This document shows, in pieces, positions 1 to 64,000 of a stretch of DNA of 64,000 nt. The number at the start of each line of letters is the position of its first letter. Position 1 is the first letter of the stretch. The notes beneath the pieces are model-generated. The model was given only the letters and a program-made list of their open reading frames with translations, was not told where the DNA came from and did not search any database. This DNA comes from Gammaproteobacteria bacterium. Its GTDB lineage: Bacteria > Pseudomonadota > Gammaproteobacteria > JABABF01. The stretch covers positions 1,469,043-1,533,042 of the forward strand of contig OZ250153.1 of assembly GCA_965237805.1 (NCBI GenBank), read 5' to 3'. A program made the position numbers and the translations under genes.

Positions 1-588
1 CGCGTGTTGCGCCGTCCCCATGCGCCGCCCGGCCCGCACGATCACTTCGAGCTGCACTGCTCCGGCGGCTGCCTGTTGCGACTCAACGACCCGCGCCGCT
101 TCGGCGCGGTGCTGTGGTTGGCTGATGCCGCCGCCGAGCACGACTGCGCTCTGCTCCGCTCCCTCGGCCCGGAGCCGCTGTCGGCGGCGCTGGATGGTGA
201 TTATCTGTACCGCTGTAGCCGCGGGCGCCGCAGCGCGGTTAAAGCCCTGCTGATGGATGGCCGCATCGTCTCTGGCCTCGGCAATATCTATGCCGCCGAG
301 GTGCTATTCGCAGCTGGCATCGACCCGCACCGTGCGTCCGGGCGTATCTCCGCTCGGCGCTATATCGTGCTGTCAGCGGCCATCAAACGTGTGCTGCGCC
401 GAGCCATCACTCATGGTGGTACCACCTTGCGCGATTTCACCGCCGCCGATGGCCGACCGGGCTATTTCCGCACCCAGCTGGCAGTCTACGGACGCGGTGG
501 GCGGCCCTGTCTGCGCTGTGGTGGCGCGTTGCGTGCCTCGCGCTTGGGTCAGCGCAGCACGGTGCACTGCCCCAGCTGTCAGCGCTGA
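1..588 (+). CDS. mutM: Formamidopyrimidine-DNA glycosylase (Fpg/MutM), 5'-truncated by window edge
   Basis: C-terminal half matches Fpg: H2TH region and terminal zinc finger C-x2-C...C-x2-C (CLRCGG...HCPSCQR). The ORF is open to position 1. Confidence 0.85.
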   Translation, partial: RVLRRPHAPPGPHDHFELHCSGGCLLRLNDPRRFGAVLWLADAAAEHDCALLRSLGPEPLSAALDGDYLYRCSRGRRSAVKALLMDGRIVSGLGNIYAAEVLFAAGIDPHRASGRISARRYIVLSAAIKRVLRRAITHGGTTLRDFTAADGRPGYFRTQLAVYGRGGRPCLRCGGALRASRLGQRSTVHCPSCQR

Positions 589-602
589 GCCCGCAGCGCC
601 GC

Positions 603-3641
<3,039 letters not shown>

Positions 3642-3691
3642 TGTGGCGTGGCACTAGTCGGCTAGTCTATCATTGGAGCCGATGCCGACGT

Positions 3692-4387
3692 GTGGATGTT
3701 GCCACCTTGATCCGATTCGATCGCGTCAGCAAGCGCTATGCCAATGGTCCCGAGGCGCTGTCCGAGGTCAGCCTTGAGCTGCGTCGTGGCGAGATGGTCT
3801 TTTTGACCGGTCATTCTGGTGCCGGCAAGAGCACCTTGCTTAAATTGATCATCATGATGGAGCGCCCGACGCAGGGCCAGCTCTTTGTCGATGGCCGCAA
3901 CTTGCGGCAGACCCATCCGGCGGATATCCCGGCGCTGCGGCGCCGGATCGGCATGGTGCTGCAGAATCCCCACCTATTGCCAGATCGCAGTGTGCACGAC
4001 AATGTTGCCTTGCCGCTGCTGGTCGCCGACCAGCCAGTGAGAAATATTGACCGCCGGGTGCGGGCGGCGCTCGATCAAGTTGGCCTCGGTGCTTGCGCGC
4101 AACGCATGCCGGTCTCGCTGTCGGCTGGCGAGCAACAACGGGTTGGCATTGCCCGTGCGGTGGTGAACCGACCGCAAATCCTGTTGGCCGATGAGCCCAC
4201 TGGCAATTTGGATGCCGAGCTGTCGGCCGAAATTATGGAACTGTTTGCACGCCTCAATGAGGCGGCGGTCACGGCCATCATCGCCACGCACGATGTCGGC
4301 TTGATCGAGCGGCTACCCTACCGCAATGTGTTGTTGCGCAAAGGGTCGGTGGAGCGCGACCAGCCAGCGGGGCCGGTGGCAGTATGA
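3692..4387 (+). CDS. ftsE: Cell division ATP-binding protein FtsE
   Basis: ABC ATPase with Walker A (GHSGAGKST), LSAGEQQRV signature and Walker B (LLADEPTGNLD). The start is GTG 3692 or TTG 3707. The listed ORF start at 3587 lies inside rsmD and was rejected. Confidence 0.85.
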   Translation: MDVATLIRFDRVSKRYANGPEALSEVSLELRRGEMVFLTGHSGAGKSTLLKLIIMMERPTQGQLFVDGRNLRQTHPADIPALRRRIGMVLQNPHLLPDRSVHDNVALPLLVADQPVRNIDRRVRAALDQVGLGACAQRMPVSLSAGEQQRVGIARAVVNRPQILLADEPTGNLDAELSAEIMELFARLNEAAVTAIIATHDVGLIERLPYRNVLLRKGSVERDQPAGPVAV

Positions 4388-5412
4388 GGCGCGTGCGCCG
4401 CAACCGTCAGCGACCGTTCGCTCAGCCCGTTCTTCACAGCGCTGGCCAGACATCGTCGATGCCCCGGCGCGGGCGGCTCTTGAACCTCGCCTCACTACAC
4501 TGGCGGATCATGCGCGAGAGCCTGCAGCGGCTGGGTGCCACGCCGTTGCCGACCGTGCTGAGCTGCCTGACCATCGGCGTGGCACTGGCTTTGCCCACAG
4601 GCCTCTACATTGTGCTTGTCAACCTCGAAACACTGGGGCGCAGTTGGGAGCGCAGTGTCGGCGTTTCGGCATTTTTGCACCTCCATGTCGATGAGTCCGA
4701 CGGGCGGGAATTGGCGCGTCGCGTGGCTGAGTGGAGCGAGGTGGGGGAGGTCGAATGGCGCAGCGCGGAGGCTTCTTTAGAGGAATTTCGCACGTGGTCT
4801 GGCTTCGATGACATCCTCGAAGGGCTCGGGCAGAATCCGCTGCCCGCTGTGCTGTCTATCCAGCCCAAAGAAGCCTTTCCGAGCGCCGAGCGGATTGCGG
4901 CGTTGCGCGAGGCGCTGGCCGCTCTGCCCGCAGTGGAGGAGGCGAGGGTAGATTTGGAATGGGCGGAGCGCTTGCGCGAACTGACCCAGCTGGGCAGTCG
5001 TTTGGCCGCCGCCTTGGGGCTATTGCTGATGCTGGGGGTGCTGGTGGTGGTCTACAACGCCATCCGGTCGGCCATCGCGGCGCGGCGGCTCGAGATCATC
5101 GTTCTCCAGCTGGTCGGCGGCAGCCCGGCTTTTGTGCGTCGACCCTTTCTGTACAGTGGCTTGTGGTACGGCCTCGGCGGCGGCCTCTGCGCTTGGTTGG
5201 TGGTACAGGCAAATCTGGCTTGGCTCCGTGCTCCCGTCGAGCGTTTGGTCGATTTGTACGACAGCCAGTTCACGCTGAGCGGCTTCGGCTGGTATCCCAG
5301 TCTGCTGCTATTTGCCATCGCGGCCTCACTCGGCCTGCTGGGTGCTGGCTTCGCCGTCATGCGTCAAGTTGGGCATATCGGCTCGGAAAGCGAGGACGAG
5401 GCCAATTTCTAG
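4384..5412 (+). CDS. ftsX: Cell division permease FtsX
   Basis: ATGA overlap with ftsE. It has 4 TM segments with a large periplasmic loop, the usual FtsX topology, and sits in the conserved ftsEX-rpoH position. Confidence 0.8.
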   Translation: MRRVRRNRQRPFAQPVLHSAGQTSSMPRRGRLLNLASLHWRIMRESLQRLGATPLPTVLSCLTIGVALALPTGLYIVLVNLETLGRSWERSVGVSAFLHLHVDESDGRELARRVAEWSEVGEVEWRSAEASLEEFRTWSGFDDILEGLGQNPLPAVLSIQPKEAFPSAERIAALREALAALPAVEEARVDLEWAERLRELTQLGSRLAAALGLLLMLGVLVVVYNAIRSAIAARRLEIIVLQLVGGSPAFVRRPFLYSGLWYGLGGGLCAWLVVQANLAWLRAPVERLVDLYDSQFTLSGFGWYPSLLLFAIAASLGLLGAGFAVMRQVGHIGSESEDEANF

Positions 5413-5460
5413 CGTCTGTCAGTAACGATCGGGCTGTCCACCTGCTATAATTGAGCTGTT

Positions 5461-6411
5461 ATGGGAAATACGCCCACTCAAGCTGACAAAAAAGTTGGCT
5501 CTGGCAAGTCGCTAGTTAGCAATGCCACCTTAGCCTTGGTGCCGGGCGCTGACATTGCCACTTACACCCGCCGTGTGCAATCTATTCCGACGCTGAGCCA
5601 AGAGCAGGAATTGGAGCTGGCACGGGCCTACTACGAAGAGCACGATTTGGAGGCGGCACGGCAGTTGGTGCTGGCCAATTTGCGTCATGTCGCCTATTTG
5701 GCACATCGCTATGCTGGCTACGGCCTGCCGCAGGCCGACCTGATCCAAGAGGGCAACATTGGCCTGATGAAGGCGGTAAAGCGCTTCAATCCCTCAAAGT
5801 TCAAAGTGCGTTTCATCTCTTTCGCCATCCACTGGATTCGGGCGGAGATGCAGGAGTACGTGTTGCGCAACTGGCGCTTGGTCAAGATTGCCACGACCAA
5901 GGCCCAGCGGCGTTTGTTCTTCAAGTTGCGCGGTGAGCGCAAGCACTTGGGAGGGCTGTCGGACGAAGATGCGCGCGATATGGCTGAGAAATTGGCGGTG
6001 CCACTGCGCGAGCTACGGCAGATGGAACTGCGCATGGCGGCACCGGAGGTGTCCTACGACGGCACTACCGAGGCAGCTGATGCCGACGACACGGGTGGCG
6101 GCACCCGCCGGCTCGCGCCAGCCGAGTACCTGGCGGCACCGGATGCCGACCCGGCCGAGGAATTTGAGGCGCTGCACTGGCGGCAGAGCCAAGCCGAGCA
6201 GCTGCATGGTGCCCTAGAGTGTTTGGACGAGCGCAGCCGGGACATTATCAGAGGTCGCTGGCCAGCTGCTGATGTCAAGCGCGCCACCTTGCAGCAGCTG
6301 GCCGATCGTCACGGCATTTCGGCCGAGCGTGTCCGCCAACTCGAGAAGCGCGCCCTGCGTCAGCTGCGCGGGCAGCTGCAACCGAAGAGCGAGCAGAGGC
6401 TGATTGCCTGA
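5461..6411 (+). CDS. rpoH: RNA polymerase sigma-32 heat-shock factor
   Basis: Sigma-70-family regions 2 and 4 plus the RpoH box (QRRLFFKLR). It is immediately downstream of ftsX as in other gammaproteobacteria. Confidence 0.9.
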   Translation: MGNTPTQADKKVGSGKSLVSNATLALVPGADIATYTRRVQSIPTLSQEQELELARAYYEEHDLEAARQLVLANLRHVAYLAHRYAGYGLPQADLIQEGNIGLMKAVKRFNPSKFKVRFISFAIHWIRAEMQEYVLRNWRLVKIATTKAQRRLFFKLRGERKHLGGLSDEDARDMAEKLAVPLRELRQMELRMAAPEVSYDGTTEAADADDTGGGTRRLAPAEYLAAPDADPAEEFEALHWRQSQAEQLHGALECLDERSRDIIRGRWPAADVKRATLQQLADRHGISAERVRQLEKRALRQLRGQLQPKSEQRLIA

Positions 6412-6475
6412 ACAGCTGCGCGGCTCGCCAGTGCCGCATCTGGGCAGGCTGGGAAAGCACTGTAGAGCGGGGCTG

Positions 6476-6847
6476 ATGTCCGCTGCTTTTTTGGCTTTTG
6501 CCGCCGTCAATGGTTTCATCGCTACGGCTGTTGCCGCCGCCGCTTCCCATGTGCTACCCAAGCAGTTGTCAAGCGCTGAATTGGCGCTGGTGGAGACGGC
6601 GTGGCCGTTGCAGTTCACCCACGCCTTGGCGCTGATCACCGTCGCGCTACTGCTTGAGCGCAGCCCGGCGAGCGAGTGGTTGCTGGCGGCTGCTTGGCTG
6701 TTCTCCTTGGGTTTGGTCATGTTCAGTTGGGCGTTGTATTTGACGGCCTTCAGCGGTGTGCGCTCGCCGTTGCCGCCGCTGGGCGGCGTGTGCCTGATGC
6801 TGGCTTGGCTGGCGCTGGCGGTGGCGGCGTTGCGTGGATTGCACTGA
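6476..6847 (+). CDS. DUF423 (YgdD-like) small membrane protein
   Basis: ~123 aa with 4 hydrophobic helices and a DUF423-like layout. The start was chosen at the internal Met (MSAAFLAF). Confidence 0.5.
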   Translation: MSAAFLAFAAVNGFIATAVAAAASHVLPKQLSSAELALVETAWPLQFTHALALITVALLLERSPASEWLLAAAWLFSLGLVMFSWALYLTAFSGVRSPLPPLGGVCLMLAWLALAVAALRGLH

Positions 6848-7520
6848 GCGCCGCGCGCCGCGTTCCTATGTGCTGCGCTCGGGTCGGATGACTGTGGCGC
6901 AACGACGCGCCTTGGAGAGCGGCTGGCATCGGTGGGGACTCGATGTGACGGCTGGCGAAATCGACTTCGAGGCGGTTTTCGGTCGTCGTGCGCCGCGGGT
7001 ACTCGAGCTCGGATTTGGTGGCGGCGAATCACTGCTGGCCATGGCCGCCTCAATGCCAGAGCAGGATTTTATCGGTGTCGAAGTCTATCCGGCGGGTATC
7101 GGCAAGCTGTTGCTCGGCGTGGAGCGGGAGGGTGTGGGCAATCTGCGTATCTACCGCGCCGAGGCTGGCGAGGTATTACACCGCTGCATCGCTACGGCCA
7201 TGTTGGACGCGGTGCAGCTGTTTTTCCCGGATCCTTGGCCCAAGCGGCGCCACCACAAGCGCCGATTGGTCGCTGGCGACTTCCCCGCCTTGGTTGCCGA
7301 CCGACTGCGGGTCGGTGGGTTGTTCCACGCCGCCACCGATTGTGCGCACTACGCGCAGCAGATGCTCGATTCGGTGGAGCGGACTGGAGCTTTTGTCAAT
7401 CTGGCGCTGGCGGGTGGTTTTGCGCCGCGCCCATGGTGGCGTCCATGCACCCGTTTTGAGCGCCGCGCCATGGTGGCGGGCCGGAAGGTGTGGGATGTGC
7501 TATTCCAGCGCTGCGCCTAG
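6834..7520 (+). CDS. trmB: tRNA (guanine46-N7)-methyltransferase
   Basis: TrmB motifs: VLELGFGGGESL, GVEVY..G, and FFPDPWPKRRHHKRRLV. Confidence 0.8.
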   Translation: MDCTERRAPRSYVLRSGRMTVAQRRALESGWHRWGLDVTAGEIDFEAVFGRRAPRVLELGFGGGESLLAMAASMPEQDFIGVEVYPAGIGKLLLGVEREGVGNLRIYRAEAGEVLHRCIATAMLDAVQLFFPDPWPKRRHHKRRLVAGDFPALVADRLRVGGLFHAATDCAHYAQQMLDSVERTGAFVNLALAGGFAPRPWWRPCTRFERRAMVAGRKVWDVLFQRCA

Positions 7521-7562
7521 TCGCTGGAGGCTCGGTGCTATTCTGTTCCAGCACCGTGGCCA

Positions 7563-8054
7563 ATGTGCTGTTTGCCTCCCGCTATAATGCCGCCACCGAT
7601 ATTGTGTCGTCGTCCCATCACCGTGAGCTCTCGTCTCCTCCAATGCCTGTCGCTGTGCTGTTGCGCCGCTGTGCTGTGGCCGGTTGCAACCGCCGCCCTC
7701 TCCGAGAGCCAGCGTGAGCGCATCGCCGAGCGGCTAGCTCCCGTTGGTGCGCTGTGCATTGAGGGCGAGGCCTGCGCTGCCGACATCGTGGTGGCCCCCA
7801 GTGTCCCGCGCGATGGTGCCGAGATCTATCGCATGTACTGCACCGCCTGCCACGATACTGGCATCGGTGGCGCGCCGCGCATTTCGGAGCGAGCCGATTG
7901 GCCGGCGCGTTTGGCGCAAGGTGACGAGCTGATCTACCAGCACGCCTTGCAGGGTCTCAATGCGATGCCAGCGCGCGGGGCCTGTCCGAATTGCACGGAT
8001 GGGGAAATACGTGCCGCTGTGGACTATATGCTCGATTCCTTGCCAGCTCGCTGA
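7563..8054 (+). CDS. Cytochrome c5 (class I mono-haem c-type cytochrome)
   Basis: Signal peptide, a single CTACH haem-binding motif, the Met ligand region (GLNAMPARG) and the C-terminal Cys pair (CPNC) typical of cyt c5. The start may instead be GTG ~7623. Confidence 0.7.
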   Translation: MCCLPPAIMPPPILCRRPITVSSRLLQCLSLCCCAAVLWPVATAALSESQRERIAERLAPVGALCIEGEACAADIVVAPSVPRDGAEIYRMYCTACHDTGIGGAPRISERADWPARLAQGDELIYQHALQGLNAMPARGACPNCTDGEIRAAVDYMLDSLPAR

Positions 8055-8077
8055 GCGCCGCTGCGTTTGTGTGCCGC

Positions 8078-9019
8078 TCAGCTGCCCCAGCGGAGCTGCA
8101 CCAAGCTTTCGCTGAGCTGCCACAGTCGCTCCGCCGCTTTATCTGAGCGAGCGTAGGCTTTGGTACGGCACACTGCACGATTGCGGTAATAGCCGCCGTT
8201 GGCACTGCTCAGCGCCGCTTCGGTGCACAGCCAGACAGCGGTGTCGGCACCCTGTGCCGGGCTGTTTGTCAACGGGCTGATCAGCCACATCGCCATCCGT
8301 GCGGGCAGACTATGACCGATGATGCCGCTGTTGACCACGCCCGGTGACATGGCGTTGACCGTGATGCTACTGCCTTTGGCTCGCCGCGCCAAGGCGTGCA
8401 TGAACAGCAGGCCGCACAGCTTGGCACGGCAATAGTTGCCGATGCTGAAGTAGGGCGAGCGATCGCGCATCAGGTCATTGAAGTCTAGGGACGGAGCCAG
8501 TCGGTGGGCGAGAGAGGAGATGACGATGATGCGTGCTGGAGCTGATGCCTGTAGCCGCGGCCACAGCAGGCCGGTGAGCAGGAATGGGGCCAAGTGATTG
8601 ACCGCTATGCTGGCTTCATGGCCCTCGGCACTGCGCTGCCGGGTGGCGAATAGGGCTCCAGCGTTGTGCACTAGCACATGCAGGGCTTGCCCGCTGTCTA
8701 AATAGCCTTGGGCGGCGCGCCGTAGCGCGGACAGCGACTTGAGATCGCAGCAGAAAGCTGCGGGTCGCTGTCCAGTCTCGTCGGCGATTTGTTGCTGCAC
8801 CGCTGCGATGCGACTGGCGTTGCGGCCGCCGACCACGACTTTGGCACCGGCCCGCGCCAGCGCCAAGGCGATTTCGCGCCCAATACCGTTGGTCGCACCG
8901 GTCACGAGACAGCTCTTGCCAGCGATGTCCCAAGGAAGGCGTATCACCCCACTGGTGTCCGCTAGCTGCCCCATCACCGATTTGCCGCTTCTGGGTGGTG
9001 CTTGTTCACCAGTTGCCAC
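8078..9019 (-). CDS. Short-chain dehydrogenase/reductase (SDR) family oxidoreductase, paralog 1
   Basis: TGATNGIGREIA Rossmann motif, NAG motif and catalytic YCRAK. Confidence 0.75.
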   Translation of the reverse strand: MATGEQAPPRSGKSVMGQLADTSGVIRLPWDIAGKSCLVTGATNGIGREIALALARAGAKVVVGGRNASRIAAVQQQIADETGQRPAAFCCDLKSLSALRRAAQGYLDSGQALHVLVHNAGALFATRQRSAEGHEASIAVNHLAPFLLTGLLWPRLQASAPARIIVISSLAHRLAPSLDFNDLMRDRSPYFSIGNYCRAKLCGLLFMHALARRAKGSSITVNAMSPGVVNSGIIGHSLPARMAMWLISPLTNSPAQGADTAVWLCTEAALSSANGGYYRNRAVCRTKAYARSDKAAERLWQLSESLVQLRWGS

Positions 9020-9103
9020 GACCTGGAAGCAGACCCCGCAATCGGCAGCATGGCTTTAGCTCTGCGGGTGTGCCACTGGATCGCTGCAGTCAGCCGAAAA
9101 ATT

Positions 9104-10021
9104 TCAGTCGCTCCAGCGATGATCGACCAAGTCTTCGCTGGCTTGCCACAGCTGCTCTGCGATCTCGTCCGAGCGGGCATCGGCGCGGGGCTTGTGTGGG
9201 GCGCGATTGAAGTAATAGCCGCCGTTGGCAGCGCTCAGCGCAGGGTCGGTGGCCAGCCAGACGGCGGTGTCGGCACCCTGTGCCGGGGTGCGCGCAAACG
9301 GTCGGAGCAGCGCCATCATCAGGCGCCCAACCCATTGTTTTCCAGCGAGTCCGGTGGCGACCAAGCTCGGGTGCATGGCGGTGACGGTGACGCCGCTGCC
9401 CTCGATGCGTTTTGCCAAGGCGTGTGTGAATAGCAGGTTGCACAGTTTGGAGCGCCCGTAGCTCTCCATATTGAAATAGAACGCTTGCTCGCGCATCAGG
9501 TCGTCGAAATCCAGTGACTTGCTCGAGCGGTGGGCATCGGAGGCGACGATGACAATGCGCGCCGGTGCCGATTCCTTGAGTCTGGGCCACAGCATGCAGC
9601 TGAGCAGAAAAGGTGCCAAGTGGTTGATAGCCATGCTGGCCTCATAGCCGTCGGCGCTGTGTTGCCGGCGGCCGAAGACGGCACCAGCGTTGTTCATCAG
9701 CATGTGTAGTGGTCGACTACTGTCCAAATACTCGTTGGCGGCGCGGCGCACATCCGCCAGCGAGTTAAAGTCGCAGCACATCGCATCGGGGCGTTGCCCG
9801 GTCTCGTCGGCGATTTGGTCTTGCACGGTCGCGCAACGTTCGGGGCTGCGTCCACCGATGACGACTTCGGCACCGGCCTTGGCCAGTGCCAAGGCGGCGG
9901 CACGTCCGATGCCATTGGTCGCACCGGTCACAAGGCAGACCTTGCCAGCGATATCCCACGCTGCCTCGGTCGTCTGTGCCGTCTCTTTGGGCTGTTCTGT
10001 CATCCGCTGTTTTCCTCGCAA
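9104..10021 (-). CDS. SDR family oxidoreductase, paralog 2 (tandem duplicate)
   Basis: TGATNGIGRAAA, NNAG and YGRSK motifs. It is ~65% identical to the upstream SDR over the full length. Confidence 0.75.
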   Translation of the reverse strand: MRGKQRMTEQPKETAQTTEAAWDIAGKVCLVTGATNGIGRAAALALAKAGAEVVIGGRSPERCATVQDQIADETGQRPDAMCCDFNSLADVRRAANEYLDSSRPLHMLMNNAGAVFGRRQHSADGYEASMAINHLAPFLLSCMLWPRLKESAPARIVIVASDAHRSSKSLDFDDLMREQAFYFNMESYGRSKLCNLLFTHALAKRIEGSGVTVTAMHPSLVATGLAGKQWVGRLMMALLRPFARTPAQGADTAVWLATDPALSAANGGYYFNRAPHKPRADARSDEIAEQLWQASEDLVDHRWSD

Positions 10022-10049
10022 CCGCAGTTTGGCACCAGTGTGACTGTGA

Positions 10050-11567
10050 TTATAGGGTAGCGCTGTGCTCTTCCAGCGCCAGCCGGTAGCCGAGTGCCTC
10101 CTGCAGATGGTGTTGCCGCACGGTTGCGACCGCTTCTAGATCGGCGATGCTGCGCGCCACTCGCAGCACGCGGTGGCAGGCGCGCGAGGACAATCGCATA
10201 CGCTCGGCGGCCAGCGCCAAGCAGCGTCGCTCGCCCGCTCCCAGCTGGCAGTACTGTTCCAATGCAGCTGGGCTCAGCTCGGCATTGGTGGCGTTGCGGG
10301 TGTGTTGGCGGCGGCGCGCCTCGGAGACGCGGGCTGCCACCTCGGCGCTGGATTCGATGCCCGCGCCGGATCCGAGCATTTGTTCTGGGTTGATGCGCGG
10401 CAGATCTACCTGCAGGTCGATACGGTCGAGTAAGGGTCCCGATATCCGCTGGCTATAGCGCCGCAGCTGCGCGCTACCGCAGCGGCAGCTGCGCTCGGCA
10501 TCGCCTCGGTAGCCGCAAGGGCAGGGGTTCATCGCCGCCACCAGCTGGAAACGCGCCGGGAAGTTGCAGCGTCGCTTGGCTCGTGCGATGCTGACAGCAC
10601 CCGATTCGAGCGGCTCCCGCAATACTTCGAGTACTCGGCGCGGAAATTCTGGCAGCTCGTCCAAGAACAGCACACCGTGATGCGCCAGCGATACCTCTCC
10701 CGGTTGCGGTGTCGAGCCGCCGCCGATCATCGCCGCCGCCGAGCTGGTGTGGTGTGGGGTGCGAAACGGCGGTTGATGCCAGTGCAGCGGCTCCACCGCT
10801 TCGCCAGCCACCGAGCGCAGTGCCGCCACCTCCAGTGCCTGCTCTCGGCTCAGCTTTGGCAACAGGCTGGGCATGCGTGTGGCCAGCATGGTTTTACCGG
10901 TACCCGGCGGTCCGACTAATAGGAGATTGTGTGCTCCAGCGGCGGCAATTTCTAAGGCCCGCCGTGCCTGTGCTTGACCGCGCACCTCAGACAAGTCTGG
11001 CAGCTGATGTGGTGGTGTGTTGGGCAGTGGCGGCGGCACGGCCCTAGGTAGCATGGCGGAACCGTGGAGTTGGCGACAGACCGTTGTCAGCTGGTCGGCC
11101 ACAAAGACAGCGGTTCGGTCGGCCATCGCCGCCTCGGCGGCATTGCCAACCGGCACGATCAGCTGCCGACCCGCATCCCCGCAGTGCAGGGCGGCTGGCA
11201 ACGTCCCCGGCACGTCTCGCAGAGCACCCGACAAGGCCAGCTCACCGAGTAATTCCCAGCCGTCCAGCGCTGCCACCGGCACTTGCCCCGAGGCGGCGAG
11301 GATGCCGATGGCGATGGCCAGATCGAAGCGCCCGCCTTCCTTGGGCAGGTCGGCCGGAGCCAAGTTGATGGTGATGCGGCGCGCCGGGAAATCGAAGCGC
11401 GTGTTGAGAATGGCACTGCGCACCCGCTCCCGACTCTCCCGCACTACAGTCGCAGGAAGGCCGACGATCGCTAGGCAGGGCAGGCCGTTTGACAGGTGAA
11501 CCTCGACCGTGACGAGTGGTGCACTGACCCCCTGGGCTGCACGCGAATTGACGATGGCTAATGGCAT
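10050..11567 (-). CDS. yifB: Mg-chelatase-like AAA+ ATPase YifB/ComM family
   Basis: N-terminal Lon-like domain (MPLAIVNSRA...), AAA+ Walker A (GPPGTGKTM) and C-terminal ChlI domain. ATG at 11567 is preceded by AAGGAGGG with a 5-nt spacer. Confidence 0.8.
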   Translation of the reverse strand: MPLAIVNSRAAQGVSAPLVTVEVHLSNGLPCLAIVGLPATVVRESRERVRSAILNTRFDFPARRITINLAPADLPKEGGRFDLAIAIGILAASGQVPVAALDGWELLGELALSGALRDVPGTLPAALHCGDAGRQLIVPVGNAAEAAMADRTAVFVADQLTTVCRQLHGSAMLPRAVPPPLPNTPPHQLPDLSEVRGQAQARRALEIAAAGAHNLLLVGPPGTGKTMLATRMPSLLPKLSREQALEVAALRSVAGEAVEPLHWHQPPFRTPHHTSSAAAMIGGGSTPQPGEVSLAHHGVLFLDELPEFPRRVLEVLREPLESGAVSIARAKRRCNFPARFQLVAAMNPCPCGYRGDAERSCRCGSAQLRRYSQRISGPLLDRIDLQVDLPRINPEQMLGSGAGIESSAEVAARVSEARRRQHTRNATNAELSPAALEQYCQLGAGERRCLALAAERMRLSSRACHRVLRVARSIADLEAVATVRQHHLQEALGYRLALEEHSATL

Positions 11568-11915
11568 GTTGCCCTCCTTGGCTAGTCCGTGCGCCCGACC
11601 TCCTGTCAAACGCGTCCAGTGGTGGTTTTGCTCCTGATATCGTTTGCGCTATTGCCCACTTCGCGCCGCCCGCATCATCTTGTGTTGGCCAGCATCCGCT
11701 TTGTGGAAGCGTTCCACAATTGGGGAATAGGGTAGCACAGTGGCTGGTGCCGATCGTTGGGCTTGACAGAGTCGATTGCACTCATTTAGAATTAATTGCA
11801 TCTGTAAGCGTTTGCCGATTTTCTTAGTGGCATCATTGCCGCCAAGGCAATTTAGCCGATCTTGTCAAGGGCTTGCAAATTGTCAGTTGTGGTTCCAGAA
11901 CCCTAATGCGGGGAA

Positions 11916-12764
11916 GTGGGACAAACATCTCAAAGGCTTGTGATTAGGGAGAACATCATGCTGAGCGTGACAAAGTTAATGGTTTGGAATGCCGATCGGT
12001 TGAGCGCGGGCTTGGGAGTGATCACCAGTCTCTGTCTTGGCCGTGGCTTAGGGGTGGGGCTGTGCCTGATGGCTGTGGCGATGTTCTCGCCCGCGCGCTC
12101 CGAGGCGCTCGCCTTAGGCGAGGAGGCAGACTTGCTGATCGAGGTGGTTGTGGTGAGCGACTATGTCTTCCGTGGCATCTCGCAGACTGGAGAAGATCCC
12201 GCTGTGCAGTTGAGCTTGGAGTTGGAATTGCAGGAGATCCCGGTATCTTTCGGCATCTGGGGCTCGCAGGTAGACTTTGACGATGTGGGCACTGGCACGC
12301 TTAGTCCGATCGATTACGAGCTCGACTTTTGGGTTCGTGTCAGCGTGCCTGTGTTCGAGGATCTCGATCTCGATTTCAGCATCATCCAGTACTACTATCC
12401 CAGCAGTACGGGGGACGAGGACTACACAGAATGGCTGATCGGCACTGAAGTGGGCAATGTTTATATCGAAGGGGTGTACAGCGAGGATTACGGCGGCCAA
12501 GGGGAGTTTTACCGCCTGAGCGCCGAGTATGTCCATAGCTTTGATGCCATCGATGTCGGTGTGCACTACGGTTGGAATCATTACGCCCGTCCGCAGTCCC
12601 TGCTCAATAACGACAACATCTATATGGATTGGGGTGTTTCCGCTTCGATTGAATGGTCCGGCATCAAGCTCGGTGTCGAGTATACCGATGTCAGCCGTTG
12701 TAGCGCAACTGGTGGCGATGCTTGCGATGCGAGAATGCTCGGCTCGATTTCTTATTCTTTCTGA
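11916..12764 (+). CDS. TorF-family putative outer-membrane porin (TIGR02001-like), signal peptide present
   Basis: Acidic beta-strand-rich protein with a signal peptide and a C-terminal ...SYSF, typical of the TorF beta-barrel family that commonly sits next to P-II genes. The true start is probably an internal Met. Confidence 0.5.
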   Translation: MGQTSQRLVIRENIMLSVTKLMVWNADRLSAGLGVITSLCLGRGLGVGLCLMAVAMFSPARSEALALGEEADLLIEVVVVSDYVFRGISQTGEDPAVQLSLELELQEIPVSFGIWGSQVDFDDVGTGTLSPIDYELDFWVRVSVPVFEDLDLDFSIIQYYYPSSTGDEDYTEWLIGTEVGNVYIEGVYSEDYGGQGEFYRLSAEYVHSFDAIDVGVHYGWNHYARPQSLLNNDNIYMDWGVSASIEWSGIKLGVEYTDVSRCSATGGDACDARMLGSISYSF

Positions 12765-12828
12765 AGTGATCTAATGCTGAGGCTGGACGACGGCTGAGTC
12801 CAAAGACAGATACCCCCAAGACCGACAC

Positions 12829-13179
12829 ATGGTGTTCTCTATGTATTTCATTATCGCGGTGATTAAGCCGTTTAAATTAGACGAAGTGCGTGCCCGCTTA
12901 TTGGAAGCCGGTATCAGTGGTCTGACTGTCAGCCATGTCGACGGCTTTGGCAATCAGCGCGGTTTGACAGCGAGCTACCGGGGACAAGAGTCTGCGGTAA
13001 TCATGCATCCAAAGATCAAACTCGAAGTTGCGGTCAGTGGCGATCAACTCGACAGCACCATTGCAGTGATCCAATCGGCGGCTAAAACCGGTGAGATCGG
13101 AGACGGCAAGATTTTTGTGTTGCCGATGCAACAGATGGTGCGCATTCGCACTGGCGATACCGGCTCAGACGCTTTATAA
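12829..13179 (+). CDS. Nitrogen regulatory protein P-II family (GlnB/GlnK-like), Tyr51->Ser variant
   Basis: IKPFKLDEVR..., T-loop GFGNQRGLTASYRGQES, B-loop TGEIGDGKIFV. The start is probably ATG 12841 (MYFIIAVIKPF). Confidence 0.8.
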   Translation: MVFSMYFIIAVIKPFKLDEVRARLLEAGISGLTVSHVDGFGNQRGLTASYRGQESAVIMHPKIKLEVAVSGDQLDSTIAVIQSAAKTGEIGDGKIFVLPMQQMVRIRTGDTGSDAL

Positions 13180-13309
13180 GCCCTGGCCTCTGCCGCGGCG
13201 ATGCCGCCGCAAAAGTGGCTGCCCAAGGGGATTGATGCGGCTCGCTTTGCGAGTTTGCGTCCCGGCCTGAGGTGGCGCACTTGATGCAGGCTGTTTCGGT
13301 GTTGTAGCA

Positions 13310-14107
13310 GTGGTCGAACTGGCCAAGAATTTCGTCGATTTTTGCTCCGATTTCCTGCTTCTGGGCCTGTCGCTTTGCGCTGTTGGTGGGCTGTTGCTGG
13401 CGTTGTGGAGCGCGGTGTCCCGCCGTTCATCGTGGCTGTTGGTGGTGGCTTGCTCGGCGCTGGCCTTGGGTGTGCTGGCAGTGGTCGGCGGCGCCGTTCC
13501 CCGCTTCGTCGCGCCAGCGGTGCATCGCTGGGAGGGGCGACATCCAGTTTTTGAGCGACCGATGCATTGCGTTTCCTTGGATGCGGCGGGCGAGCGCCGG
13601 GTCGTGGTGCTCGGCTCTGCTACCGATGACGAGCCAGCGCGACCAGCGCTCTCCCAGCTCAGCCGACCGAGCCTTGCACGCTTGGCCGAGGGCGTAGCCA
13701 TCTTCCGCAGCTGCGGTGCCGCGGCGATGTGGTTCACAGGGGATGCCTCTGCCCGGGTGTCGATGTTGGCGGCTGTGGCGCTGGGGGTGCCAGCAACGGT
13801 AGTGCACATCATGCCCGGTGGCGAGACCACGGCGACGGAGGCGGCGGTGTTGCGTCCTGTCTTGGGCGACGAGCCCTTTGTGCTGGTCAGCTCGGCGCTG
13901 CATATGCCGCGAGCGATGGCGCTGTTTGAGGCGCGCGGCATGGTGCCGGTGGCGGCACCCACCGACTTTCTTGGCTCGGCCACCCGGCCCCATCGTGCGC
14001 TATTGCCCAATGCCCGCAGCTACGAACTGTGGATGAAGTATCTGCACGAGCGCATCGGCCTGCTGTGGGCGCGACTCAACGGCGAGCTGGACTCAGCGCC
14101 TCAATGA
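13310..14107 (+). CDS. DUF218 (ElyC/YdcF/SanA family) membrane-anchored protein
   Basis: N-terminal TM helices followed by a DUF218-like core (VVVLGS..., LVSSALHMPRAMALF). Confidence 0.55.
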   Translation: MVELAKNFVDFCSDFLLLGLSLCAVGGLLLALWSAVSRRSSWLLVVACSALALGVLAVVGGAVPRFVAPAVHRWEGRHPVFERPMHCVSLDAAGERRVVVLGSATDDEPARPALSQLSRPSLARLAEGVAIFRSCGAAAMWFTGDASARVSMLAAVALGVPATVVHIMPGGETTATEAAVLRPVLGDEPFVLVSSALHMPRAMALFEARGMVPVAAPTDFLGSATRPHRALLPNARSYELWMKYLHERIGLLWARLNGELDSAPQ

Positions 14108-14795
14108 GGCGGGGCAGCTCGCGCCAGTGGCGTATTTCCCCATCCGGGCGCGGTGTGCCAAAGCGCCATGCCATGCCGTCGAAATTGGCCCAGATGGCAT
14201 GGCATCCAGCCTGCAGAGCCCCCTGTATATCGTCCTCTGGGCTGTCGCCGATATGGACGATCTGGTGGGCCTCAAGGCCAGCGCGGCGGCGCACGGCCTC
14301 GAAGGCGGTGCGATGCGGCTTGCCGTGTGGCAGTTCCTCGGCACGCAATGCAAAATCGAAATGGCGCGAGCAGGGCAGACGCCACAGCTCGGCGTTGCCA
14401 TTGCTCAGTGCGGCCAGCCTATAGTGTCGAGCCAACTGCTCCAGCACCGGTTCTGCACCGTCGTAGAGTCTGAGCTGGTGGCGCAGCTCAAGGAAGACGC
14501 CAAAGGCCGCCGCGGCTTCGAGACGACTCTGTTGTCGCGTGCGCCCGAAGTGGCGCAGCAATCGTCGCAACGACAGCTGCCGCAAGCGGCTGAGTTGGTG
14601 GCGCAGCTGCGGGCGGCACCGACTCAGGGCGATGCGTTGCTCGCGCAGGCTGGCGCTGTCCAGTTCCTCGGCGTGTTCTGGGAAACGCTCGCGCAACCAT
14701 TGCGACAATCGCTCATCGGCGCAGCGCAGGGTATGCTCTGTCTCCCACAGCGTGTTGTCGAGATCAAGGCAGATGAGGTGCAGCTGCTCGCTCAC
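14076..14795 (-). CDS. yigB: HAD-superfamily hydrolase (YigB-like)
   Basis: HAD motif I (ICLDLDNTLW) and motif IV (HIGDSPEDD). It is downstream of xerC as in the E. coli dapF-yigA-xerC-yigB cluster. Confidence 0.65.
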   Translation of the reverse strand: MSEQLHLICLDLDNTLWETEHTLRCADERLSQWLRERFPEHAEELDSASLREQRIALSRCRPQLRHQLSRLRQLSLRRLLRHFGRTRQQSRLEAAAAFGVFLELRHQLRLYDGAEPVLEQLARHYRLAALSNGNAELWRLPCSRHFDFALRAEELPHGKPHRTAFEAVRRRAGLEAHQIVHIGDSPEDDIQGALQAGCHAIWANFDGMAWRFGTPRPDGEIRHWRELPRLIEALSPARR

Positions 14796-14797
14796 CG

Positions 14798-15697
14798 CTA
14801 CCGCTTGCGTTGTGCTCTAGGGTGCGCGGCATCGTAGACCCGCGCTAAGTGGTCGAAGTCCAAGTGGGTATAGATCTGTGTGGTGGAGATGTTGGCATGG
14901 CCGAGCAATTCCTGCACGGCGCGCAGATCGCCGCTGGATTCCAGCAGGTGGCTGGCAAAAGAATGGCGCAGGGTATGTGGGTGTATACCCTGCGGTAGTT
15001 GCCGTTGCCGCCCGCGCAAGGCGCAGCGTTGCTGAATGGCGCGTGCGCTGATGCGCCTGCCGAGACGGCTCAGGAACAGCGCTTGGGATGACTCGCCAGC
15101 GCGCAGCTGAGCGCGTTGGGCAAGCCACAAGCGTAGCGCTGCGATGGCGGTGCCGCCGATCGGTGTCAGCCGCACCTTGCCTCCCTTACCCTGCACCCGG
15201 GCCAAGCGTTGCGACATGTCCAGATCGTCTAAGTTCAGCGCCCTCAGCTCGGCGAGGCGCAGACCGCTGGAATACATCGTCTCCAGCATCGCCTGATCGC
15301 GCACTTCCAGCCAGCTGGCACCCTCGCCGCCGCCGCGCAACAGCTGCCCGACCTGCTCTCGGCTCAGCGCATCGGGCAGGCGCTTGATGGACTGCGGCGC
15401 ACGGATGCCAGCGGTGGGATCTCGCTCAAAGTCCTCGTGGCGGATCAGGTAGCGGAACATCGAACGCAGTGCCGACAGGCTGCGTTGGATGCTGCGTCCA
15501 GAGCGGCCTTGGCGATGCATGGTCGCAGCAAAATCGCGCACCAAGATGGTGTCCACTTGCTCAATTTCGCGCACCCCCCGCTGTGCGCAGTGCTGGCGGA
15601 AGCATGCGAGATCGTGTTGGTAGGTGGTGCAGGTGGCCACCGCCAGTCGGCGGATATTGCGTATGTGGGCCAGAAAAGCCGCTATTGCCTGCTCCAT
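14798..15697 (-). CDS. xerC: Tyrosine recombinase XerC
   Basis: Phage-integrase fold with R...HxxR...Y catalytic residues (LRHSFASHLL..., TQIYTHL) and an N-terminal SAM-like domain. Confidence 0.85.
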   Translation of the reverse strand: MEQAIAAFLAHIRNIRRLAVATCTTYQHDLACFRQHCAQRGVREIEQVDTILVRDFAATMHRQGRSGRSIQRSLSALRSMFRYLIRHEDFERDPTAGIRAPQSIKRLPDALSREQVGQLLRGGGEGASWLEVRDQAMLETMYSSGLRLAELRALNLDDLDMSQRLARVQGKGGKVRLTPIGGTAIAALRLWLAQRAQLRAGESSQALFLSRLGRRISARAIQQRCALRGRQRQLPQGIHPHTLRHSFASHLLESSGDLRAVQELLGHANISTTQIYTHLDFDHLARVYDAAHPRAQRKR

Positions 15698-15704
15698 TGC
15701 AGTC

Positions 15705-16496
15705 CTAGCGCTGCCGGGTGGGCAATAGGCGCCCGATAATTTCGCCCAGATAGGATAGGAACAGAGTATCCATGCTGGATTGAAAACGCTCTGGATCCTC
15801 GCTACCCAGCGCCAGCACGCCGAGCAATTTATCGTCGTTTCCGCGCAATGGGGAGATGGCGACCGAACTGATCTGACGATTGGCCGGGAAGAGAAACTCC
15901 AGTGCTGGCTCGCTCAGGTTGCCGCACAGCGCCCGCTGTTCTTCGAATAGCTGGGGCAGAGTGGCGCGCGCTTGCTGTTCTGGTGCCACGCGCAATACAG
16001 TTTCCTCCCCTTCGGAGGCCTCGAATAGCAACAGGCTACAGGTGTCCACGCGCAATTCCTCGCGGCAGCGATCGTGCATTTGGCGATTGAACTCGTCGAG
16101 ATCGGTTGCTTCGATCAGTGCCAAGGCGATGTGGCGCACACTTTGGAATAGCGCCTCGTTGGCCTCTGCATTGGCTGTCAATTCTTCCAAGCGGCGGCGC
16201 AGGGTAGCGTTGCCCTGCTGCATCGCTTCGATGCGGCGGTCGGCCAGCTGCACCACTTGGCCGGAGTCGCTGCCCTTAGCTTTGGGCTCCACCAACTGCA
16301 GCTCGTCGAGTAGCTCAGGGTGGCGCAGCAGGAAATCGGGTTGGCGGCGCAGGTAGCCTGCGACCTGAGCTGCGTCCAATGGTGGTGGGGAGCCTTGTGT
16401 GGCGGTGTCAGCGCTGGACATGGTCATCAGTCTCCTAGTGCGACGCGGTATTTGATCAGTAGTGGTGGATGAAATGGCCGTGCATCTGGGTGGCAC
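15705..16496 (-). CDS. yigA: DUF484 (YigA) family protein
   Basis: Sits in the conserved position between dapF and xerC. It has a GAF-like C-terminal region. Confidence 0.6.
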   Translation of the reverse strand: MPPRCTAISSTTTDQIPRRTRRLMTMSSADTATQGSPPPLDAAQVAGYLRRQPDFLLRHPELLDELQLVEPKAKGSDSGQVVQLADRRIEAMQQGNATLRRRLEELTANAEANEALFQSVRHIALALIEATDLDEFNRQMHDRCREELRVDTCSLLLFEASEGEETVLRVAPEQQARATLPQLFEEQRALCGNLSEPALEFLFPANRQISSVAISPLRGNDDKLLGVLALGSEDPERFQSSMDTLFLSYLGEIIGRLLPTRQR

Positions 16497-17292
16497 CAGT
16501 CAGCGCCACGGCATCAGTTGTCCCATCGGGCCATTCGACCCGTACATCGCCGCCCGGCATCGAGACCTGTGTCACCGCATCAATCAGGCCGCGCTGTTTG
16601 GCGGCGATGACGGCGGCGGCAGCGGCGCTGCCGCAGGCTTTGGTCGCGCCGGCTCCGCGTTCGTAGATCCACAGCGCGATGTGTCCCCGGTCGTGAATCT
16701 GCGCCAAGCCGACATTGACCCCGTCCGGAAAGTCTGGGTGGTGCTGCATGGCGTCACCAAGTTGCGCCGCGGTCTGTGCTGCGTCGGTCGGCTGGTCTGC
16801 CAGCTCATCGACAAAGATGACGGCGTGGGGGTTGCCGAGGGAGACGGGGTGGAAAGGCGGGTACTCAGCGCTGCCCTTGTGTGCTGCGTTAGCGGGATGT
16901 GGCGGTACCGGTAGCTGAGTGCGGACTTGGCCATCAGCCAACAGCTGGCCGCGGAAGTCGCCAGCGAGGTTGTTCACTGTCAACTGAGGACCGGGTGTCA
17001 ATTCCTGCTCGATGGCGAAGCGGGTGATGCAGCGTGCGCCATTGCCACACTGCTCCACCTCGCCGCCGTCGACATTGAATATGCGCAATGAAAAATCGAC
17101 GCTCTCCGAGGCTGGTGGCAGCAACAGCAATGCTTGGTCGAAATCGCGCTCGGCGCTAAGCGTGGCGAAAAACTGCCCCAGCTGAGCTGCTTCGACATCA
17201 AGCTGTTGGGTGACTGCATCGACAACGATAAAAGTGTTGCCGGTTCCGTCCATCTCGGTGCAACGCAGTTCGCGCCGCTGTGGTGTTGCCAT
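16456..17292 (-). CDS. dapF: Diaminopimelate epimerase
   Basis: FTKMDGTGNTFIVVD N-terminus and a catalytic Cys pair context (GNGARC, ...). Confidence 0.85.
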   Translation of the reverse strand: MATPQRRELRCTEMDGTGNTFIVVDAVTQQLDVEAAQLGQFFATLSAERDFDQALLLLPPASESVDFSLRIFNVDGGEVEQCGNGARCITRFAIEQELTPGPQLTVNNLAGDFRGQLLADGQVRTQLPVPPHPANAAHKGSAEYPPFHPVSLGNPHAVIFVDELADQPTDAAQTAAQLGDAMQHHPDFPDGVNVGLAQIHDRGHIALWIYERGAGATKACGSAAAAAVIAAKQRGLIDAVTQVSMPGGDVRVEWPDGTTDAVALTGATQMHGHFIHHY

Positions 17293-17328
17293 GGTTGGTG
17301 CCGAGTCGACGATACAACGCTCCCGCGA

Positions 17329-18591
17329 TTATAGCGGCGGTGCGTCCAGTTCGCCCCGCATCAGATCGTCGTAAGTCTCTCTGGAGCGTGCCAAGTGGTG
17401 GTTGCGCCCAGCCACCATCAGCTCCGCTGCCCGCGGTCGGCTGTTGTAGTTGGAGGACATCGACGCGCAGTAGGCTCCCGCCATGCCGATGGAGATCAGC
17501 GCATTGGGGGTGAGTGCCAAGGGGCGGCGTTGACCGAGTACATCGACGCTCTCGCAGATTGGACCGATCACGTCGATCGGGTCAGCTGCTCCGGCGGCTG
17601 CCTGTTCTATCGGGTCTATGGGGTGCCAGCTTTCGTACAGTGCCGGGCGCTGGAAATCGTTCATGCCAGCATCCGCCACCGCCAGCTGCCGTCCGTCGGC
17701 AGTTCGCTTGCAATACAAGATACGGCTGATCAATACTCCGGCGGCGGCAGCGATAGAGCGCCCCGGTTCCACCACCAATTCCACGCCACTGCCCGCGATG
17801 CCTTGCCGCAGCGCCGAGCAGAGTGCCGCCGGTTCTGGTGCTGTGTCCTCGGGGTGATAGTTGACGCCGAGCCCACCACCCAAATTGAGCACACGCACAG
17901 CGATGCCCTCGCCCCGTAGCGTTTCGCACAGTGCCAGCAACTGTTTGAGGGCCTCTCCCAGCGGCTCCAAACGCATCATCTGTGAGCCGATGTGGCAGCT
18001 GAAGCCGAGGAAGTCCAAATCTTCCAGCGCGATGGCGCGGCGCGCCGTGTCGAGTGCCTCCCCGACGGGGATGCCGAATTTGCTGTGCGCGAGGCCGGTG
18101 GTGATGTGCGGGTGCGTGTCAGCGTCAATGTGGGGGTTGAGACGCAATGCAACTCCGGCACGTTTTCCACAGAGTTTGCTCCGCACCGCCAGCAGTGCCA
18201 GTTCCTGCTCCGATTCGACATTGAAGCAAAAGATACCCGCCGCCAGTGCCTCGTCGATTTCTGCTGTGTGTTTGCCGACCCCAGAGAATACGATGGTGTC
18301 GGCTCGACCACCGGCGCGCAGCACGCGGGCCAGCTCGCCGCCCGACACCACATCGAAGCCGCATCCCGCCTCGGCGAGGCAACGCAGCACGGCGAGATTG
18401 CTGTTTGCCTTGACTGAGTAGCAGATACGGTGTGGGATGTCGGCCAGCGCATTCTGGTAAGCTGCCAAGGCCGTGCGCAGGATGGCTGAGGAGTAAATAT
18501 AGAGGGGGGTGCCGTAGCGGCGCACCAATTCCGTCACCGGCAGCTGCTCGGCGTGGAGTTGTCCGTTGCGGTAGTGAAAGCCGATGCTCAC
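17329..18591 (-). CDS. lysA: Diaminopimelate decarboxylase
   Basis: PLP-dependent fold III decarboxylase: YSVKANSNLAVL (Lys-PLP), GGGLG, EPGRSI. Confidence 0.85.
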   Translation of the reverse strand: MSIGFHYRNGQLHAEQLPVTELVRRYGTPLYIYSSAILRTALAAYQNALADIPHRICYSVKANSNLAVLRCLAEAGCGFDVVSGGELARVLRAGGRADTIVFSGVGKHTAEIDEALAAGIFCFNVESEQELALLAVRSKLCGKRAGVALRLNPHIDADTHPHITTGLAHSKFGIPVGEALDTARRAIALEDLDFLGFSCHIGSQMMRLEPLGEALKQLLALCETLRGEGIAVRVLNLGGGLGVNYHPEDTAPEPAALCSALRQGIAGSGVELVVEPGRSIAAAAGVLISRILYCKRTADGRQLAVADAGMNDFQRPALYESWHPIDPIEQAAAGAADPIDVIGPICESVDVLGQRRPLALTPNALISIGMAGAYCASMSSNYNSRPRAAELMVAGRNHHLARSRETYDDLMRGELDAPPL

Positions 18592-18719
18592 CGGGCAGTG
18601 GACGGTGGCAATTCAAGTGGCCCTTTGAGCCCGCAGGCCGACAGTGCCGCCACGTTTGCTAGCAGCGCGGCGCACAGCAACAGTGCTGGCAGGCTGCAGC
18701 TTTTGCAGACTCTCGCCAC
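18588..18719 (-). CDS. lptM: LPS-assembly lipoprotein LptM (YifL)-like small lipoprotein
   Basis: Lipobox LSAC followed by the LptM signature GLKGPL(E/Y)LPP. There is a 4-nt overlap with lysA. The start is GTG 18719 or ATG 18770. Only 9 aa follow the lipidated Cys. Confidence 0.5.
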   Translation of the reverse strand: MARVCKSCSLPALLLCAALLANVAALSACGLKGPLELPPSTAR

Positions 18720-18724
18720 GCCGC

Positions 18725-19996
18725 CTACTTGCTTCGCATCGATTTGAAGAATTCCTCGTTGTTTTGGCATTTGCGCAGACGTGAGATCAGGAACTCGAGG
18801 GCGGGCAGGTCTTCCATGTCGTGTAGCAGCTTGCGCAATATCCACACGCGCCGCAGGGCATCTTCTTCGATCAGCAATTCCTCGCGGCGGGTGCCGGAGC
18901 GGCGGATGTTGACCGCTGGGTAGACACGCTTCTCAGAGATCTTGCGATCCAAGTGCAATTCCATATTGCCAGTGCCTTTGAATTCCTCGTAGATCACCTC
19001 GTCCATTTTGGAACCGGTGTCGATTAGCGCGGTGGCGATGATGGTCAGGCTGCCGCCGTTCTCGACATTGCGTGCGGCACCGAAAAAGCGCTTCGGTCGC
19101 TCCAGTGCGTGGGCGTCGATGCCGCCGCTCAGCATCTTGCTGGACGAAGGAACGACGGTGTTGTGGGCGCGTGCTAGACGGGTGATGGAGTCGAGCAACA
19201 CCACCACATCACCGCCTTCTTCGGTCAGACGCTTGGCCTTTTCGTTGACCATTTGGGCCACTTGGACATGGCGTGTCGGCGGTTCGTCGAAGGTGCTGGC
19301 CACGACTTCGGCTTTGCGCACTGTGCGCCGCATGTCGGTGACTTCCTCAGGTCGTTCGTCGATCAGCAACACGATGACATAGCACTCGGGGTTGTTGCGG
19401 ATGATCGATTGGGCGATGTGCTGTAGCACATAGGTTTTCCCGGCCTTGGGCGGCGATACGATCAGGCCGCGCTGCCCTTTGCCGATCGGGGCGGCCAAAT
19501 CGATGATGCGTCCCGGCAAATCTTCGGTGGCACCATTGCCGACCTCTAGTTTGAGATGCTCGGAGGGGAATAACGGTATCAGATTCTCGAAGGGGATTTT
19601 GTGTTGTCGTTTCTTGTCCTGTTTGTCCTTGAAATTGACCTGCTCGATTGAGACCACTGAGAAGAAGCGTTCCCCAGATTTGGGAGGTCGGACTTTGCAG
19701 GAGACGAAATCGCCAGTGCGGATGCCGAAGCGGCGGATTTGATTTGGTGACACATAGATGTCGTTTGGCCCGGCGACATAGGATTCGGTCGCTGAGCGCA
19801 GGAAGCCGAAGCCGTCCTGCATGATTTCGAGCACCCCCTCGCCATTGATATCTTCGCCCTGCTCGGCTCGGCTCTTCAGCACTTCAAAGATGATATCTTG
19901 GCGGCGCAGTTGCTGATTGTCCTCGTTGATGCCAGCAGCTTCGGCGATGTCCATCAGCTCTGGCATGGATTTCTGTTTGAGTTCCGATAGGTGCAT
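18725..19996 (-). CDS. rho: Transcription termination factor Rho
   Basis: [23 protein letters not shown]... N-terminus, Walker [14 protein letters not shown]- and R-loops. ATG at 19996; the 30 upstream codons in the ORF track are non-homologous. Confidence 0.9.
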
Positions 19997-20157
19997 AGTG
20001 GGATTGCTTGGTCGGTTGTGAGTGGATGGCAGGGTATGCTGCTGTGTTGGTCGATAGCTTGCGCGTGGCTGGGGCGCGGTGATCAATGATCGGCAAAGGC
20101 GGGAGCCGAGGAGCCGGTGCTTCGCTGTCTGCTACTCGGTCTGTCTTTAGCGGGGGT
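19997..20157 (-). promoter_or_regulatory. rho leader region, C-rich/G-poor on the transcribed strand (candidate rut-containing autoregulatory leader)
   Basis: The + strand of this 160-nt trxA-rho spacer is ~40% G / ~17% C, so the rho mRNA leader is C-rich and G-poor, as required for Rho loading. Confidence 0.35.
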
Positions 20158-20502
20158 TCAGGGGCGTTGTAGCGCCTCGTCGATGAATTGGCTGAGGTCG
20201 GTTCGTGACAGGGTTCCGGAACGCGCATCCAACACCTTGCCCCCCCGGAACAAGATCAGCGTCGGTATGCCACGCACACCATAGAGTGCTGGGGTCTGCG
20301 GGTTACCGTCTACTTCCATTTTGCACACTTCGATTTTACCAGCATAATCTCGCGCCACTTCCTCGACAATCGGTGCCACCATCAGGCACGGGCGGCACCA
20401 CGGTGCCCAAAAGTCGACCAATACCGGTTGCTCGGATTGCAACACGGTCTGCGCGAAGTCGTTGTCGCTCACTTCTGCCATGGTCGCCACATTGTCATTC
20501 AT
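20158..20502 (-). CDS. trxA: Thioredoxin 1 with non-canonical CRPC active site
   Basis: Thioredoxin fold signature VLVDFWAPWC-R-PC...GIRGIPTLILF. It is in the conserved position upstream of rho. Confidence 0.85.
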   Translation of the reverse strand: MNDNVATMAEVSDNDFAQTVLQSEQPVLVDFWAPWCRPCLMVAPIVEEVARDYAGKIEVCKMEVDGNPQTPALYGVRGIPTLILFRGGKVLDARSGTLSRTDLSQFIDEALQRP

Positions 20503-20644
20503 TTGCTGATTTGATCCCCTGATTCATGAGCTGCATCGCCGTCGATGGGTGCGTCGTTTGCGCTGTGCCCATCGGGCTTCCCAGTGCTGGGTGTGACCCG
20601 GCTAAAGCCGATCCAACGTGCCATCAAAATCGGCGCGGGCAACA

Positions 20645-20674
20645 TTTGACTTGAGTACAAGCTCTGCACTATAG
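20645..20674 (+). promoter_or_regulatory. Candidate sigma-70 promoter for elbB (TTGACT-N18-TATAGC)
   Basis: -35 TTGACT at 20645-20650 and -10-like TATAGC at 20669-20674, ~100 nt upstream of elbB. Pattern match only. Confidence 0.3.
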
Positions 20675-20781
20675 CAGCTCCGCTACCGCTGTGCAAGCAG
20701 TGCTGGTGGCATCCTGCTAGGGCGGGGCCAGCACGTTGGGGTTAAACTGCCACTTCAAATCGGCGCTAGGAGGGGATGGTG

Positions 20782-21441
20782 ATGCGGGTCGCGGTCGTGT
20801 TATCAGGTTGCGGCGTCTACGATGGCGCCGAAATCCACGAGAGTGTGTTCACACTTTTGGCGCTTTCGCAGCGTGGCGCAGAGGCGGTGTGCTTGGCACC
20901 AGATATCCCCCAGCAGGTGGTCATCGACCACTTGTCGGCTGAGGAGCAAGCGGGGGAGCAACGCAATGTGCTGGTCGAGGCGGCGCGCATCGCCCGCGGT
21001 GCGGTAGGCGATCTCGCCACTTCCGAGCCGGGCGATTTTGATGCTGCCATCCTCCCGGGGGGGTTTGGTGTGGCGCGCAATCTCAGCGACTATATTTCGG
21101 CTGGCAGCAACTGCCGGATGTTGGCTCAGCTGGAGGCTTGGCTGGGGAGTTTTCGCGATGCGCGGCGACCGGTGGGCCTGTTGTGTATCGCGCCGGTATT
21201 GGCTGCGCGCATCTACGGTGCCGGGGTGCGTTGCACCATCGGCGACGATGTTGGCACGGCGGTGGATTTGGAGACGATGGGTGCGCGCCATCAAGACTGC
21301 ACCGTGGCCGAGCGCTGCGTCGATACCGGGCACCGTTTGGTCACATCGCCCGCCTATATGCTCGGGCAGAGTCCTGCCGAGGTGTGGCAGAGCGTGGACG
21401 GCTTGGTGGCCGATGTGCTGGCCTTGGCCGGCGAGTCCTGA
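20782..21441 (+). CDS. elbB: Glyoxalase ElbB (DJ-1/PfpI family)
   Basis: Strong full-length similarity to E. coli ElbB (VLSGCGVYDGAEIHE...ILPGGFG...CIAP...TSPAYM). The second ATG (20782) has better RBS spacing than 20776. Confidence 0.8.
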   Translation: MRVAVVLSGCGVYDGAEIHESVFTLLALSQRGAEAVCLAPDIPQQVVIDHLSAEEQAGEQRNVLVEAARIARGAVGDLATSEPGDFDAAILPGGFGVARNLSDYISAGSNCRMLAQLEAWLGSFRDARRPVGLLCIAPVLAARIYGAGVRCTIGDDVGTAVDLETMGARHQDCTVAERCVDTGHRLVTSPAYMLGQSPAEVWQSVDGLVADVLALAGES

Positions 21442-21479
21442 ATACGGCTGGCTGGCATCATCGCCGAGGCAACGCTCAA

Positions 21480-22282
21480 GTGCCCGTTTTCCGCCACACC
21501 GAGCGTCCCTGCTTGGTGCTGAACAGCCTCAAGGTCATGTACTCGACTTTGTGCGCTGTGCCGCAGCTGCGCCACTGCTTGTTACGCGATGCCTTGTTGG
21601 GGGCCTTGCTGGCTCGGCCCCGCCTCGAGGCGTATTGGGTGGTGCGCGACCCTTATCAGCGCCTGCAGTCCTGCTTCCGCGACAAATTCCACAATTGCCC
21701 CCCCCCCAAGTGGAGGGCGAGCGCAAGTCATACGCGCTGCAGATGGATCTGCTGTCCATACGGGAGCACGGCCATATGGGGAGATTTGATCTGATGCCCT
21801 TGGATGCGCTGTGGCGGCGGTGCCGCGAACTGGAATTTGAGGATTTCATCACCCTATTGCCAGAGTATTACCACATCAACCGGCATTTTTGGCCGCAGCA
21901 CTGGGAGGCGCATCCAGCGCTGTTCTACAGGCAGTGGTGTCGTCTCGCTGCGCTGCAGGCTCCTCGGTCGTGGCGCCGACTAGGGCGATTGCTTGTTGCG
22001 CTGGCATATCCGGATCGCTTCCCGCGCGTGGAACTGCGCGTCCTGCGGATGGAAAATGCCGGTGACATCGCGTTGTTGGGGCGTGCCATCGGCTACGATT
22101 TGGCATCCCTCAAGCTATGCAGCACCGCCCATTTGCAGGTAGACACCCGCTACAGCCGCCGGACGCTGGCGATTGTCAATGAGCTGTACCGCGAGGATTT
22201 CCGTCGCTTAGGCTACGCGATGTACAGCGAGCCAGCGCAGTTGGCGGCTGCAGAAAAGGCGGCGAGCACCGTCGCAGTCTAG
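21480..22282 (+). pseudogene. Sulfotransferase (Sulfotransfer_2-like) interrupted by a +/-1 frameshift at a poly-C(10) tract
   Basis: Frame A (21480-21707) encodes ...YWVVRDPYQRLQSCFRDKF (3'-PB-like motif). Frame B (21708-22282) continues to the typical ...NELYREDFRRLGY C-terminus. The join is the C10 run at 21698-21707. Confidence 0.45.
21698..21707 (+). repeat. Homopolymeric C10 tract
   Basis: Ten consecutive C residues, at the point where the sulfotransferase reading frame switches. Confidence 0.9.
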
Positions 22283-22710
22283 CTGGTGCTGTCTGTCGTA
22301 CCTGCGTCGCCGCTTGTGGCGGCGGCCTCTGTCGCCGCTAGCTCTACCGCCAAGTAGGCGCGCTTGGCCGCCCGTCCGTTGCGTTCGGCGAACCAGTCGC
22401 CGAGGCGCATCTGCCAGCCATATTTGTCTCGCAGCGCGGTGTGTGCCAGCTCTCTGTCTGCCGGGTCTGTCAAGATGCGTGCCGTCGCTGGCAACCACGG
22501 ACCGCGTAGCTTCCCCCACGCATTGCAGCTGGCAACCCGCGAGCGCGAGGAGTTGCGCAGGCGCTTGACCTTGCCAGCATTGCCAGCACTGAAGAGATAC
22601 AAACTGCCGTTGCATTCGGCAAACCACACCGGTGTGTCGACCGCCACCCCGCTTTTGCGGTAGCTGCTGAAGTTGATGAAGCGGCTGTCGCGCGGCAGCT
22701 GCAAAGTCAT
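22279..22710 (-). CDS. PNPOx-like split-barrel flavin-binding protein (PPOX class / probable flavin reductase-like)
   Basis: Start at MTLQLPRDSRFINFSSYRKSGVAVDTPVWF..., a pyridoxamine-5'-phosphate-oxidase-like fold signature. Confidence 0.5.
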   Translation of the reverse strand: MTLQLPRDSRFINFSSYRKSGVAVDTPVWFAECNGSLYLFSAGNAGKVKRLRNSSRSRVASCNAWGKLRGPWLPATARILTDPADRELAHTALRDKYGWQMRLGDWFAERNGRAAKRAYLAVELAATEAAATSGDAGTTDSTS

Positions 22711-22717
22711 CGCGGCA

Positions 22718-23992
22718 TCAGATGAAGACATCGCTGTTGTCTTGCCCCAGCAGCATGGCACCGTAGTTGCGCGCAAAACTGGTCGGGTTGTTGGCCACGT
22801 GACTGCGGCTGGTCAGCAGATCCAAATAGGCTTGCTGGATGTCGCTGCCGAGGAAGACCGAGCGCCCGCCCGCCGTCGCGATCAGGGGCTGTGCTGCTGC
22901 CAGACAGCGAGCGACCACGATGGAGGCCTGATAGCGGTAGCGCGCGCGGACATCCATCGGCATTGCGTCGTCATTTTCGACGTACTGTGCGAGCCGCTCC
23001 ATATTGCGGTGCAGCATCATTGCCAGTTCGTCGACGGTATTGCTGGCGTGGGCGAGCAGCTCCTGCGTGGCAACATCTTCTGCCAGCTTGGTGGGGTCGC
23101 CACTGTGGCGGCTTTTGGCACCGTCGATGCGCAGCTCGACGATGCGCTTGAGCAGGCTGATCGGCGTGGTGGCCACGGCACGCACAAAGATCTGCCCCCA
23201 CGGGATACGGTAGACCGGATTGTCGTGGATTTTGTAGCCGGGATTGGTCAAATTGAAGCCATCCATTTGGTGGTGGGTGCGGTACTCGGGGACAAAGCAG
23301 TCCGCGACCACGATGTCTTTGCTACCCGTGCCCTGCAAGCCCATCACGTGCCAAGTGTCGTCGATCTTGTAGTCGGAACGTGGGACTAGGAAGGTGCGGT
23401 AGTGGGTATCGCCTTCATCGAAGACGAGCCCGCCGAGCAGGGCCCATTCGCAGTGGTCGCAACCACTGGACCAGCCCCAGCGTCCGCTGAAGCGGAAGCC
23501 GTCGTCGCAGCGCTCCACCTTGCCCATTGGCGCGTAGGAAGAGGAGACCAGCGTGTCGGGGTCGTCGCTCCACACCTCTTCTTGGGCGCGCTGATCGTAG
23601 AGAGCCAACTGGAAAGGGTGGACACCGATCACGCCGCAGACCCAGCCGGTCGCAGCGCAGCTCTCGGAGATCATCAGAACGAGCTGGCCGAAATCGGCGG
23701 GCTCCAATTCCAAGCCGCCGTAGCGTTGTGGCTGGAGCAGGCGAAAATAGCCAGCTGCTTTGAGCTCGGCGATGCTTGCCGCTGGCAGCATGCGCTGCTT
23801 GCGGGCGACGTCTGAGCGTTCCTGAAACTTGGGCAAAAGCGCCTCTACTGCCTCGTAGACCGCGTGCCGGGTGGCGGCCTTTTCATCGGGGTCGCGCACT
23901 GCTGTCTTCGCCACCGTAGCCATATTGCGCCGCCTCTCTGGCGTGTTTAACTCGTAGTTTTTAATTATCACCCGGTGCTTGGGGACTGTCAA
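22718..23992 (-). CDS. Acyl-CoA-dehydrogenase-fold flavin-dependent monooxygenase (HsaA/HpaH/group-D-like oxygenase component)
   Basis: 424 aa with ACAD N/M/C domains but the monooxygenase-type substitutions (WGWSSGCDH..., C-terminal 4-helix domain), as in two-component flavin hydroxylases. Confidence 0.55.
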   Translation of the reverse strand: MTVPKHRVIIKNYELNTPERRRNMATVAKTAVRDPDEKAATRHAVYEAVEALLPKFQERSDVARKQRMLPAASIAELKAAGYFRLLQPQRYGGLELEPADFGQLVLMISESCAATGWVCGVIGVHPFQLALYDQRAQEEVWSDDPDTLVSSSYAPMGKVERCDDGFRFSGRWGWSSGCDHCEWALLGGLVFDEGDTHYRTFLVPRSDYKIDDTWHVMGLQGTGSKDIVVADCFVPEYRTHHQMDGFNLTNPGYKIHDNPVYRIPWGQIFVRAVATTPISLLKRIVELRIDGAKSRHSGDPTKLAEDVATQELLAHASNTVDELAMMLHRNMERLAQYVENDDAMPMDVRARYRYQASIVVARCLAAAQPLIATAGGRSVFLGSDIQQAYLDLLTSRSHVANNPTSFARNYGAMLLGQDNSDVFI

Positions 23993-24056
23993 TTGAAGCC
24001 GGCCGTTTGGCTCTTGCGTTACACTGGGTCTAGGCAGCTATGCGATGTGCTGAGCC

Positions 24057-26321
24057 ATGAAAGAACGTGCGCTCGATGTGCCCGACTACGAGCGTCTGCC
24101 GCTGGCGCGCTACGCCGAGCAGGCTTATTTAGACTATGCCATGTATGTGGTCTTGGATCGGGCACTGCCTTTTATAGGCGATGGCCTCAAACCGGTGCAG
24201 CGGCGCATTGTCTATGCCATGTCTGAATTGCGCCTCGCTGTAGCCGGTGCCCAATACAAGAAATCTGCCCGCACCGTCGGTGATGTCATCGGCAAGTTCC
24301 ATCCGCACGGCGATGCGGCGGTCTACGAGGCCATGGTGCTGATGGCGCAGCCTTTTGCCACCCGCTATCCACTGATCGATGGCCAAGGCAACTGGGGCGC
24401 GACCGACGAGCCGCACTCCTTTGCCGCCATGCGCTACACCGAGGCGCGCCTGACACCGATAGCTGGTCTGTTGTTGGCGGAGCTGGGGCAAGCCACCACC
24501 GCATGGACAGAGAATTTTGATGGCACCCTGCCTGAGCCCAGTGCTTTGCCAGCGCAGCTGCCGCAGCTGCTACTCAACGGTGCCACTGGCATCGCCGTCG
24601 GCATGTCCACCGATATCCCGCCGCACAACTTGCGCGAAGTCGTCGCCGCCTGCCTCACCCTGCTCGACGATCCCAAAGCTGATGTCGCGACGCTGTGTCA
24701 GCATATTTTGGGGCCGGATTTCCCCTCTGGTGCCGAATTGATCAGCTCCCCGGAAGATATCCGTCAGCTCTACCAGTGCGGCCACGGCTCGCTGAGGATG
24801 CGGGCCGTGTACAGCATTGAGGGCGACAGCATCGTCATTACCGCACTACCGCATCAAGTGTACTGCGGGCGCGTGCTGGGACAGGTGGCGGCGCAGATGG
24901 AGGCGCGCAAGCTGCCGTGGGTTGTGGATGCCCGCGACGAATCCGATCACGAGCACCCCACCCGCTTGGTCCTATTGTTGCGCAGCGCCCGGGTTGATCG
25001 AGAGCAGCTGATGTCCCATCTCTTTGCCACCACCGATCTCGAGTCCAGTTGTCGCGTCAATTTCAATGCCATCGGCCTCGACGGATGCCCCCGGATCTAC
25101 TCGCTACCGTCCTTTTTGGGCGAATGGTTGCGCTTTCGTCGCGAGTTGGTGCAGCGTCGCCTGCGTCACCGGCTCGCGCAGATCGCATCCCGTCTGCACT
25201 TGCTGGCAGGTTTCTTGATCGCCTACTCGCAGCTCGATGAGATGATCGCTTTGATTCGTAGCGCCGAGCGGCCAGCCGAGGCGCTGCGCGAGCGCTTCAC
25301 TTTGGATGAGGCGCAGGCCGAGGCGATTTTGAACCTGCGCCTGCGCCAATTGGCGCACCTTGCAGAAGATGCATTGCGTGCGGAGCAGGCTCAGCTGCTC
25401 GCCGAACAGACATCACTCCAAGCGGTACTCGGCTCCTCTCGCAAACTCAAAACTTTGATCAAAACGGAACTGCGCGCGCTCGCCGAGAAATACGGCGACG
25501 AGCGGCGCTCGCCAGTGGTGCATCGTGCGGCAGCTCAGCAGCTGAGCGAGGAGGCTGTGCTACCGGTAGAGCCGCTGACGGCGGTACTGTCGCAAAGCGG
25601 CTGGATCCGTGCGGCCCGAGGCCATGATATCGACCCGGAGGCGCTGACTTACAAGTCGGGGGATCGCTTGTTGTGTATGGTGCACAGCCGCTCGGATCGC
25701 TTGCTGATCGCGCTGGACTCCACCGGGCGCGTCTACACGGTAGCCGCTCGTGGCCTGCCCTCGGCGCGTGGGCACGGCACACCGCTGAGCAGGCTGGTGG
25801 TGCCGCCCTCCGGCGCACATTTCATCGGCATGGTCGCAGCTTGCGACGGCGGTGGGGCGTTGTTAGCATCGGATCTCGGCTCGGGATTCATCGCCCCCTG
25901 CGAGGCCTTGCTCGGCAACCGCCGGGTCGGCAAGCAGCTGTTCATCCTGCCGGACGGAGCCTCGGCGCTGATGCCCTTGGCGGTGCCGGAGGACAGCGGG
26001 GACTGGCTGGTGGCGGTCGCCAGCAGTGCTGGCCACTTGCTGCTCTTCGCGCTGAGCGAGCTGCCGCGCCTGCGCCGCGGGCGCGGCGTGCGCTTGATGG
26101 CACTGCGTGGCGACGAGCGCTTGGCGGCGGTGCAATTGTTGCCGGTGACGGCCTGTTTGCGCATCCATGCAGGCAATCGCCACTACAGCCTGACAGCGCG
26201 CGACCTACCATTGTGGCGCGGTGCCCGTGCGCGACGCGGGCGAATCTTGCCGCGTGGCTTCCGCTCGGTGCGTGGCCTCAGCGTGGCAATGCCAGCTGCT
26301 AGCGAGGTGGTCGATGCCTGA
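24057..26321 (+). CDS. parC: DNA topoisomerase IV subunit A
   Basis: Active-site Tyr region ([10 protein letters not shown]), GyrA/ParC N-terminal domain and beta-pinwheel C-terminus. 754 aa with no GyrA box, which indicates ParC. Confidence 0.85.
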
Positions 26322-27534
26322 GATCCTGCTGTTGTCAGCGAGCGGGGCGGCATCTTCGGATGCCAGCACCGCGCTGTGCCAGCTGATCGGCGAATACAGT
26401 GGGCGAGTCCTCGACATCAGTTATAGCGCGGTGCATCGCCACGCCCATCTGGGCATGGTGGTGGCCTTGCCAGAGCAGGCTGACGGTGATGCCTTGCGCG
26501 GGCGTCTACAACGGGCGGCGGAGAGTCTCGAGCTGCGTTTGGATATTCGCGGTATCACTGCCCAAGATTATCTGAGCTGGGCCATTCCAGGCGATGCGCC
26601 GAGCTATGTGTTGACGGTGTTGTCGCCGGACATCGAGGCCGGCACGCTGGCACGGGTTGCCGCCGCCGTCAGCGAGCACGGCTTTTCCATCGACCAGTTA
26701 GAGCGGCTCTCCGACCGCGTGGCGATTGAGCGCATCGACCCTTGTGCCAATATCTGTTGCTTGGAGTACAGCCTGCGCGGCACTGGCGATGCCCTGCCAT
26801 TGCGCCGCCAGCTGTTGCAGCTGGCGGGCGATCTCGGCATCGACATCGCCCTGCAACGCGATGATCTCTACCGCCGCAACCGGCGGCTGGTGGCTTTTGA
26901 TATGGATTCCACCCTGATTCAAGTCGAGGTGATCGACGAGTTGGCGCGCACCGCCGGTTGTGGCGAGGAAGTCGCGCGCATCACCACCGAGGCGATGGCT
27001 GGTGCCTGCGACTTCACCACCAGCCTGCGCCGCCGCGTGGCACTGCTCAAGGGGCTGCCCGAGTCGGTGTTGCGCGAGGTGGCCGATCGATTGCCTTTGA
27101 CCCCTGGTGCCGAACAGCTGTTGCGCACACTGAAGGCACTGGGTTACCGCACAGCGATTCTTTCCGGCGGTTTTGAGCTTTTTGGCGAGCGCTTGCGCAC
27201 CCAGCTCGGCATCGATCACCTGCGTGCTAATCGCCTTGAATGGGACGGCGATCGCCTGAGTGGTCGGGTGCTGGATCCGGTCATCGACGGTGAGGGCAAA
27301 GCACAGCTGCTACGCGAATTGGCCACGCACGAGAATGTCGCGCTCGAACAGGTCATCGCTGTCGGCGACGGTGCCAACGACTTGCCGATGCTGAGCATCG
27401 CCGGGCTCGGCATCGCCTTCCGCGCCAAGCCCTTGGTTGCGCGTGAAGCCGGTCATTCTCTGTCCACTTGCGGGCTCGACGCCATTCTCTATCTGTTGGG
27501 GCTCAGGGCAGCCCAAGCTTTGCCCGTCAGCTGA
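26314..27534 (+). CDS. serB: Phosphoserine phosphatase with N-terminal ACT-like domains
   Basis: HAD motifs (FDMDSTLIQ..., GDGANDLPM). The ATG at 26314 overlaps the parC stop by 8 nt. Confidence 0.8.
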
Positions 27535-27657
27535 TGGTGGCGGCGCTTTGGCGCCATCGCCGGGGTTGTCTGGTGGCGTTCACAGGCGGCAAAAGGCTAT
27601 AATCTGCCGTGTTTTGCGTCCCGCCGTGATGGTCGGGATCGTCTGGCTGGTGGCAGA

Positions 27658-27730
27658 GGGCGCGTAGCTCAGGGGGAGAGCGCTGCTTTCACACGGCAGA
27701 GGTCGCTGGTTCAATCCCAGCCGCGCCCAC
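27658..27730 (+). tRNA. tRNA-Val (anticodon CAC)
   Basis: Manual cloverleaf: acceptor GGGCGCG/CGCGCCC, D-arm GCTC/GAGC, anticodon arm CTGCT-TTCACAC-GGCAG, T-arm GCTGG-TTCAATC-CCAGC, discriminator A. No encoded CCA. Confidence 0.7.
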
Positions 27731-27740
27731 GGCTCCAGCT

Positions 27741-27810
27741 GCTGATTCCATTTTCCATGTTCGACGTGGCATCCGCTTCGATACCGGTGCTGAGCACCCG
27801 ATGGCACGAG
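27741..27810. repeat. ~50-70 bp imperfect copy of an internal ctpA segment, 10 bp downstream of tRNA-Val
   Basis: gctgattccatttYccRtgttcgacgtgg...ttcgataccggtg is shared with 28178-28250, which lies inside ctpA and encodes ...HVEHGKWNQ. Identity is ~85% over ~50 bp. Confidence 0.7.
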
Positions 27811-27965
27811 CGGGGGTGTGGCGGGGAACATCTATACGGGCCCGATACCCACCGACGTGCACCGACAGGGATCGGGCGGATCTTTGAGGCAGTGTCGGTG
27901 CAATGCCGACACCAATTTGTCTGGTGGCAGCTCCGGTTCGTTGTCTACGGGCCGCGCCTGTGCGC

Positions 27966-29294
27966 TTATTGCGGTGGTAGCTTGCGGGTGGGGGCGAAGG
28001 TTTGGGACAAGTCCATGCCACGCAATATCAGCAAGGCCGCATGCAGCTGATAGTCCTCGCGGGCCACGTGATCCAGCTGGGGGGACGGGGATACTGGCAC
28101 TTTGCCATCAGCGGTGGTGTCGGGTGGCGGCAGATGGCCGGGCAGATCTTGCTCGCGGAGGAACGACGGTAGTGGTCGCTGATTCCATTTCCCGTGTTCG
28201 ACGTGGATATCCGGTTCGATACCGGTGGCTTGGATCGACCGCCCGTTGGGCGTGTAGTAGAGCGCGGTGGTCATTTTCAGCGCCTGACCCTGCGGCAGTG
28301 GGATGATTGATTGCACCGAGCCCTTGCCGAAGCTTTGGTTCCCGACCAACAACGCACGTCGACGGTCTTGCAGCGCTCCAGCCACCACTTCCGCCGCCGA
28401 GGCGGTGCCCGCGTTGATCAACACGACAATGGGCAGGCCATGGCTTAGATCGCCGCGGCTGGCGCGGATTATTTCCAGCGACTTGCCGCCGCGCCCGCGA
28501 GTAGAGACGATATCACCACCATCCAGCAACAGATCGGCCACTGCCACCGCTGCTGCCATCAGTCCACCGGGGTTGTCGCGCAGATCCAGCACCATACCGC
28601 GTGCTTTGTGCGCATCATTGTCGAGCTCGACCCGCAGGATCTTGTGCATCTCTGCCGCCGTATCGTTCTGAAAGCGCGCGATGCGCAGGTAGACATGCTC
28701 CGGTGTCGGGAAGCTGTGCTGCACACTGCGGATTTTCACCACCTCACGCTGCAGCTCGAATGACAGGGGATCCACGACGCCCCGGCGCTGGATTGAGAGC
28801 TGCACCATGCTGCCGGGAGGGCCGCGCAGTAGCGCGGATGCGCGCTCGAAGCGCAGCCGATCGATCGGCTGCTTGTCGATGGCGATGATGCGGTCACCGC
28901 TCTTGATGCCGGCTCGTGCGGCCGGTGTGTCGTCGATCGGGGCGATGATCAGCAGCTTGCCGTCCCGCCATTCGATTTCGATACCGATGCCGCCAAAACG
29001 ACCCTCGGTGTCGATTTGCAGCTCGCGCCGCTCCTCTTTGTTCAGATAAGCCGAGTGCGGATCCAAACCGTCCAACATGCCGCGAATAGCGTTTTCTAGC
29101 AGCTGGGCATCCGAGCTCTCATACAGATAGTTGCGCTGAATTTGGTGGAAAGCGAATGAGAAGAGCTTCAGCTCCTCCAGCGGCACCTTGGGATACCTGT
29201 CTGCGGCCTGTGCGACGGCGGTGTTAAGGCACAGTGCCAGCGCGATGCTCAAGCCGTTGCAGACACTATATTTTCGCATGATGATAGCTGGCAC
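27966..29294 (-). CDS. ctpA: Carboxyl-terminal processing protease (S41, PDZ-containing)
   Basis: Signal peptide, PDZ domain (GDRIIAIDKQPI) and the S41 catalytic Ser/Lys region (GTASAAEV...). Confidence 0.8.
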   Translation of the reverse strand: MPAIIMRKYSVCNGLSIALALCLNTAVAQAADRYPKVPLEELKLFSFAFHQIQRNYLYESSDAQLLENAIRGMLDGLDPHSAYLNKEERRELQIDTEGRFGGIGIEIEWRDGKLLIIAPIDDTPAARAGIKSGDRIIAIDKQPIDRLRFERASALLRGPPGSMVQLSIQRRGVVDPLSFELQREVVKIRSVQHSFPTPEHVYLRIARFQNDTAAEMHKILRVELDNDAHKARGMVLDLRDNPGGLMAAAVAVADLLLDGGDIVSTRGRGGKSLEIIRASRGDLSHGLPIVVLINAGTASAAEVVAGALQDRRRALLVGNQSFGKGSVQSIIPLPQGQALKMTTALYYTPNGRSIQATGIEPDIHVEHGKWNQRPLPSFLREQDLPGHLPPPDTTADGKVPVSPSPQLDHVAREDYQLHAALLILRGMDLSQTFAPTRKLPPQ

Positions 29295-29327
29295 GACCAG
29301 CAGCTCTATAGCCGGGAAATGATTATA

Positions 29328-30458
29328 TCAATCTGACTCAAACCACTGCAGGGGGTTGCGCGGTTTGCCTTGGTGGCGCAATTCGAAGTACAGGCCGCTG
29401 TTGCGTTGGCCGCCGCTACGCCCTACCGTGGCGATGGTCTCGGCGCTGTCCACCTCGTCGCCGACCGATCGGAGTAGGCTTTGGTTGTTGCCGTAGACCG
29501 ACAGGTAGCCCGCACCGTGATCCAAGATCATCAGCAGGCCCATATCGGCGAAGGATTGGGCGAATACCACCCTGCCAGCGTGTAAGGCGCGCACTGGGGT
29601 ACCATCGGGCGCGTCGATACGGATACCGCGCCAGCGCAACATGCCGCCAGCGCGGCGGGTGCCGAAGTGCTTGCTGATGGTGCCCTTCACCGGGCGCGGC
29701 AAGCGGTGGCGCAGCTTGGCGATGCTGGAGCGGCGTGGCGGCAGCTGCTGTTGCACACCCTCCAGCAGCTCCTGCAGCTGCCGCTGCTCGCGCTCGAGCT
29801 GCTTTAGCCGCTTGTTGCGGCTGAGCAGGGTGCCGTCCACTGCCCCCAGTGCAGCCCGATGCTTGGTGATGAGCTTTTGCAATTTGCCGCGTTGCTCACG
29901 CTGTATAGCACGGCGACTGCTGATGTGTTGTGCCAGCTGGCGGCTCTGCTGCTCGGCGGCGCGCAGCTGCCCGATGCTGGTGCGAAAGCGGTCGATGCGC
30001 TGGTGTCGCAAGCTGCTGAGCCGGCGGTGGTAGTAGTGTAGGCGCACGAGGCGGCGCGGGGTTTCGGCATTGAGCAACAGCCGCAGTTGCTCGCCGGGAC
30101 CGATACGGTGCAGGTGGCGCATGATATCGCGCATTTGGCCGCGTTGCGTGGCGATGTGCCGCTCCAGCGCTTCGATGTTGTCGTGCAACAGGCGCTGATC
30201 TTCCGCCTGCTTGGCCAGCGAGCTGCGGCTTTGACGCAGGGTGGTGGCACTGTGGTCGATCGTGCGCTCAATGGTGTCGAGCTGTTGCTGTAGAGCCGAG
30301 CGTTCTCCTTGGCGCTTGCTGATATCAGTTTGCAACTCGGCGATGCCATCTTGCAGGGACTGCAGCTGGCGCAGCTGTTCCGCGCTGTGCTGTGCGGCTG
30401 CTGTGCTGGCCGCGAGTAACAGCGCGGGTAACAGCGCCGCAGACAGGCGCTTAGTCAT
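29328..30458 (-). CDS. envC: Murein hydrolase activator EnvC-like (coiled-coil + degenerate M23/LytM domain)
   Basis: Signal peptide, long coiled coil, C-terminal LytM domain (ILDHGAGYLSVYGNN...). It is in the conserved gpmI-envC-ctpA arrangement. Confidence 0.7.
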   Translation of the reverse strand: MTKRLSAALLPALLLAASTAAAQHSAEQLRQLQSLQDGIAELQTDISKRQGERSALQQQLDTIERTIDHSATTLRQSRSSLAKQAEDQRLLHDNIEALERHIATQRGQMRDIMRHLHRIGPGEQLRLLLNAETPRRLVRLHYYHRRLSSLRHQRIDRFRTSIGQLRAAEQQSRQLAQHISSRRAIQREQRGKLQKLITKHRAALGAVDGTLLSRNKRLKQLEREQRQLQELLEGVQQQLPPRRSSIAKLRHRLPRPVKGTISKHFGTRRAGGMLRWRGIRIDAPDGTPVRALHAGRVVFAQSFADMGLLMILDHGAGYLSVYGNNQSLLRSVGDEVDSAETIATVGRSGGQRNSGLYFELRHQGKPRNPLQWFESD

Positions 30459-30470
30459 GCGATATCCGCA

Positions 30471-32021
30471 TCAGGCATCGGCAAATAGGGGACGTCCACT
30501 CATCTCGGCCGGGGGCTCTAGGCCAAGCAACCACAGCGCCGTGGGAGCCACATCGGCGAGCGAGCCGTGGGGCTGTTCCCAGTCGCCGTTGGCAGTCGCC
30601 GGGCGCAGCTGCCGCGGCCCGGCGTAGAGCAGTGGTACTGGCCCCAGCGTGTGGGCGGTATGGGTGCCGCCGCCGGGTGCCGACATGCTCTCGCAGTTGC
30701 CGTGATCCGCGGTGATCAGGCAGTGACTGCCGCTGGCGTCGATCGCCTCGAGCAGCTGTCCCAACGCCCGGTCGATGCATTCCACCGCCGCCACGGCGGC
30801 ATCGAGCTTGCCGGTATGGCCGACCATATCGCCATTGGCGTAGTTGCAGATCAGCACATCGTGTCGACCGGCCGCGATCGCATCGACCAATTTCCGGCTC
30901 AGCTCGGGCGCACTCATCTCTGGTTGCAAATCATAAGTGGCGACTTTGGGGGAGGGAACCAACTGCCGTTCTTCACCCGGGAAAGCGGCCTCGCGTCCGC
31001 CGTTCAGAAAATAGGTGACATGCGCGAATTTCTCGGTTTCGGCAAGGCGCAGCTGGCGCAGCTGGTGTTGAGCCAAGCAGGCTCCCAAGGTGTTCTCCGG
31101 TTGCTCGGATCGAAAAGCGACCGCCGCCGGTAGCGTGTCGTCGTAGAGTGTGGCGGTGACAAAGCATCCCGCTCGCAATGCCGTCTGTCCAGGGCGCGGA
31201 AAATGATCGAATTGCTCATCGAGCAGGGCGTGGCTCAGCTGGCGGGCGCGGTCGGCGCGAAAATTCATGAACAGCATGCTGTCGGTGACGCCGATGGCTC
31301 GAGCCACACCGATTGTGGTCGGCAGCACGAACTCGTCATCTTCGCCGCGCTGGTAGGCGGCTTCGAGCGCTGTTTCGGCGCTGTCGGCGCACTGCTCGGC
31401 CAGTCCTGCCACCAGTCGCCAAGCCCGTTCGGTGCGCTCCCAGCGTCGATCCCGATCCATCGCGTAATAGCGCCCGACGACGCTGGCAATGCGCGCCTGA
31501 CCGCCGCTGAGCTGGCACTGTCGCTCCAGCTCGGCCAGCGAGGTGGCGGCGCAGCGCGGCGCGGTGTCGCGACCGTCAAGAAAGGCGTGGATCTGCACTT
31601 GGGCACCGCGCTCCAAGGCTAGCTGCAGGGCGGCGTGCAGGTGGCGTTCGTGGCTGTGCACCCCGCCGGGTGACAGCAGGCCGAGCAGATGTACTGCGCC
31701 GCCGTCGTCGCGAGCTCGGTCGATCGCCTCGCACAGCACTTGGCAACGGGAAAAAACACCATTTTCCAGCGCTTGGTCAATCTGTGCCAGCTGCTGTGGG
31801 AGCACCCGCCCGGCCCCGATGCAGCTGTGTCCGACTTCAGAGTTTCCCATTTGACCCGCGGGCAGGCCGACGGCGGGGCCGGAACATGACAGCAGGCGTT
31901 TGGGTGCGGTGCGCCACAGGCGATCGTAGACTGGAGTGTGGGCGATGGCGATGGCATTGCCCTCGCGCTGCTCGCTGTGCCCCCAGCCGTCGAGCACGAT
32001 CAACGCCAACTGTGTCGCCAT
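30471..32021 (-). CDS. gpmI: 2,3-bisphosphoglycerate-independent phosphoglycerate mutase
   Basis: MATQLALIVLDGWGH..., iPGM Mn-binding motifs and the catalytic Ser region. Confidence 0.9.
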   Translation of the reverse strand: MATQLALIVLDGWGHSEQREGNAIAIAHTPVYDRLWRTAPKRLLSCSGPAVGLPAGQMGNSEVGHSCIGAGRVLPQQLAQIDQALENGVFSRCQVLCEAIDRARDDGGAVHLLGLLSPGGVHSHERHLHAALQLALERGAQVQIHAFLDGRDTAPRCAATSLAELERQCQLSGGQARIASVVGRYYAMDRDRRWERTERAWRLVAGLAEQCADSAETALEAAYQRGEDDEFVLPTTIGVARAIGVTDSMLFMNFRADRARQLSHALLDEQFDHFPRPGQTALRAGCFVTATLYDDTLPAAVAFRSEQPENTLGACLAQHQLRQLRLAETEKFAHVTYFLNGGREAAFPGEERQLVPSPKVATYDLQPEMSAPELSRKLVDAIAAGRHDVLICNYANGDMVGHTGKLDAAVAAVECIDRALGQLLEAIDASGSHCLITADHGNCESMSAPGGGTHTAHTLGPVPLLYAGPRQLRPATANGDWEQPHGSLADVAPTALWLLGLEPPAEMSGRPLFADA

Positions 32022-32100
32022 TCTTGGGTTCCGTTTACGCTCAGGCTAAACTGTTATTTTACGCGCCGCAACGGCGGCATTCTGCGCACGGTTCTCGGCT

Positions 32101-32523
32101 ATGTCTACATTCAGTGCCTTCGCTGTGCAGCAATGGCCGTTATTTGCGGCATTGTGCCTGCTGCTCGCGTTGTTGTGGCGGCACGAGAGCCGCAGTGGTG
32201 GCCCGGCCATTTCGCCCCATCTGTTGACCGTGTTGGTCAATGGCGAAAGCGCCCGCATGATCGACCTGCGTCCGGCGGCCGACTTTGCGGCTGCCCATAT
32301 CGCTGGTGCCGAGAACATCCCGTGGAGCGATTTCCAAAGCCGCCTGCCCGAGCTGCAGCGCGACACTAGCACACCGTTGGTGCTGGTCTGCGCCATGGGG
32401 CAACAGTCCCCGTCGGCGGTGCGGCAGCTGCGCGCCGCCGAGTTCAAGTCGCTCTCCCGCCTCGGCGGGGGCATTGCCGAATGGCGACACCAGCGCTATC
32501 CGTTGGTGAGCGCCAAGCGCTGA
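32101..32523 (+). CDS. Rhodanese-domain protein (YibN/GlpE-like), N-terminal TM anchor
   Basis: Single rhodanese domain with active-site Cys (LVCAMGQQS). It is divergent from gpmI, as yibN is in E. coli. Confidence 0.6.
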   Translation: MSTFSAFAVQQWPLFAALCLLLALLWRHESRSGGPAISPHLLTVLVNGESARMIDLRPAADFAAAHIAGAENIPWSDFQSRLPELQRDTSTPLVLVCAMGQQSPSAVRQLRAAEFKSLSRLGGGIAEWRHQRYPLVSAKR

Positions 32524-34454
32524 TGGTGCGGGCGCTGTGGCTGGTGGCCGCCATGGCCGCAGTCTGGCCGCTGTCCGCAGCGGCCGATGCCGCGCTGGGC
32601 GGGGTTGTCTCAGCTCCTGCCTTGTTGCCGGTGGAGCAGGCTTTCGTCATGCGGGCGGAGCGGCTCGACGGGCAGCGGGTGGCCGTGCAGCTATTACCCG
32701 CTCCCGGCTATTACCTGTATCGCGAGCGGCTCAATTTCAGTGCGGTGCCGCCGCTCGTTTTGAGTGGTGCGGTGCAGCTGCCAGCGGCGCGGATCATCGA
32801 CGATCCATTTATGGGACGTACCGGCATCTACGAGGATTTTGTCACCGTCGAATTGGGGCTGGACGAGGTACCGAGTACGAGCCGCTGGCTGGAGTTGGAA
32901 GTCTCCGCCCAGGGTTGCTCCAGTGCGCCAGCCGTGTGCTATCCGCCATTCAAGCGCCGTCTGAAGTTTCTGAATACGCGCTCTGGTAGCGCCTCTGTTA
33001 TGGGTGGCGGTGCCCCCGATGTCGAAGCGCCAGCGGCGTTGGAACTGGTGGCGACGGCGAGTGAGGCGAAGCGGCAGGCTGCTGTCCCCGCCGCAGCTCC
33101 GCCGGAGCGTTGGAGCAACCCCACTTCGCGCTGGCTACCATCGCAATTGGCCGATCGTTTGGCGCGTGGCGGCGGCACAGTTTATGGCATGCTGGCGCTG
33201 TTCTTTGGGCTCGGCCTGTTGCTCGCCTTTACGCCCTGTGTACTGCCGATGTTGCCGGTGGTTGCAGCCATGGTGGTCGGCGTGTCGGCGGACAATCCCG
33301 GCCGCGGCGGGCAGTGGCGAGGCACCGCTTTGGTGCTGGCCTATGTGTTGTCCTTGGCCTTGGCATGGGCTGTGGCAGGCCTCGCTGCTGGCGCGGTTGG
33401 CAGCAGCTTGCAGGGCCTGTTACAACAGCCTGCGGTGCTGATTGGAACCGCACTGTTATTGCTGCTGTTGGGGGTGGTCGCGATCGGTCTGCTCAAGATC
33501 GATCAGTGGTTGGTGCCGCGCCATGTCAGCAGCAGCAAGTGGCCGCCGTTGCGGGGAGTGGGCGGTGCGGTGGTGATGGGTGTGCTGTCTGCCTTGGTCC
33601 TGAGTCCCTGTGTCAGTCCGGCCTTGGTCGGGGCGCTGCTTTATCTGGCGCAGGGTGGCAGTGCCCTGCGGGGTGGAGCCGCGCTGTTTGCGATGGGGCT
33701 GGGTATGGGGCTGCCGCTGCTGTTATTGGCCGCCGGTGGTCAGCGCTTTGTGCCACGGCCAGGGCCTTGGTTGAAAGGCGTGCAATGTTTTGTCGGCCTG
33801 TTGTTGGCAACGCTCTCGCTGTGGTTGCTATCGCGGGTTTTGTCAGCCGAGGCCATTTTGGCGGTGTTGGCCACCTTGTGCGTGGTATTTGCCGTTTGGT
33901 GGAGTGGCTCAGTGCGCTGCAGTGCGACCGGTCGCCTCGTCGGCATGCTGGTGCTGATCGCCCTCAGCGCTGTGTTGTTCTACGCCGCCACCGGTCGCTG
34001 GAGCGCCTCCCTGCCGGGTGCATCGTCGGTTGGGACGGTCGCCGAGACACGCTTGGGCGATCACTGGAGCCGCGTCCGCGTCGCCGACACTGAGGCATTG
34101 CGGCGCAGCGTGGCCGCCGCCGGGCGACCGGCGCTGCTCTTTGTCAGCGCGGACTGGTGCACGGTATGCCATCGTATGGAGCGTAGCACCTTTGCCGATG
34201 CCACCGTGCGCGACTTGCTGGCCGAGGCGCGGCTACTCTACCTTGATGTCACCCGTAACGGCGCATCCGAGCGCCGTTTGATGACCGAGCTGCAGCTGTT
34301 CGGGCCGCCAGCGCTACTGTTTTTCGATGATGCCGGGCGGGAGCTGCTGTGGGCGCGGCGGGTCGGCTATGTTGCTGCCGCCGAATTGATCGATCTCGCC
34401 GAGTCTGTGTTCGGCGCGGGTTCAGTCCTTGCTGGTCAGGTTGAAACGCCTTAG
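32523..34454 (+). CDS. dsbD: Thiol:disulfide interchange protein DsbD
   Basis: N-terminal periplasmic domain, 8-TM core with C-x(n)-C (LAFTPCVLPML ... LSPCVSPAL) and a C-terminal thioredoxin domain with CXXC (SADWCTVCHRME). TGATG overlap with the rhodanese stop. Confidence 0.8.
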   Translation: MVRALWLVAAMAAVWPLSAAADAALGGVVSAPALLPVEQAFVMRAERLDGQRVAVQLLPAPGYYLYRERLNFSAVPPLVLSGAVQLPAARIIDDPFMGRTGIYEDFVTVELGLDEVPSTSRWLELEVSAQGCSSAPAVCYPPFKRRLKFLNTRSGSASVMGGGAPDVEAPAALELVATASEAKRQAAVPAAAPPERWSNPTSRWLPSQLADRLARGGGTVYGMLALFFGLGLLLAFTPCVLPMLPVVAAMVVGVSADNPGRGGQWRGTALVLAYVLSLALAWAVAGLAAGAVGSSLQGLLQQPAVLIGTALLLLLLGVVAIGLLKIDQWLVPRHVSSSKWPPLRGVGGAVVMGVLSALVLSPCVSPALVGALLYLAQGGSALRGGAALFAMGLGMGLPLLLLAAGGQRFVPRPGPWLKGVQCFVGLLLATLSLWLLSRVLSAEAILAVLATLCVVFAVWWSGSVRCSATGRLVGMLVLIALSAVLFYAATGRWSASLPGASSVGTVAETRLGDHWSRVRVADTEALRRSVAAAGRPALLFVSADWCTVCHRMERSTFADATVRDLLAEARLLYLDVTRNGASERRLMTELQLFGPPALLFFDDAGRELLWARRVGYVAAAELIDLAESVFGAGSVLAGQVETP

Positions 34455-35654
34455 CAACATGGGCATCGTCGGTGCCTGTACCAGCAAGCTGAACAACACC
34501 ACGCCGTAGCAGATGGATTGCACCGTCCACCAGTAGGGCAAATCGTGTGGCAGCGACAGCGCCAAGGCCAGTGCGACACCGCCGCGCAGACCGCCCCACA
34601 CCAAGATTGGCTGGTAGTGTGCGGGCAGCTTGCGCTTGGTGATCAGCGTGCCCAGCCAGACACTGCCGTAGATGGCAATGACGCGCGCCAGCAGCACCGC
34701 CACGATGCCGATGATCATGGCGAGCCAGCGCTCGCGGAACATATTCACCGTGATTGTCAGCCCCATCAGGGCGAAGACCAAGGCGTTGAATAGGTGGGCG
34801 AGGGCGACCCACACGGTGTGTAGTCGCTGGTGCTCTTCGGCGTCGATCGTTTTTTGGTGATTGCGGTGCAAGAGCAATGCTGCGGTCAGCACCGCCATGA
34901 CACCGGACACATGGCACAGCGCCTCGGCGATGTAGAAAGCACCGTAGGCGGTCAGCAAGGAGTTGAAGCTGCGCGGCAGCAGTGGCGACAGTAGTCTTTC
35001 GGCAGTGGTGGCAGCGAAGCCCACGACCGCGCCGATGGCGATTCCGCCACAGCATATGGTGACGAAGTCGACTGCGGCGGCACCGAGGCTTGGGGTCTGT
35101 GTGCCAGCGGCAGTTGCGGCGCTGACGACCAGAGCGAATATAACGATGGCGGTGGCGTCGTTGAACAGGCTCTCCCCTTCGACCAGTACTACCAGCTCCG
35201 ACGGTGCTTGCAGCTGCCGGATTTGCGCCACCACGGCCACCGGGTCGGTGGCGGCCAGCAGGGCACCGCCGATCAGGCCAGCGACCAATGGGAAGCCGGG
35301 ATGGTCGATGCCTAGATAGAGCGCCACGCCGGTAATGAACACCGAGATGATGACCCCCAGCGTCGCCATCAGCAACACCGGGACGATGTCTTGCCACAGC
35401 AAGTCTTGCCGCAAGCTGTAGCCCGCCTCAAAGATCAGTGCGGGCAACAGCACGAAGAACATCAGCGAGTGCACATTGCCCGCCCGCACGCCGGTGTCGA
35501 AGCCGGTTGCCTCGACCCCGAGGCCGAGAGCGAAGCCAAAGGCGACCAGCCAGGCAGAGAGTGGTAGTTTGGGGACGAAGTAGGCGGCGGCGGTTGCTGG
35601 CAATGTCACCACTGCGAGCAACAGCGTGGTGGCGACGACCTCTTCAACGCCCAT
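34422..35654 (-). CDS. Na+/H+ (cation:proton) antiporter, CPA1/NhaP type
   Basis: ~12 TM helices and the Na_H_Exchanger family pattern (FF..LLPALIFEAG...). Confidence 0.7.
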   Translation of the reverse strand: MGVEEVVATTLLLAVVTLPATAAAYFVPKLPLSAWLVAFGFALGLGVEATGFDTGVRAGNVHSLMFFVLLPALIFEAGYSLRQDLLWQDIVPVLLMATLGVIISVFITGVALYLGIDHPGFPLVAGLIGGALLAATDPVAVVAQIRQLQAPSELVVLVEGESLFNDATAIVIFALVVSAATAAGTQTPSLGAAAVDFVTICCGGIAIGAVVGFAATTAERLLSPLLPRSFNSLLTAYGAFYIAEALCHVSGVMAVLTAALLLHRNHQKTIDAEEHQRLHTVWVALAHLFNALVFALMGLTITVNMFRERWLAMIIGIVAVLLARVIAIYGSVWLGTLITKRKLPAHYQPILVWGGLRGGVALALALSLPHDLPYWWTVQSICYGVVLFSLLVQAPTMPMLLRRFNLTSKD

Positions 35655-35690
35655 GGAGTGACAAACGCTGTCGGCCGATTGCTGACACCG

Positions 35691-37232
35691 TTATACGTTC
35701 CGGCTGGTGCTGATCAGGTACTCGGTCTTGGTTGCGACTGGTGGATAGAGTTCGTCCAGCGGTGCAGAACGACCATTCTGTTGCACTTGACGCGCATGGG
35801 AGCGCCGCAGTTCACGTGCCTCCCGGAGCCCACAAGAATGGGCGATGACCTGCACCTCTTTGATAGTGTTGCGAGCGTAGTGCGCTACGCGTTGCGCTTT
35901 GGCCTCGGGTACCAAGCCGTTTTGCAGGCGCTCATTGTGGGTTGTGATGCCCGTTGGGCAAGTGTCGCGGTTGCATTGCAATGCTTGGATGCAGCCCAAG
36001 GCGAACATGAAGCCGCGTGCCGAGCTGATGAAGTTGGCACCCATGCACAGCGCCCAAGCGATGGAGCCCGGGGTGATCAACTTGCCCGAAGCGATGATGC
36101 GGATTTCTTCGCGCAGACCGTATTTTGTCAATATGTCCACAGCCATCGGTAGGCTCTCGCGTAACGGCAGGCCGACATAGTCCATCAGGCTTTGCGGGGC
36201 GGCACCGGTGCCGCCGTCGGCGCTGTCGATGGTGATGAAGTCAGGTGCCGATTCGATGCCTCGCTGGTGGATAGCCTCCATCAATTCGTGCAGCCACCCT
36301 TGGCCGCCGAGCACGGCCTTGAAGCCCACCGGTCGACCCGTGACCGAGCGCACCCGTTCGATCATATCAAGCAGCTCTGCCACCGAGCCGATATCCAAGT
36401 GCGCGTTGGGGCTACGCGAATCCTCGCCCGCGGGGATGCCGCGGATCGAAGCGACTTCTGGCGTCACCTTCAGCCCGGGCAGGATCCCGCCTTTGCCGGG
36501 CTTGGCTCCTTGGCTCAGTTTGATCTCGAACATGCGCAAGCGCTCGTATTGCGACAGTTCGCGCAATCGCTCATCTGATAATTGACCGTGTTCGTCGCGC
36601 ACGCCGTACTTGGCGGTGCCGATCTGGTAGACCAAGTCGCAATCGCCGTCACGGTGGTAGGGGGACATGCCGCCCTCGCCAGTATTCATCCAGATGCCAG
36701 CCTCGTGCGCCCCTCCCGCCAGCGCCTGCACGGCTGGCTTTGATATGGCACCGTAACTCATGCCAGAAATGTTGAACAGTGATTTGGCGAGGTAGGGGCG
36801 CTGGGCGCGCCCAGCGCCGATTTCCAGCGCTGAGATATCACTGGTTTCCTCGGCTTGGAGCGGGAAAGGGCTATTCATGAACAGTACTTCGCCCAGCACG
36901 TTGAGTCGGCGCGTGCTACCAAAGGCGATGGTGTTGTCGTGGTTTTTGGCGGTGCGGTAGGCCCAGCTGCGCTCGGAGCGGTTGAATGGCATCTCTTCGC
37001 GATCCATGGCGAAGAAATATTGGCGGAAGAATTCTCCCAGCTCCTCGAAGAGATAACGGAAGCGGCCGATGACAGGGTAGTTGCGCCGCACGGCGTGGCG
37101 CGTCTGTGTCACATCGACGATGTACATATAGGTGACTGTCAAGATGCCGACACCGATTAGGAAGATCAGCAGGTAGACAGACCATCGTATGAAATCGAAT
37201 ATAAACGTTTCCATCGGAGTGTTTCTCCCCAC
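35691..37232 (-). CDS. FMN-binding glutamate-synthase-domain family protein (GltS large-subunit domain-2-like), N-terminal TM helix
   Basis: Homologous throughout to the FMN/Fe-S domain of glutamate synthase (…GEGGMSPYHRDGDCDLVYQIGTAKYGV…, …KLSQGAKPGKGGILPG…). GTG start 37232 or ATG 37214. Confidence 0.7.
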   Translation of the reverse strand: MGRNTPMETFIFDFIRWSVYLLIFLIGVGILTVTYMYIVDVTQTRHAVRRNYPVIGRFRYLFEELGEFFRQYFFAMDREEMPFNRSERSWAYRTAKNHDNTIAFGSTRRLNVLGEVLFMNSPFPLQAEETSDISALEIGAGRAQRPYLAKSLFNISGMSYGAISKPAVQALAGGAHEAGIWMNTGEGGMSPYHRDGDCDLVYQIGTAKYGVRDEHGQLSDERLRELSQYERLRMFEIKLSQGAKPGKGGILPGLKVTPEVASIRGIPAGEDSRSPNAHLDIGSVAELLDMIERVRSVTGRPVGFKAVLGGQGWLHELMEAIHQRGIESAPDFITIDSADGGTGAAPQSLMDYVGLPLRESLPMAVDILTKYGLREEIRIIASGKLITPGSIAWALCMGANFISSARGFMFALGCIQALQCNRDTCPTGITTHNERLQNGLVPEAKAQRVAHYARNTIKEVQVIAHSCGLREARELRRSHARQVQQNGRSAPLDELYPPVATKTEYLISTSRNV

Positions 37233-37286
37233 TCAGGCAGCGGTCGCTTGGCACTCAGGCAGCGGTCGCTCGGCACTCAGGCGCTG
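37231..37286. repeat. 22-bp direct tandem repeat x ~2.5 spanning glnA stop / downstream gene start junction
   Basis: actcaggcagcggtcgcttggc | actcaggcagcggtcgctcggc | actcaggcgctg. On the coding (minus) strand each unit ends ...GCCTGA|GTG, which repeats the stop-start junction. Confidence 0.8.
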
Positions 37287-38690
37287 TAGTACATCTCGAA
37301 TTCTGCCGGATGTGGCGAGCCCTGCAAGCGATCGGCTTCTTCGGTTTTCAGGTCGATGTAGGAATCGATCAGCGTCTCGCTGAAAACACCACCATCCGTC
37401 AGGAAGGCGCGATCCTCGTGCAATGCGTCCAGCGCCACCCGCAAGTCGGTGGCGACTGTGGGGATGTGGCTGAGCTCGGCATTTGGGTCGTAGAGGTTGC
37501 GCTCCTCTGGGGCACCCGGGTCGATTTTGTTTTTGATGCCGTCCAAGCCGGCCATCAACAGGGCGGCAAAGCACAGATAGGAATTGCCGCTGGCATCTGG
37601 GAAACGCACCTCAATACGACGGGCCTTGACCGAATCGACATATGGGATGCGCACAGCCGCCGAGCGGTTGAGCCCGGAATATGCGAGATGGATCGGTGCC
37701 TCGAAGCCCGGCACCAAACGCCGGTAGGAGTTGGTGGTGGCGTTAGCGAAGGCATTGAGCGCCCGCGCATGGCGGAAGATGCCGCCGATATAGTAGAGCG
37801 CTATTTGTGATAGTCCGGCATAGAGCTCGCCAGCGAACAGGTTCTCGCCATCTTTGAATAGAGATTGGTGGCAGTGCATGCCATTGCCGTTGTCATCCAA
37901 CAGCGGCTTCGGCATGAAAGTGGCGGTCTTGCCATAGGAGTCGGCGATGTTGAGTGCGCAGTATTTGAAGATTTGCAACTCATCGGCTTTTTGCGTCAGG
38001 GCACTAAAGCGCATGCCGATTTCACTCTGGCCACCGGTGGCCACTTCGTGGTGATGCAGTTCGGGTACCAAGCCCATTTCGCTGGCGGCCTTGCTGATCG
38101 CGCAACGCAGATCGAATAGGCTGTCGACTGGCGGCACCGGGAAATAGCCGCCCTTTGGTGCTGGCCGATGGCCGATGTTGCCCTCTTCCAGCTCGTCGCC
38201 GGATTGCCAGTGCCCCTCATCGGAACGGATGGCGTAGAAGCTGCCGCCTGTGCTAGTCTTCCAACGGACATCGTCAAAGACAAAGAATTCTGGTTCCGGA
38301 CCGAAGAAGGCCTGATCGGCGATGCCGCTACCACGCAGGTATTCCTCGGCGCGCAGCGCGGTGTGGCGCGGGCAGCATTCGTAGGGTTCAATACCGCTTT
38401 TGCCAGTGGGTTCCGCCACATTGCAGCGCAGGTTGACGGTGCTCTCCTCGGTGAAAGGGTCGAGCACGGCGCTGTCGTCGACGGGCATTAACAACATGTC
38501 GGATTGGTGAATTTCCTTCCAGCCAGCGATGGAGGAACCGTCGAAAGAGAAGCCGTTTTCGAACAGGGCTTTGTCCCAGGCGCTACCGGGTAGGGTGACA
38601 TGCTGCTCTTTGCCGCGCAGATCGGTAAAGCGGAGATCCACCCACTGCGCGTCGTGGTCTTGGATCAATTGCTGGGTTTTGCTGGACATT
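37277..38690 (-). CDS. glnA: Glutamine synthetase type I
   Basis: [35 protein letters not shown]-terminus, ATP-binding ([17 protein letters not shown]) and adenylylation-loop region. ATG at 38690; the 38 upstream codons in the ORF track are non-homologous. Confidence 0.9.
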
Positions 38691-38937
38691 TTCTCTATAC
38701 TCTCGGTCGATCTGACTGGTGGTTGGGTCATCGGAGCAGGATCAAGGCTGGTGGGATGCGATGATCGCTTGGGCGGATTGATAACGATTGGCAATGTGGA
38801 CACTCGATCCCTGTGATCCGCCTCGGCTCAGGCTCGCAGGCAATGTAGGCTGCTGGCCAAACTGAGGGACACTACCAACTAATAATTGTAGTCCCCGTCG
38901 GCAAGATGCGCAAGAACTTCAGGCTAATATAGCCGCT

Positions 38938-40425
38938 ATGGTGTCTCAGCTGCCCCGCGCTTCGCACTATCTGTTGTTGCGCTATTTTTCCGAGATGACG
39001 CTGAAGAGCGTGCCGGTGCGTCGGCGTCAGCGACAGCAACTGCAGCGCAATCTCAGACGCTTGCTCGGCAAGCAGGCCGAGTTGCGTGCGGTCTGGAACC
39101 AGCTCGCCGTGCATCCCGCTGCCGATTTGTCGCCAGCGGCGTGGGAGGATGTGCGCGGGCTGTTACTGCGCACGCCGGGCATCTCCAAGCTGCTCGAAGT
39201 CGACGATTACCCGCTCGGGGATTTGGCTGCGCTCAGCTGCTTGGCGACGGCGGTTTGGGCCGAGCGCGTCGCCGGGCGCAGCATCGCGGTGCGTTGCCGC
39301 CGCGTCGGCCAGCATGCTTTCAGCTCGCCAGATGTGGAGCGCCAGCTCGGTGCCGCCCTGTTGCGCTGCGGTGCATCCAGTGTCGATTTGGAGACCCCGG
39401 AGGAATGCTTGCTGCTGGAGTTGCGCGGCGATCACGCCCTGTTCGTGCAGCAGCAGTGGCCCGCCTTGGGAGGCTTTCCGCTGGGCTCCCAAGATGGTGC
39501 GCTGTCCTTGCTCTCCGGAGGCTATGACTCGGCGGTGGCCAGCTATCGGGCGCTGCGCCGCGGCCTGATCCTGCACTACTGTTTCTTCGATTTGGGTCTG
39601 CCCGGCCAAGAGGAGCTGGCGCGGCAGGTGGCGCTGTGGCTGTGGCGACGCCATGCGAGTTCGCATCGGGCACACTTCTTTACCGTGCCCTTCGCCGATG
39701 TGTTGGACGAGATTCTGCGCCGAGTACCGGGTTCGCTGGCCACTGTGGTACTCAAGCGTTGTATGTTGCGCGCCGCCTCCGAGCTGGCCAAGCGTGCCGG
39801 GCTGGGTCTGCTGCTCAGCGGCGACAGCTTGGCACAGGTCTCCTCTCAGACGCCGGCCAATCTGGCCGCCGTGGATGGCGCGTCGGAGTTGCTGGTACTG
39901 CGCCCGCTGATCACCGAGCACAAGGGTGACATCATCGCAGAGGCACGGCGTATTGGTGTCGCCCAGTTCAGCGAGCGGGCGCAGGAGAGCTGTGCCAGCA
40001 CCTCGCACCGTCCACGCACACGAGTGTCGCCACAGCTGGCGGCGGAGACTGAGGCACGTTGCCGCCCGCAGCTGTTGCAACATGCTGTGGCCAGCTGCCG
40101 CCGCCACGCCCTCGACCAACCCCCGCCCGAGCCTCTGAGCGCCCCTGTCTGCGACGATGTCGTGTCGGTGATACGCGTCGCTGTGCCCGGCAGTGTGATC
40201 ATCGATCTGCGCGCCCCTGATGAAGCGGGTGGCCGCCCCCTGCGTGGTTCGGTGGCGGAGATTTTGCGCATCCCCTCCTATCAACTGGCTTCCCGCCTGT
40301 CCGAATTGTCTCCAGAACGGCAGTATTTGCTCTACTGCCCGCGCGGTGCGCTCAGCCGCCTGCACGCCGCACGCTTGCGCGAGTGCGGCTACGAGCGGGT
40401 GGCGGTCTACCGCCCGCTGGGCTGA
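38938..40425 (+). CDS. thiI: tRNA 4-thiouridine synthase ThiI (THUMP + PP-loop + C-terminal rhodanese)
   Basis: PP-loop SGGYDSAVA and a C-terminal rhodanese with catalytic Cys (LLYCPRGALS). Confidence 0.85.
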   Translation: MVSQLPRASHYLLLRYFSEMTLKSVPVRRRQRQQLQRNLRRLLGKQAELRAVWNQLAVHPAADLSPAAWEDVRGLLLRTPGISKLLEVDDYPLGDLAALSCLATAVWAERVAGRSIAVRCRRVGQHAFSSPDVERQLGAALLRCGASSVDLETPEECLLLELRGDHALFVQQQWPALGGFPLGSQDGALSLLSGGYDSAVASYRALRRGLILHYCFFDLGLPGQEELARQVALWLWRRHASSHRAHFFTVPFADVLDEILRRVPGSLATVVLKRCMLRAASELAKRAGLGLLLSGDSLAQVSSQTPANLAAVDGASELLVLRPLITEHKGDIIAEARRIGVAQFSERAQESCASTSHRPRTRVSPQLAAETEARCRPQLLQHAVASCRRHALDQPPPEPLSAPVCDDVVSVIRVAVPGSVIIDLRAPDEAGGRPLRGSVAEILRIPSYQLASRLSELSPERQYLLYCPRGALSRLHAARLRECGYERVAVYRPLG

Positions 40426-40445
40426 GGTCCGGGTCGGGAGCTACA

Positions 40446-40895
40446 TTGCGCGCCTTGTTGCAACGGGTCAGCTCCGCATCGGTGTCGGTGGCTGGCGTCG
40501 AGCTCGCCAGCATCGGTACAGGTTTGCTGGTCTGTGTCGCCGTGTTGCGCGGCGACGATTCGGCGGCGGCGGCGCGTCTCGCCGAGCGCATCGTCCACTA
40601 TCGCCTATTTCCGGATCGCAGCGGACGCATGGCGCGCGATGTGTGCGCGGTTGGCGGTGCCCTGTTGGTGGTGCCGCAGTTCAGCTTGGGTGCTGACACG
40701 CGCCGCGGTCGGCGCCCCGATTTTGCGTCTTGCGCACCGCCTGAAGAGGCGCGTGGGCTGTGCGATGAGCTGCTGCGTTGCTTGGCGTCGGCTGGCGCGC
40801 CGGTGGCCAGCGGGCGCTTCGCTGCAGACATGCAGCTCGCCTCGGTCAACGACGGTCCGGTCAGCGTCTTTCTGGACACTGGAGAGCTGCGCTAA
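40446..40895 (+). CDS. dtd: D-aminoacyl-tRNA deacylase
   Basis: TTG start gives [19 protein letters not shown]...; SQFTL/GxRP motifs ([18 protein letters not shown]) and a C-terminal [18 protein letters not shown] lies 5 nt upstream. Confidence 0.8.
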
Positions 40896-40935
40896 AATAG
40901 TCCGGATACGCACGCGCTGGGAGTCGCTTGCATTG

Positions 40936-42855
40936 ATGAAAGATTTAGACGCGGGTGCCAATATCAAGGCGCTGATTCAACAGGGTCGGGAGAAGGGTTT
41001 TCTCACCTATGCTGATGTCAATGACCACCTGCCCGGCGAGATCACCGACCCGACCCGCATTGAGGAGATTATCCAGATCCTCTCCGATGTCGGCTTGCAG
41101 GTCTTCGAGGAGGTGCCGGACGAGACCGATTTGCTGCTGAGCAATGCTAGCGCGATTGACAGCGACGATGAGGCGGCGGTCGCCGCGCTGATGGCGGATG
41201 ACGATGTCGGCGGCTCGCGCGATCCGGTGCGCATGTACATGCGCGAAATGGGGTTGGTTGATCTCTTGGATCGTAGCGGTGAGCGTGCCATCGCACGCCG
41301 CATCGAGAGCGGCATGGCCGAGACACTGGCGGCCTTGGCGCTGTTCCCGGGAGTTGTGGAGACGGTCTTGCAACGTGTCGCCGCAGCCAAGGGTGATGGA
41401 CGTCGCCTGACGATGACGGTGGTCGGGCATTTGGATCCCAAGATTCAAGACCAAGCCATCAACTTGGAGCGTAGGGCTGTCGAAAACAGGGAGGCCGAGG
41501 GCGAGGAGCCCAGTCGCGAGGAGATTGCGCGCGCCCACTTGGACGACATCATCGTACGCTGTAAGCGGTTGCACAAGTGCCACAAGCAGACCCGCGCCGT
41601 GCTCTGTGCTCACGGGCGAGACAGCGCTGAGGGGAAGGAGGCCATAGAGCAGCTGAGCGCGAATTTTCGCTATCTGAAGTTGGCACCGCGTCTGTTTGAG
41701 GAGTTGATCGCCGATGTGCGCCAGCGCGCCAAGGTGATCCAAGAACGCGAGCGGCGTATCATCAAGCTATGTGTGTCGCAGGCGGGCATGCCGCGGAAGG
41801 AATTCCAGCGTCGCTTTGCCGGGCGCGAGGCAGATATCCGCTGGACCGGCTATCTGGTGCAGATCAAGGCACCTTGGGTGAAGCGGGTGCGCACCCACCG
41901 CGATGAGATCCGCCAGAATCAGTCTCGCATCGCCGAAGCGGTGGCCGAGATGTGCCTGCCGGTACCGAGTGGAGAGGATGCGGACAAATGGTGGGAGGCG
42001 GTGGCACCTTTCCGTGCCGGGCTGTCGGTGGCAGAGATCAAGAACGTCGGTCGCCGCATCATGCTCGGCGAATCTCGTATGCACAAAGCCAAGAAGGAAA
42101 TGATCAAGGCCAATTTGCGGTTGGTGATCTCGATCGCTAAAAAGTACACCAATCGCGGGCTTCAGTTTTTGGATCTGATTCAAGAGGGCAATATCGGTTT
42201 GATGAAGGCGGTAGATAAATTTGAATACCGTCGCGGTTTCAAGTTTTCCACCTATGCCACTTGGTGGATCCGCCAAGCCATCACCCGTTGTATCGCCGAC
42301 CAAGCGCGCACCATCCGCATCCCGGTACACATGATCGAGACGATTAACAAATTGAATCGGAAGACGCGCCAGATTGAGCAAGAAATCGGTCGCGAGCCGA
42401 CGGCGGCGGAATTGGGTGAGGCCTTGGACATGCCCGAGGACAAGGTGCGCAAAGTGATGCGCATCGCCAAAGACCCGCTCTCCTTGGAGACGCCGATCGG
42501 CGACGATGAAGATTCACATTTGATCGATTTCATCCCCGAGACCTCCGAGATCTCTCCCTTGCAACAGACCAGTGGCGGCGATCTGAGCGATCGGGTCAAG
42601 GAGGCCTTGTCCTGCCTCAGCGCCCGTGAAGTCAAGGTGCTGTGCATGCGTTTTGGCATCGACATGCCAGTGGACTACACACTGGAGGAAGTGGGCAAGC
42701 AGTTTGATGTTACCCGCGAGCGCATCCGCCAGATTGAAGCCAAAGCCCTGCGCAAGCTGCGCCATCCCAGTCGGCAACGCCTGCTGGCGGGCTATCTCGA
42801 TGAAGAGTTCGATGCTCAGCCGTCGGGGCGGGGCGAATCTCGCCGGGGCCCGTAG
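40936..42855 (+). CDS. rpoD: RNA polymerase sigma-70 factor
   Basis: [33 protein letters not shown]... with region 1.1, acidic spacer and regions 2-4 ([22 protein letters not shown]...). The C-terminus extends ~15 codons past the usual ...YLDEE end into the tRNA gene. Confidence 0.9.
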
Positions 42856-42922
42856 CTCAGTTGGTTAGAGCATCCGACTCATAATCGGCAGGTCCCCTGT
42901 TCAAGTCAGGGCGGGCCCACCA
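42846..42922 (+). tRNA. tRNA with CAU anticodon, most like tRNA-Ile2 (lysidine; ileX-like), alternatively elongator tRNA-Met; CCA encoded
   Basis: Manual fold: acceptor GGGCCCG/CGGGCCC, anticodon loop CTCATAA. T-loop TTCAAGTC and anticodon-stem GACTCATAATCG resemble E. coli ileX more than metT. It overlaps the rpoD stop codon by 10 nt. Confidence 0.65.
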
Positions 42923-43010
42923 CTTCAACCCCATCGCAGCATCAGCTTTGTAGCCTGCTCAGAAAAGATTGCCAGAGTGTTGCTCAAGCAGCTCGATCAC
43001 CTAGCCGAAT

Positions 43011-43560
43011 CATGACGATGAAATATTTCCTTGTCGCAGTGATCGCGCTTGTGTCGATATTTGGGTTGGCGCAAGTCGTGTTGTGACAAGAGGCTGTCTG
43101 GCTAGCCAAAACCCATGACCGCAATATTGATGTGTACGGACATCATATTTTCTATCGTGAGACCGGTGACCCCGCCGATCTAACAATTCTTTTTTGCCTG
43201 GTTAGCTTGCTTCATCACATGTGTATCGCGAGCTGAGCCCGCTGCTTTCTGGTCGTTACCATATTGTTGTGCCCGCTAAGCTCGGATCCGGCTATAGCGA
43301 CAAACCGGATCCGGATGAGCAGCCTGATTCATTTGAGCTGCTGGCCTATCCGCAATGGCAAGCCTATTGACGAGAATACAAGCCGCCGACATGATTGGTT
43401 TGTGGGAAACACGATCCGGCGTTTATCTCAGCCGGTGTACAAGCCTATTTGCGCGATGTTCCAAATGCAGAGCTGCAGCTGCTTGATGCCCGGCATTTTG
43501 TGATGGAAGACAAACCGGTAGCAATTGCCAAACACATTATAAAATTCTGGGCAAGAGATT
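43011..43560 (+). pseudogene. Decayed alpha/beta-hydrolase (haloalkane-dehalogenase/epoxide-hydrolase-like) gene in a low-GC (~47%) tRNA-adjacent remnant
   Basis: A signal/TM peptide (MTMKYFLVAVIALVSIFGLAQVVL) is followed by an in-frame TGA. Hydrolase motifs then appear in three different frames: IDVYGHHIFYRETGDP..LTILF; YHIVVPAKLGSGYSDKPDPDE; LVCGKHDPAF...ARHFVMEDKPVAIAKHIIKFW. The nucleophile/cap region (~170 aa) is missing. Confidence 0.5.
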
Positions 43561-43590
43561 CAGGGTGTGGTGCCTCGGTCGGCACTCGGC

Positions 43591-44754
43591 TCAGCGCGCC
43601 GCGCTGGAGGCATCGTTGCGCAGGCTCTGGCGCAAGCTGCGCAGGCGCGCCAAATTGTCGCGCCGCTCTGGTGCTGAAGGTGCGCTGGGTTCCGGCTCGG
43701 ACGGCAGAGTATCGGCATGTGGGGTGGTACAGCGTCGTGCCACTTCGGCGAGCGAGGGCAGATAGCTGCTCTGCAATGCGGCGGCGCGTGCGGCCGCCAG
43801 TAGCGCCTTTGCCGGCACCGCGGCCAGCGCGGTGCGCCACATTTGCTTGACTTCCCGCAGTGCCTCAAGGGTGGGCCATGCTTTGCGAAACTGCTGCGGA
43901 AAGAGTCGGGCGAACAGGTGGAAGACTCGATCCACCGCATCGTCACTATCGCCCTCAGCGGCGGCTTTGGAGTCGGTAGCAGCCAGCTGGCGTTGCCACA
44001 GCCCGATGAGCTGACGGCGCAGTTGGTTGAGGCGTTTCCCGGGGAGCTTGTGCTCCTCAGCGGCGCTCAGTGCGGTACCGTGCTCCAGTGTGAAGTCGGT
44101 CGGTATATCTTTCTGGCGGTGCAGCTCGAGGGCGAGCTCCTGGATTTGCGCCGTTGCGCTCGGTGCCGCTTGCGCCCGTGTATCCCGTGCCTCAGCTGTG
44201 GGTGGCACCAGTGACAGCCGCAGGGGAGCCGCCGGTGCCGGGTCGTGGTCGCCCCACAGCACGCCGAGCTGGCACAGACGTTCGAGTAGTTGGCGCAGCT
44301 GTGGCCGATCCCACCAGCTGAAGCGTGCGCCGAGGGCTTCCCAAGTGCTTTCTACCATGCTCTCAGCGGCGGTCTGCGCCAGCAGATCCAAGCCGCTGAG
44401 CAAGCAGGCCTCGGCGGCACCGAGCATGGAGACCAGCGTGGGGGATACCGCCAAGGGTGGTGCGCCGTCACCGTCGCCGGGCCATGTCGCCAGCCTCAGC
44501 TGCAACCGCTGTGCCTGGCGCTCGACGATGTGCAATAGGCCTTGGTCGCGCAGGGAGTCGAGCTGTTTGAGTGCCCAATCCGGTGTCGGTCCGGGCAGGG
44601 CTACCCGCAGCTGTGTTGTGGGCAGCGTCAATTCCCCGTCGACGTCGGCCCACTGCCACAGGCGCGCCAGCACGAGCGCCTCGTCGACACCGCATCGCGC
44701 CGCCAGCGAAGGCGACAGCGACAGCGGGTGTTCGGCGATCAATGCGTGTGGCAT
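43591..44754 (-). CDS. Hypothetical protein (388 aa), possible tandem winged-helix N-terminus; function unknown
   Basis: Long ORF with host-like GC. The start was chosen at MPHALIAEHPL to avoid overlap with the divergent oxoprolinase gene. No confident family assignment. Confidence 0.4.
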   Translation of the reverse strand: MPHALIAEHPLSLSPSLAARCGVDEALVLARLWQWADVDGELTLPTTQLRVALPGPTPDWALKQLDSLRDQGLLHIVERQAQRLQLRLATWPGDGDGAPPLAVSPTLVSMLGAAEACLLSGLDLLAQTAAESMVESTWEALGARFSWWDRPQLRQLLERLCQLGVLWGDHDPAPAAPLRLSLVPPTAEARDTRAQAAPSATAQIQELALELHRQKDIPTDFTLEHGTALSAAEEHKLPGKRLNQLRRQLIGLWQRQLAATDSKAAAEGDSDDAVDRVFHLFARLFPQQFRKAWPTLEALREVKQMWRTALAAVPAKALLAAARAAALQSSYLPSLAEVARRCTTPHADTLPSEPEPSAPSAPERRDNLARLRSLRQSLRNDASSAAR

Positions 44755-44823
44755 GCTTTCTATTGTGGCATGTCCATCTTCGCGGTCGCTACTGTATGCT
44801 GCTGAGTCTAGAATAGCCGCGCT

Positions 44824-47800
44824 ATGCTGACCACTGCGCTTACCGTATCCAAAGCGTGGAGTTTTTGGATCGACCGCGGGGGCACTTTCACGGATGTGGT
44901 GGCGCGTGCCCCCGATGGCCGTCTGCACGTGCGCAAGCTGCTGTCGGACAATCCGACCCAATACGATGATGCGGTGCTTGAGTCGCTGCACGAGCTGCTG
45001 GGGGTGGCGCGGGGACAGCCCCTGCCAGCGGCGCGCTTGGCAGCGCTACGCTTTGGCACTACCGTCGCCATCAATGCCCTGTTGCAACGCAGCGGGGAGC
45101 CGCCAGCGCTGCTGATCACGCGCGGCTTTGGCGATGCCTTGGCGATCGGCTACCAAGATCGCCCGCGGCTATTCGATTTGGCCATCGAGCAAGCGCCGCC
45201 GCTCTACGCCCGCGTCGAGGAGCTGCGCGAGCGCATCGCCGCCGACGGCAGCATACTCGAGCCGCTGGACGAGGCGCAGTTGCACCGGCAGCTGGCCTCA
45301 CTGCGGGCAGCTGGCATCCGCTCGCTGGCCATCGTTTTGCTACACAGCTGCACCCAGCCAGCGCACGAGCGGCGCGCAGCGCAGCTGGCGACCGAATATG
45401 GCTTTGAGCATGTGATCCAGAGTCATGTCGTGATGGCGTTGGCCAAGCTGGTGCCGCGCGGTGATACGGCTGTCGCAGATGCCTATCTGCAACCGGTGTT
45501 GGATCGCTATCTCGGCCGCCTTGGCGCTGCTTTTGACGGCGAGCTAGCTCCCGGCAAGCTGTTGTGTATGCGCTCGGATGGCAGCTTGGTCGACTGGCAC
45601 GGTTTGTCTGGCAGCAATGCCGTGCTGTCGGGACCGGCGGCGGGAGTACTGGCCACCCAAGCGGTGGCGCATCGCTCCGGTCGCGAGCGCTGTGTCGGCT
45701 TTGATATGGGAGGCACTTCCACCGATGTCTCGATCTGCGATGGCCGCTTCGAGCGCGAGCTGGAGACGGTGGTGGCCGGTGTGCGCCTGTGCACGCCGAT
45801 GCTGCCAGTGCATACGGTGGCGGCGGGTGGCAGCTCACTACTGCGCCGTCGCGATGGGCGTCTACAGGTCGGCCCCGACAGCGCCGGTGCCGACCCCGGC
45901 CCAGCCTGCTATCGCAATGGCGGCCCGCTATGCCTCAGCGATGCCAACTTGCTGTTGGGCAATGCGGTTGCCGAGCACTTTCCCGCCGTGTTTGGCCCGG
46001 CGGCCGATCACATCCCAGAGTTGGTGCTGGCGCGCGCTGGCTTCGAGCAATTGGTCAAAGACTATGGCGACGGTCAGTCGGCCGAGCAGCTGGCGGCGGA
46101 TTTTGTCGCGGTGGCAGAGGCCAAGATGGCGCGGGCTGTGCGTCGGGTCTTGCTCGACCATGGCCACGATCCCAGCGACTGGTCGCTGTGTTGTCTCGGC
46201 AGTGCCGCCGGGCAACATGCCGCCGCCGTCGCCGAATTGCTCGATATCGACGAGGTGTTGTGTCATCCGCTGGCCGGGGTGTTGTCGGCTTGGGGGATGG
46301 GCTTGGCAGAGCTGCGCGACGAGCGCGTCACCACCGTGCGCGAGGGCTTGGACGATGACTGTCTCGGCCGTTTGGCTGTCCAGGCGGCGGACATGGGGCG
46401 ACAGCTGGGGGATGCGCTGTGTCGGTGCCACAGCGCATCGCTTGCACAGCTGTCGCAGCGCTGGCTGTTGCGCTGTGCTTACCGCGGTACAGATGGCGAG
46501 ATAGAGTTGCAATGGGATGGCCGTGCCGGTGCCGAGGCACTGGTGGCAGAGTTCCAGAGCCGCCACCAGCAGCGCTTTGGCTATAGGGAAGCCGATGCCT
46601 CGGTGGTGGTCGTGCTGCTCAGTGTGCAGATGCTGTTGCCGGGCAGTGACGACTTGGCATGGGTGCAGAGCGATGCGGGGGGCGCGACCGCCGAGTCGGC
46701 ACCGCTGTTTGTCGACGGCGCATGGCGCGAGGTGTCACTGTTGCGTCGCGCCAGCTTAGCGTCCGGTTTCTCGGCCGATGGTCCCTTGCTGCTAGCTGGC
46801 GAGTTGGACATGGTGGTGGTGCGTTCCGACTGGCAGCTGCAAGTGGAAGAGAACGGCCTGTGCTGCCTGCGCCGTCACCGCCGCAGCGCCATCCGGCGGC
46901 AGCGCGGCGACCGCGATCCGGCGCTGTTGGAGATATTCAATCATCGCTTCATGGGCATCGCCGAGCAGATGGGTGCCGTGTTGCGCTCCACGGCGCGTTC
47001 GCTAAACATCCGCGAGCGGCTCGACTTTTCCTGTGCGCTATTCGATCGCGACGCCGCGCTGATCGCCAATGCCCCGCATATCCCAGTGCATCTGGGGTCG
47101 ATGGGCGGTGCCGTGCGTGCAATTGCCGAGCGTTGCGCCGAGCAGCTGATGCCGGGCAGTGCCTTCGCGCTCAACGATCCCTATTTGGGAGGCACCCACC
47201 TGCCCGATATCACTGTGGTGATGCCGGTGTACGATGGGCGGGGACGCCTGCTGTGCTTCACCGCCGCGCGTGGGCACCACGCCGATGTCGGCGGCATCGC
47301 GCCGGGTTCGATGCCAGCCGACTCGCGCGATATTGCCGAGGAGGGGGTGCGCCTGCGCGGCGAGCCCTTGCTGCTTGATGGCCACTTCGACCATGCTGGC
47401 CTGCGCCAGCGCCTGAGTGATGGACCGTGGCCAGCGCGTGACCCAGAGCAGAACTTGGCCGATTTGCGCGCCCAGCTAGCTGCCTGTCACCGCGGGGCGC
47501 AGGAGGCGCTGCGGGTATTCGACGAGTACGGGAGCGCTACGGTGTGGCGCTATATCAACTTCTTGTTCGACAGCTCGGCGGCGCAGCTGCGTCGAGCTTT
47601 GGTGCGCTTGCGTGGGGGCGCTTTCAGTGCGCCACTTGACAATGGCGCTAAGATTGCGGTGCATGTGTCGCTACATCAAGGGCGCGTGGTGATGGATTTC
47701 AGCGCCAGCTCGGCGCAGTGCGAGGACAATTTCAACGCGCCGTTGCCGGTGTGCCGTGCTGCCGCGCTCTATGTGTTGCGCACTTTGATCGGCGGCGAGT

Positions 47801-48447
47801 TGCCGCTAAACGAGGGTTGTCTGCAGCCTTTGGAACTGATCGTCCCGCCGGGCTCTGTGCTCAATCCGCAGCCGCCGGCAGCGGTGGTGGCTGGCAATGT
47901 CGAGACCAGTCAAGTGGTGGTTGACACCCTCTATGCGGCACTCGGCATCATGGCGGCCTCGCAGGGGACGATGAACAACCTGAGCTTTGGTGATGACAGC
48001 TGTCAGTACTACGAAACGCTTTGTGGCGGCACTGGTGCCGGTGCTGATTTCGATGGTGCCAGCGCTGTGCACAGCCATATGACCAACTCCCGCATCACCG
48101 ATCCAGAATTGCTCGAAGCGCTCTATCCGGTTCGGCTGGAGTGTTTTGCTAGGCGCCGCGGCTCTGGCGGTGCCGGGCACCGCATCGGCGGCGATGGCGT
48201 GATCAGAGAATTGCGCTTCCTGCGAGCCTTAACTGTTTCCGTGCTCGGTGGCCGCCGCCGGCACGCGCCCTTTGGCTTGGCCGGTGGTGCGCCGGGGGCG
48301 GCGGGGCGCAATCTGCTGTGGCGTGCGGACGGCAGCCTACATATAATTCCGTTTCGGGCACGCTTGCAGCTCGCCGTTGGTGATTTGTTGCGTGTGGAGA
48401 CCCCTGGTGGTGGCGGTTTCGGGGCTGCCAAGGAGTGCGACGGGTGA
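44824..48447 (+). CDS. 5-oxoprolinase / N-methylhydantoinase, fused HyuA-HyuB (1207 aa)
   Basis: Hydantoinase_A N-terminus ([15 protein letters not shown]...) and Hydantoinase_B C-terminal half (…[17 protein letters not shown]…) in one polypeptide. Confidence 0.8.
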
Positions 48448-48488
48448 TTGCGATGTGGGTGCAGGCGGGATGACAGCAGACTGTTGCA

Positions 48489-49643
48489 GTGTTTCCTGCA
48501 GTGGGTGCGGAGGGATGCATGGGCATATCGACCACTGAGGCGGCAGCTGTCGTTGACCGCCTGCACTCGCAGCTGGCCGCTTGGCGTGATCCGCTGAGTG
48601 GGGCGCAGCCCTTGCATGGTGATGTGGTGCGCTCGCTGACATTGGTCGGCGATATCGTGCAACTCGAGCTGTGCCTGCCCTATCCGGCCGCGACATTGCG
48701 CGCCTCGCTGGAGGCCGAGTTGAGCGAGCTGTTGCGCACCGCCGCATCGCTACCCGAGCTGAAAGTGCAGATCGGCATCGACTGGGCGGTGGTACCGATC
48801 AAGCCACCGACCGGAGCACGCGGCCTGCCGGGAGTGCGCAACCTGTTGGCGGTGGCCTCTGCCAAGGGCGGTGTTGGCAAATCGACACTGGCGCTGAATT
48901 TGGCTTTGGCGCTGTTGGCCGAAGGGGCTTCGGTCGGCCTCTTGGATGCCGATATCTACGGTCCCAGTCAGCAGCGGATGCTGGGGGTCGGTGCCGAGGA
49001 CATGCCGCCGCCGCCATCTGAGCAGAGCTTGCCGCCGATCGAGGTGTATGGCCTGCAGACCATGTCGATGGGCTACTTGCTCGCGGCCTCTCGTCCGGTG
49101 GTGTGGCGCGGCCCGATGGTCAGCGGTGCGCTCCAGCAGCTGCTGGAGCGCACCCGTTGGCAGGATCTCGATTATCTGATCGTCGATATGCCGCCGGGCA
49201 CTGGCGATATCCAGTTGACTTTGGCACAACGGGCACCAGTGGTCGGTGTGATGATTGTCACCACGCCGCAGGAAGTGGCGGTACAGGATGCGCGCCGCAG
49301 CATTGAGGCTTTTGGCAAGATCGGCGTACCGGTGCTCGGTGTTGTGGAAAATATGGCCTACTATGTCTGCGCGGGTTGCGGGCGGCGCGAATTCCCATTC
49401 GGTCAAGGCGGCGGTGTGCGCCTCGCCGCTGACTACCAGTTGCCCCTGCTCGGCTCGCTGCCCTTGGAGCCGCGCATCGGTGTCGGCGGCGATGGCGGCC
49501 AACCGTTGCTACAGTTAGATCCCGATGGTGATTGGGCGGGTGAGTTGCGCGTTGCCGCCCGCCGCTTGGCGGCGCTGGCATCGACCGGGAAGAGAGCGCC
49601 AGAATATTTGGCCCGTTCAGCACAATTGGGAGTGCCAGCATGA
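48489..49643 (+). CDS. apbC: Fe-S cluster carrier ATPase ApbC/Mrp
   Basis: N-terminal DUF59-like domain and deviant Walker A ([12 protein letters not shown]). The CxxC (YVCAGCG) is conserved. The start is possibly ATG 48519. Confidence 0.8.
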
Positions 49644-50206
49644 GTATCAAACCAGATCGGTGGATTCGCGAGCGGGCGGCGGCCGGCATGATCGAGCCTT
49701 TCGAAGCTCGACAAGTGCGGCACAGCCCTGCTGGCACTCCGGTGGTGTCCTACGGCACTTCCAGCTATGGTTACGATGTGCGTTGTGCCGCTGAATTTCG
49801 CATCTTCACCAACCTGCATTCCTCGGTGGTGGATCCAAAAAACTTTGATGAACGGGGCTTTGTCGAGGTCAATGACACTGTTTGCACCATCCCGCCCAAT
49901 GCCTTTGCCTTGGCCCGCACCATCGAGTATTTCCGCATGCCGGATCGGGTGCTGGCGCTGTGTGTGGGCAAGTCCACCTACGCCCGCTGTGGCATTATCG
50001 TCAGCGTGACACCGCTGGAGCCCGGCTGGGAAGGCCATGTGACGCTGGAATTTTCCAACACCACCAACCTGCCAGCGCGCATCTACGCCGACGAGGGTGT
50101 GGCGCAGGTTTTGTTCTTTGAGTCAGATGAGCCCTGTGACAGCAACTACCGCGAGCGGGGTGGCCGCTACCAAGGGCAGACGGGCGTCACTTTGCCGCGA
50201 CCATAA
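49640..50206 (+). CDS. dcd: dCTP deaminase
   Basis: Near full-length identity pattern with Pseudomonas-type Dcd ([11 protein letters not shown]...SSYGYDVRC...[19 protein letters not shown]...). ATGA overlap with apbC. Confidence 0.9.
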
Positions 50207-51167
50207 GCTCCAACCGGGAGATCGAGCGCGGCAGTCTACAGGCCGTCATCGGGTGCTCGTGCGCAAATTTGAGAATCGTATCGTGTCGTGATGGCCGCTT
50301 TTGTATGAGCCAGACCACTTGGTAGTCTAAGTCCTCTGCCAGCCACATGCGCTCGCTACGGTTGCGCTCGGTATCGAGACTGAACAGCTCGACGGTGCGC
50401 AGGCGGCCCGCTGTGGTATGGATTGATCCTCTCACTTCGCTCACCATGCTGATCGCCCGTCGGCGGAATTTCCCTTTGTAGAGTATTTCGTACTCGCTGG
50501 GCTTGATATAGCCACTGCCGTTGCGCAATGCCAATTGCACCTGAACTAGCAGGCTGGCATTATCGAGTACCCCCGGATGCAGTGCTACTTCCACGGTGCT
50601 GAGCGGGCGATAGAATTTCGATCGATAGCGTACTTGAGCCGTGCCCGCTTCCCAATCGTAGTTGTGGAATTGCATCTTGATGCCGTTGATGAATTGTTGG
50701 TAATGTAGCGGGTAGACCTGTTGGTCGCGCAGCTCGAAGATGCTGTATTCTCTGGCGCTGATGCTGCTCGCACTGATAGAGCGCCCGATCAAATAGCGGT
50801 TCGGCGCTGCCAATTTTCGCAAGCTGGTCCAGCCCACTGAGGACAGCACTCCTCTGCGTGTGTCGTAGCTGGTGCAGTATGGGTCCAGTGGGGAGTTCAG
50901 ATCCTGTGGCTGGATCAACGCATCGTCTGCTGCCGTCGCCGACAGTGTGTCATCCTCCGACAGCTGATCGGTGCTGTCGCTTTGCAGCGGTGCATCGGTT
51001 GGCTCGGTTGGGGGTGGCATGGCTGGCTTGCCAGCTGGCTCGGCACCAGTGGCGGTGGTGATCAGCAACGCCAGCCCCAAGGCAGCAACGCTACCCGGGC
51101 ACAGCTGCCACTGTTGTGGCGTTGGTCTGAGACGACCGTACAGAGGACAGGGGCGGAAATTTTGCAT
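50187..51167 (-). CDS. Secreted hypothetical protein, DUF3108-like
   Basis: Signal peptide, a Pro/Asp/Thr-rich linker, then a beta-rich domain. The assignment to DUF3108 is tentative. Confidence 0.3.
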
Positions 51168-51400
51168 GGTATTTTGCTGGCGTAGCAAGCGCCATGGAAA
51201 CCATGACCCAGAGTAGGGGCAAGCATGCCCCTCGCTACCGATGCACACCCTGCGAGGATCTCCCCCCGACACTCACGCAGACAGCGCAGGCTGCCAATTA
51301 TTATCGTCTATATTACTATAACCAGCGTACAGGGCGCAGAGTTGCTGTTGCTTGCTGATGGCGCTTTTAGGACAGGGGTGGTGATGGCCGAGAGCGCGAG

Positions 51401-52066
51401 ATGAGTGCTTGGCGGGTGTTGCGTCTCTACGCCTTGCTGTGGTTTGCCCCGCGCCATGTCACACGCGATTTTCCCAGCGGCGGCAGTCTCTCCCTGTGGC
51501 TGGGGCCACCATTTTTGGGGCTGTTGTTTAGCGGATTGGCGATGGAGCTGCACTCGTTGTTGGCGCAGTTGCTCCCGCTGCTCTACAGCCAATTGTTCGA
51601 GCTGCTGCCGTCGCTGCGCCACCACGGCATCGTATCGTCCGCGCGCGAACCTGCCAACACGCTGCTGCTGATGTGGTTGGAGTTCATCGTCACTTTTCAC
51701 TTGTTCGCCTTTTGCTATGCTCGCCTAGCGCACTTGGCCGATGGCCGCATCGATGGTATCGATTGCCAGCGAGCGGTGTTGTGGGCTCTGTGGTTGCTGG
51801 TGCCACCGATATTGCTGGGTGGCGGCACGGTCTATTTCGCCATGCTGGCACCGTTGGCGCAGGGTCTGGCTCCGGGAGCCTCGGTGACGACTTTGCTCTT
51901 GTTACTCTTGTCACTGGCTGGCCTGTTGTGGGGTAGCCTAGTCGGTTGCTTGTTATTGGCTGAGCGTAGCGGTCTGCACTTTGCTAGGGCTGCCGTGTTC
52001 ATGTTGATCAGCTCTGTGGTAGTGGCTGTGTTACTGTGGCCGTTGCGCTTCTGGCACTGGTCATAG
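51401..52066 (+). CDS. Hypothetical polytopic membrane protein (Yip1-like?)
   Basis: 221 aa with ~5 hydrophobic helices. No specific motif was recognised. Confidence 0.3.
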   Translation: MSAWRVLRLYALLWFAPRHVTRDFPSGGSLSLWLGPPFLGLLFSGLAMELHSLLAQLLPLLYSQLFELLPSLRHHGIVSSAREPANTLLLMWLEFIVTFHLFAFCYARLAHLADGRIDGIDCQRAVLWALWLLVPPILLGGGTVYFAMLAPLAQGLAPGASVTTLLLLLLSLAGLLWGSLVGCLLLAERSGLHFARAAVFMLISSVVVAVLLWPLRFWHWS

Positions 52067-52118
52067 TGGCGGGTATTCCCGCCATCTGGGCATCTCGACC
52101 ATAGCGGAGGATAGAGCG

Positions 52119-52712
52119 ATGGCATCTTGGCGCAATTCAAGCGGAGCCTATGGCTGGGTCAGCTGGGTTTTCCACTGGGGCATGGGGATGATGATCATCG
52201 GCCTGATCGTCATCGGCTATCAAGCGGCGCAGCTGCCGCCCGCGGCGGAGAAGGTGGCACTGCTGTGGTGGCACAAATCCTTTGGCTTGTTGGCCTTGGT
52301 GTTGGTGGGCGCCCGCCTCGCATGGCGCCGCGCCAATCCGCCGCCAGCCCTGCCCGATGCGATGTCTCAGCTGCGCCACCGCTTGGCGCAGATCAGCCAC
52401 TTCACACTCTACGCGCTGATGGTGATCCAGCCGCTGAGCGGTGTGATCATGTCGCGGGCCGCCGGTTATCCCAGTCCTTTCTTCGCTTTGGGGAAAGTGC
52501 CGCCGATGGCCGCGGAGAATGAAGCCTTGAGCGGGGCGATGCACACAGTGCATGAATATGGCTGGTGGCTATTGGCACTGTTGATCAGCCTGCACTTGGC
52601 CGCAGCTTTACACCATCATTTTGTGTTGCGCGACGGGGTGCTGCGGCGCATGTTGTGGCCACATGGTAGCGCGGCCACCGAGGCGGGTGATCGGCCAACT
52701 GCCCGGCGCTGA
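52119..52712 (+). CDS. Cytochrome b561 family protein
   Basis: 4-TM di-haem b561 topology with conserved His pairs (WWHKSFG...H...; ...SLHLAAALHHHF). Confidence 0.65.
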   Translation: MASWRNSSGAYGWVSWVFHWGMGMMIIGLIVIGYQAAQLPPAAEKVALLWWHKSFGLLALVLVGARLAWRRANPPPALPDAMSQLRHRLAQISHFTLYALMVIQPLSGVIMSRAAGYPSPFFALGKVPPMAAENEALSGAMHTVHEYGWWLLALLISLHLAAALHHHFVLRDGVLRRMLWPHGSAATEAGDRPTARR

Positions 52713-52733
52713 GCGCCGCCGCACTATTGCCGC

Positions 52734-53417
52734 TTAGGGTGTCGGCTGCCCCTCAACATAGCGGTAGCCCGTAGACGGCAGGCGTTCTCCGTCCAGCAAT
52801 ACGCTGTGGTCGTCCGTCACGCGCAGCTGCCCCTCGGCAAACCAGCGTATTGCCAGTGGCAGGATCAAATGCTCTTGGCAACGCACGCGTTCGGCCAGTG
52901 TCGCGGCGTCATCGCCAGCTTCGATTGGGATGGCGGCCTGCACGATGCGCGGCCCGCCATCCAGCACTTCGTCGACAAAATGCACGGTGCAGCCGTGCTC
53001 TGCGTCACTGGCGTCAAGTGCCTGCTGATGGGAGTGCAGGCCCGGATACTTGGGTAGCAAGGAGGGGTGCAAGTTGATCAGCTGGCCGGAGAATGGTGTG
53101 ACGAATACATCGCTCAGTATGCGCAGAAATCCAGCCAGCACGACCAGTTGCGGTGCCTCGGCTGTGACGATGTCCCTGAGTTGACGGTCAAACTCGTGGC
53201 GTTGATCGAAAGCTCGGTGATCGATAGCGATGGCGCGCACCCCTGCGCGCCGTGCCCGCTCCAGCCCCCCCGCTGCCGGGCGGTTGCTGATCACCGCCGT
53301 GACTTGCACCGGCAGCTGGCCAGCTGCCGCGCCGTCGAGAATGGCCTGCAGATTGCTACCCTCACCAGATAACAGCACCACCACCCGGCAGGGTGTCGCC
53401 TTGCGAGCCGCGCTCAT
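52734..53417 (-). CDS. purN: Phosphoribosylglycinamide formyltransferase
   Basis: VVLLSGEGSNLQAIL..., NLHPSLLPKYPG and catalytic His/Asp. ATGA overlap with purM. The upstream ORF extension overlaps purM and was rejected. Confidence 0.85.
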   Translation of the reverse strand: MSAARKATPCRVVVLLSGEGSNLQAILDGAAAGQLPVQVTAVISNRPAAGGLERARRAGVRAIAIDHRAFDQRHEFDRQLRDIVTAEAPQLVVLAGFLRILSDVFVTPFSGQLINLHPSLLPKYPGLHSHQQALDASDAEHGCTVHFVDEVLDGGPRIVQAAIPIEAGDDAATLAERVRCQEHLILPLAIRWFAEGQLRVTDDHSVLLDGERLPSTGYRYVEGQPTP

Positions 53418-54535
53418 GCGCCGCGTTGCCCAAACTCGATTTGATGGCTCTGTGTGGGCGGGCATGCCGCCACATATCCCAGCTGCCAAGCATCCAAACC
53501 CGTTGCCTGCAAGCTCTCCAGCACCGTTACCGCTCGCTGCGGCCGTGTGCACAGCACCATGCCGACACCGCAGTTGAAAGTTCGGTACATCTCCAGTTCA
53601 CCTTCGGGACCGTGCAGGGAGGCTGCATCTCTGATCCAGCTGAACAGCTCGGGCCACTGCCAAGAATCGGTGTGCACCACGGCGCGTAGCCCCGGTGCCA
53701 AGATGCGCGGCAGGTTCTCGATCAGCCCGCCACCAGTAATGTGGGCGGCGGCCTCGATCAGCCCCTCCCGTGCCAAATCACATAGCGCTGTGGCGTAGAG
53801 CTGGGTCGGTCGTAGCAATTGATCCAGCGGTGCGTCGGCACCGCGTCCGGTCGTATCGGCCAGCAATGTACGCACCAGCGAAAAGCCGTTGGCGTGCGCC
53901 CCCGAGGAGGCGATGCCCAGCAGGCTGTCGCCCAGCTGTGGGCGGTGGCTACCGAGCAGTTGTGCACGCTCGGCCACGCCGACGCAGAAGCCGGCCACAT
54001 CGAAGTCGGTACCCCGGTAAAGGCCGGGCATTTCCGCCGTTTCGCCGCCAGCCAAGCTGCAACCGATCTCGCCGCAGGCGGCGGCCACTCCCTCGAGCAC
54101 TGCCAGCGCATCTGCTGGTACCAGCTTGCCGGTGGCGAAGTAATCAAGGAAGAACAGCGGCTCTGCGCCGCTGGTCGCGACATCGTTGGCGCACATCGCC
54201 ACCAAGTCGCGGCCGATGGTCTCGAGCTGCCCATGTTGATGAGCCAGCAACAGTTTGGTGCCGACACCGTCGGTGCCGGCGACCAGCACCGGTTCGCGGT
54301 AGCCTGTCGGCAAGGCGAAGAGCGAGCAAAAGCCGCCCAGCGCATCGATCTGCTCAGCCCGCCGTGTCGCCTCGGCCAGTGGTTGTAGGCGGCGCATCAA
54401 CTCTGCGCCCACGTCGATGTCGACACCAGCGTCGCGGTAACCCAGTGGCGTGGTGGGCGATGGCGGCTGGTGTGCGCCGCCATCGGTCGCCGTGTGCGAG
54501 CGCGGGCGGCGGCCTTTGTTCGCAACGCTACTCAC
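53414..54535 (-). CDS. purM: Phosphoribosylformylglycinamidine cyclo-ligase (AIR synthetase)
   Basis: YRDAGVDIDVGAEL... N-terminal and C-terminal PurM domains. The true start is probably ~25 codons downstream of the annotated ORF start. Confidence 0.85.
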   Translation of the reverse strand: MSSVANKGRRPRSHTATDGGAHQPPSPTTPLGYRDAGVDIDVGAELMRRLQPLAEATRRAEQIDALGGFCSLFALPTGYREPVLVAGTDGVGTKLLLAHQHGQLETIGRDLVAMCANDVATSGAEPLFFLDYFATGKLVPADALAVLEGVAAACGEIGCSLAGGETAEMPGLYRGTDFDVAGFCVGVAERAQLLGSHRPQLGDSLLGIASSGAHANGFSLVRTLLADTTGRGADAPLDQLLRPTQLYATALCDLAREGLIEAAAHITGGGLIENLPRILAPGLRAVVHTDSWQWPELFSWIRDAASLHGPEGELEMYRTFNCGVGMVLCTRPQRAVTVLESLQATGLDAWQLGYVAACPPTQSHQIEFGQRGA

Positions 54536-54645
54536 GATTCCCGTCTGCCCACCTACTGCGCTGGGGCACTATTCTAACCGCCGCCGTCACCGCACTGGCA
54601 AGGCTACAATAGCTTTCCCATCGCTCGCACAGGCTGTCCGCGCCC

Positions 54646-55770
54646 ATGATGCCGCGCTATTTTGCTTTTGTGCTGGCGCTGGTTGCCGTGTCCATGATAT
54701 GGCCCGCATCGACACACGCCGAGGTTTTCCGCGGCCTGTTCACCGGCACGGTTCCGGTGTGGAGCCGCGATGTGGGTGAGCGCAAAGAGGCGACGACACG
54801 GGCGCTGTTGCAAGTGTTGATCCGCGCCAGTGGACGCTCATCGCTGAGCGAGAATGCCGCCTTGTTGGAGGGCTTGGCCAATACCCAGCGCTTGGTGCGC
54901 TCCTATCGCTATCTGTCGACGGAAGCGGATGAGCGCCTGCAACTCGAGCTGCGCTTTGAACCACGCTTCGTCGAGGCATTGTTGATCAATGCCGGTCTGT
55001 CGGTGTGGCCCGGCAACCGCCCCAATGTTGTTGTCTGGATGGTGCGTGGGGCACCGCAGTCGCGCTTGCGAGAGGTGGATGCCCAGCTCAGCAGGGTCGT
55101 GCGCGACTATTCTGCCCGCCATGGCTTCTTGGTGCGCTTGCCGCTACTCGATCTGGAGGATCGCCGAGCTGTTGCGCCCCGCGATATCTTGCGCCTGCGC
55201 CGCCAGCGTTTGTGGCGCGCTTCGGGGCGCTACCTCGCCGACAGCATCCTCAGCGGTGTGGTGGTCGGTGAGCGCAACTCATGGATCGGGCGTTGGTCCT
55301 ATCTCTACGGTGACCAGCTGCTCAATTTTGCGGTCAGCGGCGACACCGAGTTCGCTGTGTTGCGCACCGCGCTCGACACGATCCGGGCCGCTTTGACCGA
55401 GCGCCAGTCTCTCGACTCTACCACCGCACTGAGCGAGTCGATGCTGTTGTCGCTGGTAGGCGTGGAGCGTTTCGCCGACTACGCCGAGCTGCTGCGTTAT
55501 CTGCAGAACTTGGATCAGGTGCGCTCGGCATCGGTGGTGCAGCTCGACAATCAGCGGCTATTCCTATCCCTCGACGCGCAGGCCTCGCCCGATCGCCTGC
55601 GTGAGCTGTTCGCCCTTGATCGGCGTCTGACCGAGGAAGAGACCGCCGCGGTCGAGCTGGCACAGGCACAGGGCGACGATGGGGCTGAGGCAGAGGGTGA
55701 CGATGGGGCTGAGGCAGAGGGCGTCCAGAGCGCTACTACGCTCTCCTATCGATGGGTGCGCAGTCGTTGA
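54646..55770 (+). CDS. DUF2066 family periplasmic protein
   Basis: Signal peptide plus the DUF2066 pattern. It is in the conserved position between purM and hda. It contains an 8-aa tandem repeat (GDDGAEAE x2) near the C-terminus. Confidence 0.55.
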   Translation: MMPRYFAFVLALVAVSMIWPASTHAEVFRGLFTGTVPVWSRDVGERKEATTRALLQVLIRASGRSSLSENAALLEGLANTQRLVRSYRYLSTEADERLQLELRFEPRFVEALLINAGLSVWPGNRPNVVVWMVRGAPQSRLREVDAQLSRVVRDYSARHGFLVRLPLLDLEDRRAVAPRDILRLRRQRLWRASGRYLADSILSGVVVGERNSWIGRWSYLYGDQLLNFAVSGDTEFAVLRTALDTIRAALTERQSLDSTTALSESMLLSLVGVERFADYAELLRYLQNLDQVRSASVVQLDNQRLFLSLDAQASPDRLRELFALDRRLTEEETAAVELAQAQGDDGAEAEGDDGAEAEGVQSATTLSYRWVRSR

Positions 55771-56492
55771 GAGCAGTCGCCACTGGCCAGTTGCCACTGC
55801 CTTTGCAGCTGCACGGCGACGACGGCACCGCGACGCTGGAGGACTTCCACATCTCGTCCGCCAACCGCGAGGCTTGGACGGCCTTGAGTCGGCTGTCGGC
55901 ACAGCCAGCATCCGCCGTGTTATTTCTGCATGGTCCATCCGGTGCCGGTCTCAGCCATCTGTTGCAAGGCGGTTGCCGCGCTTGGCCAGCCGCGCGCGGT
56001 CGCGCTGGCTACCTGCCGCTGGCGGACAGTTCCTTGTATTCCTTCGCGCCGGCCGCGCTGTTTGACTCCTTGGAGCGCTGGGGCCTGTTGGCCTGTGACG
56101 ATCTGCAGGTGGTTGCCGGACGGCGGGACTGGGAGGAGGCACTGCTCAATTTCTGGGAGCGTCGCGGTGCGCACGGCACCGTGCTGTTGCTCGGCGCACG
56201 CTTGCCGCCCTCGGTGCTACCCTTTGCCTTGGCTGATCTGCGATCGCGCTGTGCTTCTGCCGTGGTTTACCGGCTACAGGCTCTAGGCGCTGAGGATGGC
56301 CCGGCGCTGTTGCGTCATTGCGCCGAGCGTCGCGGCCTGCAGCTCAGCGATGAGGTGGTGCGCTTTATCGTGCGCCGCTCCGGTCGCGATGCCGCTACGC
56401 TGCGCGATGTCGTGCACCGCTTGGATCATGCCAGTATGGTAGCCGGGCAGCGGGCGACGGTGCCGCTGGTCAAGGCGGTTTGTGGTTGGTGA
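55752..56492 (+). CDS. hda: DnaA regulatory inactivator Hda
   Basis: Degenerate AAA+ module (LFLHGPSGAGLSHLL) and a DnaA-domain-III-like fold in the conserved location. Confidence 0.75.
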   Translation: MGAQSLRAVATGQLPLPLQLHGDDGTATLEDFHISSANREAWTALSRLSAQPASAVLFLHGPSGAGLSHLLQGGCRAWPAARGRAGYLPLADSSLYSFAPAALFDSLERWGLLACDDLQVVAGRRDWEEALLNFWERRGAHGTVLLLGARLPPSVLPFALADLRSRCASAVVYRLQALGAEDGPALLRHCAERRGLQLSDEVVRFIVRRSGRDAATLRDVVHRLDHASMVAGQRATVPLVKAVCGW

Positions 56493-56579
56493 ACTGCCAA
56501 GTTTGAGCAGCTGCCTGCAGCATGGGAGGTGGTGTATGCTGGCGCAGCTTGGAAGCGATAGCGCGGGAGCGGCGAACTG

Positions 56580-57209
56580 ATGTCGGAGCAGCAACAAAAG
56601 AACAAAGCGAGCAATGTGCATTGGCACGAGGGGGAGGTCTCGCGCGCTGATCGCGAGCAGCTGTTGCGCCAGCGCGGCGGCACACTCTGGTTCACTGGCT
56701 TGTCCGGTAGCGGTAAGAGTACGATCGCGGTGGCCTTGGAGCAGCGTCTCCACAGCGCGGGCTGTCTTTGCTACCGTTTGGATGGCGACAATGTCCGCCT
56801 TGGCATCAACCGTAATCTGGGTTTCAGCGCCGAGGACCGCACTGAAAACATCCGTCGCATCGGCGAGATCTGCAAATTATTTGTCGATGCTGGCGTACTC
56901 GTGATGAGCAGCTTCATCAGCCCATACCGGGCCGATCGTGACACGGCTCGCCGCTTGCACGATGAGGCTGGTATGCCTTTCTTTGAGGTCTATGTCAGCT
57001 GTGCGCTGGAGGCTGCCGAGCACCGCGATCCCAAGGGTCTCTACCGCCGTGCCCGCGCTGGTGAGATCCCGGAGTTCACCGGTATCAGCGCACCCTATGA
57101 GGCTCCTGAAGCTCCCGATTTGGTGCTGCAATCCGACGAGCTCTCGCTGGCGCAAGAGGTGACTCAACTGCTGGCCTTTTTGGCCGAGCGCGGTTTCACC
57201 CAGCAATGA
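56580..57209 (+). CDS. cysC: Adenylyl-sulfate (APS) kinase
   Basis: Walker A (TGLSGSGKST) plus the APS-kinase DGDNVR and SFISPYR motifs. Confidence 0.85.
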   Translation: MSEQQQKNKASNVHWHEGEVSRADREQLLRQRGGTLWFTGLSGSGKSTIAVALEQRLHSAGCLCYRLDGDNVRLGINRNLGFSAEDRTENIRRIGEICKLFVDAGVLVMSSFISPYRADRDTARRLHDEAGMPFFEVYVSCALEAAEHRDPKGLYRRARAGEIPEFTGISAPYEAPEAPDLVLQSDELSLAQEVTQLLAFLAERGFTQQ

Positions 57210-58405
57210 GCACACTGGCACCGCCCTACGGCTCTTCGCGGCTGTTGCCGCGACTGGTCTCCCCCGAGCGTGCGGCACAATTACAGCGCGAGGCGCAGGC
57301 GCTGCCCTCGGCTTTGCTACACTCCGCCGCCGCCGCCAATGCCGTCATGCTGGGGGGCGGGTATTTCACGCCGCTGACGGGCTATATGAACCGCGCCGAT
57401 GCGCTCGGGGTGGCCGCCGATATGCGCACTGCCGACGGCCTGTTTTGGCCGGTGCCGATTTTGAATCGCCTCGCCGAGGAGCCAGCTGTGGAGATCGGCG
57501 GGCAGCTCGCGTTGCGTGATCCCAATCTGCCGGGTCAGCCGCTGTTGGCGGTGCAACACATTGCGGGGGTGGAGCATCTGTCTGCCGACGATCTCACGGC
57601 CTTGACCAGCGGTATTTTTGGCACTGAGGACCCCGCCCACCCGGGGGTTGCCACCTTTTCCGAACAGGGTAATTGCTTGCTGTCGGGGCCAGTGGAAGTG
57701 TTGCACTGCAGCTATTTTGAACGCGATTTTGCCCAGACCTTCCGCACCGCGATGGCGATACGCGATGAGATGGAGCGCCGCGGTTGGAGCCGTGTGGTCG
57801 CCTTTCAGACCCGCAACCCGATGCACCGCGCCCACGAGGAGTTGTGCAAAATGGCCAGCAAAGCGGTGGCGGCAGACGGCATTTTGATCCATATGTTGCT
57901 GGGTCAGCTGAAGCCGGGCGACATTCCTGCCGATGTGCGCGATGCAGCCATTCGCAAGATGGTCGAGCTCTATTTTCCAGAGAACAGCGTGTTGATCAGC
58001 GGCTACGGCTTTGACATGCTTTACGCTGGCCCGCGCGAGGCCTTGCTGCACGCCATCTTTCGTCAGAATTGTGGCTGCTCGCATCTGGTGGTCGGCCGCG
58101 ACCATGCTGGGGTCGGCGACTACTACGGTGCCTTCGATGCCCAGGCGATCTTCGAGCAAGTGCCCGCCGACACGCTGTCGTTGCAACCCTTCCTCGCCGA
58201 TCACACGGCCTGGTCCAAGCGCTTGGGGCGGGTGGTGATGATGCGTGATGTGCCCGACCACAAGCCCGAGGATTTCGTGTTGCTGTCGGGCACCAAGGTG
58301 CGCGAGATGTTGGCCGCGGGCGCGTCCCTGCCGCCAGAATTTGCCCGCCCAGAAGTGGCGCAGATACTGATGAAGTATTATCAGCATCAGTCGGTCTCCA
58401 GCTGA
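57206..58405 (+). CDS. sat: Sulfate adenylyltransferase (ATP sulfurylase, Sat type)
   Basis: QTRNPMHRAHEEL and GRDHAGVG motifs. ATGA overlap with cysC. Confidence 0.8.
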   Translation: MSTLAPPYGSSRLLPRLVSPERAAQLQREAQALPSALLHSAAAANAVMLGGGYFTPLTGYMNRADALGVAADMRTADGLFWPVPILNRLAEEPAVEIGGQLALRDPNLPGQPLLAVQHIAGVEHLSADDLTALTSGIFGTEDPAHPGVATFSEQGNCLLSGPVEVLHCSYFERDFAQTFRTAMAIRDEMERRGWSRVVAFQTRNPMHRAHEELCKMASKAVAADGILIHMLLGQLKPGDIPADVRDAAIRKMVELYFPENSVLISGYGFDMLYAGPREALLHAIFRQNCGCSHLVVGRDHAGVGDYYGAFDAQAIFEQVPADTLSLQPFLADHTAWSKRLGRVVMMRDVPDHKPEDFVLLSGTKVREMLAAGASLPPEFARPEVAQILMKYYQHQSVSS

Positions 58406-58480
58406 GCGCAGGGGATCATCCGAGCTGGGTACGCCCCCCGCTGTGCTCGGCGATCACCCGCTTAGGCAAGAGGGAGCAGC

Positions 58481-59272
58481 ATGTTGCTAACAGACAAAAT
58501 CGTGGTGGTTTCTGGCATCGGTCCGGGTCTCGGGATCGAGCTGGCGCTGGCCGCTGCCACCGAGGGTGCTGAGGGGGTGGTCGTAGCGGCGCGCACGGCT
58601 GCCAAACTGGACGATGCCGAGCAGCGCATCGCGGCACTGGACACCGGCACGGCGGTGCTGAAGGTGCCGACTGATATCGCCGATATGGTGCAGTGCCAGC
58701 GCTTGGTCGAGCAGTCCTTGGAGCGCTTCGGGCGCATCGATTCGCTGATCAACAGCGCCTACAACCCCGGCACATTCACGACCGTGCTCAATGCCGATGT
58801 CGAGGAGTGGCGCCGCATCATGGATGTCAATCTATTCGGCACTTTGAATATGTGTCGGGCGGTGGTGCCGGGCATGCAGGAGCGAGGTGGTGGCACCATC
58901 GTCATGATCAACACCTTGGTCACGCGCAAGCCCTTGGCCACCCAAGGTGGCTACGCCGCCTCCAAAGCGGCGCTGACAGCGGCCAGCGCGCATCTGGCGT
59001 TGGAGTTGGGCTCGCATAGCATCCGCGTCAACGCCGCCCATATGGGCTGGATGTGGGGGCCGCCGGTCGAGGGCTATCTGCGCGCTGCGGCTAAAGAGCA
59101 CGGTGTGCCGCTGGAGCAGATACGGGGCGAGATCGAGAAAAACATTCCGCTGGGCAGAATCCCCGACGATGCCGATTGCGCCAAGGTGGCCATCTTTCTC
59201 GCCTCCGATCAATCGATAGCGATGACCGGCGCTTGTGTCGATGTCAACGGTGGCGAGTACATGCCGAATTGA
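58481..59272 (+). CDS. SDR family oxidoreductase
   Basis: VVSGIGPGLG Rossmann motif, NSA..., YAASKAA catalytic motif. Confidence 0.65.
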   Translation: MLLTDKIVVVSGIGPGLGIELALAAATEGAEGVVVAARTAAKLDDAEQRIAALDTGTAVLKVPTDIADMVQCQRLVEQSLERFGRIDSLINSAYNPGTFTTVLNADVEEWRRIMDVNLFGTLNMCRAVVPGMQERGGGTIVMINTLVTRKPLATQGGYAASKAALTAASAHLALELGSHSIRVNAAHMGWMWGPPVEGYLRAAAKEHGVPLEQIRGEIEKNIPLGRIPDDADCAKVAIFLASDQSIAMTGACVDVNGGEYMPN

Positions 59273-59296
59273 TGGCCGCTACCGGTGCGGCGGCGC

Positions 59297-59710
59297 TCAG
59301 CCGGGCACCGCGCCCCAAGGCAGGTAGCGGTTGTCGCTCTGGCTGCGGATCCAAGTCGTGAGTTCACGATCCAGCGGTGCGCTACGGCGGCGTAGCGTGC
59401 GCGCAAGCGCGATGACCGGCGAGTGCGCATCGGCGCGCCAGCCGGGCAGGCGCATCTCGGCGACGGTGAAAAAGCGGATCAAATCCCGCAGTTCGTCGTC
59501 AGTGAAATGCTCGGCCACCGCATCCCATACCCCGTTTTCGTCGCGCTGCATCAGCACTGCGTGGCGTTGCTGCTCTGTGGGCGACAGAGCGCTCTCCAGT
59601 GTATCCAAGCCCCCGCTTTGGCACAGCGCGATGGCGCGCCGCAGGAAATCCATATCCGGCGCCGAGGCGGCTGGTGGTGCGTCGGGATCCCAAGTGCCAA
59701 CTTTCGTCAT
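59297..59710 (-). CDS. Hypothetical protein (137 aa)
   Basis: ORF with typical codon usage. No recognisable motif. Confidence 0.3.
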   Translation of the reverse strand: MTKVGTWDPDAPPAASAPDMDFLRRAIALCQSGGLDTLESALSPTEQQRHAVLMQRDENGVWDAVAEHFTDDELRDLIRFFTVAEMRLPGWRADAHSPVIALARTLRRRSAPLDRELTTWIRSQSDNRYLPWGAVPG

Positions 59711-59748
59711 CGCTCCGTGTCCTGAGGCGGGCTGCAGCTGAGCGCGCC

Positions 59749-60699
59749 ATGTCGTCCATCAATCATCACATCGCCACCGCTTCGACCTGCCGCCGCTCAG
59801 CGCACAGTGCACAGTCACCCGCTGCTGTCATTGTAGTGTCTCCTCGCCGCACCGGCGTGCCCCCCACACCACTCGTTATACGCTGCTTGGCGGCGGTTTG
59901 CCTGTGGGCTTGGGTGCCGCAGGTGGCGGCACAGGATATCGCGCCGCTGCAGCTGTGGGGCGATCTGAGTCAGGGGGGCTTGATGGTGGGGCGCGCCACT
60001 TCCGGTACTGAGTTGCGCCTTGGCAATCGTCGCCTGCGGCTTTCAGAGCGCGGTCTGTTCACTTTCGGTTTTGGCCGCGACGCGCTGCCCTCGGCTCTGC
60101 TCGAATGGCGTTTGCCCAGCGGGGTGTCGGGTAGCCGCCAGCTGGCGGTCGCAGCCAAAACATTTCCTTCACAGAGCATCACCGGCGTGCCGCAACACAC
60201 GGTGACGCCGTCCACCGCAGCGCTGGCGCGGATCCGTGCGGAGTCGACCGAGCTGCGTCGGGCACGCAGTCCGGACAGCGCTGCCGACGATTTTTTCCAG
60301 GGCTTCGTCTGGCCGCTGATCGGGCCGATCACGGGGGTCTACGGCAGCCGCCGCGTATACAACGGTGTGCCGGGCCGCCCGCACTACGGGGTCGACATTG
60401 CCGCCCCTATCGGTACGCCAGTGCATGCTCCGGCGGCGGGTATCGTGCGCCTCGCCCACCCCGATATGTACTACTCTGGCGGCACCGTGATCCTCGATCA
60501 TGGTCATGGTGTCACATCCTCATTTTTGCATTTGAGTAAAATCCTGGTACAGCGAGGGCAGCACTTGCGTCGCGGCGAGTTACTGGCGGAAGTCGGGGCC
60601 GGGGGGCGCGCCACCGGGGCACACTTGGATTGGCGCATCAACTGGTTTGGCAAGCGTCTCGATCCGGCGCGTTTGGCTGGTCCCATGCCACACGAATGA
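59749..60699 (+). CDS. M23 family metallopeptidase (signal peptide)
   Basis: LytM/M23 catalytic motifs HYGVDIAAPIGTPV and DHGHGVTSSFLHL. The start was taken at the first ATG clear of the upstream convergent gene; it may be further downstream. Confidence 0.65.
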   Translation: MSSINHHIATASTCRRSAHSAQSPAAVIVVSPRRTGVPPTPLVIRCLAAVCLWAWVPQVAAQDIAPLQLWGDLSQGGLMVGRATSGTELRLGNRRLRLSERGLFTFGFGRDALPSALLEWRLPSGVSGSRQLAVAAKTFPSQSITGVPQHTVTPSTAALARIRAESTELRRARSPDSAADDFFQGFVWPLIGPITGVYGSRRVYNGVPGRPHYGVDIAAPIGTPVHAPAAGIVRLAHPDMYYSGGTVILDHGHGVTSSFLHLSKILVQRGQHLRRGELLAEVGAGGRATGAHLDWRINWFGKRLDPARLAGPMPHE

Positions 60700-61347
<648 letters not shown>

Positions 61348-61355
61348 TCTCGGCT

Positions 61356-64000
61356 GTGGATACCGCCGCCCTGCGCCGGGCTTTTCTGGATTTTTTCGAA
61401 GCCCACGGGCACCGCCGTGTGGACAGTGCTGCGCTGGTGCCGCAGCGCGACCCCTCGCTGCTGTTCACCAACTCTGGCATGGTGCAATTCAAGGACTATT
61501 TTTTAGGGCGCGCCGCGCCGCCCGCCCCCTGCCTAGTCACTGCCCAGCGCTGCCTGCGCGCTGGTGGCAAGCACAACGATCTCGACAATGTCGGCTATAC
61601 CAGCCGCCACCACACCTTCTTCGAGATGCTCGGCAATTTCTCTTTTGGCGACTACTTCAAGCAGCGCGCCATCGAGTTGGCATGGCAGTTCCTGACCGAT
61701 GCAGACAAGGGTTTGGGCTTGGATCGCCGCCATCTTTGGGTGACGGTCTACGGCGGCGGGCACCCCTTTGCCATTGACCCTGAGCGGGAAGAGTTTAGAG
61801 GGGATGAAATTAAACCAGATGAAGAGGCGCAGTCGATCTGGCTACAGCTGTTGCAGGACGCGGGCTTCAGTGAGGCAGAGGCCGAGCGGCGCGTGGTCCC
61901 GGTGCCCAGCAACGACAATTTCTGGATGATGGGAGACACCGGTCCCTGCGGGCCGTGCAGCGAGATCTTCTACGATCGCGATGCCGAGACCAGCGCCTTT
62001 CGCGGCAGGGAGGAAGCCCATGCCGACGACTGCGTCGAGCTGTGGAACTTGGTTTTCATGCAGTATCAGCGCGATGACAGCCGTGCGGTGGGAGCTCTAC
62101 CGCAGCCCTGCGTGGATACCGGCATGGGTTTGGAGCGCATCGCCGCTGTCACTCAAGGGGTGGCCGGTAACTACGATATCGACCTGTTCAGCTCTCTGAT
62201 GGCAGCGGTCGATGAGGTGGTGGTGGCGGCTGGTGGCGAGCGCGCCGAGGGCAGCTTCGGTGCCGCCCACCGGGTCGTCGCCGACCACCTGCGCGCGGCG
62301 GTGGGGCTGGTCGGCGACGGGGTGTTGCCGGACAACAGCGGCCGCGGCTATGTGTTGCGTCGCATCCTGCGCCGCGCTGTGCGCCATGCCCACCAGCTGG
62401 GGGCGAGCGAGCCGGTACTGGCGGACTTGGTGCCAGCAGCGCTGCACGAGATGACTCCGGCTTGGCCGGAGTTGACCGCGCGTGCCGGGGCGATCGCAGC
62501 TGTGCTGCGCCGTGAGGAGCAGCTTTTCGCACGTACGCTGGAGCAGGGGCTGGCAGTTTTTGAAGAGCAGGTGGTCGGGCTACGACACGGCGACGAGTTG
62601 ACGGGAGAGAAGATTTTCTTTCTCCACGACACCTTTGGTTTCCCGCGGGAGCTGACACGGGATCTGGCTGCCGAGCGTGGGCTGCGCTTTGATGAGAAGG
62701 GTTTTGATCTGGCGCTGATCAATCAGCGCCGTCACTCCGCTGGTCGCCCTCCGCTAGATCGGCATGGTGGCGTCGGCGAAAGCCTGTTGCAAGAGGGCGG
62801 ACACCGGGTGGGAGCAAGCCCCCCTGAGGTCCCTATCCCGCCATTGTTAATCCCAGCTCAAGGGCTGCCATTTTGCGGCGATACGGTCGATCTGACTCAT
62901 GGTGAACAACAACAGCAGTTTGGTCTTTTGCTTTTCATCCCTGATGAACCCTCGGAGTTTTCCCCTGACGTCATGGGATTCGATCCGGATCTGCTGGCGC
63001 GCGATCGGCACGTGCAGCTGAGCGGTGACGAATCTTGTTGGTTGCTACTGGATCGCAATCGTTTCTATGCCGAGGGGGGCGGGCAGGTCGGTGACACTGG
63101 GCGGCTACAGCTGGTAGGCAATAATGATGGGCAAGACACCGGAGGGGCACGTTTGGCGGTATTGGATACGCAGAAGTTAGAGATGTGGCCTGACGACCAT
63201 GCCCGGAATGATGAGGGGAGCTTGCTATGCACCTTTCTCAAGGTGCGACCTGTTGATGGCGGCACTGTCCAGCTGAAGAAGGATGACAAATTCCGCTTCA
63301 TCTTAGACCTTGATCGCCGCCGTGCCATCACCGCCAATCACTCCGCCACCCACCTGCTACACGCTGCCCTGCGGCGCGTGCTCGGCGAGCATGTGCGCCA
63401 GCGCGGCTCGCTGGTCAACGCTCAGATGACGCGCTTCGACTTCTCCCATCCGGAGCCGCTGTCCGAGTCGCAGTGGACCGCGATCGAGCGCTTGGTGCGG
63501 GAGCAGATTGACAAAAAACTGCCGGTTGAGATTGCGCAGCTGTCGCGGGAGGAGGCCGACCGAGCTGGCGCGATGGCGCTGTTCGGTGAGCAGTACGGCA
63601 AGCAGGTGCGCGTGCTCAGCATGGGTGCTGAGGATGACAGCGGACGCCCCTTCTCGGTAGAACTCTGCGGTGGCACCCATGTGCGGAACACCGGCGACAT
63701 CGAGGATTTCTGCCTGATCTCAGAGAGCGGCGTCGCCGCCGGGGTGCGCCGCGTCGTCGGCAAAGGCGGCGCGGCGGCGGCGGCACATCGCCGCGAGAGC
63801 GGCGAGCTGCTACAGCGGCTCGCCGACTGTTTGCGGGTCGCCGCAGCTGCCGACGCTCCCCCCATCGCTGTGCTCGAATCCCAGCTCGCCGCCCTGCAGG
63901 CTGATCTGCGTGCCTTGGAGCGTCACTGTGAGCTGTTGCGCGCCCGTCTGGCGCAGGGCGGCGGCGAGGCCCCGCCGCCGCCCGCCGCCAGCGCAGTGCC
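61356..64000 (+). CDS. alaS: Alanine--tRNA ligase, 3'-truncated by window edge
   Basis: GTG start gives VDTAALRRAFLDFFEAHGH... The class-II core (FTNSGMVQFKD, HHTFFEMLGNFSFGDYFK) and editing-domain HSATHLL/CGGTH are present. The frame stays open to the end of the window, which is why it is absent from the ORF track. Confidence 0.85.
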   Translation, partial: MDTAALRRAFLDFFEAHGHRRVDSAALVPQRDPSLLFTNSGMVQFKDYFLGRAAPPAPCLVTAQRCLRAGGKHNDLDNVGYTSRHHTFFEMLGNFSFGDYFKQRAIELAWQFLTDADKGLGLDRRHLWVTVYGGGHPFAIDPEREEFRGDEIKPDEEAQSIWLQLLQDAGFSEAEAERRVVPVPSNDNFWMMGDTGPCGPCSEIFYDRDAETSAFRGREEAHADDCVELWNLVFMQYQRDDSRAVGALPQPCVDTGMGLERIAAVTQGVAGNYDIDLFSSLMAAVDEVVVAAGGERAEGSFGAAHRVVADHLRAAVGLVGDGVLPDNSGRGYVLRRILRRAVRHAHQLGASEPVLADLVPAALHEMTPAWPELTARAGAIAAVLRREEQLFARTLEQGLAVFEEQVVGLRHGDELTGEKIFFLHDTFGFPRELTRDLAAERGLRFDEKGFDLALINQRRHSAGRPPLDRHGGVGESLLQEGGHRVGASPPEVPIPPLLIPAQGLPFCGDTVDLTHGEQQQQFGLLLFIPDEPSEFSPDVMGFDPDLLARDRHVQLSGDESCWLLLDRNRFYAEGGGQVGDTGRLQLVGNNDGQDTGGARLAVLDTQKLEMWPDDHARNDEGSLLCTFLKVRPVDGGTVQLKKDDKFRFILDLDRRRAITANHSATHLLHAALRRVLGEHVRQRGSLVNAQMTRFDFSHPEPLSESQWTAIERLVREQIDKKLPVEIAQLSREEADRAGAMALFGEQYGKQVRVLSMGAEDDSGRPFSVELCGGTHVRNTGDIEDFCLISESGVAAGVRRVVGKGGAAAAAHRRESGELLQRLADCLRVAAAADAPPIAVLESQLAALQADLRALERHCELLRARLAQGGGEAPPPPAASAV

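Follow-up and report, generated by a model that had tools for sequence, protein, structure and literature searches.

The T-loop is the part of a P-II protein that contacts nearly every known target, and Tyr51, at the T-loop apex, is the sole site modified by GlnD. The glnD gene has been described as ubiquitous in the Proteobacteria, and the P-II proteins of Archaea, Firmicutes, and plants have no known covalent modification, their signaling being thought to rest on ATP, ADP, and 2-oxoglutarate (PMC4285133). A GlnK variant with alanine in place of Tyr51 can no longer be uridylylated but remains responsive to nitrogen status (PMC4285133, PMC4274968). The nlmA-glnK-amtB operon of Herbaspirillum seropedicae is NtrC dependent, and its NlmA product has been found in membrane extracts (PMC3023670). 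This gene order, in which the gene for a nitrogen-limitation-induced membrane-fraction protein is followed by glnK and amtB, matches that of TorF-glnK-amtB loci in Burkholderiales and Gammaproteobacteria that are preceded by a sigma-54 motif, and we infer that NlmA belongs to the TIGR02001/TorF family.

Here, we describe a 64-kb stretch of a gammaproteobacterial genome (referred to as the window) in which a TorF gene is followed by a P-II gene. The window P-II has its chromosomal position, B-loop, R47, Y46, and ligand contacts in common with GlnK of proteobacterial glnK-amtB loci but is without Tyr51, an adjoining amtB, and the sigma-54 motif. Compared to nlmA-glnK-amtB, the locus likewise lacks amtB and the sigma-54 motif. 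The P-II proteins of Archaea, Firmicutes, and plants and the window P-II are alike in having no usable GlnD site; however, the former constitute separate phylogenetic groups, whereas the latter sits inside proteobacterial GlnK synteny. We consider it probable, though well short of certain, that the locus is the remnant of a TorF-glnK-amtB operon, with a GlnD-independent P-II that signals through its effectors only and has a changed target.

Layout of the locus

The features of the window that bear on this reading are as follows, with coordinates counted from its first nucleotide.

10050 to 11609, minus strand: comM/yifB, encoding a Mg-chelatase-like AAA ATPase (TIGR00368, 613 bits); divergent upstream flank and synteny anchor, with the actual start probably near 11567
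11763 to 11792, plus strand: sigma-70-type motif TTGACA-18-TAGAAT (11 of 12 consensus matches), 165 nt 5' of the TorF ATG
11958 to 12764, plus strand: gene for a TorF/TIGR02001 (Gcw_chp) outer-membrane porin of 268 amino acids, assigned from family profiles and a conserved ribosome-binding site and ATG
12841 to 13179, plus strand: gene for a P-II protein of 112 amino acids (Pfam P-II), the positional orthologue of glnK; alternative ATG at 12829
13310 to 14107, plus strand: gene for a DUF218 (ElyC/SanA-like) membrane protein (matches Pfam DUF218 and, weakly, ElyC)
14076 to 16496, minus strand: HAD hydrolase gene, xerC, and DUF484 gene; downstream flank and synteny anchor, followed by dapF and lysA
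35691 to 37232, minus strand: gene for a GltS-domain protein
37277 to 38803, minus strand: glnA

The last two genes had been reported as lying 25 kb from the pair in a previous interpretation made from the letters of this DNA (the sequence-only reading), and both were found where it had put them. An intrinsic terminator was sought 3' of the P-II gene and none was found, so that co-transcription of the P-II gene with the DUF218 gene is possible.

Identity of the TorF porin and the P-II protein

The TorF protein matches the NCBIfam "TorF family putative porin" profile TIGR02001 with 100.5 bits (cutoff, 47.15) and Pfam Gcw_chp (PF09694) with 58.2 bits (cutoff, 24). Its start had been placed at GTG 11916, which is probably too early; the start signal AGGGAGA-N5-ATG, kept in the window and in two related loci (L001 and L002), favors ATG 11958, from which the 268-residue product equals database entry P0123. 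The N terminus has a hydrophobic segment ending in SEA/SSA, as in a signal peptide, and the C terminus ends in YSF with a terminal Phe. In the AlphaFold model (pLDDT 80, with values of at least 90 for most of the barrel) the protein is predicted to form a 12-strand beta-barrel, and the best structural matches are the porin folds of 12-strand NanC, VhGalP, and PcoB, with target-normalized TM-scores of 0.68 (2wjq), 0.60 (8xua), and 0.58 (7pge). NanC, the KdgM-family protein VhGalP, and PcoB are small 12-strand outer-membrane channels, and with sequence identities of 8 to 13% the likeness of TorF to them is one of fold only. The nearest TorF outside the three-member clade formed by the window, L001, and L002 is from Microbulbifer and is 34% identical. 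We know of no structure or substrate for the TorF family, and literature searches found no papers on TIGR02001/Gcw_chp/PF09694 and no relevant paper on TorF together with glnK and amtB.

The second protein of the pair has the beta-alpha-beta-beta-alpha-beta topology and the length of about 112 residues that define the P-II family, and it scores 91.5 bits against Pfam P-II (PF00543; cutoff, 25). It falls under the equivalog cutoffs of both GlnK (NF007946; 124.9 bits versus 181) and GlnB (NF008111; 115.8 bits versus 202). From ATG 12841 it aligns without gaps to Escherichia coli GlnB and GlnK, to which it is 50 to 51% identical, with K9, Q39, Y46, R47, E50, and K58 in register and the B-loop TGEIGDGKIF at residues 83 to 92. 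Its best match among solved structures is Azospirillum brasilense GlnZ (3MHY; E = 3e-37). The only close relatives of the protein are P0003 (77% identical) and P0004 (71% identical), and residue 51 is serine in all three, so the tyrosine that marks proteobacterial GlnK and GlnB at the T-loop apex is missing. The Y51S replacement proposed in the sequence-only reading is thus borne out and extends to every known member. An alignment artefact was ruled out by the gapless alignment, and a sequencing error was ruled out because the relatives with S51 come from independent assemblies.

This form of P-II is extremely rare. Among 5.8 billion proteins, only three sequences are of this kind, each with the same locus and derived loop, and a profile search of 1.84 billion cluster representatives found neither S51 nor N38 in any of the 150 best. 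Scanning metagenome contigs for DNA encoding HVDGFGNQ gave 40 matches, none of them inside a P-II gene. A search of the GTDB r232 representatives with the clade TorF alignment returned 85 pattern matches but no relative, so the lineage is absent from the representatives searched. The host group is a deep, rarely sampled gammaproteobacterial lineage. Calling the protein a P-II subclass, as had been done, overstates what are three sequences from one narrow lineage, although Tyr51 is indeed missing from all of them.

The pair is the front of a conserved three-gene operon

We collected 80 TorF loci of Gamma- and Betaproteobacteria from GTDB species as the best matches to one TorF subfamily; 74 were informative, and the proportions that follow describe that subfamily and not TIGR02001 proteins as a whole. 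A P-II gene lies within 600 bp 3' of TorF in 64 of the 74 loci; among these 64, AmtB follows the P-II in 59 and a divergent comM precedes TorF in 59. The remaining 10 informative loci have no P-II gene after TorF (in L005, for example, alanine dehydrogenase is found there). In many canonical loci, amtB is followed downstream by HAD-xerC-DUF484, as the P-II region is in the window, and a second P-II gene is often found beside amtB. The Microbulbifer locus, for example, reads comM and ubiK (both on the minus strand), TorF, P-II, AmtB, P-II, and, farther along, DUF484, dapF, and lysA (all on the minus strand). The flanks of the window pair, comM with TorF on one side and HAD-xerC-DUF484-dapF-lysA on the other, match the glnK loci of Microbulbifer, Halieaceae, and Pseudomonadales.

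The window, L001, and L002 have common flanks, and in all three the DUF218 gene occupies an identical position, filling the slot where canonical loci hold amtB; none of the 80 canonical loci was found to carry this gene. AmtB was detected neither in the 64 kb of the window nor in L001 or L002, and tblastn found no amtB remnant 3' of the P-II gene (E ≤ 1). The window pair is an orthologue of the TorF-glnK-amtB locus from which amtB is gone at the site. Loss of amtB from the operon does not by itself explain the changes in the P-II protein described below, since four canonical loci without amtB after the P-II gene still have the canonical T-loop; L036 and L049, the two of these four that we examined further, retain the sigma-54 motif as well.

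These comparisons change the meaning of the pairing. The TorF/P-II adjacency is conserved in both known relatives, as the sequence-only reading required, but what it saw as a P-II gene paired with TorF rather than amtB is the usual front of a three-gene operon, and such adjacency is the common state among TorF loci with canonical Y51 P-II proteins. It is scarcely credible that the clade represents a dedicated P-II subclass with the TorF porin, instead of AmtB, as its functional partner. Such a partnership would agree with the adjacency in all three members and with purifying selection on both genes (dN/dS inside the clade is 0.13 to 0.22 for TorF; for the P-II, see below). However, because adjacency is common in canonical loci, the pairing is older than the S51 form and not specific to it, and direct contact is topologically excluded between a cytoplasmic P-II and a protein with a signal peptide and a predicted outer-membrane barrel. 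TorF is an inherited operon neighbor, and its position is no evidence for the outer-membrane partner of P-II that had been suggested.

The T-loop is remodeled and under purifying selection

In 64 full-length, TorF-linked P-II proteins from two proteobacterial classes, which served as the canonical comparison, the T-loop is nearly invariant: 62 share one 24-letter sequence, the other two differ from it by 1 to 3 residues, and Y51 is present in all 64. The T-loop of the clade instead reads GFGNQ(R/K)GL..YRGQ(E/A)S.V(I/V)MHPK. Of the 64 positions with 95% or greater conservation among the canonical proteins, 16 differ in the window P-II, and 12 of these 16 fall within residues 32 to 56, where clade and canonical proteins are 44 to 52% identical versus a canonical median of 100%. 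The changes in the clade comprise E32H, K34D, R38N, H42L, A49Q, Y51S, D54I/V, F55M, L56H, and K85E; the derived H32, D34, N38, L42, Q49, S51, M55, H56, and E85 are shared by all three members. R47, Y46, and G48 are kept, as is E50 in two of the three. Of these changes, the sequence-only reading had mentioned that at position 51 only; the loop-wide remodeling and the exchange of promoter motifs (see below) are additional observations.

The effector sites appear to be preserved. Side-chain contacts to ATP/ADP, Mg, and 2-oxoglutarate have been listed as K9 or R9, T29, Q39, K58, K90, R101, and R103, with F92 stacking on the adenine (PMC8395244), and the window P-II keeps K9, T29, Q39, G41, K58, G87, D88, K90, F92, R101, and R103; P0004 has Q9 at contact position 9. 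The proposal that the protein senses 2-oxoglutarate and ATP is supported at the level of residues. R38N need not abolish nucleotide binding, because position 38, which is Ile in archaeal GlnKs, touches the nucleotide through its main chain (PMC8395244). R38N, H42L, and K85E sit near the nucleotide site, and positions 42 and 85 affect the Mg/Mn-ATP dependence of the Rhodospirillum rubrum protein (PMC3480911); effector affinities may thus be altered.

The clade P-II is under purifying selection, with dN/dS of about 0.05 to 0.11 and dS near saturation. Relaxed selection, in which a GlnK gene would drift toward a pseudogene after the loss of amtB and Y51S would be neutral, is a most improbable account of the changes. 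The absence of amtB from the locus, the scores under both equivalog cutoffs, and the low identity to canonical TorF-linked P-II proteins (49 to 59%, compared to a canonical median pairwise identity of 79.5%) would fit decay, but the 112-residue reading frames are intact in three independent assemblies, every side-chain ligand contact is kept in the window protein, and the nine derived residues are fixed across the clade in a loop at least as conserved as the scaffold (76 to 88% versus 68 to 79% identity within the clade). Pseudogene decay of the P-II was rejected on the low dN/dS.

The promoter motif before TorF has been exchanged

Promoter assignments here are consensus matches only. Of 62 canonical loci, 56 have the sigma-54 (-24/-12) motif TGGCAC-N5-cTGC no more than 300 nt 5' of TorF, against a background of 9.6% in random 310-nt windows of the same loci. 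The motif is absent between comM and the P-II gene in the window, L001, and L002, and a relaxed search over this interval gave a best site with 7 of 10 matches and the wrong -12 element. In its place, L001 and L002 have the sigma-70 motifs TTGACA-17-TAGAAT and TTGACA-17-TAATAT, comparable to that of the window. The 194 kb scanned contain five sigma-70 sites that match the consensus at 10 or more of 12 positions, three of which are the clade motifs, where 0.04 would be expected by chance, and no canonical locus (0 of 64) reaches 11 of 12 matches at the equivalent place. At the level of such motifs, TorF has lost its upstream sigma-54 element and is preceded by a near-consensus sigma-70 element.

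This exchange bears on whether the protein still serves its old target. An unlikely, though not negligible, explanation is that amtB, and possibly glnD and glnB, are encoded elsewhere in the genome and that a modification-free GlnK, similar to those of Archaea and Firmicutes, plugs AmtB through R47. The retention of R47, Y46, and G48 (and of E50 in two members) favors it, as do the operons of other lineages with TorF-glnK but no amtB (L036 and L049) and the finding that GlnK-AmtB regulation works without modification of Tyr51 (PMC4274968, PMC4285133). However, the canonical loop persists in lineages whose operon has no amtB, which argues that relocation of amtB alone is no driver of remodeling. 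In addition, 12 substitutions at otherwise invariant positions exceed what the loss of one modification site would need, and the missing sigma-54 motif indicates a wider uncoupling from Ntr control.

A P-II protein probably uncoupled from GlnD

The window P-II is most likely a GlnD-independent, effector-only protein with a changed target, judging from the residues and motifs described above. We infer that the protein is not uridylylated, is expressed constitutively, and has changed its target, and the TorF substrate named below is likewise a proposal. The protein would remain a working trimer that binds ATP or ADP, and Mg-ATP with 2-oxoglutarate, in the clefts between subunits, and it would signal solely through effector-driven conformations of the T-loop, with no glutamine input through GlnD. 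The new loop surface would meet an altered target or set of targets, and, with R47 and Y46 retained, the protein could still plug an AmtB whose gene lies elsewhere. TorF would persist as a small outer-membrane channel of 12 strands and would simply be co-transcribed; when nitrogen was limiting, the ancestral TorF most likely helped ammonium or some other small nitrogen compound to cross the outer membrane. Elsewhere in the genome there may be a canonical GlnB/GlnD system.

A bolder version, which we hold tentatively and consider doubtful, is that GlnK has been pulled from the Ntr/GlnD/AmtB circuit altogether, so that it is constitutive and unmodified, with a rebuilt T-loop re-stabilized for a receptor that is new to proteobacterial P-II proteins. 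One candidate receptor would be the DUF218 membrane protein; the other option within this version is control by phosphorylation of Ser51. Taken as an explanation in its own right, a modification switch in which Ser51, or nearby Ser52 or Ser45, is phosphorylated under the control of a kinase and a phosphatase is quite improbable. S51 is present in all three members and S52 in two, and T-loop serine phosphorylation is known from Synechococcus and Synechocystis (PMC4285133), where Ser49 of cyanobacterial P-II would be the analogous residue. However, the parallel is pure analogy: the cyanobacterial RYRGSEY motif is not reproduced, and no kinase or PphA-like phosphatase is found near the locus in the window, L001, or L002.

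Implications for P-II and TorF proteins

A P-II protein without Tyr51 is unsurprising when the entire family is considered, and the clade has three members. Within it, a T-loop that was reshaped at 12 positions and has since been maintained by selection constitutes a natural experiment. The same lineage has lost the amtB neighbor, the GlnD site, and the promoter motif linked to nitrogen regulation. The tentative version with a new receptor, if true, would be a natural case of P-II retargeting by redesign of the T-loop while the effector-sensing core is kept. More generally, the order of a divergent comM followed by TorF-glnK-amtB with a sigma-54 motif is widespread and conserved, which provides a testable function for the uncharacterized TorF/TIGR02001 porins, the scavenging of nitrogen across the outer membrane. 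The clade shows a route by which a P-II protein may be uncoupled from one circuit and possibly joined to another.

Gene pair and ligand-binding residues

Two co-oriented genes encode a TorF-family protein and a P-II protein.

11958 (ATG start), plus strand: TorF-family putative porin, 268 aa
12841-13179 (alternative ATG at 12829), plus strand: P-II protein, Pfam P-II, 91.5 bits

The sequence-only reading had assigned the first product to TIGR02001, which is borne out by 100.5 bits against the NCBIfam model "TorF family putative porin" (cutoff, 47.15); Pfam Gcw_chp gives 58 bits. Its GTG start at 11916 is probably too far upstream, because an AGGGAGA-N5-ATG common to the window and the loci of two relatives (L001 and L002) favors 11958, and the product from this start is identical to database entry P0123. 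The N terminus resembles a signal peptide, and the C-terminal end reads ...YSF. An AlphaFold model from a 29-sequence alignment is a 12-strand barrel (mean pLDDT 80, ≥90 over most of the barrel); NanC, a KdgM-family porin, and PcoB, all 12-strand channels, give its top TM-scores.

The P-II protein scores under the curated equivalog cutoffs (GlnK, 125 versus 181; GlnB, 116 versus 202) and aligns without gaps to Escherichia coli GlnB and GlnK. Residue 51 is Ser, as had been read, also in the two relatives' proteins (P0003 and P0004), which with the window protein we call the clade. In Methanococcales GlnK structures, ligands are contacted by T29', residue 38 (Ile), Q39, G87, D88, K90, residue 64', R101', and R103', with F92 stacked on adenine; 2-oxoglutarate is held by the Q39 and G41 backbone and the residue 9 and K58 side chains, and the Q39 side chain bridges Mg (PMC8395244). 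The window P-II keeps K9, T29, Q39, G41, K58, A64, G87, D88, K90, F92, R101, and R103, and its R38N change need not block ligand binding, since the archaeal proteins have Ile38. In R. rubrum P-IIs, the Mg/Mn-ATP dependence of uridylylation is influenced by positions 42 and 85 (PMC3480911); the window protein has changes at each (H42L and K85E), and its effector affinities may have shifted as a result.

Origin of the locus

TorF and P-II adjoin in both relatives, so the pair is conserved, and the gene order is as in the window: comM (minus), TorF, P-II, DUF218, HAD (minus), xerC (minus), DUF484 (minus), dapF (minus), lysA (minus), rho, trx. The closest TorF outside the clade (34% identical) is from Microbulbifer agarilyticus, in the order comM (minus), ubiK-like (minus), TorF, P-II, AmtB, P-II, sutA, DUF484 (minus), dapF (minus), lysA (minus). 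Searching GTDB species genomes with a broad TorF alignment gave 80 TorF loci, which belong to Microbulbifer, Porticoccus, Halieaceae, Pseudomonadales MAGs, Alkanindiges, and Burkholderiales (e.g., Rhodoferax, Polaromonas, and Piscinibacter). Downstream sequence was sufficient to judge 74 of the 80. P-II follows TorF on the same strand within 600 bp in 64 of these 74, here called canonical loci; 59 of the 64 have AmtB after that P-II, and 59 have a divergent comM upstream. This co-occurrence of TIGR02001 and P-II, proposed earlier as a check, contradicts the special pairing with TorF in place of amtB that had been read from the window.

Many gammaproteobacterial loci carry HAD-xerC-DUF484 downstream of amtB. 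Because canonical loci share these genes and the upstream comM, the window locus is, as judged from synteny, the orthologous locus and its P-II the positional orthologue of glnK. The adjacency of TorF and P-II is, on the same comparison, inherited from the front of a three-gene operon rather than newly formed as a partnership. This ancestry excludes a dedicated P-II/porin pairing, and so does topology. Replacement of the P-II by a xenologue is unlikely: the flanks are orthologous, and the top-scoring proteins beyond the clade come from proteobacteria. By layout, the operon resembles the NtrC-dependent nlmA-glnK-amtB operon described in Herbaspirillum seropedicae (PMC3023670).

The window locus lacks amtB, as well as the second P-II gene found in many canonical loci. 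The amtB position is taken by a DUF218 membrane-protein gene, found in none of the 80 loci, and a search for an amtB fragment at the window locus found none left.

Several variations were seen in passing. A second P-II gene directly follows amtB in many canonical loci (e.g., L007, 7585-7920); TorF-glnK-amtB is followed by a second TorF-P-II pair in L025 (5022-6239), and two glnK-amtB units are in tandem in L038, L054, and L065. Adjoining comM in the window are tandem short-chain dehydrogenase paralogues (8078-9019 and 9104-10021, minus strand; 59% identical), kept in L001 and L002 and not found next to comM in L003, the one canonical locus compared for this. Locus L060, labeled a Flavobacterium sp. 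MAG, bears proteobacterial comM/TorF/glnK/HAD/xerC synteny, so its bin may be contaminated. A frameshifted P-II in L020 (5793-6127) and a comM broken into two ORFs in L002 (1557-3074) are possible data-quality issues. In L004 (6001-6946), no P-II comes after the TorF homologue; the next gene, truncated at the contig end, has a 52-aa N terminus that resembles a signal peptide plus first membrane helix, and it may encode an Amt protein. In L005 (6001-8044) and L006 (4080-6123), an alanine dehydrogenase gene follows a more distant TorF homologue and two amidohydrolase genes precede it, another nitrogen-related setting for the family.

Remodeling of the T-loop

The 64 full-length canonical TorF-linked P-IIs span two proteobacterial classes, and every one has Tyr51. 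Their T-loop is [24 protein letters not shown] in 62 of the 64, the remaining two deviating by 1 to 3 residues; all three clade members have SHVDGFGNQ(R/K)GL..YRGQ(E/A)S.V(I/V)MHPK. The clade deviates at 16 of 64 positions that are ≥95% conserved among canonical proteins. Twelve lie within residues 32 to 56 (E32H, K34D, R38N, H42L, E44A/P, L45S/R, A49Q, Y51S, V52A/S, D54I/V, F55M, and L56H), and outside are K85E, E106D, K2, and T5.

P-II identity by region (residues 32-56; scaffold)
Canonical versus canonical, median: 100%; 74%
Clade versus canonical, median: 44-52%; 55%
Within clade: 76-88%; 68-79%

Within the clade, dN/dS is 0.05 to 0.11 for the whole P-II gene, with dS near saturation, and 0.13 to 0.22 for TorF. 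Pseudogene decay of the P-II is excluded by its low dN/dS and by derived residues common to the clade members; from these alignments, the loop is derived, fixed, and now conserved.

Promoter motifs and other nitrogen genes

We scanned for sigma-54 -24/-12 motifs (TGGCAC-N5-cTGC, ≥8/10 matches, GG and GC fixed). Of 62 canonical loci, 56 carry such a motif in the 300 nt ahead of TorF, against a background of 9.6% of random 310-nt windows from those loci; none occurs between comM and P-II in the three clade loci. In its place, each of the three has TTGACA-17/18-TAGAAT or TTGACA-17-TAATAT, 165 to 272 nt before the TorF ATG. Only five sigma-70-type sites that good occurred in 194 kb scanned, three of them these (0.04 expected in the three intergenic regions), and no match of ≥11/12 occupies that position in the 64 canonical loci.

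Perfect 10/10 sigma-54 cores (TGGCAC-N5-TTGC) do occur elsewhere in the window.

4580-4594, plus strand: inside ftsX, ~880 nt ahead of an rpoH-like gene
22756-22770, plus strand: at the 3' end of a minus-strand acyl-CoA-dehydrogenase-like ORF

Two such cores, versus a rough chance expectation of ~0.1 to 0.2 in 128 kb, suggest that the genome may still use RpoN.

35691-38803, minus strand: glnA and a stand-alone GltS-domain gene, followed by a CPA1 antiporter gene

The glnA neighborhood offers circumstantial evidence from within the window. The GltS-domain and antiporter genes follow glnA instead of ntrBC; the GltS-domain product is a 513-aa glutamate-synthase FMN-domain protein matching GltB residues 861 to 1165. 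No sigma-54 motif was found upstream of glnA, where TTGCGC-17-TACAAT was read by eye, and GlnA retains its NLYD adenylylation tyrosine. The window also holds gamma-glutamyl-cycle genes.

603-2507, minus strand: gamma-glutamyltranspeptidase
44824-48447, plus strand: fused HyuA/HyuB 5-oxoprolinase, 1207 aa

Rarity of the lineage

Among 5.8 billion clustered proteins, the only close P-II relatives are P0003 (77% identical) and P0004 (71%), the next matches being ordinary GlnK-like proteins (60 to 64%). When 1.84 billion cluster representatives were searched with a profile, neither N38 nor S51 occurred in the best 150; of 147 T-loops read, 144 have Y51 and 3 have F51. Scanning JGI metagenome DNA for sequences encoding HVDGFGNQ gave 40 matches, none inside a P-II gene, and window-type TorF had no match among GTDB species representatives. 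The source gammaproteobacterium has been poorly sampled. A single relative of its ParC reaches 76% identity, and all others, at ≤61%, are scattered across Nevskiales, Chromatiaceae, Thiohalobacter, Arhodomonas, and Halieaceae. An ATP sulfurylase with an N-terminal PUA-like domain (57206-58405, plus strand; Pfam PUA_2 and ATP-sulfurylase) and the nearest named ParC relatives (Thiohalobacter, Thioalkalivibrio, and Chromatiaceae) hint at a sulfur-oxidizing lifestyle.

Proposed regulation and significance

We propose that the clade P-II would be a functional trimer sensing ATP/ADP and 2-oxoglutarate. It would receive no glutamine signal via GlnD, because it has lost Tyr51, the sole acceptor; a Tyr51Ala variant of GlnK keeps its nitrogen-status response although it cannot be uridylylated (PMC4285133, PMC4274968). 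Phosphorylation of Ser51, by analogy with cyanobacterial Ser49 (PMC4285133), is speculation. Expression would probably be from a sigma-70 promoter rather than through NtrC/sigma-54. The target surface would be changed, since the loop change is large and conserved. The protein retains Y46 and also R47, the residue that plugs AmtB in the E. coli complex (PMC6243067), and we consider it rather unlikely that the protein is a modification-free GlnK still regulating an AmtB encoded elsewhere in the genome.

Loss of amtB from the operon cannot alone have caused the loop change, because four canonical loci lack amtB after P-II and keep the canonical loop. The two examined, from Pseudomonadales/gammaproteobacterial MAGs, also retain the sigma-54 motif, and TorF-glnK is followed there by a luciferase-like monooxygenase gene or by sutA and threonine synthase genes.

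L036, 5719-8659: TorF-glnK without amtB
L049, 5772-8022: TorF-glnK without amtB

TorF would be kept as a co-transcribed small porin. Its place in a sigma-54-motif operon with glnK-amtB in many genomes suggests passage of ammonium or another small nitrogen compound across the outer membrane.

Outside Proteobacteria and Actinobacteria, P-II proteins that carry no covalent modification are common (PMC4285133), and this type of operon has a precedent in at least Herbaspirillum. The new element, at the sequence level and from three sequences, is a narrow proteobacterial lineage in which a GlnK orthologue has lost Tyr51, its T-loop has been rebuilt and restabilized, and the amtB neighbor and sigma-54 motif are gone. 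The finding is of moderate interest to P-II specialists, as a lead toward what may be a new P-II target.

Follow-up and report, generated by a model that had tools for sequence, protein, structure and literature searches.

A ten-cytosine run divides a divergent sulfotransferase-family gene in an uncultured gammaproteobacterial lineage

A sulfotransferase-family gene in two frames

The window, that is, the whole stretch of DNA that was analysed (64,000 nucleotides), contains two adjacent plus-strand frames that together encode a protein of the sulfotransferase family (hereafter ST; Table 1). The upstream frame opens at a GTG codon (21480), which is preceded by a possible ribosome-binding site, and is translated as MPVFRHTERPCLVLNSLKVMYSTL...WVVRDPYQRLQSCFRDKFHNCPPP; the downstream frame, read in codons from 21707, is translated as QVEGERKSY...NELYREDFRRLGYAMYSEP... 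and ends at a TAG stop (22280–22282). An earlier sequence-only reading had placed the junction of the frames exactly at a run of ten C residues, and both the sequence and the translation agree with it. With ten C, 28 out-of-frame codons follow the tract before a TGA at 21792–21794, and the product is a protein of 104 aa that lacks the catalytic half.

Changing the length of the tract in silico restores a single ORF: 11 C give an uninterrupted frame of 267 aa and 8 C one of 266 aa, so the single intact ORF proposed by the same reading stands, with a length slightly above the ~265 aa that it gave. In terms of frame arithmetic, tracts of 8 or 11 C are ON and tracts of 9 or 10 C are OFF. The junction peptide expected from the full-length protein is …DKFHNCPPPQVEGER…, and two of the residues discussed below, K18 and H136, are encoded by codons 21531–21533 and 21884–21886, respectively. 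Apart from the frame switch at C10, the fused ORF is free of extra stops and indels and keeps all seven residues that are invariant in the family. The public protein collection holds the two pieces as separate entries, namely P0007, which has 104 aa and takes in the out-of-frame tail, and P0002, a 162-aa C-terminal piece, both from one contig of 1,725,584 bp; because both fragments are called proteins, the deposited sequence has the same C10.

The C10 run is the longest homopolymer in the 64-kb window, where the other runs of at least seven nucleotides are C7 at 20240, G7 at 21057 and C7 at 53265. G/C runs of lengths 1 to 10 number 22261, 6427, 1201, 265, 66, 16, 3, 0, 0 and 1, respectively, a decay of approximately 4.4-fold per added base. 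From this decay, 0.05 runs of at least ten nucleotides are expected per 64 kb and ~1.4 per 1.73-Mb genome, which makes C10 a clear outlier in the window, yet possible by chance genome-wide. Homopolymers are depleted in the window, with four runs of at least seven nucleotides observed against ~26 G/C runs of at least seven predicted by an iid calculation; the same calculation predicts 0.93 runs of at least ten. No multi-copy SSRs or other SSR loci were found in the 64-kb window. The GC content of the window is 62.9%, lower than the ~67% that had been assumed for the genome.

Table 1. Positions of the features discussed, numbered from the first nucleotide of the window
Feature	Position	Strand	Remarks
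elbB-like (DJ-1/PfpI-type) gene	20782..21441	+	39 nt 5' of the ST start
High-identity block, ~0.85 kb	21380..22220 (boundaries approximate)	+	94–100% identical to L001; probable recent exchange
Possible ribosome-binding site, GAGG	21466..21469	+	11–14 nt 5' of the GTG; identical in L001
N-terminal coding segment of ST, residues 1–76	21480..21707	+	From translation; bears K18, R56 and S64
Poly-C tract, exactly ten C	21698..21707	+	Frame switch site; codons 73–76
C-terminal coding segment of ST, residues 77–267	21707..22282	+	Bears H136, Q140, Y237 and D240
Out-of-frame tail KWRASASHTRCRWICCPYGSTAIWGDLI in the C10 state	21708..21794	+	Whole 104-aa product identical to P0007
cysC (APS kinase)	56580–57209	+	Pfam APS_kinase, 220 bits
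sat (ATP sulfurylase)	57206–58405	+	Pfam ATP-sulfurylase, 250 bits, and PUA_2

Family assignment and predicted function

The sequence-only reading had taken the two frames for one complete Sulfotransfer_2-like protein and had proposed a comparison of the fused translation with Pfam PF03567. The fused protein matches this family (Sulfotransfer_2) at 35.2 bits (cut-off 22; E = 1.9e-8) over residues 54–247, and the match crosses the frame junction at residue ~76; the invariant residues and the structural model described below likewise agree with a complete protein. No NCBIfam model matched the fused protein. Paralogues from two loci of a related genome (L002 and L003) also score above the PF03567 gathering score.

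Seven columns are invariant in an alignment of 85 sequences (K18, R56, S64, H143, Q147, Y243 and D246 in the numbering of P0001, an 84%-identical orthologue), and all seven residues are present in the two frames of the window, as K18, R56, S64, H136, Q140, Y237 and D240. Among them are residues that would correspond to the Lys of the 5'-PSB, to the Arg and Ser of the 3'-PB and to the catalytic His known from PAPS-dependent sulfotransferases. The 3'-PB-like motif that had been noted upstream of the tract is present in the N-terminal segment as VVRDPYQRLQSCFRDKF, with the invariant R56 and S64, and the 3'-phosphate-binding stretch that carries these two residues reads VVRDPYQRLQSCF; in the family profile, this motif aligns, though weakly (E = 0.15), with its counterpart in the CurM sulfotransferase, LVRHPYSVIESF. 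The putative 5'-PSB loop, N-S-L-K-V-M-Y-S-T-L, is non-canonical when set against PKxGxT and lies outside the Pfam-aligned part, with K18 and T23 invariant or nearly so in the 85 homologues. The conserved His is H136 (H143 in P0001), which here lies within H-F-W-P-Q; it is invariant in the 85 sequences, as is Q140, and a catalytic role is predicted for it.

An AlphaFold2 model of P0001 (pLDDT 85.1, pTM 0.84) has the P-loop-like alpha/beta fold of sulfotransferases, in which the K18 loop falls between strand 11–15 and helix 21–25. PF03567 comprises PAPS-dependent sulfotransferases of the carbohydrate type, and the nearest solved folds are heparan sulfate 3-O-sulfotransferase 5 (3bd9, 7sce), HS 6-OST (5t03), the sulfotransferase domain of NDST (1nst) and StaL (2ov8). 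In common with PF03567 sulfotransferases, the protein has an R..(P)Y.R..S motif for 3'-phosphate binding and an invariant His in H.(W/x)PQ, and the modelled strand–loop–helix with an invariant N-terminal Lys is a possible counterpart of their 5'-PSB element; it differs from them in that the Pfam match covers only profile positions 86–252 and in that its putative 5'-PSB loop has (N/S)xKVMxxTL where PKxGxT(S/T) is canonical. Judged by sequence and model together, the gene encodes a real but very divergent protein of sulfotransferase fold, predicted to be PAPS-dependent.

Only five relatives came up when 5.8 billion protein clusters were searched with a word index, whereas a profile run exhaustively against 1.84 billion representatives gave 228, mostly of 215–230 aa. 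An MP.F.H N-terminus is common to P0001, P0005, P0006 and the wider family. Three related genomes of uncultured Gammaproteobacteria are the only ones in which the long form (267–279 aa) was seen, and we assign the gene as a clade-specific long form within a wider PF03567 family of ~220-aa bacterial proteins.

Turning to the neighbourhood, the elbB-like gene upstream of ST scores 23.5 bits against DJ-1_PfpI, below the gathering score of 26.6, and its ElbB name derives from the source names of homologues. Because a scan found no promoter-like or terminator-like site between the two genes, they are probably co-transcribed as part of the same transcription unit. The neighbours of ST in the window (rho, trx, the elbB-like gene, an acyl-CoA dehydrogenase gene and parC) are housekeeping genes, and no glycan genes or glycan cluster were found in the neighbourhood of this copy, a setting that does not support the description of ST as a surface-modification enzyme in the sequence-only reading. 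The cysC–sat pair that had been reported 35 kb downstream is supported by Pfam (56580–58405) and provides a predicted capacity to make PAPS, the presumed sulfate donor. PAPS synthesis is also used in sulfate assimilation in many Gammaproteobacteria. Possibly, the pair could feed ST, as had been asserted; the genes themselves are as described, and their functional link to ST is a possibility.

The locus in related genomes

A syntenic orthologous locus on an ENA metagenome contig (L001) has the gene order DUF484, dapF, lysA, rho, trx, elbB-like, ST, a 159-aa gene and acyl-CoA dehydrogenase. Its ST gene encodes the intact 270-aa protein P0001 at the site where the window copy is called as pieces of 104 aa and 162 aa. 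The closest relatives share 84% protein identity for ST and 84% and 79% for ElbB; the next-best ElbB homologues are only 61% identical, and we regard the clade as isolated.

The MAG 'Gammaproteobacteria bacterium bin4o' is the only species-representative genome with relatives; it has five matching loci and at least 6 paralogues of the ST family. Joining of its small contigs suggests the order rho, trx, ST, ST… (L003) and …ST, elbB, ST (L005), with L006 supplying the rest of the L005 ST gene followed by a 148-aa gene, acyl-CoA dehydrogenase, parC and a serB-like gene; two further ST copies lie at L002 and L004. The syntenic bin4o copy, which follows elbB, has lost 1 nt at a C5 run behind codon 8; it also lacks ~90 aa, among them the invariant His and Gln, through an in-frame deletion. 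This lesion allele recurs independently in a Logan assembly as P0004. We read this copy as a two-lesion pseudogene that is irreversibly dead. When the lesions are compared across the three genomes, the syntenic ST gene is thus dead in bin4o and intact in L001, and in the window it is broken or at least appears so. A double GT2 glycosyltransferase immediately precedes the L002 paralogue, a distant member of the family (P0008) sits among glycosyltransferases and another sulfotransferase, and a second distant member (P0009) has housekeeping neighbours; a glycan acceptor for the family is plausible.

Comparison of the orthologous locus, which had been advised in the sequence-only reading, gave a C5 run within an intact gene in L001 (…AAATTCCGCGCTTTCCCCCAAGTGGAGG…), no run within a pseudogene in bin4o (…AAATTACGCGCCATGCCTGAGCGGATGG…; CCATGCCTGAG) and C10 in the window (…AAATTCCACAATTGCCCCCCCCCCAAGTGGAGG…), the corresponding loops being read as CGCGCTTTCCCCCAAGTGG, CGCGCCATGCCTGAGCGG and CACAATTGCCCCCCCCCCAAGTGG, respectively. 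The relatives show no upkeep of the tract at the orthologous site. The window copy is 5 nt longer than L001 here, while an in-frame state would take +3 or +6, and from these three states the tract is taken to be derived and lineage-specific. No tract length variant or intact near-identical allele was found in the 5.8 billion protein clusters, and a metagenome scan, which gave only one fragment and two distant relatives at 22% identity, likewise contained no allele of the tract. No second family copy for the same genome was found in the window or in the protein collection.

Nowhere is the family alignment less conserved than at the tract site, and the nine nucleotides just 5' of it hold four clustered substitutions. 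In the P0001 model it lies at the end of helix 58–78, just before residues 81–90, the sole internal low-confidence block (pLDDT near 52), and the same loop bears, in L001, a separate tandem duplication of 27 nt that is perfect and in frame. The loop is predicted from the alignment and the model to be disordered and indel-tolerant, an indel hotspot in which extra prolines should be tolerated.

The same run raises the question of recoding, in which the DNA would truly be C10 and full-length protein would be made through RNA-polymerase slippage (+1 C) or −1 frameshifting on C CCC CCC. Formally, the run matches the X XXY YYZ heptamer perfectly, and either a transcript longer by one nucleotide or a −1 ribosomal slip would yield the correct frame. 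Transcriptional slippage rescues homopolymer-frameshifted genes in reduced endosymbiont genomes; the efficient slippage sites known, however, are A/T runs. The slippery run is also absent from the orthologues, which encode the protein in one frame, and it is accompanied by no significant downstream RNA structure (z = −1.28) and no Rfam element, so that the conserved pairing of slippery site and stimulatory element typical of programmed recoding is not seen. We consider recoding highly improbable.

The window and L001 were further compared by the Nei–Gojobori method (NG86). ST has a dS of 0.131, a dN of 0.085 and an omega of 0.65, compared with 0.695, 0.064 and 0.09, respectively, for rho and 0.662, 0.086 and 0.13 for the elbB-like gene. 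The Nd:Sd ratio of ST differs from that of rho (Fisher p = 1e-7) and is indistinguishable from the neutral expectation (p = 0.13), and its synonymous divergence is lower than that of its neighbours (Fisher p = 4e-17). Sliding-window identity places ST in a high-identity block (Table 1) interrupted by the linker at ~21690–21710, which holds the tract and the 27-nt duplication of L001, and by a dip to 82–90% around 21865–22025; the flanks are ~71–88% identical, the spacers ~45–55%, and the genomes otherwise ~80% around the locus. The identity of the block and the low dS, set against the surroundings, indicate that this segment shares a much more recent ancestry than its flanks, and we infer a recent recombination or lateral exchange as the cause. 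Since this putative exchange, ST appears to have evolved under weak constraint or diversifying selection. Foreign base composition as a sign of transfer was not supported, the GC and GC3 of the gene resembling those of its neighbours (GC3 of the C-terminal part ~0.72), and a repeat scan marked no mobile-element ends around the gene.

The 36 amino-acid differences between the window and L001 were polarised with six outgroup paralogues, which assigned 10 changes to the window lineage and 10 to the L001 lineage and left 16 ambiguous. An old pseudogene confined to the window lineage is rejected by this 10:10 split (p < 0.008 if the omega of L001 is at most 0.3). The intact L001 lineage has an equal share in the raised omega, which therefore belongs to the gene rather than to the frameshift. 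The further lesions by which a pseudogene may be recognised (extra stops, indels or loss of invariant residues) are absent, and the frameshift, if real, is therefore young.

Origin and consequences of the C10 state

The sequence-only reading had named phase variation, decay and mis-assembly, which is the right set of options, and within it the evidence leans towards a dispensable, fast-evolving gene. We tentatively prefer, with a probability of a little under one half (approximately 0.47), the explanation that the frameshift is real, arose recently by slippage and affects an accessory gene that is dispensable and evolves fast. The C run, C5 in the orthologue, would have grown in the window lineage within a surface loop, predicted to be disordered, that directly follows the 3'-phosphate-binding helix and where an in-frame C8 or C11 state would add merely one or two prolines. 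Because the tract now stands at C10, translation would stop early, after 104 residues, and the catalytic half would not be made. A recent slipped-strand frameshift would in this way have switched off a dispensable, rapidly evolving accessory gene, leaving what may be an incipient pseudogene at a mutationally reversible site rather than an evolved contingency switch. We infer that the C10 state is real, that replication slippage is its origin and that its effect is neutral or nearly so. The ST gene looks dispensable or under relaxed constraint, as judged from its omega of 0.65 and the bin4o pseudogene.

Several observations weigh against this explanation. The 10:10 split and the intact motifs fit an intact or reversibly switched gene as well. 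The recent cross-lineage exchange (dS 0.13 vs ~0.68) suggests a present or recent selective value, with which neutral decay fits less well, and the omega of 0.65 could reflect diversifying selection rather than relaxation. Since no other family copy was found for the genome in the window or the protein collection, a real frameshift would also abolish the function altogether, and this makes the claim a stronger one.

An intact gene would be the outcome if the split were a consensus artefact, that is, a base-calling or assembly error at a tract that is truly C11 or C8. A single base restores the frame, and the gene is otherwise undamaged, with seven invariants kept, no stops and derived changes at 10:10. 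The length of the source contig (1,725,584 bp) makes long-read data likely, and a 10-nt C run is the most error-prone kind of site in the window (PMC9262707). Nanopore R10.4 consensus resolves most homopolymers shorter than 11 bp correctly, which counts against an error here, although runs of at least 10 'will probably still be problematic' and a cytosine-specific difficulty appears already at 8–9 (PMC9262707). The window was scanned for other frameshifts by greedy ORF tiling combined with Pfam coverage, a GC3 frame-plot being too noisy at 63% GC. Approximately 57 tiled ORFs, ordinarily spaced, account for 95.6% of the window and reveal no other split gene; the overlapping same-strand pairs coaD/rsmD and purN/purM are separate complete genes, the ~30 genes that were checked have full-length Pfam domain coverage, and the genes that hold the three 7-nt runs are intact. 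The tiling and the coverage thus point to a high consensus quality for runs up to 7 and say nothing direct on a run of 10. ST resembles homopolymer-associated pseudogenes and long-read consensus errors alike in that its division into two CDS coincides exactly with the longest homopolymer; such fragmentation is not seen elsewhere in the window, however, no other gene that was checked being frameshifted despite 19 G/C runs of 6–7 and 11 A/T runs of 6. Real lesions occur, moreover, in this gene at the same locus in a relative. We regard a consensus error as somewhat unlikely.

The third option is an evolved contingency locus, in which slippage of the C tract would reversibly switch a glycan- or surface-modifying sulfotransferase and the sequenced state would be OFF. 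The known comparison is provided by phase-variable G/C-tract genes of Neisseria, Campylobacter, Helicobacter and Haemophilus (lgt glycosyltransferases, siaD, futA/B). Homopolymers in Neisseria are mostly variable at lengths of 8 or more, a length that the tract of 10 exceeds, and ST shares with these genes a run of at least 8 in the 5' part of the ORF of a possible glycan-modifying enzyme (PMC5084427). As in those genes, a single-base change in length toggles the frame; the tract lies in the 5' third of the ORF, one slip from ON, and is the sole long tract in a window otherwise depleted of homopolymers. The family also has hallmarks of interaction genes, namely at least 6 paralogues in bin4o, recent lateral exchange and a raised omega, and both the paralogue directly 3' of the double GT2 glycosyltransferase and the distant member in a glycan cluster would suit a glycan-directed role. 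The genome contig is small (1.73 Mb), and small genomes are typical of many SSR-using host-associated bacteria.

Unlike the tracts of those genes, the C10 run is not common to relatives, being absent from both, and there is no nearby enrichment of tracts; no excess of tracts and no other SSR loci were seen in 64 kb. The window copy lies in a housekeeping neighbourhood without glycan genes, the syntenic bin4o copy is irreversibly dead, and the 5.8 billion protein clusters yielded neither a length variant nor an intact near-identical allele. No paper on a phase-variable sulfotransferase was found among the 12 best-ranked full-text matches in the literature. The 'classic signature' of phase variation that the sequence-only reading had seen in the tract is therefore not supported, given its absence from relatives, the depletion of homopolymers, the lack of other SSR loci and the housekeeping setting. 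A contingency locus of this kind is, in our view, unlikely, and slightly less credible still is its fullest form, a true contingency switch controlling surface-glycan sulfation in an uncultured lineage with a small genome, through a clade-restricted, paralogue-expanding and laterally exchanged family under diversifying selection. Such a switch would be the counterpart, based on sulfation, of the phase-variable glycosyltransferases known from mucosal pathogens. Were the tract heterogeneous, it would represent a phase-variable enzyme class undocumented in the literature searched, in an uncultured lineage.

On the preferred reading of a recent slippage frameshift, the case as it stands is routine, with one accessory gene broken at a long homopolymer, and positions 21698–21707 flag caution before the gene is annotated as either a pseudogene or intact. 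The long-form subfamily is itself very rare, being confined to three related genomes in collections of billions of proteins, and one of these has multiplied it, two have a dead or broken copy at the syntenic position, and a recent exchange appears to have taken place between divergent genomes. The most unusual feature of the locus is this island of ~0.85 kb of high identity between genomes that are ~80% identical here.

A high-identity block shared with the L001 locus

Comparison with L001, the syntenic locus on an ENA metagenome contig that carries an intact 270-aa orthologue, delimits a block (window ~21380-22220, L001 ~5900-6760) comprising the sulfotransferase gene, the 39-nt spacer upstream of it and the final ~60 nt of the elbB-like gene. 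Apart from linker indels and one dip to 82-90% around window 21865-22025, identity within this block is 94-100%. The flanking genes share ~71-88% identity and the other spacers ~45-55%, and dS between window and L001 is 0.13 within the block against ~0.68 beyond it. Judged by these sequence comparisons, the block appears to have passed recently, by recombination, from one divergent lineage to another. The loop that carries the C tract in the window is also the site of a perfect 27-nt in-frame tandem duplication in L001 (6226-6279; two copies of GTGGAGGGCGAGCGCAAGTCATACCCG, encoding VEGERKSYP twice).

The window lineage itself appears, from the proteins compared, to be isolated: rho is just 85-90% identical among the window, L001 and the MAG Gammaproteobacteria bacterium bin4o, and outside this trio the nearest ElbB homologues reach ~61% identity at most. 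All three genomes retain the gene convergent with the sulfotransferase gene (165 aa in the window, 159 aa in L001 and 148 aa in bin4o), for which the window copy returned no Pfam match.

Sulfotransferase copies and their gene context

Bin4o has at least six copies of the window-type family, distributed over loci L002-L006; several seem to be arrayed around elbB, in the interval from trx to an acyl-CoA dehydrogenase gene. The copy 3' of elbB is a pseudogene, bearing a 1-nt deletion at a C5 run and a ~90-aa deletion. On L002, a paralogue lies immediately 3' of a gene whose 527-aa product contains two GT2 glycosyltransferase domains; this neighbour, a homologue of which is absent from the window, is the sole context within the clade that hints at a glycan substrate.

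More distantly, a profile search of 1.84 billion representative proteins gave 228 matches (E <= 1e-3) to a wider and seemingly uncharacterised family, made up of sulfotransferase-like proteins of ~215-230 aa with the common motifs MP.F…KVM.STL, LVRNPY.RL.SF…K, H.xPQ and IVN.xY..DF..(F/Y)GY.

Features of the window and of the bin4o loci (window positions unless a locus is named)
Feature	Position	Strand	Remark
Short-chain dehydrogenase genes	8078-9019 and 9104-10021	-	neighbouring
Convergent gene	22279-22776	-	4-nt overlap with sulfotransferase stop codon
cysC (APS kinase) and sat (ATP sulfurylase)	56580-58405		4-nt overlap between genes
Double-GT2 protein, bin4o	L002 1056-2639		
Sulfotransferase paralogue, bin4o	L002 2809-3645		
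Sulfotransferase copies, bin4o	L003 3362-4527; L005 2-676 and 1530-1772; L006 1-500; L002; L004		

Other features of the window

The cysC-sat genes form an isolated pair, with an hda-like gene on one side and a short-chain dehydrogenase gene on the other; the neighbouring genes that were checked included no cysH, cysDN or cysQ. Elsewhere, two adjacent short-chain dehydrogenase genes match the same set of Pfam families, which suggests that they are tandem paralogues. Two tandem repeats were also observed: one of a 22-nt unit (37230-37282; 2.4 copies, 96% matches) between a glutamate-synthase-like gene and glnA, and one of a 24-nt unit (55664-55723; 2.5 copies) close to the 3' end of a DUF2066 gene.

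Follow-up and report, generated by a model that had tools for sequence, protein, structure and literature searches.

Two ctpA-derived relics in the spacer between ctpA and tRNA-Val of a gammaproteobacterium, possible remnants of a second gene copy

Remnants of genes in the spacers between intact genes are known from deletion-biased, shrinking genomes such as those of Rickettsia, Mycobacterium leprae and insect endosymbionts. Genes for tRNA are common integration sites, and the external transcribed spacers of tRNA transcripts can be functional RNAs, as is the case for the E. coli 3′ETS-leuZ. Short stretches of ectopic sequence can also be inserted by SPDIR (short-patch double illegitimate recombination), a mechanism that was documented in Acinetobacter (bioRxiv 10.1101/2023.11.22.568220). 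The locus described here, a 235-nt spacer between the gene for the carboxy-terminal processing protease CtpA and tRNA-Val, shares features with several of these systems.

Like spacer pseudogene relics, it contains short coding islands, in order and co-oriented, within a spacer that is otherwise unassignable; their frame is destroyed and they are absent from a syntenic relative. Unlike in those relics, the islands would come from an additional copy of a gene that is still live just upstream, only about 100 nt survive, and gene conversion is suggested by the fact that one island is far closer to the live gene than its partner is. A head-to-tail relic and a mosaic of similarity (90% versus 56%) are also reminiscent of tandem duplication and decay with concerted evolution, of which the same DNA offers an intact counterpart in a pair of SDR genes. 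Unlike for converted tandem paralogues, conversion at this locus is deduced from two 50-nt samples only, and relatives with an intact second copy are not known. The likeness to SPDIR or other templated patches lies in the presence of tens of nucleotides from an ectopic locus at an unrelated site, possibly at microhomologies; unlike those patches, there are two here, collinear and co-oriented, of one gene, and for one of these the resident gene was not the template. What resembles the attL/attR sites of tRNA-targeting elements is the presence of a direct repeat of which one copy adjoins the 3′-end of a tRNA gene. Unlike attL/attR, the repeat is not tRNA sequence, no foreign DNA is flanked, no integrase is found, and the site looks unoccupied by synteny.

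The window, that is, the whole stretch of DNA that was analysed, is 64 kb long, and all coordinates are counted from its first letter. The features of the locus are collected in Table 1. The ctpA open reading frame has 437–442 amino acids, depending on whether the start is the ATG at 29279, as in the database protein (P0001), or the GTG at 29294, as chosen by the ORF tool; the stop codon occupies 27966–27968. Its product matches Pfam Peptidase_S41 (PF03572) with an E value of 2e-50, as well as PDZ families and a CtpB_N-like domain, and thus shows the combination of S41 and PDZ domains of the CtpA/Prc family, for which a protein search returned thousands of homologues. The spacer between ctpA and tRNA-Val extends from 27731 to 27965. 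Its first 10 nt may be the retained native 3′ trailer of the tRNA, as suggested by the alignment of CGGCTCCAGCTGC in the window with CGGTTGGCTCAGTTGC in the nearest relative, a stretch too short for statistics.

Table 1. Features of the ctpA–tRNA-Val locus, with coordinates in the window
Feature	Position	Strand	Remarks
tRNA-Val, anticodon CAC	27658-27729/27730	+	ARAGORN; Rfam tRNA 65.7 bits; convergent with ctpA
Putative native tRNA 3′ trailer between tRNA and 3′ relic	27731-27740	+	weak alignment with the L001 bases just after the tRNA
psi-ctpA 3′ fragment (3′ relic)	27741-27789	-	decayed copy of the ctpA codons for TGIEPDIHVEHGKWNQ; 1-nt deletion (frameshift) and 4 substitutions
Spacer stretch between the relics	27790-27891	.	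no source found in the window; no Rfam match
Hairpin GTGTCGGTG-CAA-TGCCGACAC, then CAATTTGTCT	27892-27912	+	terminator-like scan match
psi-ctpA 5′ fragment (5′ relic)	27913-27962	-	relic of codons that closely follow the signal peptide; starts 3 nt past the ctpA stop
Live ctpA	27966-29279	-	S41 carboxy-terminal processing protease with PDZ domain
Source/partner segment within ctpA	28178-28227	-	encodes TGIEPDIHVEHGKWNQ, end of the S41 domain
ctpA segment orthologous to the 5′ relic	29169-29218	-	30/50 identical to L001, 28/50 (56%) to the relic

In a search with the CtpA protein among 5.8 billion sequences, the only match above 52% identity, apart from the gene itself, was a relative at 66%. 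This nearest relative (P0002/P0121) is represented by two assemblies, L001 (ENA ERZ23490334, scaffold_421) and L002 (NCBI GCA_014238345.1). Closer relatives were not found by a peptide-pattern scan of GTDB genomes or by exact-pattern scans of genome and metagenome contigs. The gene order gpmI–M23–ctpA–tRNA-Val–serB–parC is common to the window and L001, and synteny is identical across 22,020–32,523. The proteins encoded in the flanks are 75–80% identical, CtpA and the M23 peptidase being the products of the faster-evolving genes of the region, and the ctpA of the window is collinear with that of L001 along nt 40–1200. The tRNA-Val sequences have a single aligned difference and are placed in the same way relative to serB and ctpA. 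The spacer between tRNA-Val and ctpA is 72 nt long in L001 and L002, and it includes neither of the relics found in the window. Local alignment of the L001 spacer with its own ctpA gave a score that was equaled by 144 of 500 shuffles, and alignment with the ctpA of the window was also at chance level. An older copy present in the relative too was considered, with the L001 trailer sequence CAGTTGCCCACTCC set against CAGCTGCCACTGCC of its own ctpA, and was dropped because that alignment is at chance level. The 70 C-terminal residues of the CtpA of the window, located past the genic copy of the repeat, are homologous to those of L001 (LPGHLPPP, QLHAALL.L.GM), and therefore the tail of ctpA is native rather than brought by an insertion.

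A segment of ctpA is repeated beside tRNA-Val. The spacer copy and the genic copy are identical at 45 of 50 aligned columns (90%) with one 1-nt gap, a similarity far above chance (E ~1e-9 to 1e-10; in blastn searches of the 64-kb window E was 3e-9 to 1e-10, and it was 2e-10 when the query was the whole gene). A previous sequence-only reading of this DNA had described the fragment as a duplication of ~50 bp with ~85% identity. The repeat is real and its identity is slightly higher than that figure; the spacer copy begins 11 nt after tRNA-Val (10 bp had been given) and ends 176 nt beyond the ctpA stop (~170 bp had been given). A weak extension to 27810 proposed in the same reading is at chance level, the similarity ending sharply at about 27790. 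The comparison of the window with itself, suggested there as a check, showed the repeat and no other of this kind; the rest consisted of the SDR tandem pair, sigma-factor motifs and chance-level matches. A pattern made from the 29-nt core of the repeat occurs exactly 2 times in the window and 0 times in 100 shuffles.

Compared with the genic copy, the spacer copy has the 1-nt deletion, a CCG>GCG change, a T>G change beside the deletion and, at third positions, two further changes. Because it encodes the GIEPDI motif, which the family conserves, we identify the genic copy as the original. When the differences were polarized using L001, at least 3 of the 5 had arisen in the spacer copy and no more than one in ctpA, a substitution pattern that reads as the decay of an unselected copy. 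The 3′ relic also carries derived states of the ctpA of the window that are absent in L001, namely His, Lys and an extra Asn codon. An assembly artefact is unlikely as the source of the repeat because the copies differ at 5 positions and their flanks are unrelated.

A second ctpA-derived piece, 27913–27962, had been missed in the sequence-only reading, and it shifts the picture from a stray patch to what may be the remnants of a whole extra gene copy. It was found by aligning the spacer of the window to the ctpA gene of L001, where it matches nt 107–156 at 38 of 50 positions (76%) without gaps. Its ungapped score of 26 is about 10 standard deviations higher than expected from 524 real tiles of 235 nt cut from the window, whose scores had a mean of 11.5, an sd of 1.4 and a maximum of 20. 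The match is a reciprocal best one: the L001 segment finds the 5′ relic as its best blastn match in the whole window (E 9e-7 to 4e-5), and when the spacer is compared with all 10.7 kb of the L001 locus, that ctpA segment is its best match (E 3e-7 to 1e-5). With the full L001 ctpA as the query, the E value of the 5′ relic was 1.3e-5. In translation the relic reads ..RPVDNEPELPPDKL, and the equivalent region of the L001 CtpA reads ..RAADHEPELPLDEL. The protein-level search was not significant (tblastn E = 1.3), the evidence being at the nucleotide level only, and the family HMM applied to the six-frame translation detected neither relic, since both are too short. We also considered whether the 5′ relic continues into the final ctpA codons, where ‘TTAISAQA’, read in a different frame, can be compared with ‘NTAVAQA’ of the signal peptide. 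This continuation was discarded; it needs indels, and neither blastn nor MAFFT supports it.

About 100 of the 235 nt of the spacer can be assigned to ctpA. The 123 nt at 27790–27912 match nothing else in the window by blastn. Further ctpA fragments were sought in 27791–27912 by collinear chaining against both ctpA genes, and 32 to 102 of 300 shuffles scored as well. A search of the spacer against Rfam found no known RNA family apart from the tRNA. The hairpin noticed in the sequence-only reading does exist and has the perfect 7-bp stem attributed to it, at a position shifted by 1 nt (27892–27912 rather than 27893–27913). Its 7 perfect pairs can be extended by G-U pairs, and on the + strand it has a ΔG of −16.1 kcal/mol (z −2.6); on the − strand the ΔG is −12.1 kcal/mol and there is no U tract. 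It is the one match of a terminator-like scan in this region, the same number as shuffles give, and it may be a weak intrinsic terminator of the tRNA-Val transcript. As a whole, the trailer of tRNA-Val folds no better than shuffled sequences (z −0.06).

The two relics have conflicting histories. In the 3′ segment, the relic is identical to its own ctpA at 45 of 50 positions and to L001 at ~67%, the latter as a hand count from codon rows. In the 5′ segment, the relic is identical to L001 at 38 of 50 positions and to its own ctpA at 28 of 50, while the two live genes share 30 of 50. Thus, the 3′ relic groups with the ctpA of the window and the 5′ relic with the gene of L001, and no single history seems to be consistent with both. 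Identity between the window and L001 genomes at 4-fold degenerate sites is 0.47–0.58, so a sequence that had been neutral since the split would be expected to be far below 76% identical to L001. Because the 5′ island is 76% identical to L001 despite this level of divergence, and despite a spacer between serB and tRNA-Val that aligns only at the putative −10 box, it must have belonged to a gene under selection until rather recently. Had there been a single, recent partial duplication that was dead on arrival, the 5′ island should be at least ~80% identical to the live gene, which is not seen. Such an event cannot explain both islands, and therefore an extra step is needed. It is possible that a long-lived second copy had its 3′ part homogenized with the live gene by gene conversion before decaying; it is also possible that the N-terminal linker of the live gene changed unusually fast, or that two separate events of illegitimate recombination took place. 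The mosaic similarity points to gene conversion or to two events.

Both islands are derived from ctpA, co-oriented, collinear, non-coding and absent from the nearest relative. They lie on the − strand with the 5′ piece preceding the 3′ piece as one moves downstream of the ctpA stop, which is their order in the gene. Neither can be coding, because the 3′ island has a 1-nt deletion and the frame of the 5′ island runs into a TAG in the spacer; the 5′ island has no start codon and the 3′ copy has no ORF. On balance, we favor with modest confidence the interpretation that the spacer is the nearly erased remnant of one second, tandem copy of ctpA. This copy would have been located directly downstream of the live gene in head-to-tail arrangement, either as a duplicate or as a displaced older allele. 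Deletions would then have taken out ~1 kb of it, leaving the 5′ island (27962–27913, codons ~37–52 in L001 numbering) and the 3′ island (27789–27741, codons ~351–366). Deletions reaching the tRNA or its processing signals were presumably selected against, and the 3′ island ends 11 nt short of the tRNA. The 3′ island could have been refreshed by gene conversion between the copies, or it could be the product of a later event. We infer the origin of both islands in one former gene copy, as well as the deletion and conversion steps, from a structure seen in one genome, in which no intermediate stages are visible. Residual similarity along the rest of the former gene, as expected for a pseudogene relic, was not significant in 27791–27912. 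The presence of the SDR pair in the same window counts in favor of the second-copy interpretation, since it indicates that tandem gene duplicates exist in this genome. The relics themselves would be neutral debris and we propose no function for them.

Similarity by chance was rejected for both relics on the basis of the E values, the shuffles and the null built from real sequence. A dispersed repeat or MITE was also discarded: the sequence of the 3′ relic occurs only twice in the window, and the other repeats found there are paralogous genes or at chance level. Instead of a decayed gene copy, the spacer could have received two independent short templated insertions by illegitimate recombination, through template switching during replication or through SPDIR, a process that incorporates ectopic single strands after their annealing at microhomologies. 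In this case the resident ctpA, 437 nt away, would recently have served as the template of the 3′ patch, and the 5′ patch would either be older or stem from a relative's DNA. Islands of ~50 nt each with sharp edges are in agreement with such a process, which has a documented precedent in SPDIR (bioRxiv 10.1101/2023.11.22.568220), and two events are in keeping with how unequally the islands have diverged from the live gene (10% versus 44%). In addition, GCTG is common to the left edge of the 3′ island and the apparent native trailer CAGCTGC, a possible microhomology as judged from the highly diverged L001 trailer. However, the junction microhomologies rest on a surmised recipient sequence, the present ctpA cannot have templated the 5′ island (28/50), and the insertion of two patches of one gene into the same 235-nt spacer, in the orientation and order of the gene, would be a coincidence. 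We consider that two independent insertions are a rather unlikely alternative to the decay of a second copy.

The location of the 3′ relic had led the sequence-only reading to regard it as a typical scar of site-specific integration or excision, or of illegitimate recombination. In the broad sense, as debris of recombination or duplication, this description is appropriate; the site-specific part of it is unsupported, as there is no repeat of the tRNA 3′-end in the window, no foreign DNA and no integrase. According to this explanation a mobile element targeted tRNA-Val and the ctpA fragment is an att-like duplication, and the frequent use of tRNA genes as targets, together with the 11 nt that separate the copy from the 3′-end of the tRNA, speak for it. 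But the 22-nt 3′ half of tRNA-Val occurs once in the 64 kb, even when 3 mismatches are allowed, the repeat is ctpA coding sequence and not tRNA sequence, the DNA between the copies is the native tail of ctpA conserved in L001 plus spacer, and the 5′ relic is left unexplained. The occupied integration site that had been suggested as a thing to look for in related genomes was not found: in L001 the gene order is unchanged and neither an integrase nor an island is present, synteny is identical across the region given above, and the site is not occupied by an island because L001 and L002 keep this order with a 72-nt spacer. An integration scar is thus barely credible. A functional explanation, which is compatible with an origin as a relic, is that the 49-nt stretch in the 3′ trailer of tRNA-Val acts as an antisense RNA against the ctpA mRNA, the transcript ending at the 27892–27912 hairpin. 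The primary transcripts of tRNA-Val may carry 49 nt of ctpA antisense because the 3′ island sits in the trailer upstream of the only terminator-like hairpin, which is on the + strand. By construction, the + strand past the tRNA is complementary to the ctpA mRNA at 45 of 50 positions, and 3′ETS-leuZ of E. coli provides a precedent for functional tRNA spacers. Nevertheless, the stretch is absent from the only relative and hence shows no conservation, the substitutions look like neutral decay, the trailer is not unusually structured (z −0.06), and the U tract is weak, with as many terminator matches in shuffles; we regard an antisense role as highly improbable. If it were true, expression of the periplasmic CtpA would be coupled to the transcription of a tRNA, and with it to growth rate, and the locus would exemplify a newly born tRNA-spacer regulator made from a pseudogene fragment, which would be of wider interest for how regulatory RNA arises.

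If the spacer is the remnant of a second copy, a poorly sampled gammaproteobacterial lineage, whose nearest known CtpA is 66% identical, has kept in it the record of a ctpA copy that was lost. The find would be ordinary genome debris, another case of the well-known spacer pseudogene relic, and it matters little beyond annotation. For annotation, att repeats and synteny should be checked before a gene fragment located beside a tRNA is called an integration scar. The two relics are also a small and clean case of conflicting histories within what may be one pseudogene, with gene conversion or repeated illegitimate recombination as the suggested explanation.

Some other characteristics of the region were observed. 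In the spacer between serB and tRNA-Val, the only element conserved between the window and L001 is AAGGCTATAAT (27590–27602 in the window, 4943–4955 in L001). It lies ~55 nt upstream of tRNA-Val and is likely the −10 box of the promoter of this tRNA; a consensus promoter scan made no call at this element for want of a −35. The motif (T)GTCTGGTGGC / TGGCTGGTGGCAG is present three times within 370 nt around tRNA-Val, at 27566–27577, 27644–27656 and 27917–27930 on the + strand. The middle copy (27644–27656) includes GCTGGTGG, the E. coli Chi octamer, and every pair of copies alone is at chance level (blastn E ~0.7). Within ctpA, 28841–28884 is an imperfect 44-nt palindrome with overlapping 24-nt arms that are 79% complementary (opposite-strand self-match, E 1e-4).

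The longest ORF of serB starts with a GTG at 26221, and its first 101 nt (26221–26321) are shared with the end of parC. Since the called serB and parC genes overlap by only 14 nt in L001, the true serB start is probably further downstream. The M23 (EnvC-like) peptidase gene at 29328–30458 is 50–65% identical to its L001 counterpart at 2342–3362, compared with 75–80% for the flanking housekeeping genes. It was called with 155 amino acids in L001 and 370 in L002, and the L001 scaffold may have a frameshift or a gap at this point. In a more distant relative (NCBI GCA_947258875.1, L003 4001–6158, compared with 27658–29294 of the window), whose CtpA is 49% identical, the gene that follows ctpA encodes a polysaccharide deacetylase, and tRNA-Val, serB and parC are not found there. 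The 3′-end of ctpA is therefore a breakpoint of evolutionary rearrangement in the lineage to which the window and L001 belong. The two SDR genes, at 8078–9019 and 9104–10021 on the − strand, are paralogues with Pfam adh_short matches of ~1e-30 each and stretches of 73–81% identity at a 1026-nt spacing; they are tandem duplicates that were retained in this genome.

Follow-up and report, generated by a model that had tools for sequence, protein, structure and literature searches.

A low-GC hydrolase pseudogene at the 3' end of an rpoD-linked tRNA(CAU) gene in a gammaproteobacterium, a probable scar of horizontal gene transfer

The window, i.e. the whole 64-kb stretch of DNA analysed here, contains a short segment of low GC content with a tRNA(CAU) gene on one side and a conserved, convergently oriented gene on the other. 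The features of the locus, with the evidence on which each of them was delimited, are the following.

40936-42855, plus strand: rpoD (sigma-70), native left flank; all six Pfam sigma-70 regions, synteny in the relatives L001, L002 and L003
42846-42922, plus strand: tRNA(CAU) gene; ARAGORN and Rfam (68.7 bits)
42921-43582, no strand: foreign low-GC segment of 662 bp; blastn break points versus L001, L002 and L003, 49.5% GC
42923-43011, plus strand: non-coding leader of the segment, from the tRNA to the pseudogene ATG; 51% GC, without counterpart in L001-L003
43012-43086, plus strand: signal-peptide remnant MTMKYFLVAVIALVSIFGLAQVVL, from translation; closed by an in-frame TGA at 43084-43086
43087-43194, plus strand: N-terminal part of the mature protein (QEAVW...GDPADLTILF), up to a -1 frameshift in the T6 run 43190-43195
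43194-43346, plus strand: second fragment (LPG*LASSHVYRELSPLLSGRYHIVVPAKLGSGYSDKPDPDEQPDSFELLA), from translation and alignment
43338-43346, plus strand: in-frame deletion junction (CTGCTGGCC, encoding LLA); tblastn with the reference protein P0018 and alignment A1
43344-43553, plus strand: C-terminal fragment (AYPQWQAY*REYKPPT*LVCGKHDPAF...LLDARHFVMEDKPVAIAKHIIKFWA); 62.9% identity to P0018 residues 252-321
43554-43582, no strand: right junction zone; GC rises, and homology with L001 resumes at 43583
43591-44754, minus strand: native right flank, a conserved gene of 387 aa converging on the tRNA gene; 100% identical to P0014, orthologues syntenic in L001-L003

On the left side, rpoD encodes a product of 639 aa which is present in the protein collection, and its TAG stop codon (42853-42855) sits within the tRNA gene. 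ARAGORN and Rfam agree on the tRNA, which the initial annotation had placed directly 5' of the segment. It is of the elongator type, with the anticodon CAU, a paired G1-C72 and the rpoD-linked position known for ileX, and is most likely a tRNA-Ile2 of the lysidine-modified type, orthologous to ileX. The acceptor stem GGGCCCG has C4:G69 and C5:G68, which are determinants for TilS in E. coli; TilS recognition and the lysidine modification of position 34 are putative here. A sub-threshold antisense match of the Rfam family Plastid-ycf2 at the tRNA fits a trnI-CAU-like sequence, since plastid trnI-CAU adjoins ycf2. The linkage to rpoD is widespread. Among the matches listed in an rpoD scan of the genome collection, which are distant relatives (45-52% identity), 56 of 80 gammaproteobacterial rpoD loci have a tRNA(CAU) nearby, nearly always downstream and on the same strand, and the enterobacterial rpoD-linked tRNA(CAU) shows 100% identity to the E. 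coli tRNA annotated as tRNA-Ile.

Directly behind the tRNA, positions 42923-43560 have a GC content of 49.5%, the lowest of all 638-bp stretches in the 64 kb; a fraction of 6e-5 of the positions is as low or lower. Within the segment, 200-bp values go down to 47.5%. Overall GC of the window is 62.9%, with 59-62% on the rpoD side and about 67% in the downstream gene. Of the initially described fall from 67% to 47% over some 650 bp, the low-GC segment itself stands, as the minimum of the window, while the figures were approximate and the background is about 63% rather than 67%. A promoter and terminator scan of 42600-43900 gave one weak promoter-like site and no terminators. The plasmid and phage collections held no DNA match to the segment, and blastn against the homologue loci gave no match to its leader, i.e. 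upstream of query position 164.

The segment carries a dead gene for a secreted alpha/beta-hydrolase of the haloalkane-dehalogenase/epoxide-hydrolase type. Its conceptual translation, with the fragments joined, hits Pfam Abhydrolase_1 (PF00561) with E = 4.5e-10 and 40.1 bits (cut-off 25.8), its homologues show 45-67% identity, and matches were obtained by tblastn as well. Four premature stops (43084, 43203, 43368 and 43392), a -1 frameshift at 43190-43195 and the missing 3' end make it a pseudogene which is derived from a PF00561 family member and is not itself a member. The signal-peptide remnant MTMKYFLVAVIALVSIFGLAQVVL aligns with the signal peptides and the AQA|QEAVW cleavage region of the homologues P0004 and P0003; the in-frame TGA that follows had been recognised before. 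Continuation of the N-terminal fragment into ...LF-L-P-G requires seven T, and six are present in the sequence. In the second fragment, the oxyanion motif HGYP now reads PG*L, its Tyr having given way to the TAG at 43203-43205 and its His to Pro. The C-terminal fragment contains two TGA stops (43368-43370 and 43392-43394) and has kept the catalytic His, yet the conserved GHF has become RHF. At the right junction, the hydrolase has lost its stop codon together with the 5-10 codons before it.

The largest lesion is internal. With the full-length reference P0018 (332 aa, labelled 'Haloalkane dehalogenase [compost metagenome]'), tblastn matched residues 9-67, 72-117 and 252-321 only. Residues 118-251 of P0018 (about 134 codons), comprising the nucleophile motif MQDFGAPVG (Asp) and the whole cap, are missing, just as the initial annotation had stated for the nucleophile and cap region. 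Since the family members have an LLA motif at both break points, e.g. NNLLAYP in P0003 and P0011, the internal deletion may well have occurred between short repeats. The three hydrolase peptides quoted initially are present and the fragments do give database matches, but they occupy two reading frames and not three: the large deletion keeps the frame, and the second and third peptides share one. Nothing suggests that pseudogene or segment is doing anything today, and we regard it as a non-functional remnant.

The intact relatives of the pseudogene form an uncharacterised, secreted subfamily of PF00561 with the nucleophile motif QDFGAPVG (e.g. P0018), to which it is 52-67% identical. Common to both are the signal peptide, the N-terminus ...FYRE.GDP..PTILFLHGYPSSSHMYR... 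and the C-terminus AYPQWQ...WG..DPAF...LLDAGHF. Unlike the intact members, the pseudogene has nucleophile and cap deleted, the HG motif destroyed, and four stops and one frameshift. Intact subfamily members reach 108 bits against an NCBIfam haloalkane-dehalogenase cut-off of 265, and their best PDB match has E = 4e-21. The closest DNA match found is the P0003 copy (loci L164/L165; 75% over 201 nt, E = 3e-33), which lies in an IS-rich region with IS66 and DDE transposases, in a host of about 45% GC. P0003 resembles the pseudogene in GC3 (0.45 vs 0.46) and has also lost the catalytic core by internal deletion, but the end points of the deletion differ, it forms one ORF of 208 aa and no tRNA adjoins it. 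Near-identical donor DNA was not found, the best matches being 75% at the nucleotide and 69% at the amino acid level. In other hosts (30-70% GC), the GC content of the hydrolase gene tracks that of the host; intact homologues adjoin a tRNA in 2 of 80 metagenomic loci.

The relatives available for comparison of the locus are L001, L002 and L003 only, all of them metagenomic, and the L001 assembly is noisy, with rpoD split into three gene calls. The proteins of the window are singletons at 90% identity, all on one contig, and the collections contain no conspecific genome. In the three relatives the gene order rpoD, tRNA, right-flank gene, hydantoinase is kept, and the neighbouring genes encode proteins with 78% (L001), 62% (L002) and 56% (L003) identity to those of the window; nucleotide identities to the window by blastn are, in the same order, 84-87%, 76-81% (main blocks) and 66-75%. 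Homology to the window stops at 42920, the end of the acceptor stem, in all three, and picks up again at 43583 in L001, 43621 in L002 and 43730 in L003. Where the window has 662 bp, L001 has 30 bp and L003 about 145 bp, and the empty site is thus seen in the nearest as well as in the most distant relative. L002 contains at the same spot an unrelated filler of 716 bp and 55-65% GC, which has no Rfam match except the tRNA and no hydrolase remnant. Tblastn with a full-length homologue revealed no hydrolase remnant in any of the three, and an intact hydrolase belonging to the core genome is carried by none of these syntenic relatives. As judged from the alignments, the segment is an insertion relative to the three relatives, acquired after the split from L001, the closest known of them.

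That the insertion should be an artefact, with reads of another organism joined at the conserved tRNA in a metagenome-derived contig, appears exceedingly improbable. Chimeric contigs classically switch at conserved tRNA genes, and the window proteins stem from one NCBI/ENA contig of 1.73 Mb, a second strain for comparison being absent. Against a chimera, native sequence is back after 662 bp at a point without any shared repeat, which would need two cross-overs, and a fragment of a live genome would not be expected to be as heavily degraded as the inserted gene is, nor to be truncated at the junction.

The low GC content might have another source than foreign origin. Bacterial mutation is generally AT-biased, and pseudogenes in high-GC genomes thus drift to lower GC. 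A hydrolase that was ancestral at the locus, inactivated here and lost independently in the relatives, could have become poor in GC in this way, and the filler of about 700 bp in L002 shows that the position is occupied there as well. Codon positions argue otherwise. GC1/GC2/GC3 of the pseudogene are 0.64/0.39/0.46, and GC3 of the three flanking native genes is 0.73-0.74; the difference GC1-GC3 amounts to +0.18 for the pseudogene and lies between 0 and -0.10 for the native genes. Under uniform neutral decay this difference should keep its sign and not flip it, so that GC3 was low in the functional ancestor already, provided that all codon positions relax at an equal rate to the same equilibrium GC. 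Moreover, the identity of the pseudogene to family members (52-67%) is about that between P0018 and the intact members nearest to the window's copy (57-65%). Amino-acid identity that is retained to this degree implies little neutral decay and hence an originally low GC. Against foreign origin, GC1 of the pseudogene is somewhat high for its own GC3 (z = 2.4, family regression), and in favour of an ancestral gene, GC1+GC2 (0.516) is closer to the prediction of this regression for a GC3 near 0.67. An ancestral hydrolase would further require at least two clean deletions, in L001 and in L003, with one and the same end point in the tRNA, as well as a replacement in L002, and residual hydrolase similarity is absent from all three relatives. 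Taken together, the sign of GC1-GC3 and the retained amino-acid identity lead us to reject AT-biased decay of a native gene as the cause of the low GC, and we consider an ancestral hydrolase very unlikely. The segment is of foreign composition. Horizontal acquisition followed by erosion, as first proposed, is therefore supported by the empty site in L001-L003 and by codon-position GC; integration at the tRNA, the mechanism proposed along with it, is what we infer from the circumstances described below.

Targeting of the tRNA is favoured by the break exactly at the end of the acceptor stem and by the encoded CCA, which the window tRNA possesses and the three relatives lack. Its 3' CA (42921-42922), and hence CCA, is missing from L001, L002 and L003, which have ACTT, ACTT and ACTA instead; the window's own tRNA-Val likewise lacks an encoded CCA. 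Entry by an integrase is plausible because tRNAs of the ileX type are known attachment sites. E. coli ileX is a documented one, used by phage 186, the LAA island and integrative elements (PMC3448106, PMC7545054, PMC7067040). In 3 of 40 other gammaproteobacterial loci (L075, L041 and L010), the orthologous tRNA is followed, as the nearest large ORF, by a Phage_integrase gene. Like the E. coli elements at ileX/ileY (phage 186, the LAA pathogenicity island, integrative elements of STEC), the segment abuts the 3' end of an orthologous tRNA-Ile2(CAU), and it shares with tRNA-associated islands and prophage remnants a host-atypical composition and the absence from related genomes. The right junction, moreover, truncates the hydrolase ORF at its 3' end, which suggests that the segment is a remnant of something larger. 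Unlike the ileX/ileY elements, it has only 662 bp left, without integrase, att repeat, mobility gene or intact cargo. By inference, it may be the scar of an integrative element of the ileX type, and on this circumstantial basis a larger island may plausibly have integrated site-specifically at the tRNA.

Direct signatures of such an event were sought at the locus. The pseudogene is the sole content of the segment, which has no integrase gene and is flanked by rpoD, the right-flank gene and the hydantoinase gene; Pfam detected no integrase domain in the latter two, the 3' neighbours. No excisionase or att direct repeat survives, and the 64 kb contain no second copy of the tRNA 3' end (...GGGCCCACCA, the sequence an att repeat would match) with up to three mismatches. 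The initial annotation had reported the same absence of integrase and att repeat. A candidate for a decayed attR, CAAGAGATTCAGGG at 43553-43566, which resembles CAAGTCAGGG of the tRNA T-arm, was rejected, since 43-58% of the window tiles score as high in a local-alignment scan; the best match of the right junction to the T-arm is the 6-mer TCAGGG, no better than chance. Flanking inverted or direct repeats, as marks of an IS or MITE, were limited to short matches at chance level.

These searches bear on a second route by which foreign DNA could have come to the locus, i.e. by illegitimate recombination, as a fragment carried on a transposon, or by recombination between homologous flanks with a relative already carrying the segment, the tRNA side being a permissive gap between convergent genes. 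The lack of integrase and att repeat fits such an event, and insertions do little harm in a convergent intergenic gap, which by the unrelated filler in L002 tolerates varied content. The closest DNA relative, too, has IS66 and DDE transposases as neighbours and no adjacent tRNA, and homologues are rarely found by tRNAs. On the other hand, all three relatives break at the same base, where the acceptor stem ends, only the window has gained an encoded CCA, neither IS ends nor inverted repeats flank the segment, and the tRNA is a demonstrated integrase target in E. coli and other Gammaproteobacteria. We therefore regard entry without tRNA targeting as unlikely.

The gene on the right flank is not part of the insertion, but it contains a weak region similar to the lambda P protein (helicase loader). 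PHROG 109 matches with E-values of 1e-6 to 5e-4 and Pfam PF06992 with 15.8-22.6 bits, below the cut-off of 26. Only the N-terminal half of the profile is matched, in the same region of all four orthologues (4/4), and dN/dS of the gene is 0.20-0.36. A far-reaching conjecture would make the 3' side of the rpoD-linked tRNA-Ile2 a hot spot of repeated insertions, and the segment the most recent of them. An earlier one would have left the lambda-P-like gene, kept under purifying selection and possibly domesticated as a helicase loader, and the 662-bp scar would perhaps be retained as the source of the encoded CCA and 3' trailer of a tRNA within which the rpoD stop lies. We hold this to be quite doubtful.

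Entry of foreign DNA at the 3' end of tRNA-Ile2(CAU) after the split from L001, followed by erosion to a non-functional remnant, is the history which we consider probable. DNA from a donor of roughly 45-50% GC would have entered a high-GC gammaproteobacterial lineage at the rpoD-linked tRNA after this lineage had separated from L001, its closest known relative. The incoming cargo would have included a gene for a secreted alpha/beta-hydrolase with an Asp nucleophile, of the haloalkane-dehalogenase/epoxide-hydrolase type, and the vehicle was most likely an integrase-bearing island or a prophage targeting this tRNA. Later deletions would have removed everything distal to the hydrolase, i.e. integrase, attR and the last hydrolase codons. 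The stranded gene would then have decayed by four stops and the loss of one nucleotide in the T run; nucleophile and cap would have gone with about 400 bp deleted in frame between the two LLA-coding repeats.

The segment is an ordinary leftover of horizontal gene transfer, a well-known process. Its value lies mainly in annotation, since the region is to be described as a pseudogene and a scar of horizontal transfer and not as several short ORFs. The ORF 43395-43850 (151 aa), which runs antisense into the neighbouring gene, should not be annotated as a protein. Beyond this, the locus offers a clean and dated example: the insertion postdates a divergence of dS ~0.5 and shows how quickly a stranded foreign gene is dismantled. 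It also indicates that the rpoD-linked tRNA of the ileX type as an insertion point reaches well outside the enterobacteria.

The low-GC segment (42921-43582, 662 bp) is enclosed by rpoD and a tRNA gene on one side and a convergent gene on the other:

40936-42855, rpoD, directly before the tRNA(CAU); six of six sigma-70 Pfam regions matched
42846-42922, + strand, tRNA with anticodon CAU (ARAGORN, Rfam)
43591-44754, - strand, convergent gene 3' of the segment, encoding P0014 (387 aa)

The 638 bp 3' of the tRNA have a GC content of 49.5% as compared to 62.9% for the whole window, and constitute the GC minimum for stretches of equal length across the 64 kb scanned. The rpoD flank has a GC of 59-62% and the gene downstream one of ~67%; the drop from 67% to 47% described in the initial annotation is thus roughly right, with too high a value upstream. 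The second-lowest patch of the window (12136-13244, 51-53%) overlaps two ORFs with putative identities read by eye from their translations, one outer-membrane porin-like (11916-12764) and one P-II (GlnB/GlnK)-like (12829-13179). The rpoD frame overlaps the tRNA by 10 nt on the same strand (42846-42855). Its TAG stop (42853-42855) forms tRNA positions 8-10, and the encoded RpoD has a tail of ~16 aa past the usual ...YLDE end; in the related metagenomic locus L002 the stop sits just 5' of the tRNA, not inside. If rpoD and the tRNA are co-transcribed, the RNase P cut would yield a stop-less rpoD mRNA.

Three forward-frame translations, aligned with homologues, reveal a disrupted hydrolase gene:

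43012-43086, Sec-type signal peptide MTMKYFLVAVIALVSIFGLAQVVL, ending at TGA 43084-43086
43087-43194, QEAVW...FYRETGDPADLTILF
43190-43195, -1 frameshift, a single T lost from a T run
43194-43346, LPG*LASSHVYRELSPLLSGRYHIVVPAKLGSGYSDKPDPDEQPDSFELLA, with TAG 43203-43205 in place of the HGYP Tyr
43338-43346, in-frame deletion junction
43344-43553, AYPQWQAY*REYKPPT*LVCGKHDPAF...LLDARHFVMEDKPVAIAKHIIKFWA, with TGA at 43368-43370 and 43392-43394

Joined into one translation, the fragments score 40.1 bits against Pfam Abhydrolase_1 (curated cut-off 25.8). With the full-length family reference P0018 (332 aa) as tblastn query, the pseudogene covers residues 9-67, 72-117 and 252-321 only. The missing residues 118-251 comprise the nucleophile motif MQDFGAPVG and the entire cap. 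Loss of this region and a signal peptide followed by an in-frame TGA had both been recognised initially; the fragments occupy two frames, not three. In family members an LLA occurs at each deletion break point, within F(D/E)LLA at one and within NNLLAYP (P0003, P0011) at the other, from which a deletion between short direct repeats appears likely. Family C-termini lie 5-10 codons past the F(M/L) aligned to the window's KFW. Since there is no stop codon at the matching position and the frame continues antisense into the next gene (ORF 43395-43850), the right junction has removed the hydrolase 3' end.

The family is a large set of secreted alpha/beta-hydrolases with at least 573 confirmed relatives in a metagenome scan (573 of the 600 stretches listed). 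Among solved structures, haloalkane dehalogenases and epoxide hydrolases come closest to it (best E = 4e-21), and the earlier description as like these enzymes is fair as a putative label that implies no substrate; the family scores far under the NCBIfam curated haloalkane-dehalogenase cut-offs. Separate clusters (P0006-P0009, P0011, P0012) consist of gene calls of ~108 aa spanning only the C-terminal third, some of them on contigs as long as 120 kb, and the two sequences read (P0006, P0011) both begin MSPDSW. These calls may represent gene copies that were cut short or split, or reflect a gene-calling effect that recurs.

Apart from P0014 itself, the proteins searched contain just three clusters of homologues, and the contigs of these yielded the related loci. 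They share the order rpoD, tRNA(CAU), P0014-type gene, followed by a hydantoinase in L001 and L002, whose contigs extend there.

Break points and identities (blastn against the window) and site content (from the relatives' sequences)
L001: 84-87% nt identity; homology ends at 42920, restarts at 43583; 30 bp at the site
L002: 76-81% nt identity in the main blocks; homology ends at 42920, restarts at 43621; 716 bp, unrelated
L003: 66-75% nt identity; homology ends at 42920, restarts at 43730; ~145 bp at the site

Base 42920 is the final base of ...GGGCCCAC. By tblastn, no hydrolase similarity was found in any of the three loci. The nearest (L001) and the most distant (L003) both being empty, gain in the window lineage is far more parsimonious than repeated loss, and the dS of 0.52 between window and L001 for the P0014 gene gives the insertion a maximum age. 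We regard an assembly chimera as very unlikely: the sequence would have to cross over twice, once at a point with no sequence in common, and the inserted gene shows decay and is cut off at the junction. The non-coding L002 filler (11138-11853, GC 55-65%) has, at roughly 11290-11470, two direct repeats of ~85 nt each, perhaps a small repeat element; Rfam gave nothing there beyond the tRNA and one overlapping sub-threshold match. Homologues of P0014 occur in three related metagenomic lineages only (proteins searched), and all four orthologues weakly match lambda-P-like helicase loaders over one shared region, with PHROG 109 at E 1e-6 to 5e-4 and a Pfam PF06992 score under the cut-off. A dN/dS of 0.20-0.36 indicates purifying selection on the gene, possibly a long-domesticated phage replication gene next to the tRNA.

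Native genes flanking the segment have a GC3 of 0.73-0.74 and a GC1-GC3 from 0 to -0.10. The 156 alignable codons of the pseudogene give GC1/GC2/GC3 of 0.64/0.39/0.46, i.e. a GC1-GC3 of +0.18. Provided that all codon positions relax equally fast to one equilibrium GC, the sign of this difference is kept; with the highest GC1 in the family at 0.70, the functional ancestor had a GC3 of about 0.5 or less, with the caveat that the pseudogene's GC1 is somewhat high given its GC3 (family regression, z = 2.4). Its identity to family members (52-67%) is comparable to that of P0018 to the intact members nearest the window copy (57-65%); it has undergone little neutral change. Across 80 metagenomic loci, hydrolase gene GC tracks host GC from 30% to 70%. 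The best DNA match among the matches listed (75% over 201 nt, E = 3e-33) is the P0003 copy, located among IS66 and DDE transposases in a host genome of ~45% GC, with a gene GC3 of 0.45. P0003 (208 aa; L164 5703-6627, L165 5733-6627) is likewise internally deleted and is preceded by a paralogue C-terminal fragment. That the hydrolase was ancestral and lost from the relatives is improbable in view of where homology breaks off and of the GC by codon position. The initial observation stands with small corrections, and horizontal acquisition followed by erosion, as first proposed, is supported by the empty site in relatives, the low ancestral GC3 and the decayed gene.

Concerning the route of entry, tRNA(CAU) is found in 56 of 80 gammaproteobacterial rpoD loci among the matches listed, nearly always downstream and on the same strand; in Pseudomonas (L010, L011, L017, L021, L023, L031, L040) it lies ~3.4-4 kb downstream of rpoD with extra genes between. 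As the enterobacterial rpoD-linked version shows 100% identity to the tRNA that E. coli genomes annotate as tRNA-Ile, the window tRNA is best read as ileX-type tRNA-Ile2. An Rfam match antisense to it ('Plastid-ycf2 5'UTR', 42846-42920, - strand, 43.6 bits against a gathering cut-off of 65.7; also in L002) is presumably an artefact, the model probably containing the complement of plastid trnI-CAU, and agrees with an Ile-CAU-type tRNA.

The window tRNA(CAU) ends in ...ACCA, its counterparts in ACTT (L001), ACTT (L002) and ACTA (L003). Lineage genes without an encoded 3' CCA are tRNA-Val (27658-27730, CGG comes next) and the relatives' tRNA-Ile2 (L001 5214-5288, L002 11854-11928, L003 1400-1474), with CTT, CTT and CTA, respectively, at the CCA position. 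Almost all other gammaproteobacterial rpoD-linked tRNA(CAU) genes surveyed (among the matches listed) encode CCA. Given the CCA-less tRNA-Ile2 of relatives and tRNA-Val of the window, the inserted DNA supplies the CA, which would fit an element bringing its own tRNA 3' end, as with most gammaproteobacterial copies.

A tyrosine recombinase is the first large ORF past tRNA(CAU) in three of 40 gammaproteobacterial loci among the matches listed (Stenotrophomonas sepilia L075, Ventosimonas MAG L041, Pseudomonas sp. L010); the genes there are otherwise highly varied (47 Pfam families in 40 ORFs). In the literature, phage 186 (PMC3448106), the LAA island (PMC7545054) and integrative elements of STEC O145:H28 (PMC7067040) are listed with ileX as their attachment site. 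Recombinase-bearing loci, published attachment sites and insert-supplied CA together make integrase-mediated entry at tRNA-Ile2 the most likely route. The segment retains no integrase gene, the right junction offers a single non-significant att-like 6-mer, no flanking repeats were found and the tRNA 3' end does not recur in the 64-kb window, as the initial annotation had noted for integrase and att repeat; known plasmid and phage DNA gave no match to the segment. Entry by a route not aimed at the tRNA is the main alternative, to which we assign a clearly smaller, though appreciable, probability.

The segment is an ordinary horizontal-transfer scar with a dead hydrolase gene, a further case of a well-known process. 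More curious than the scar are the rpoD stop within the tRNA, the conserved lambda-P-like neighbour and the lineage's tRNAs without CCA.
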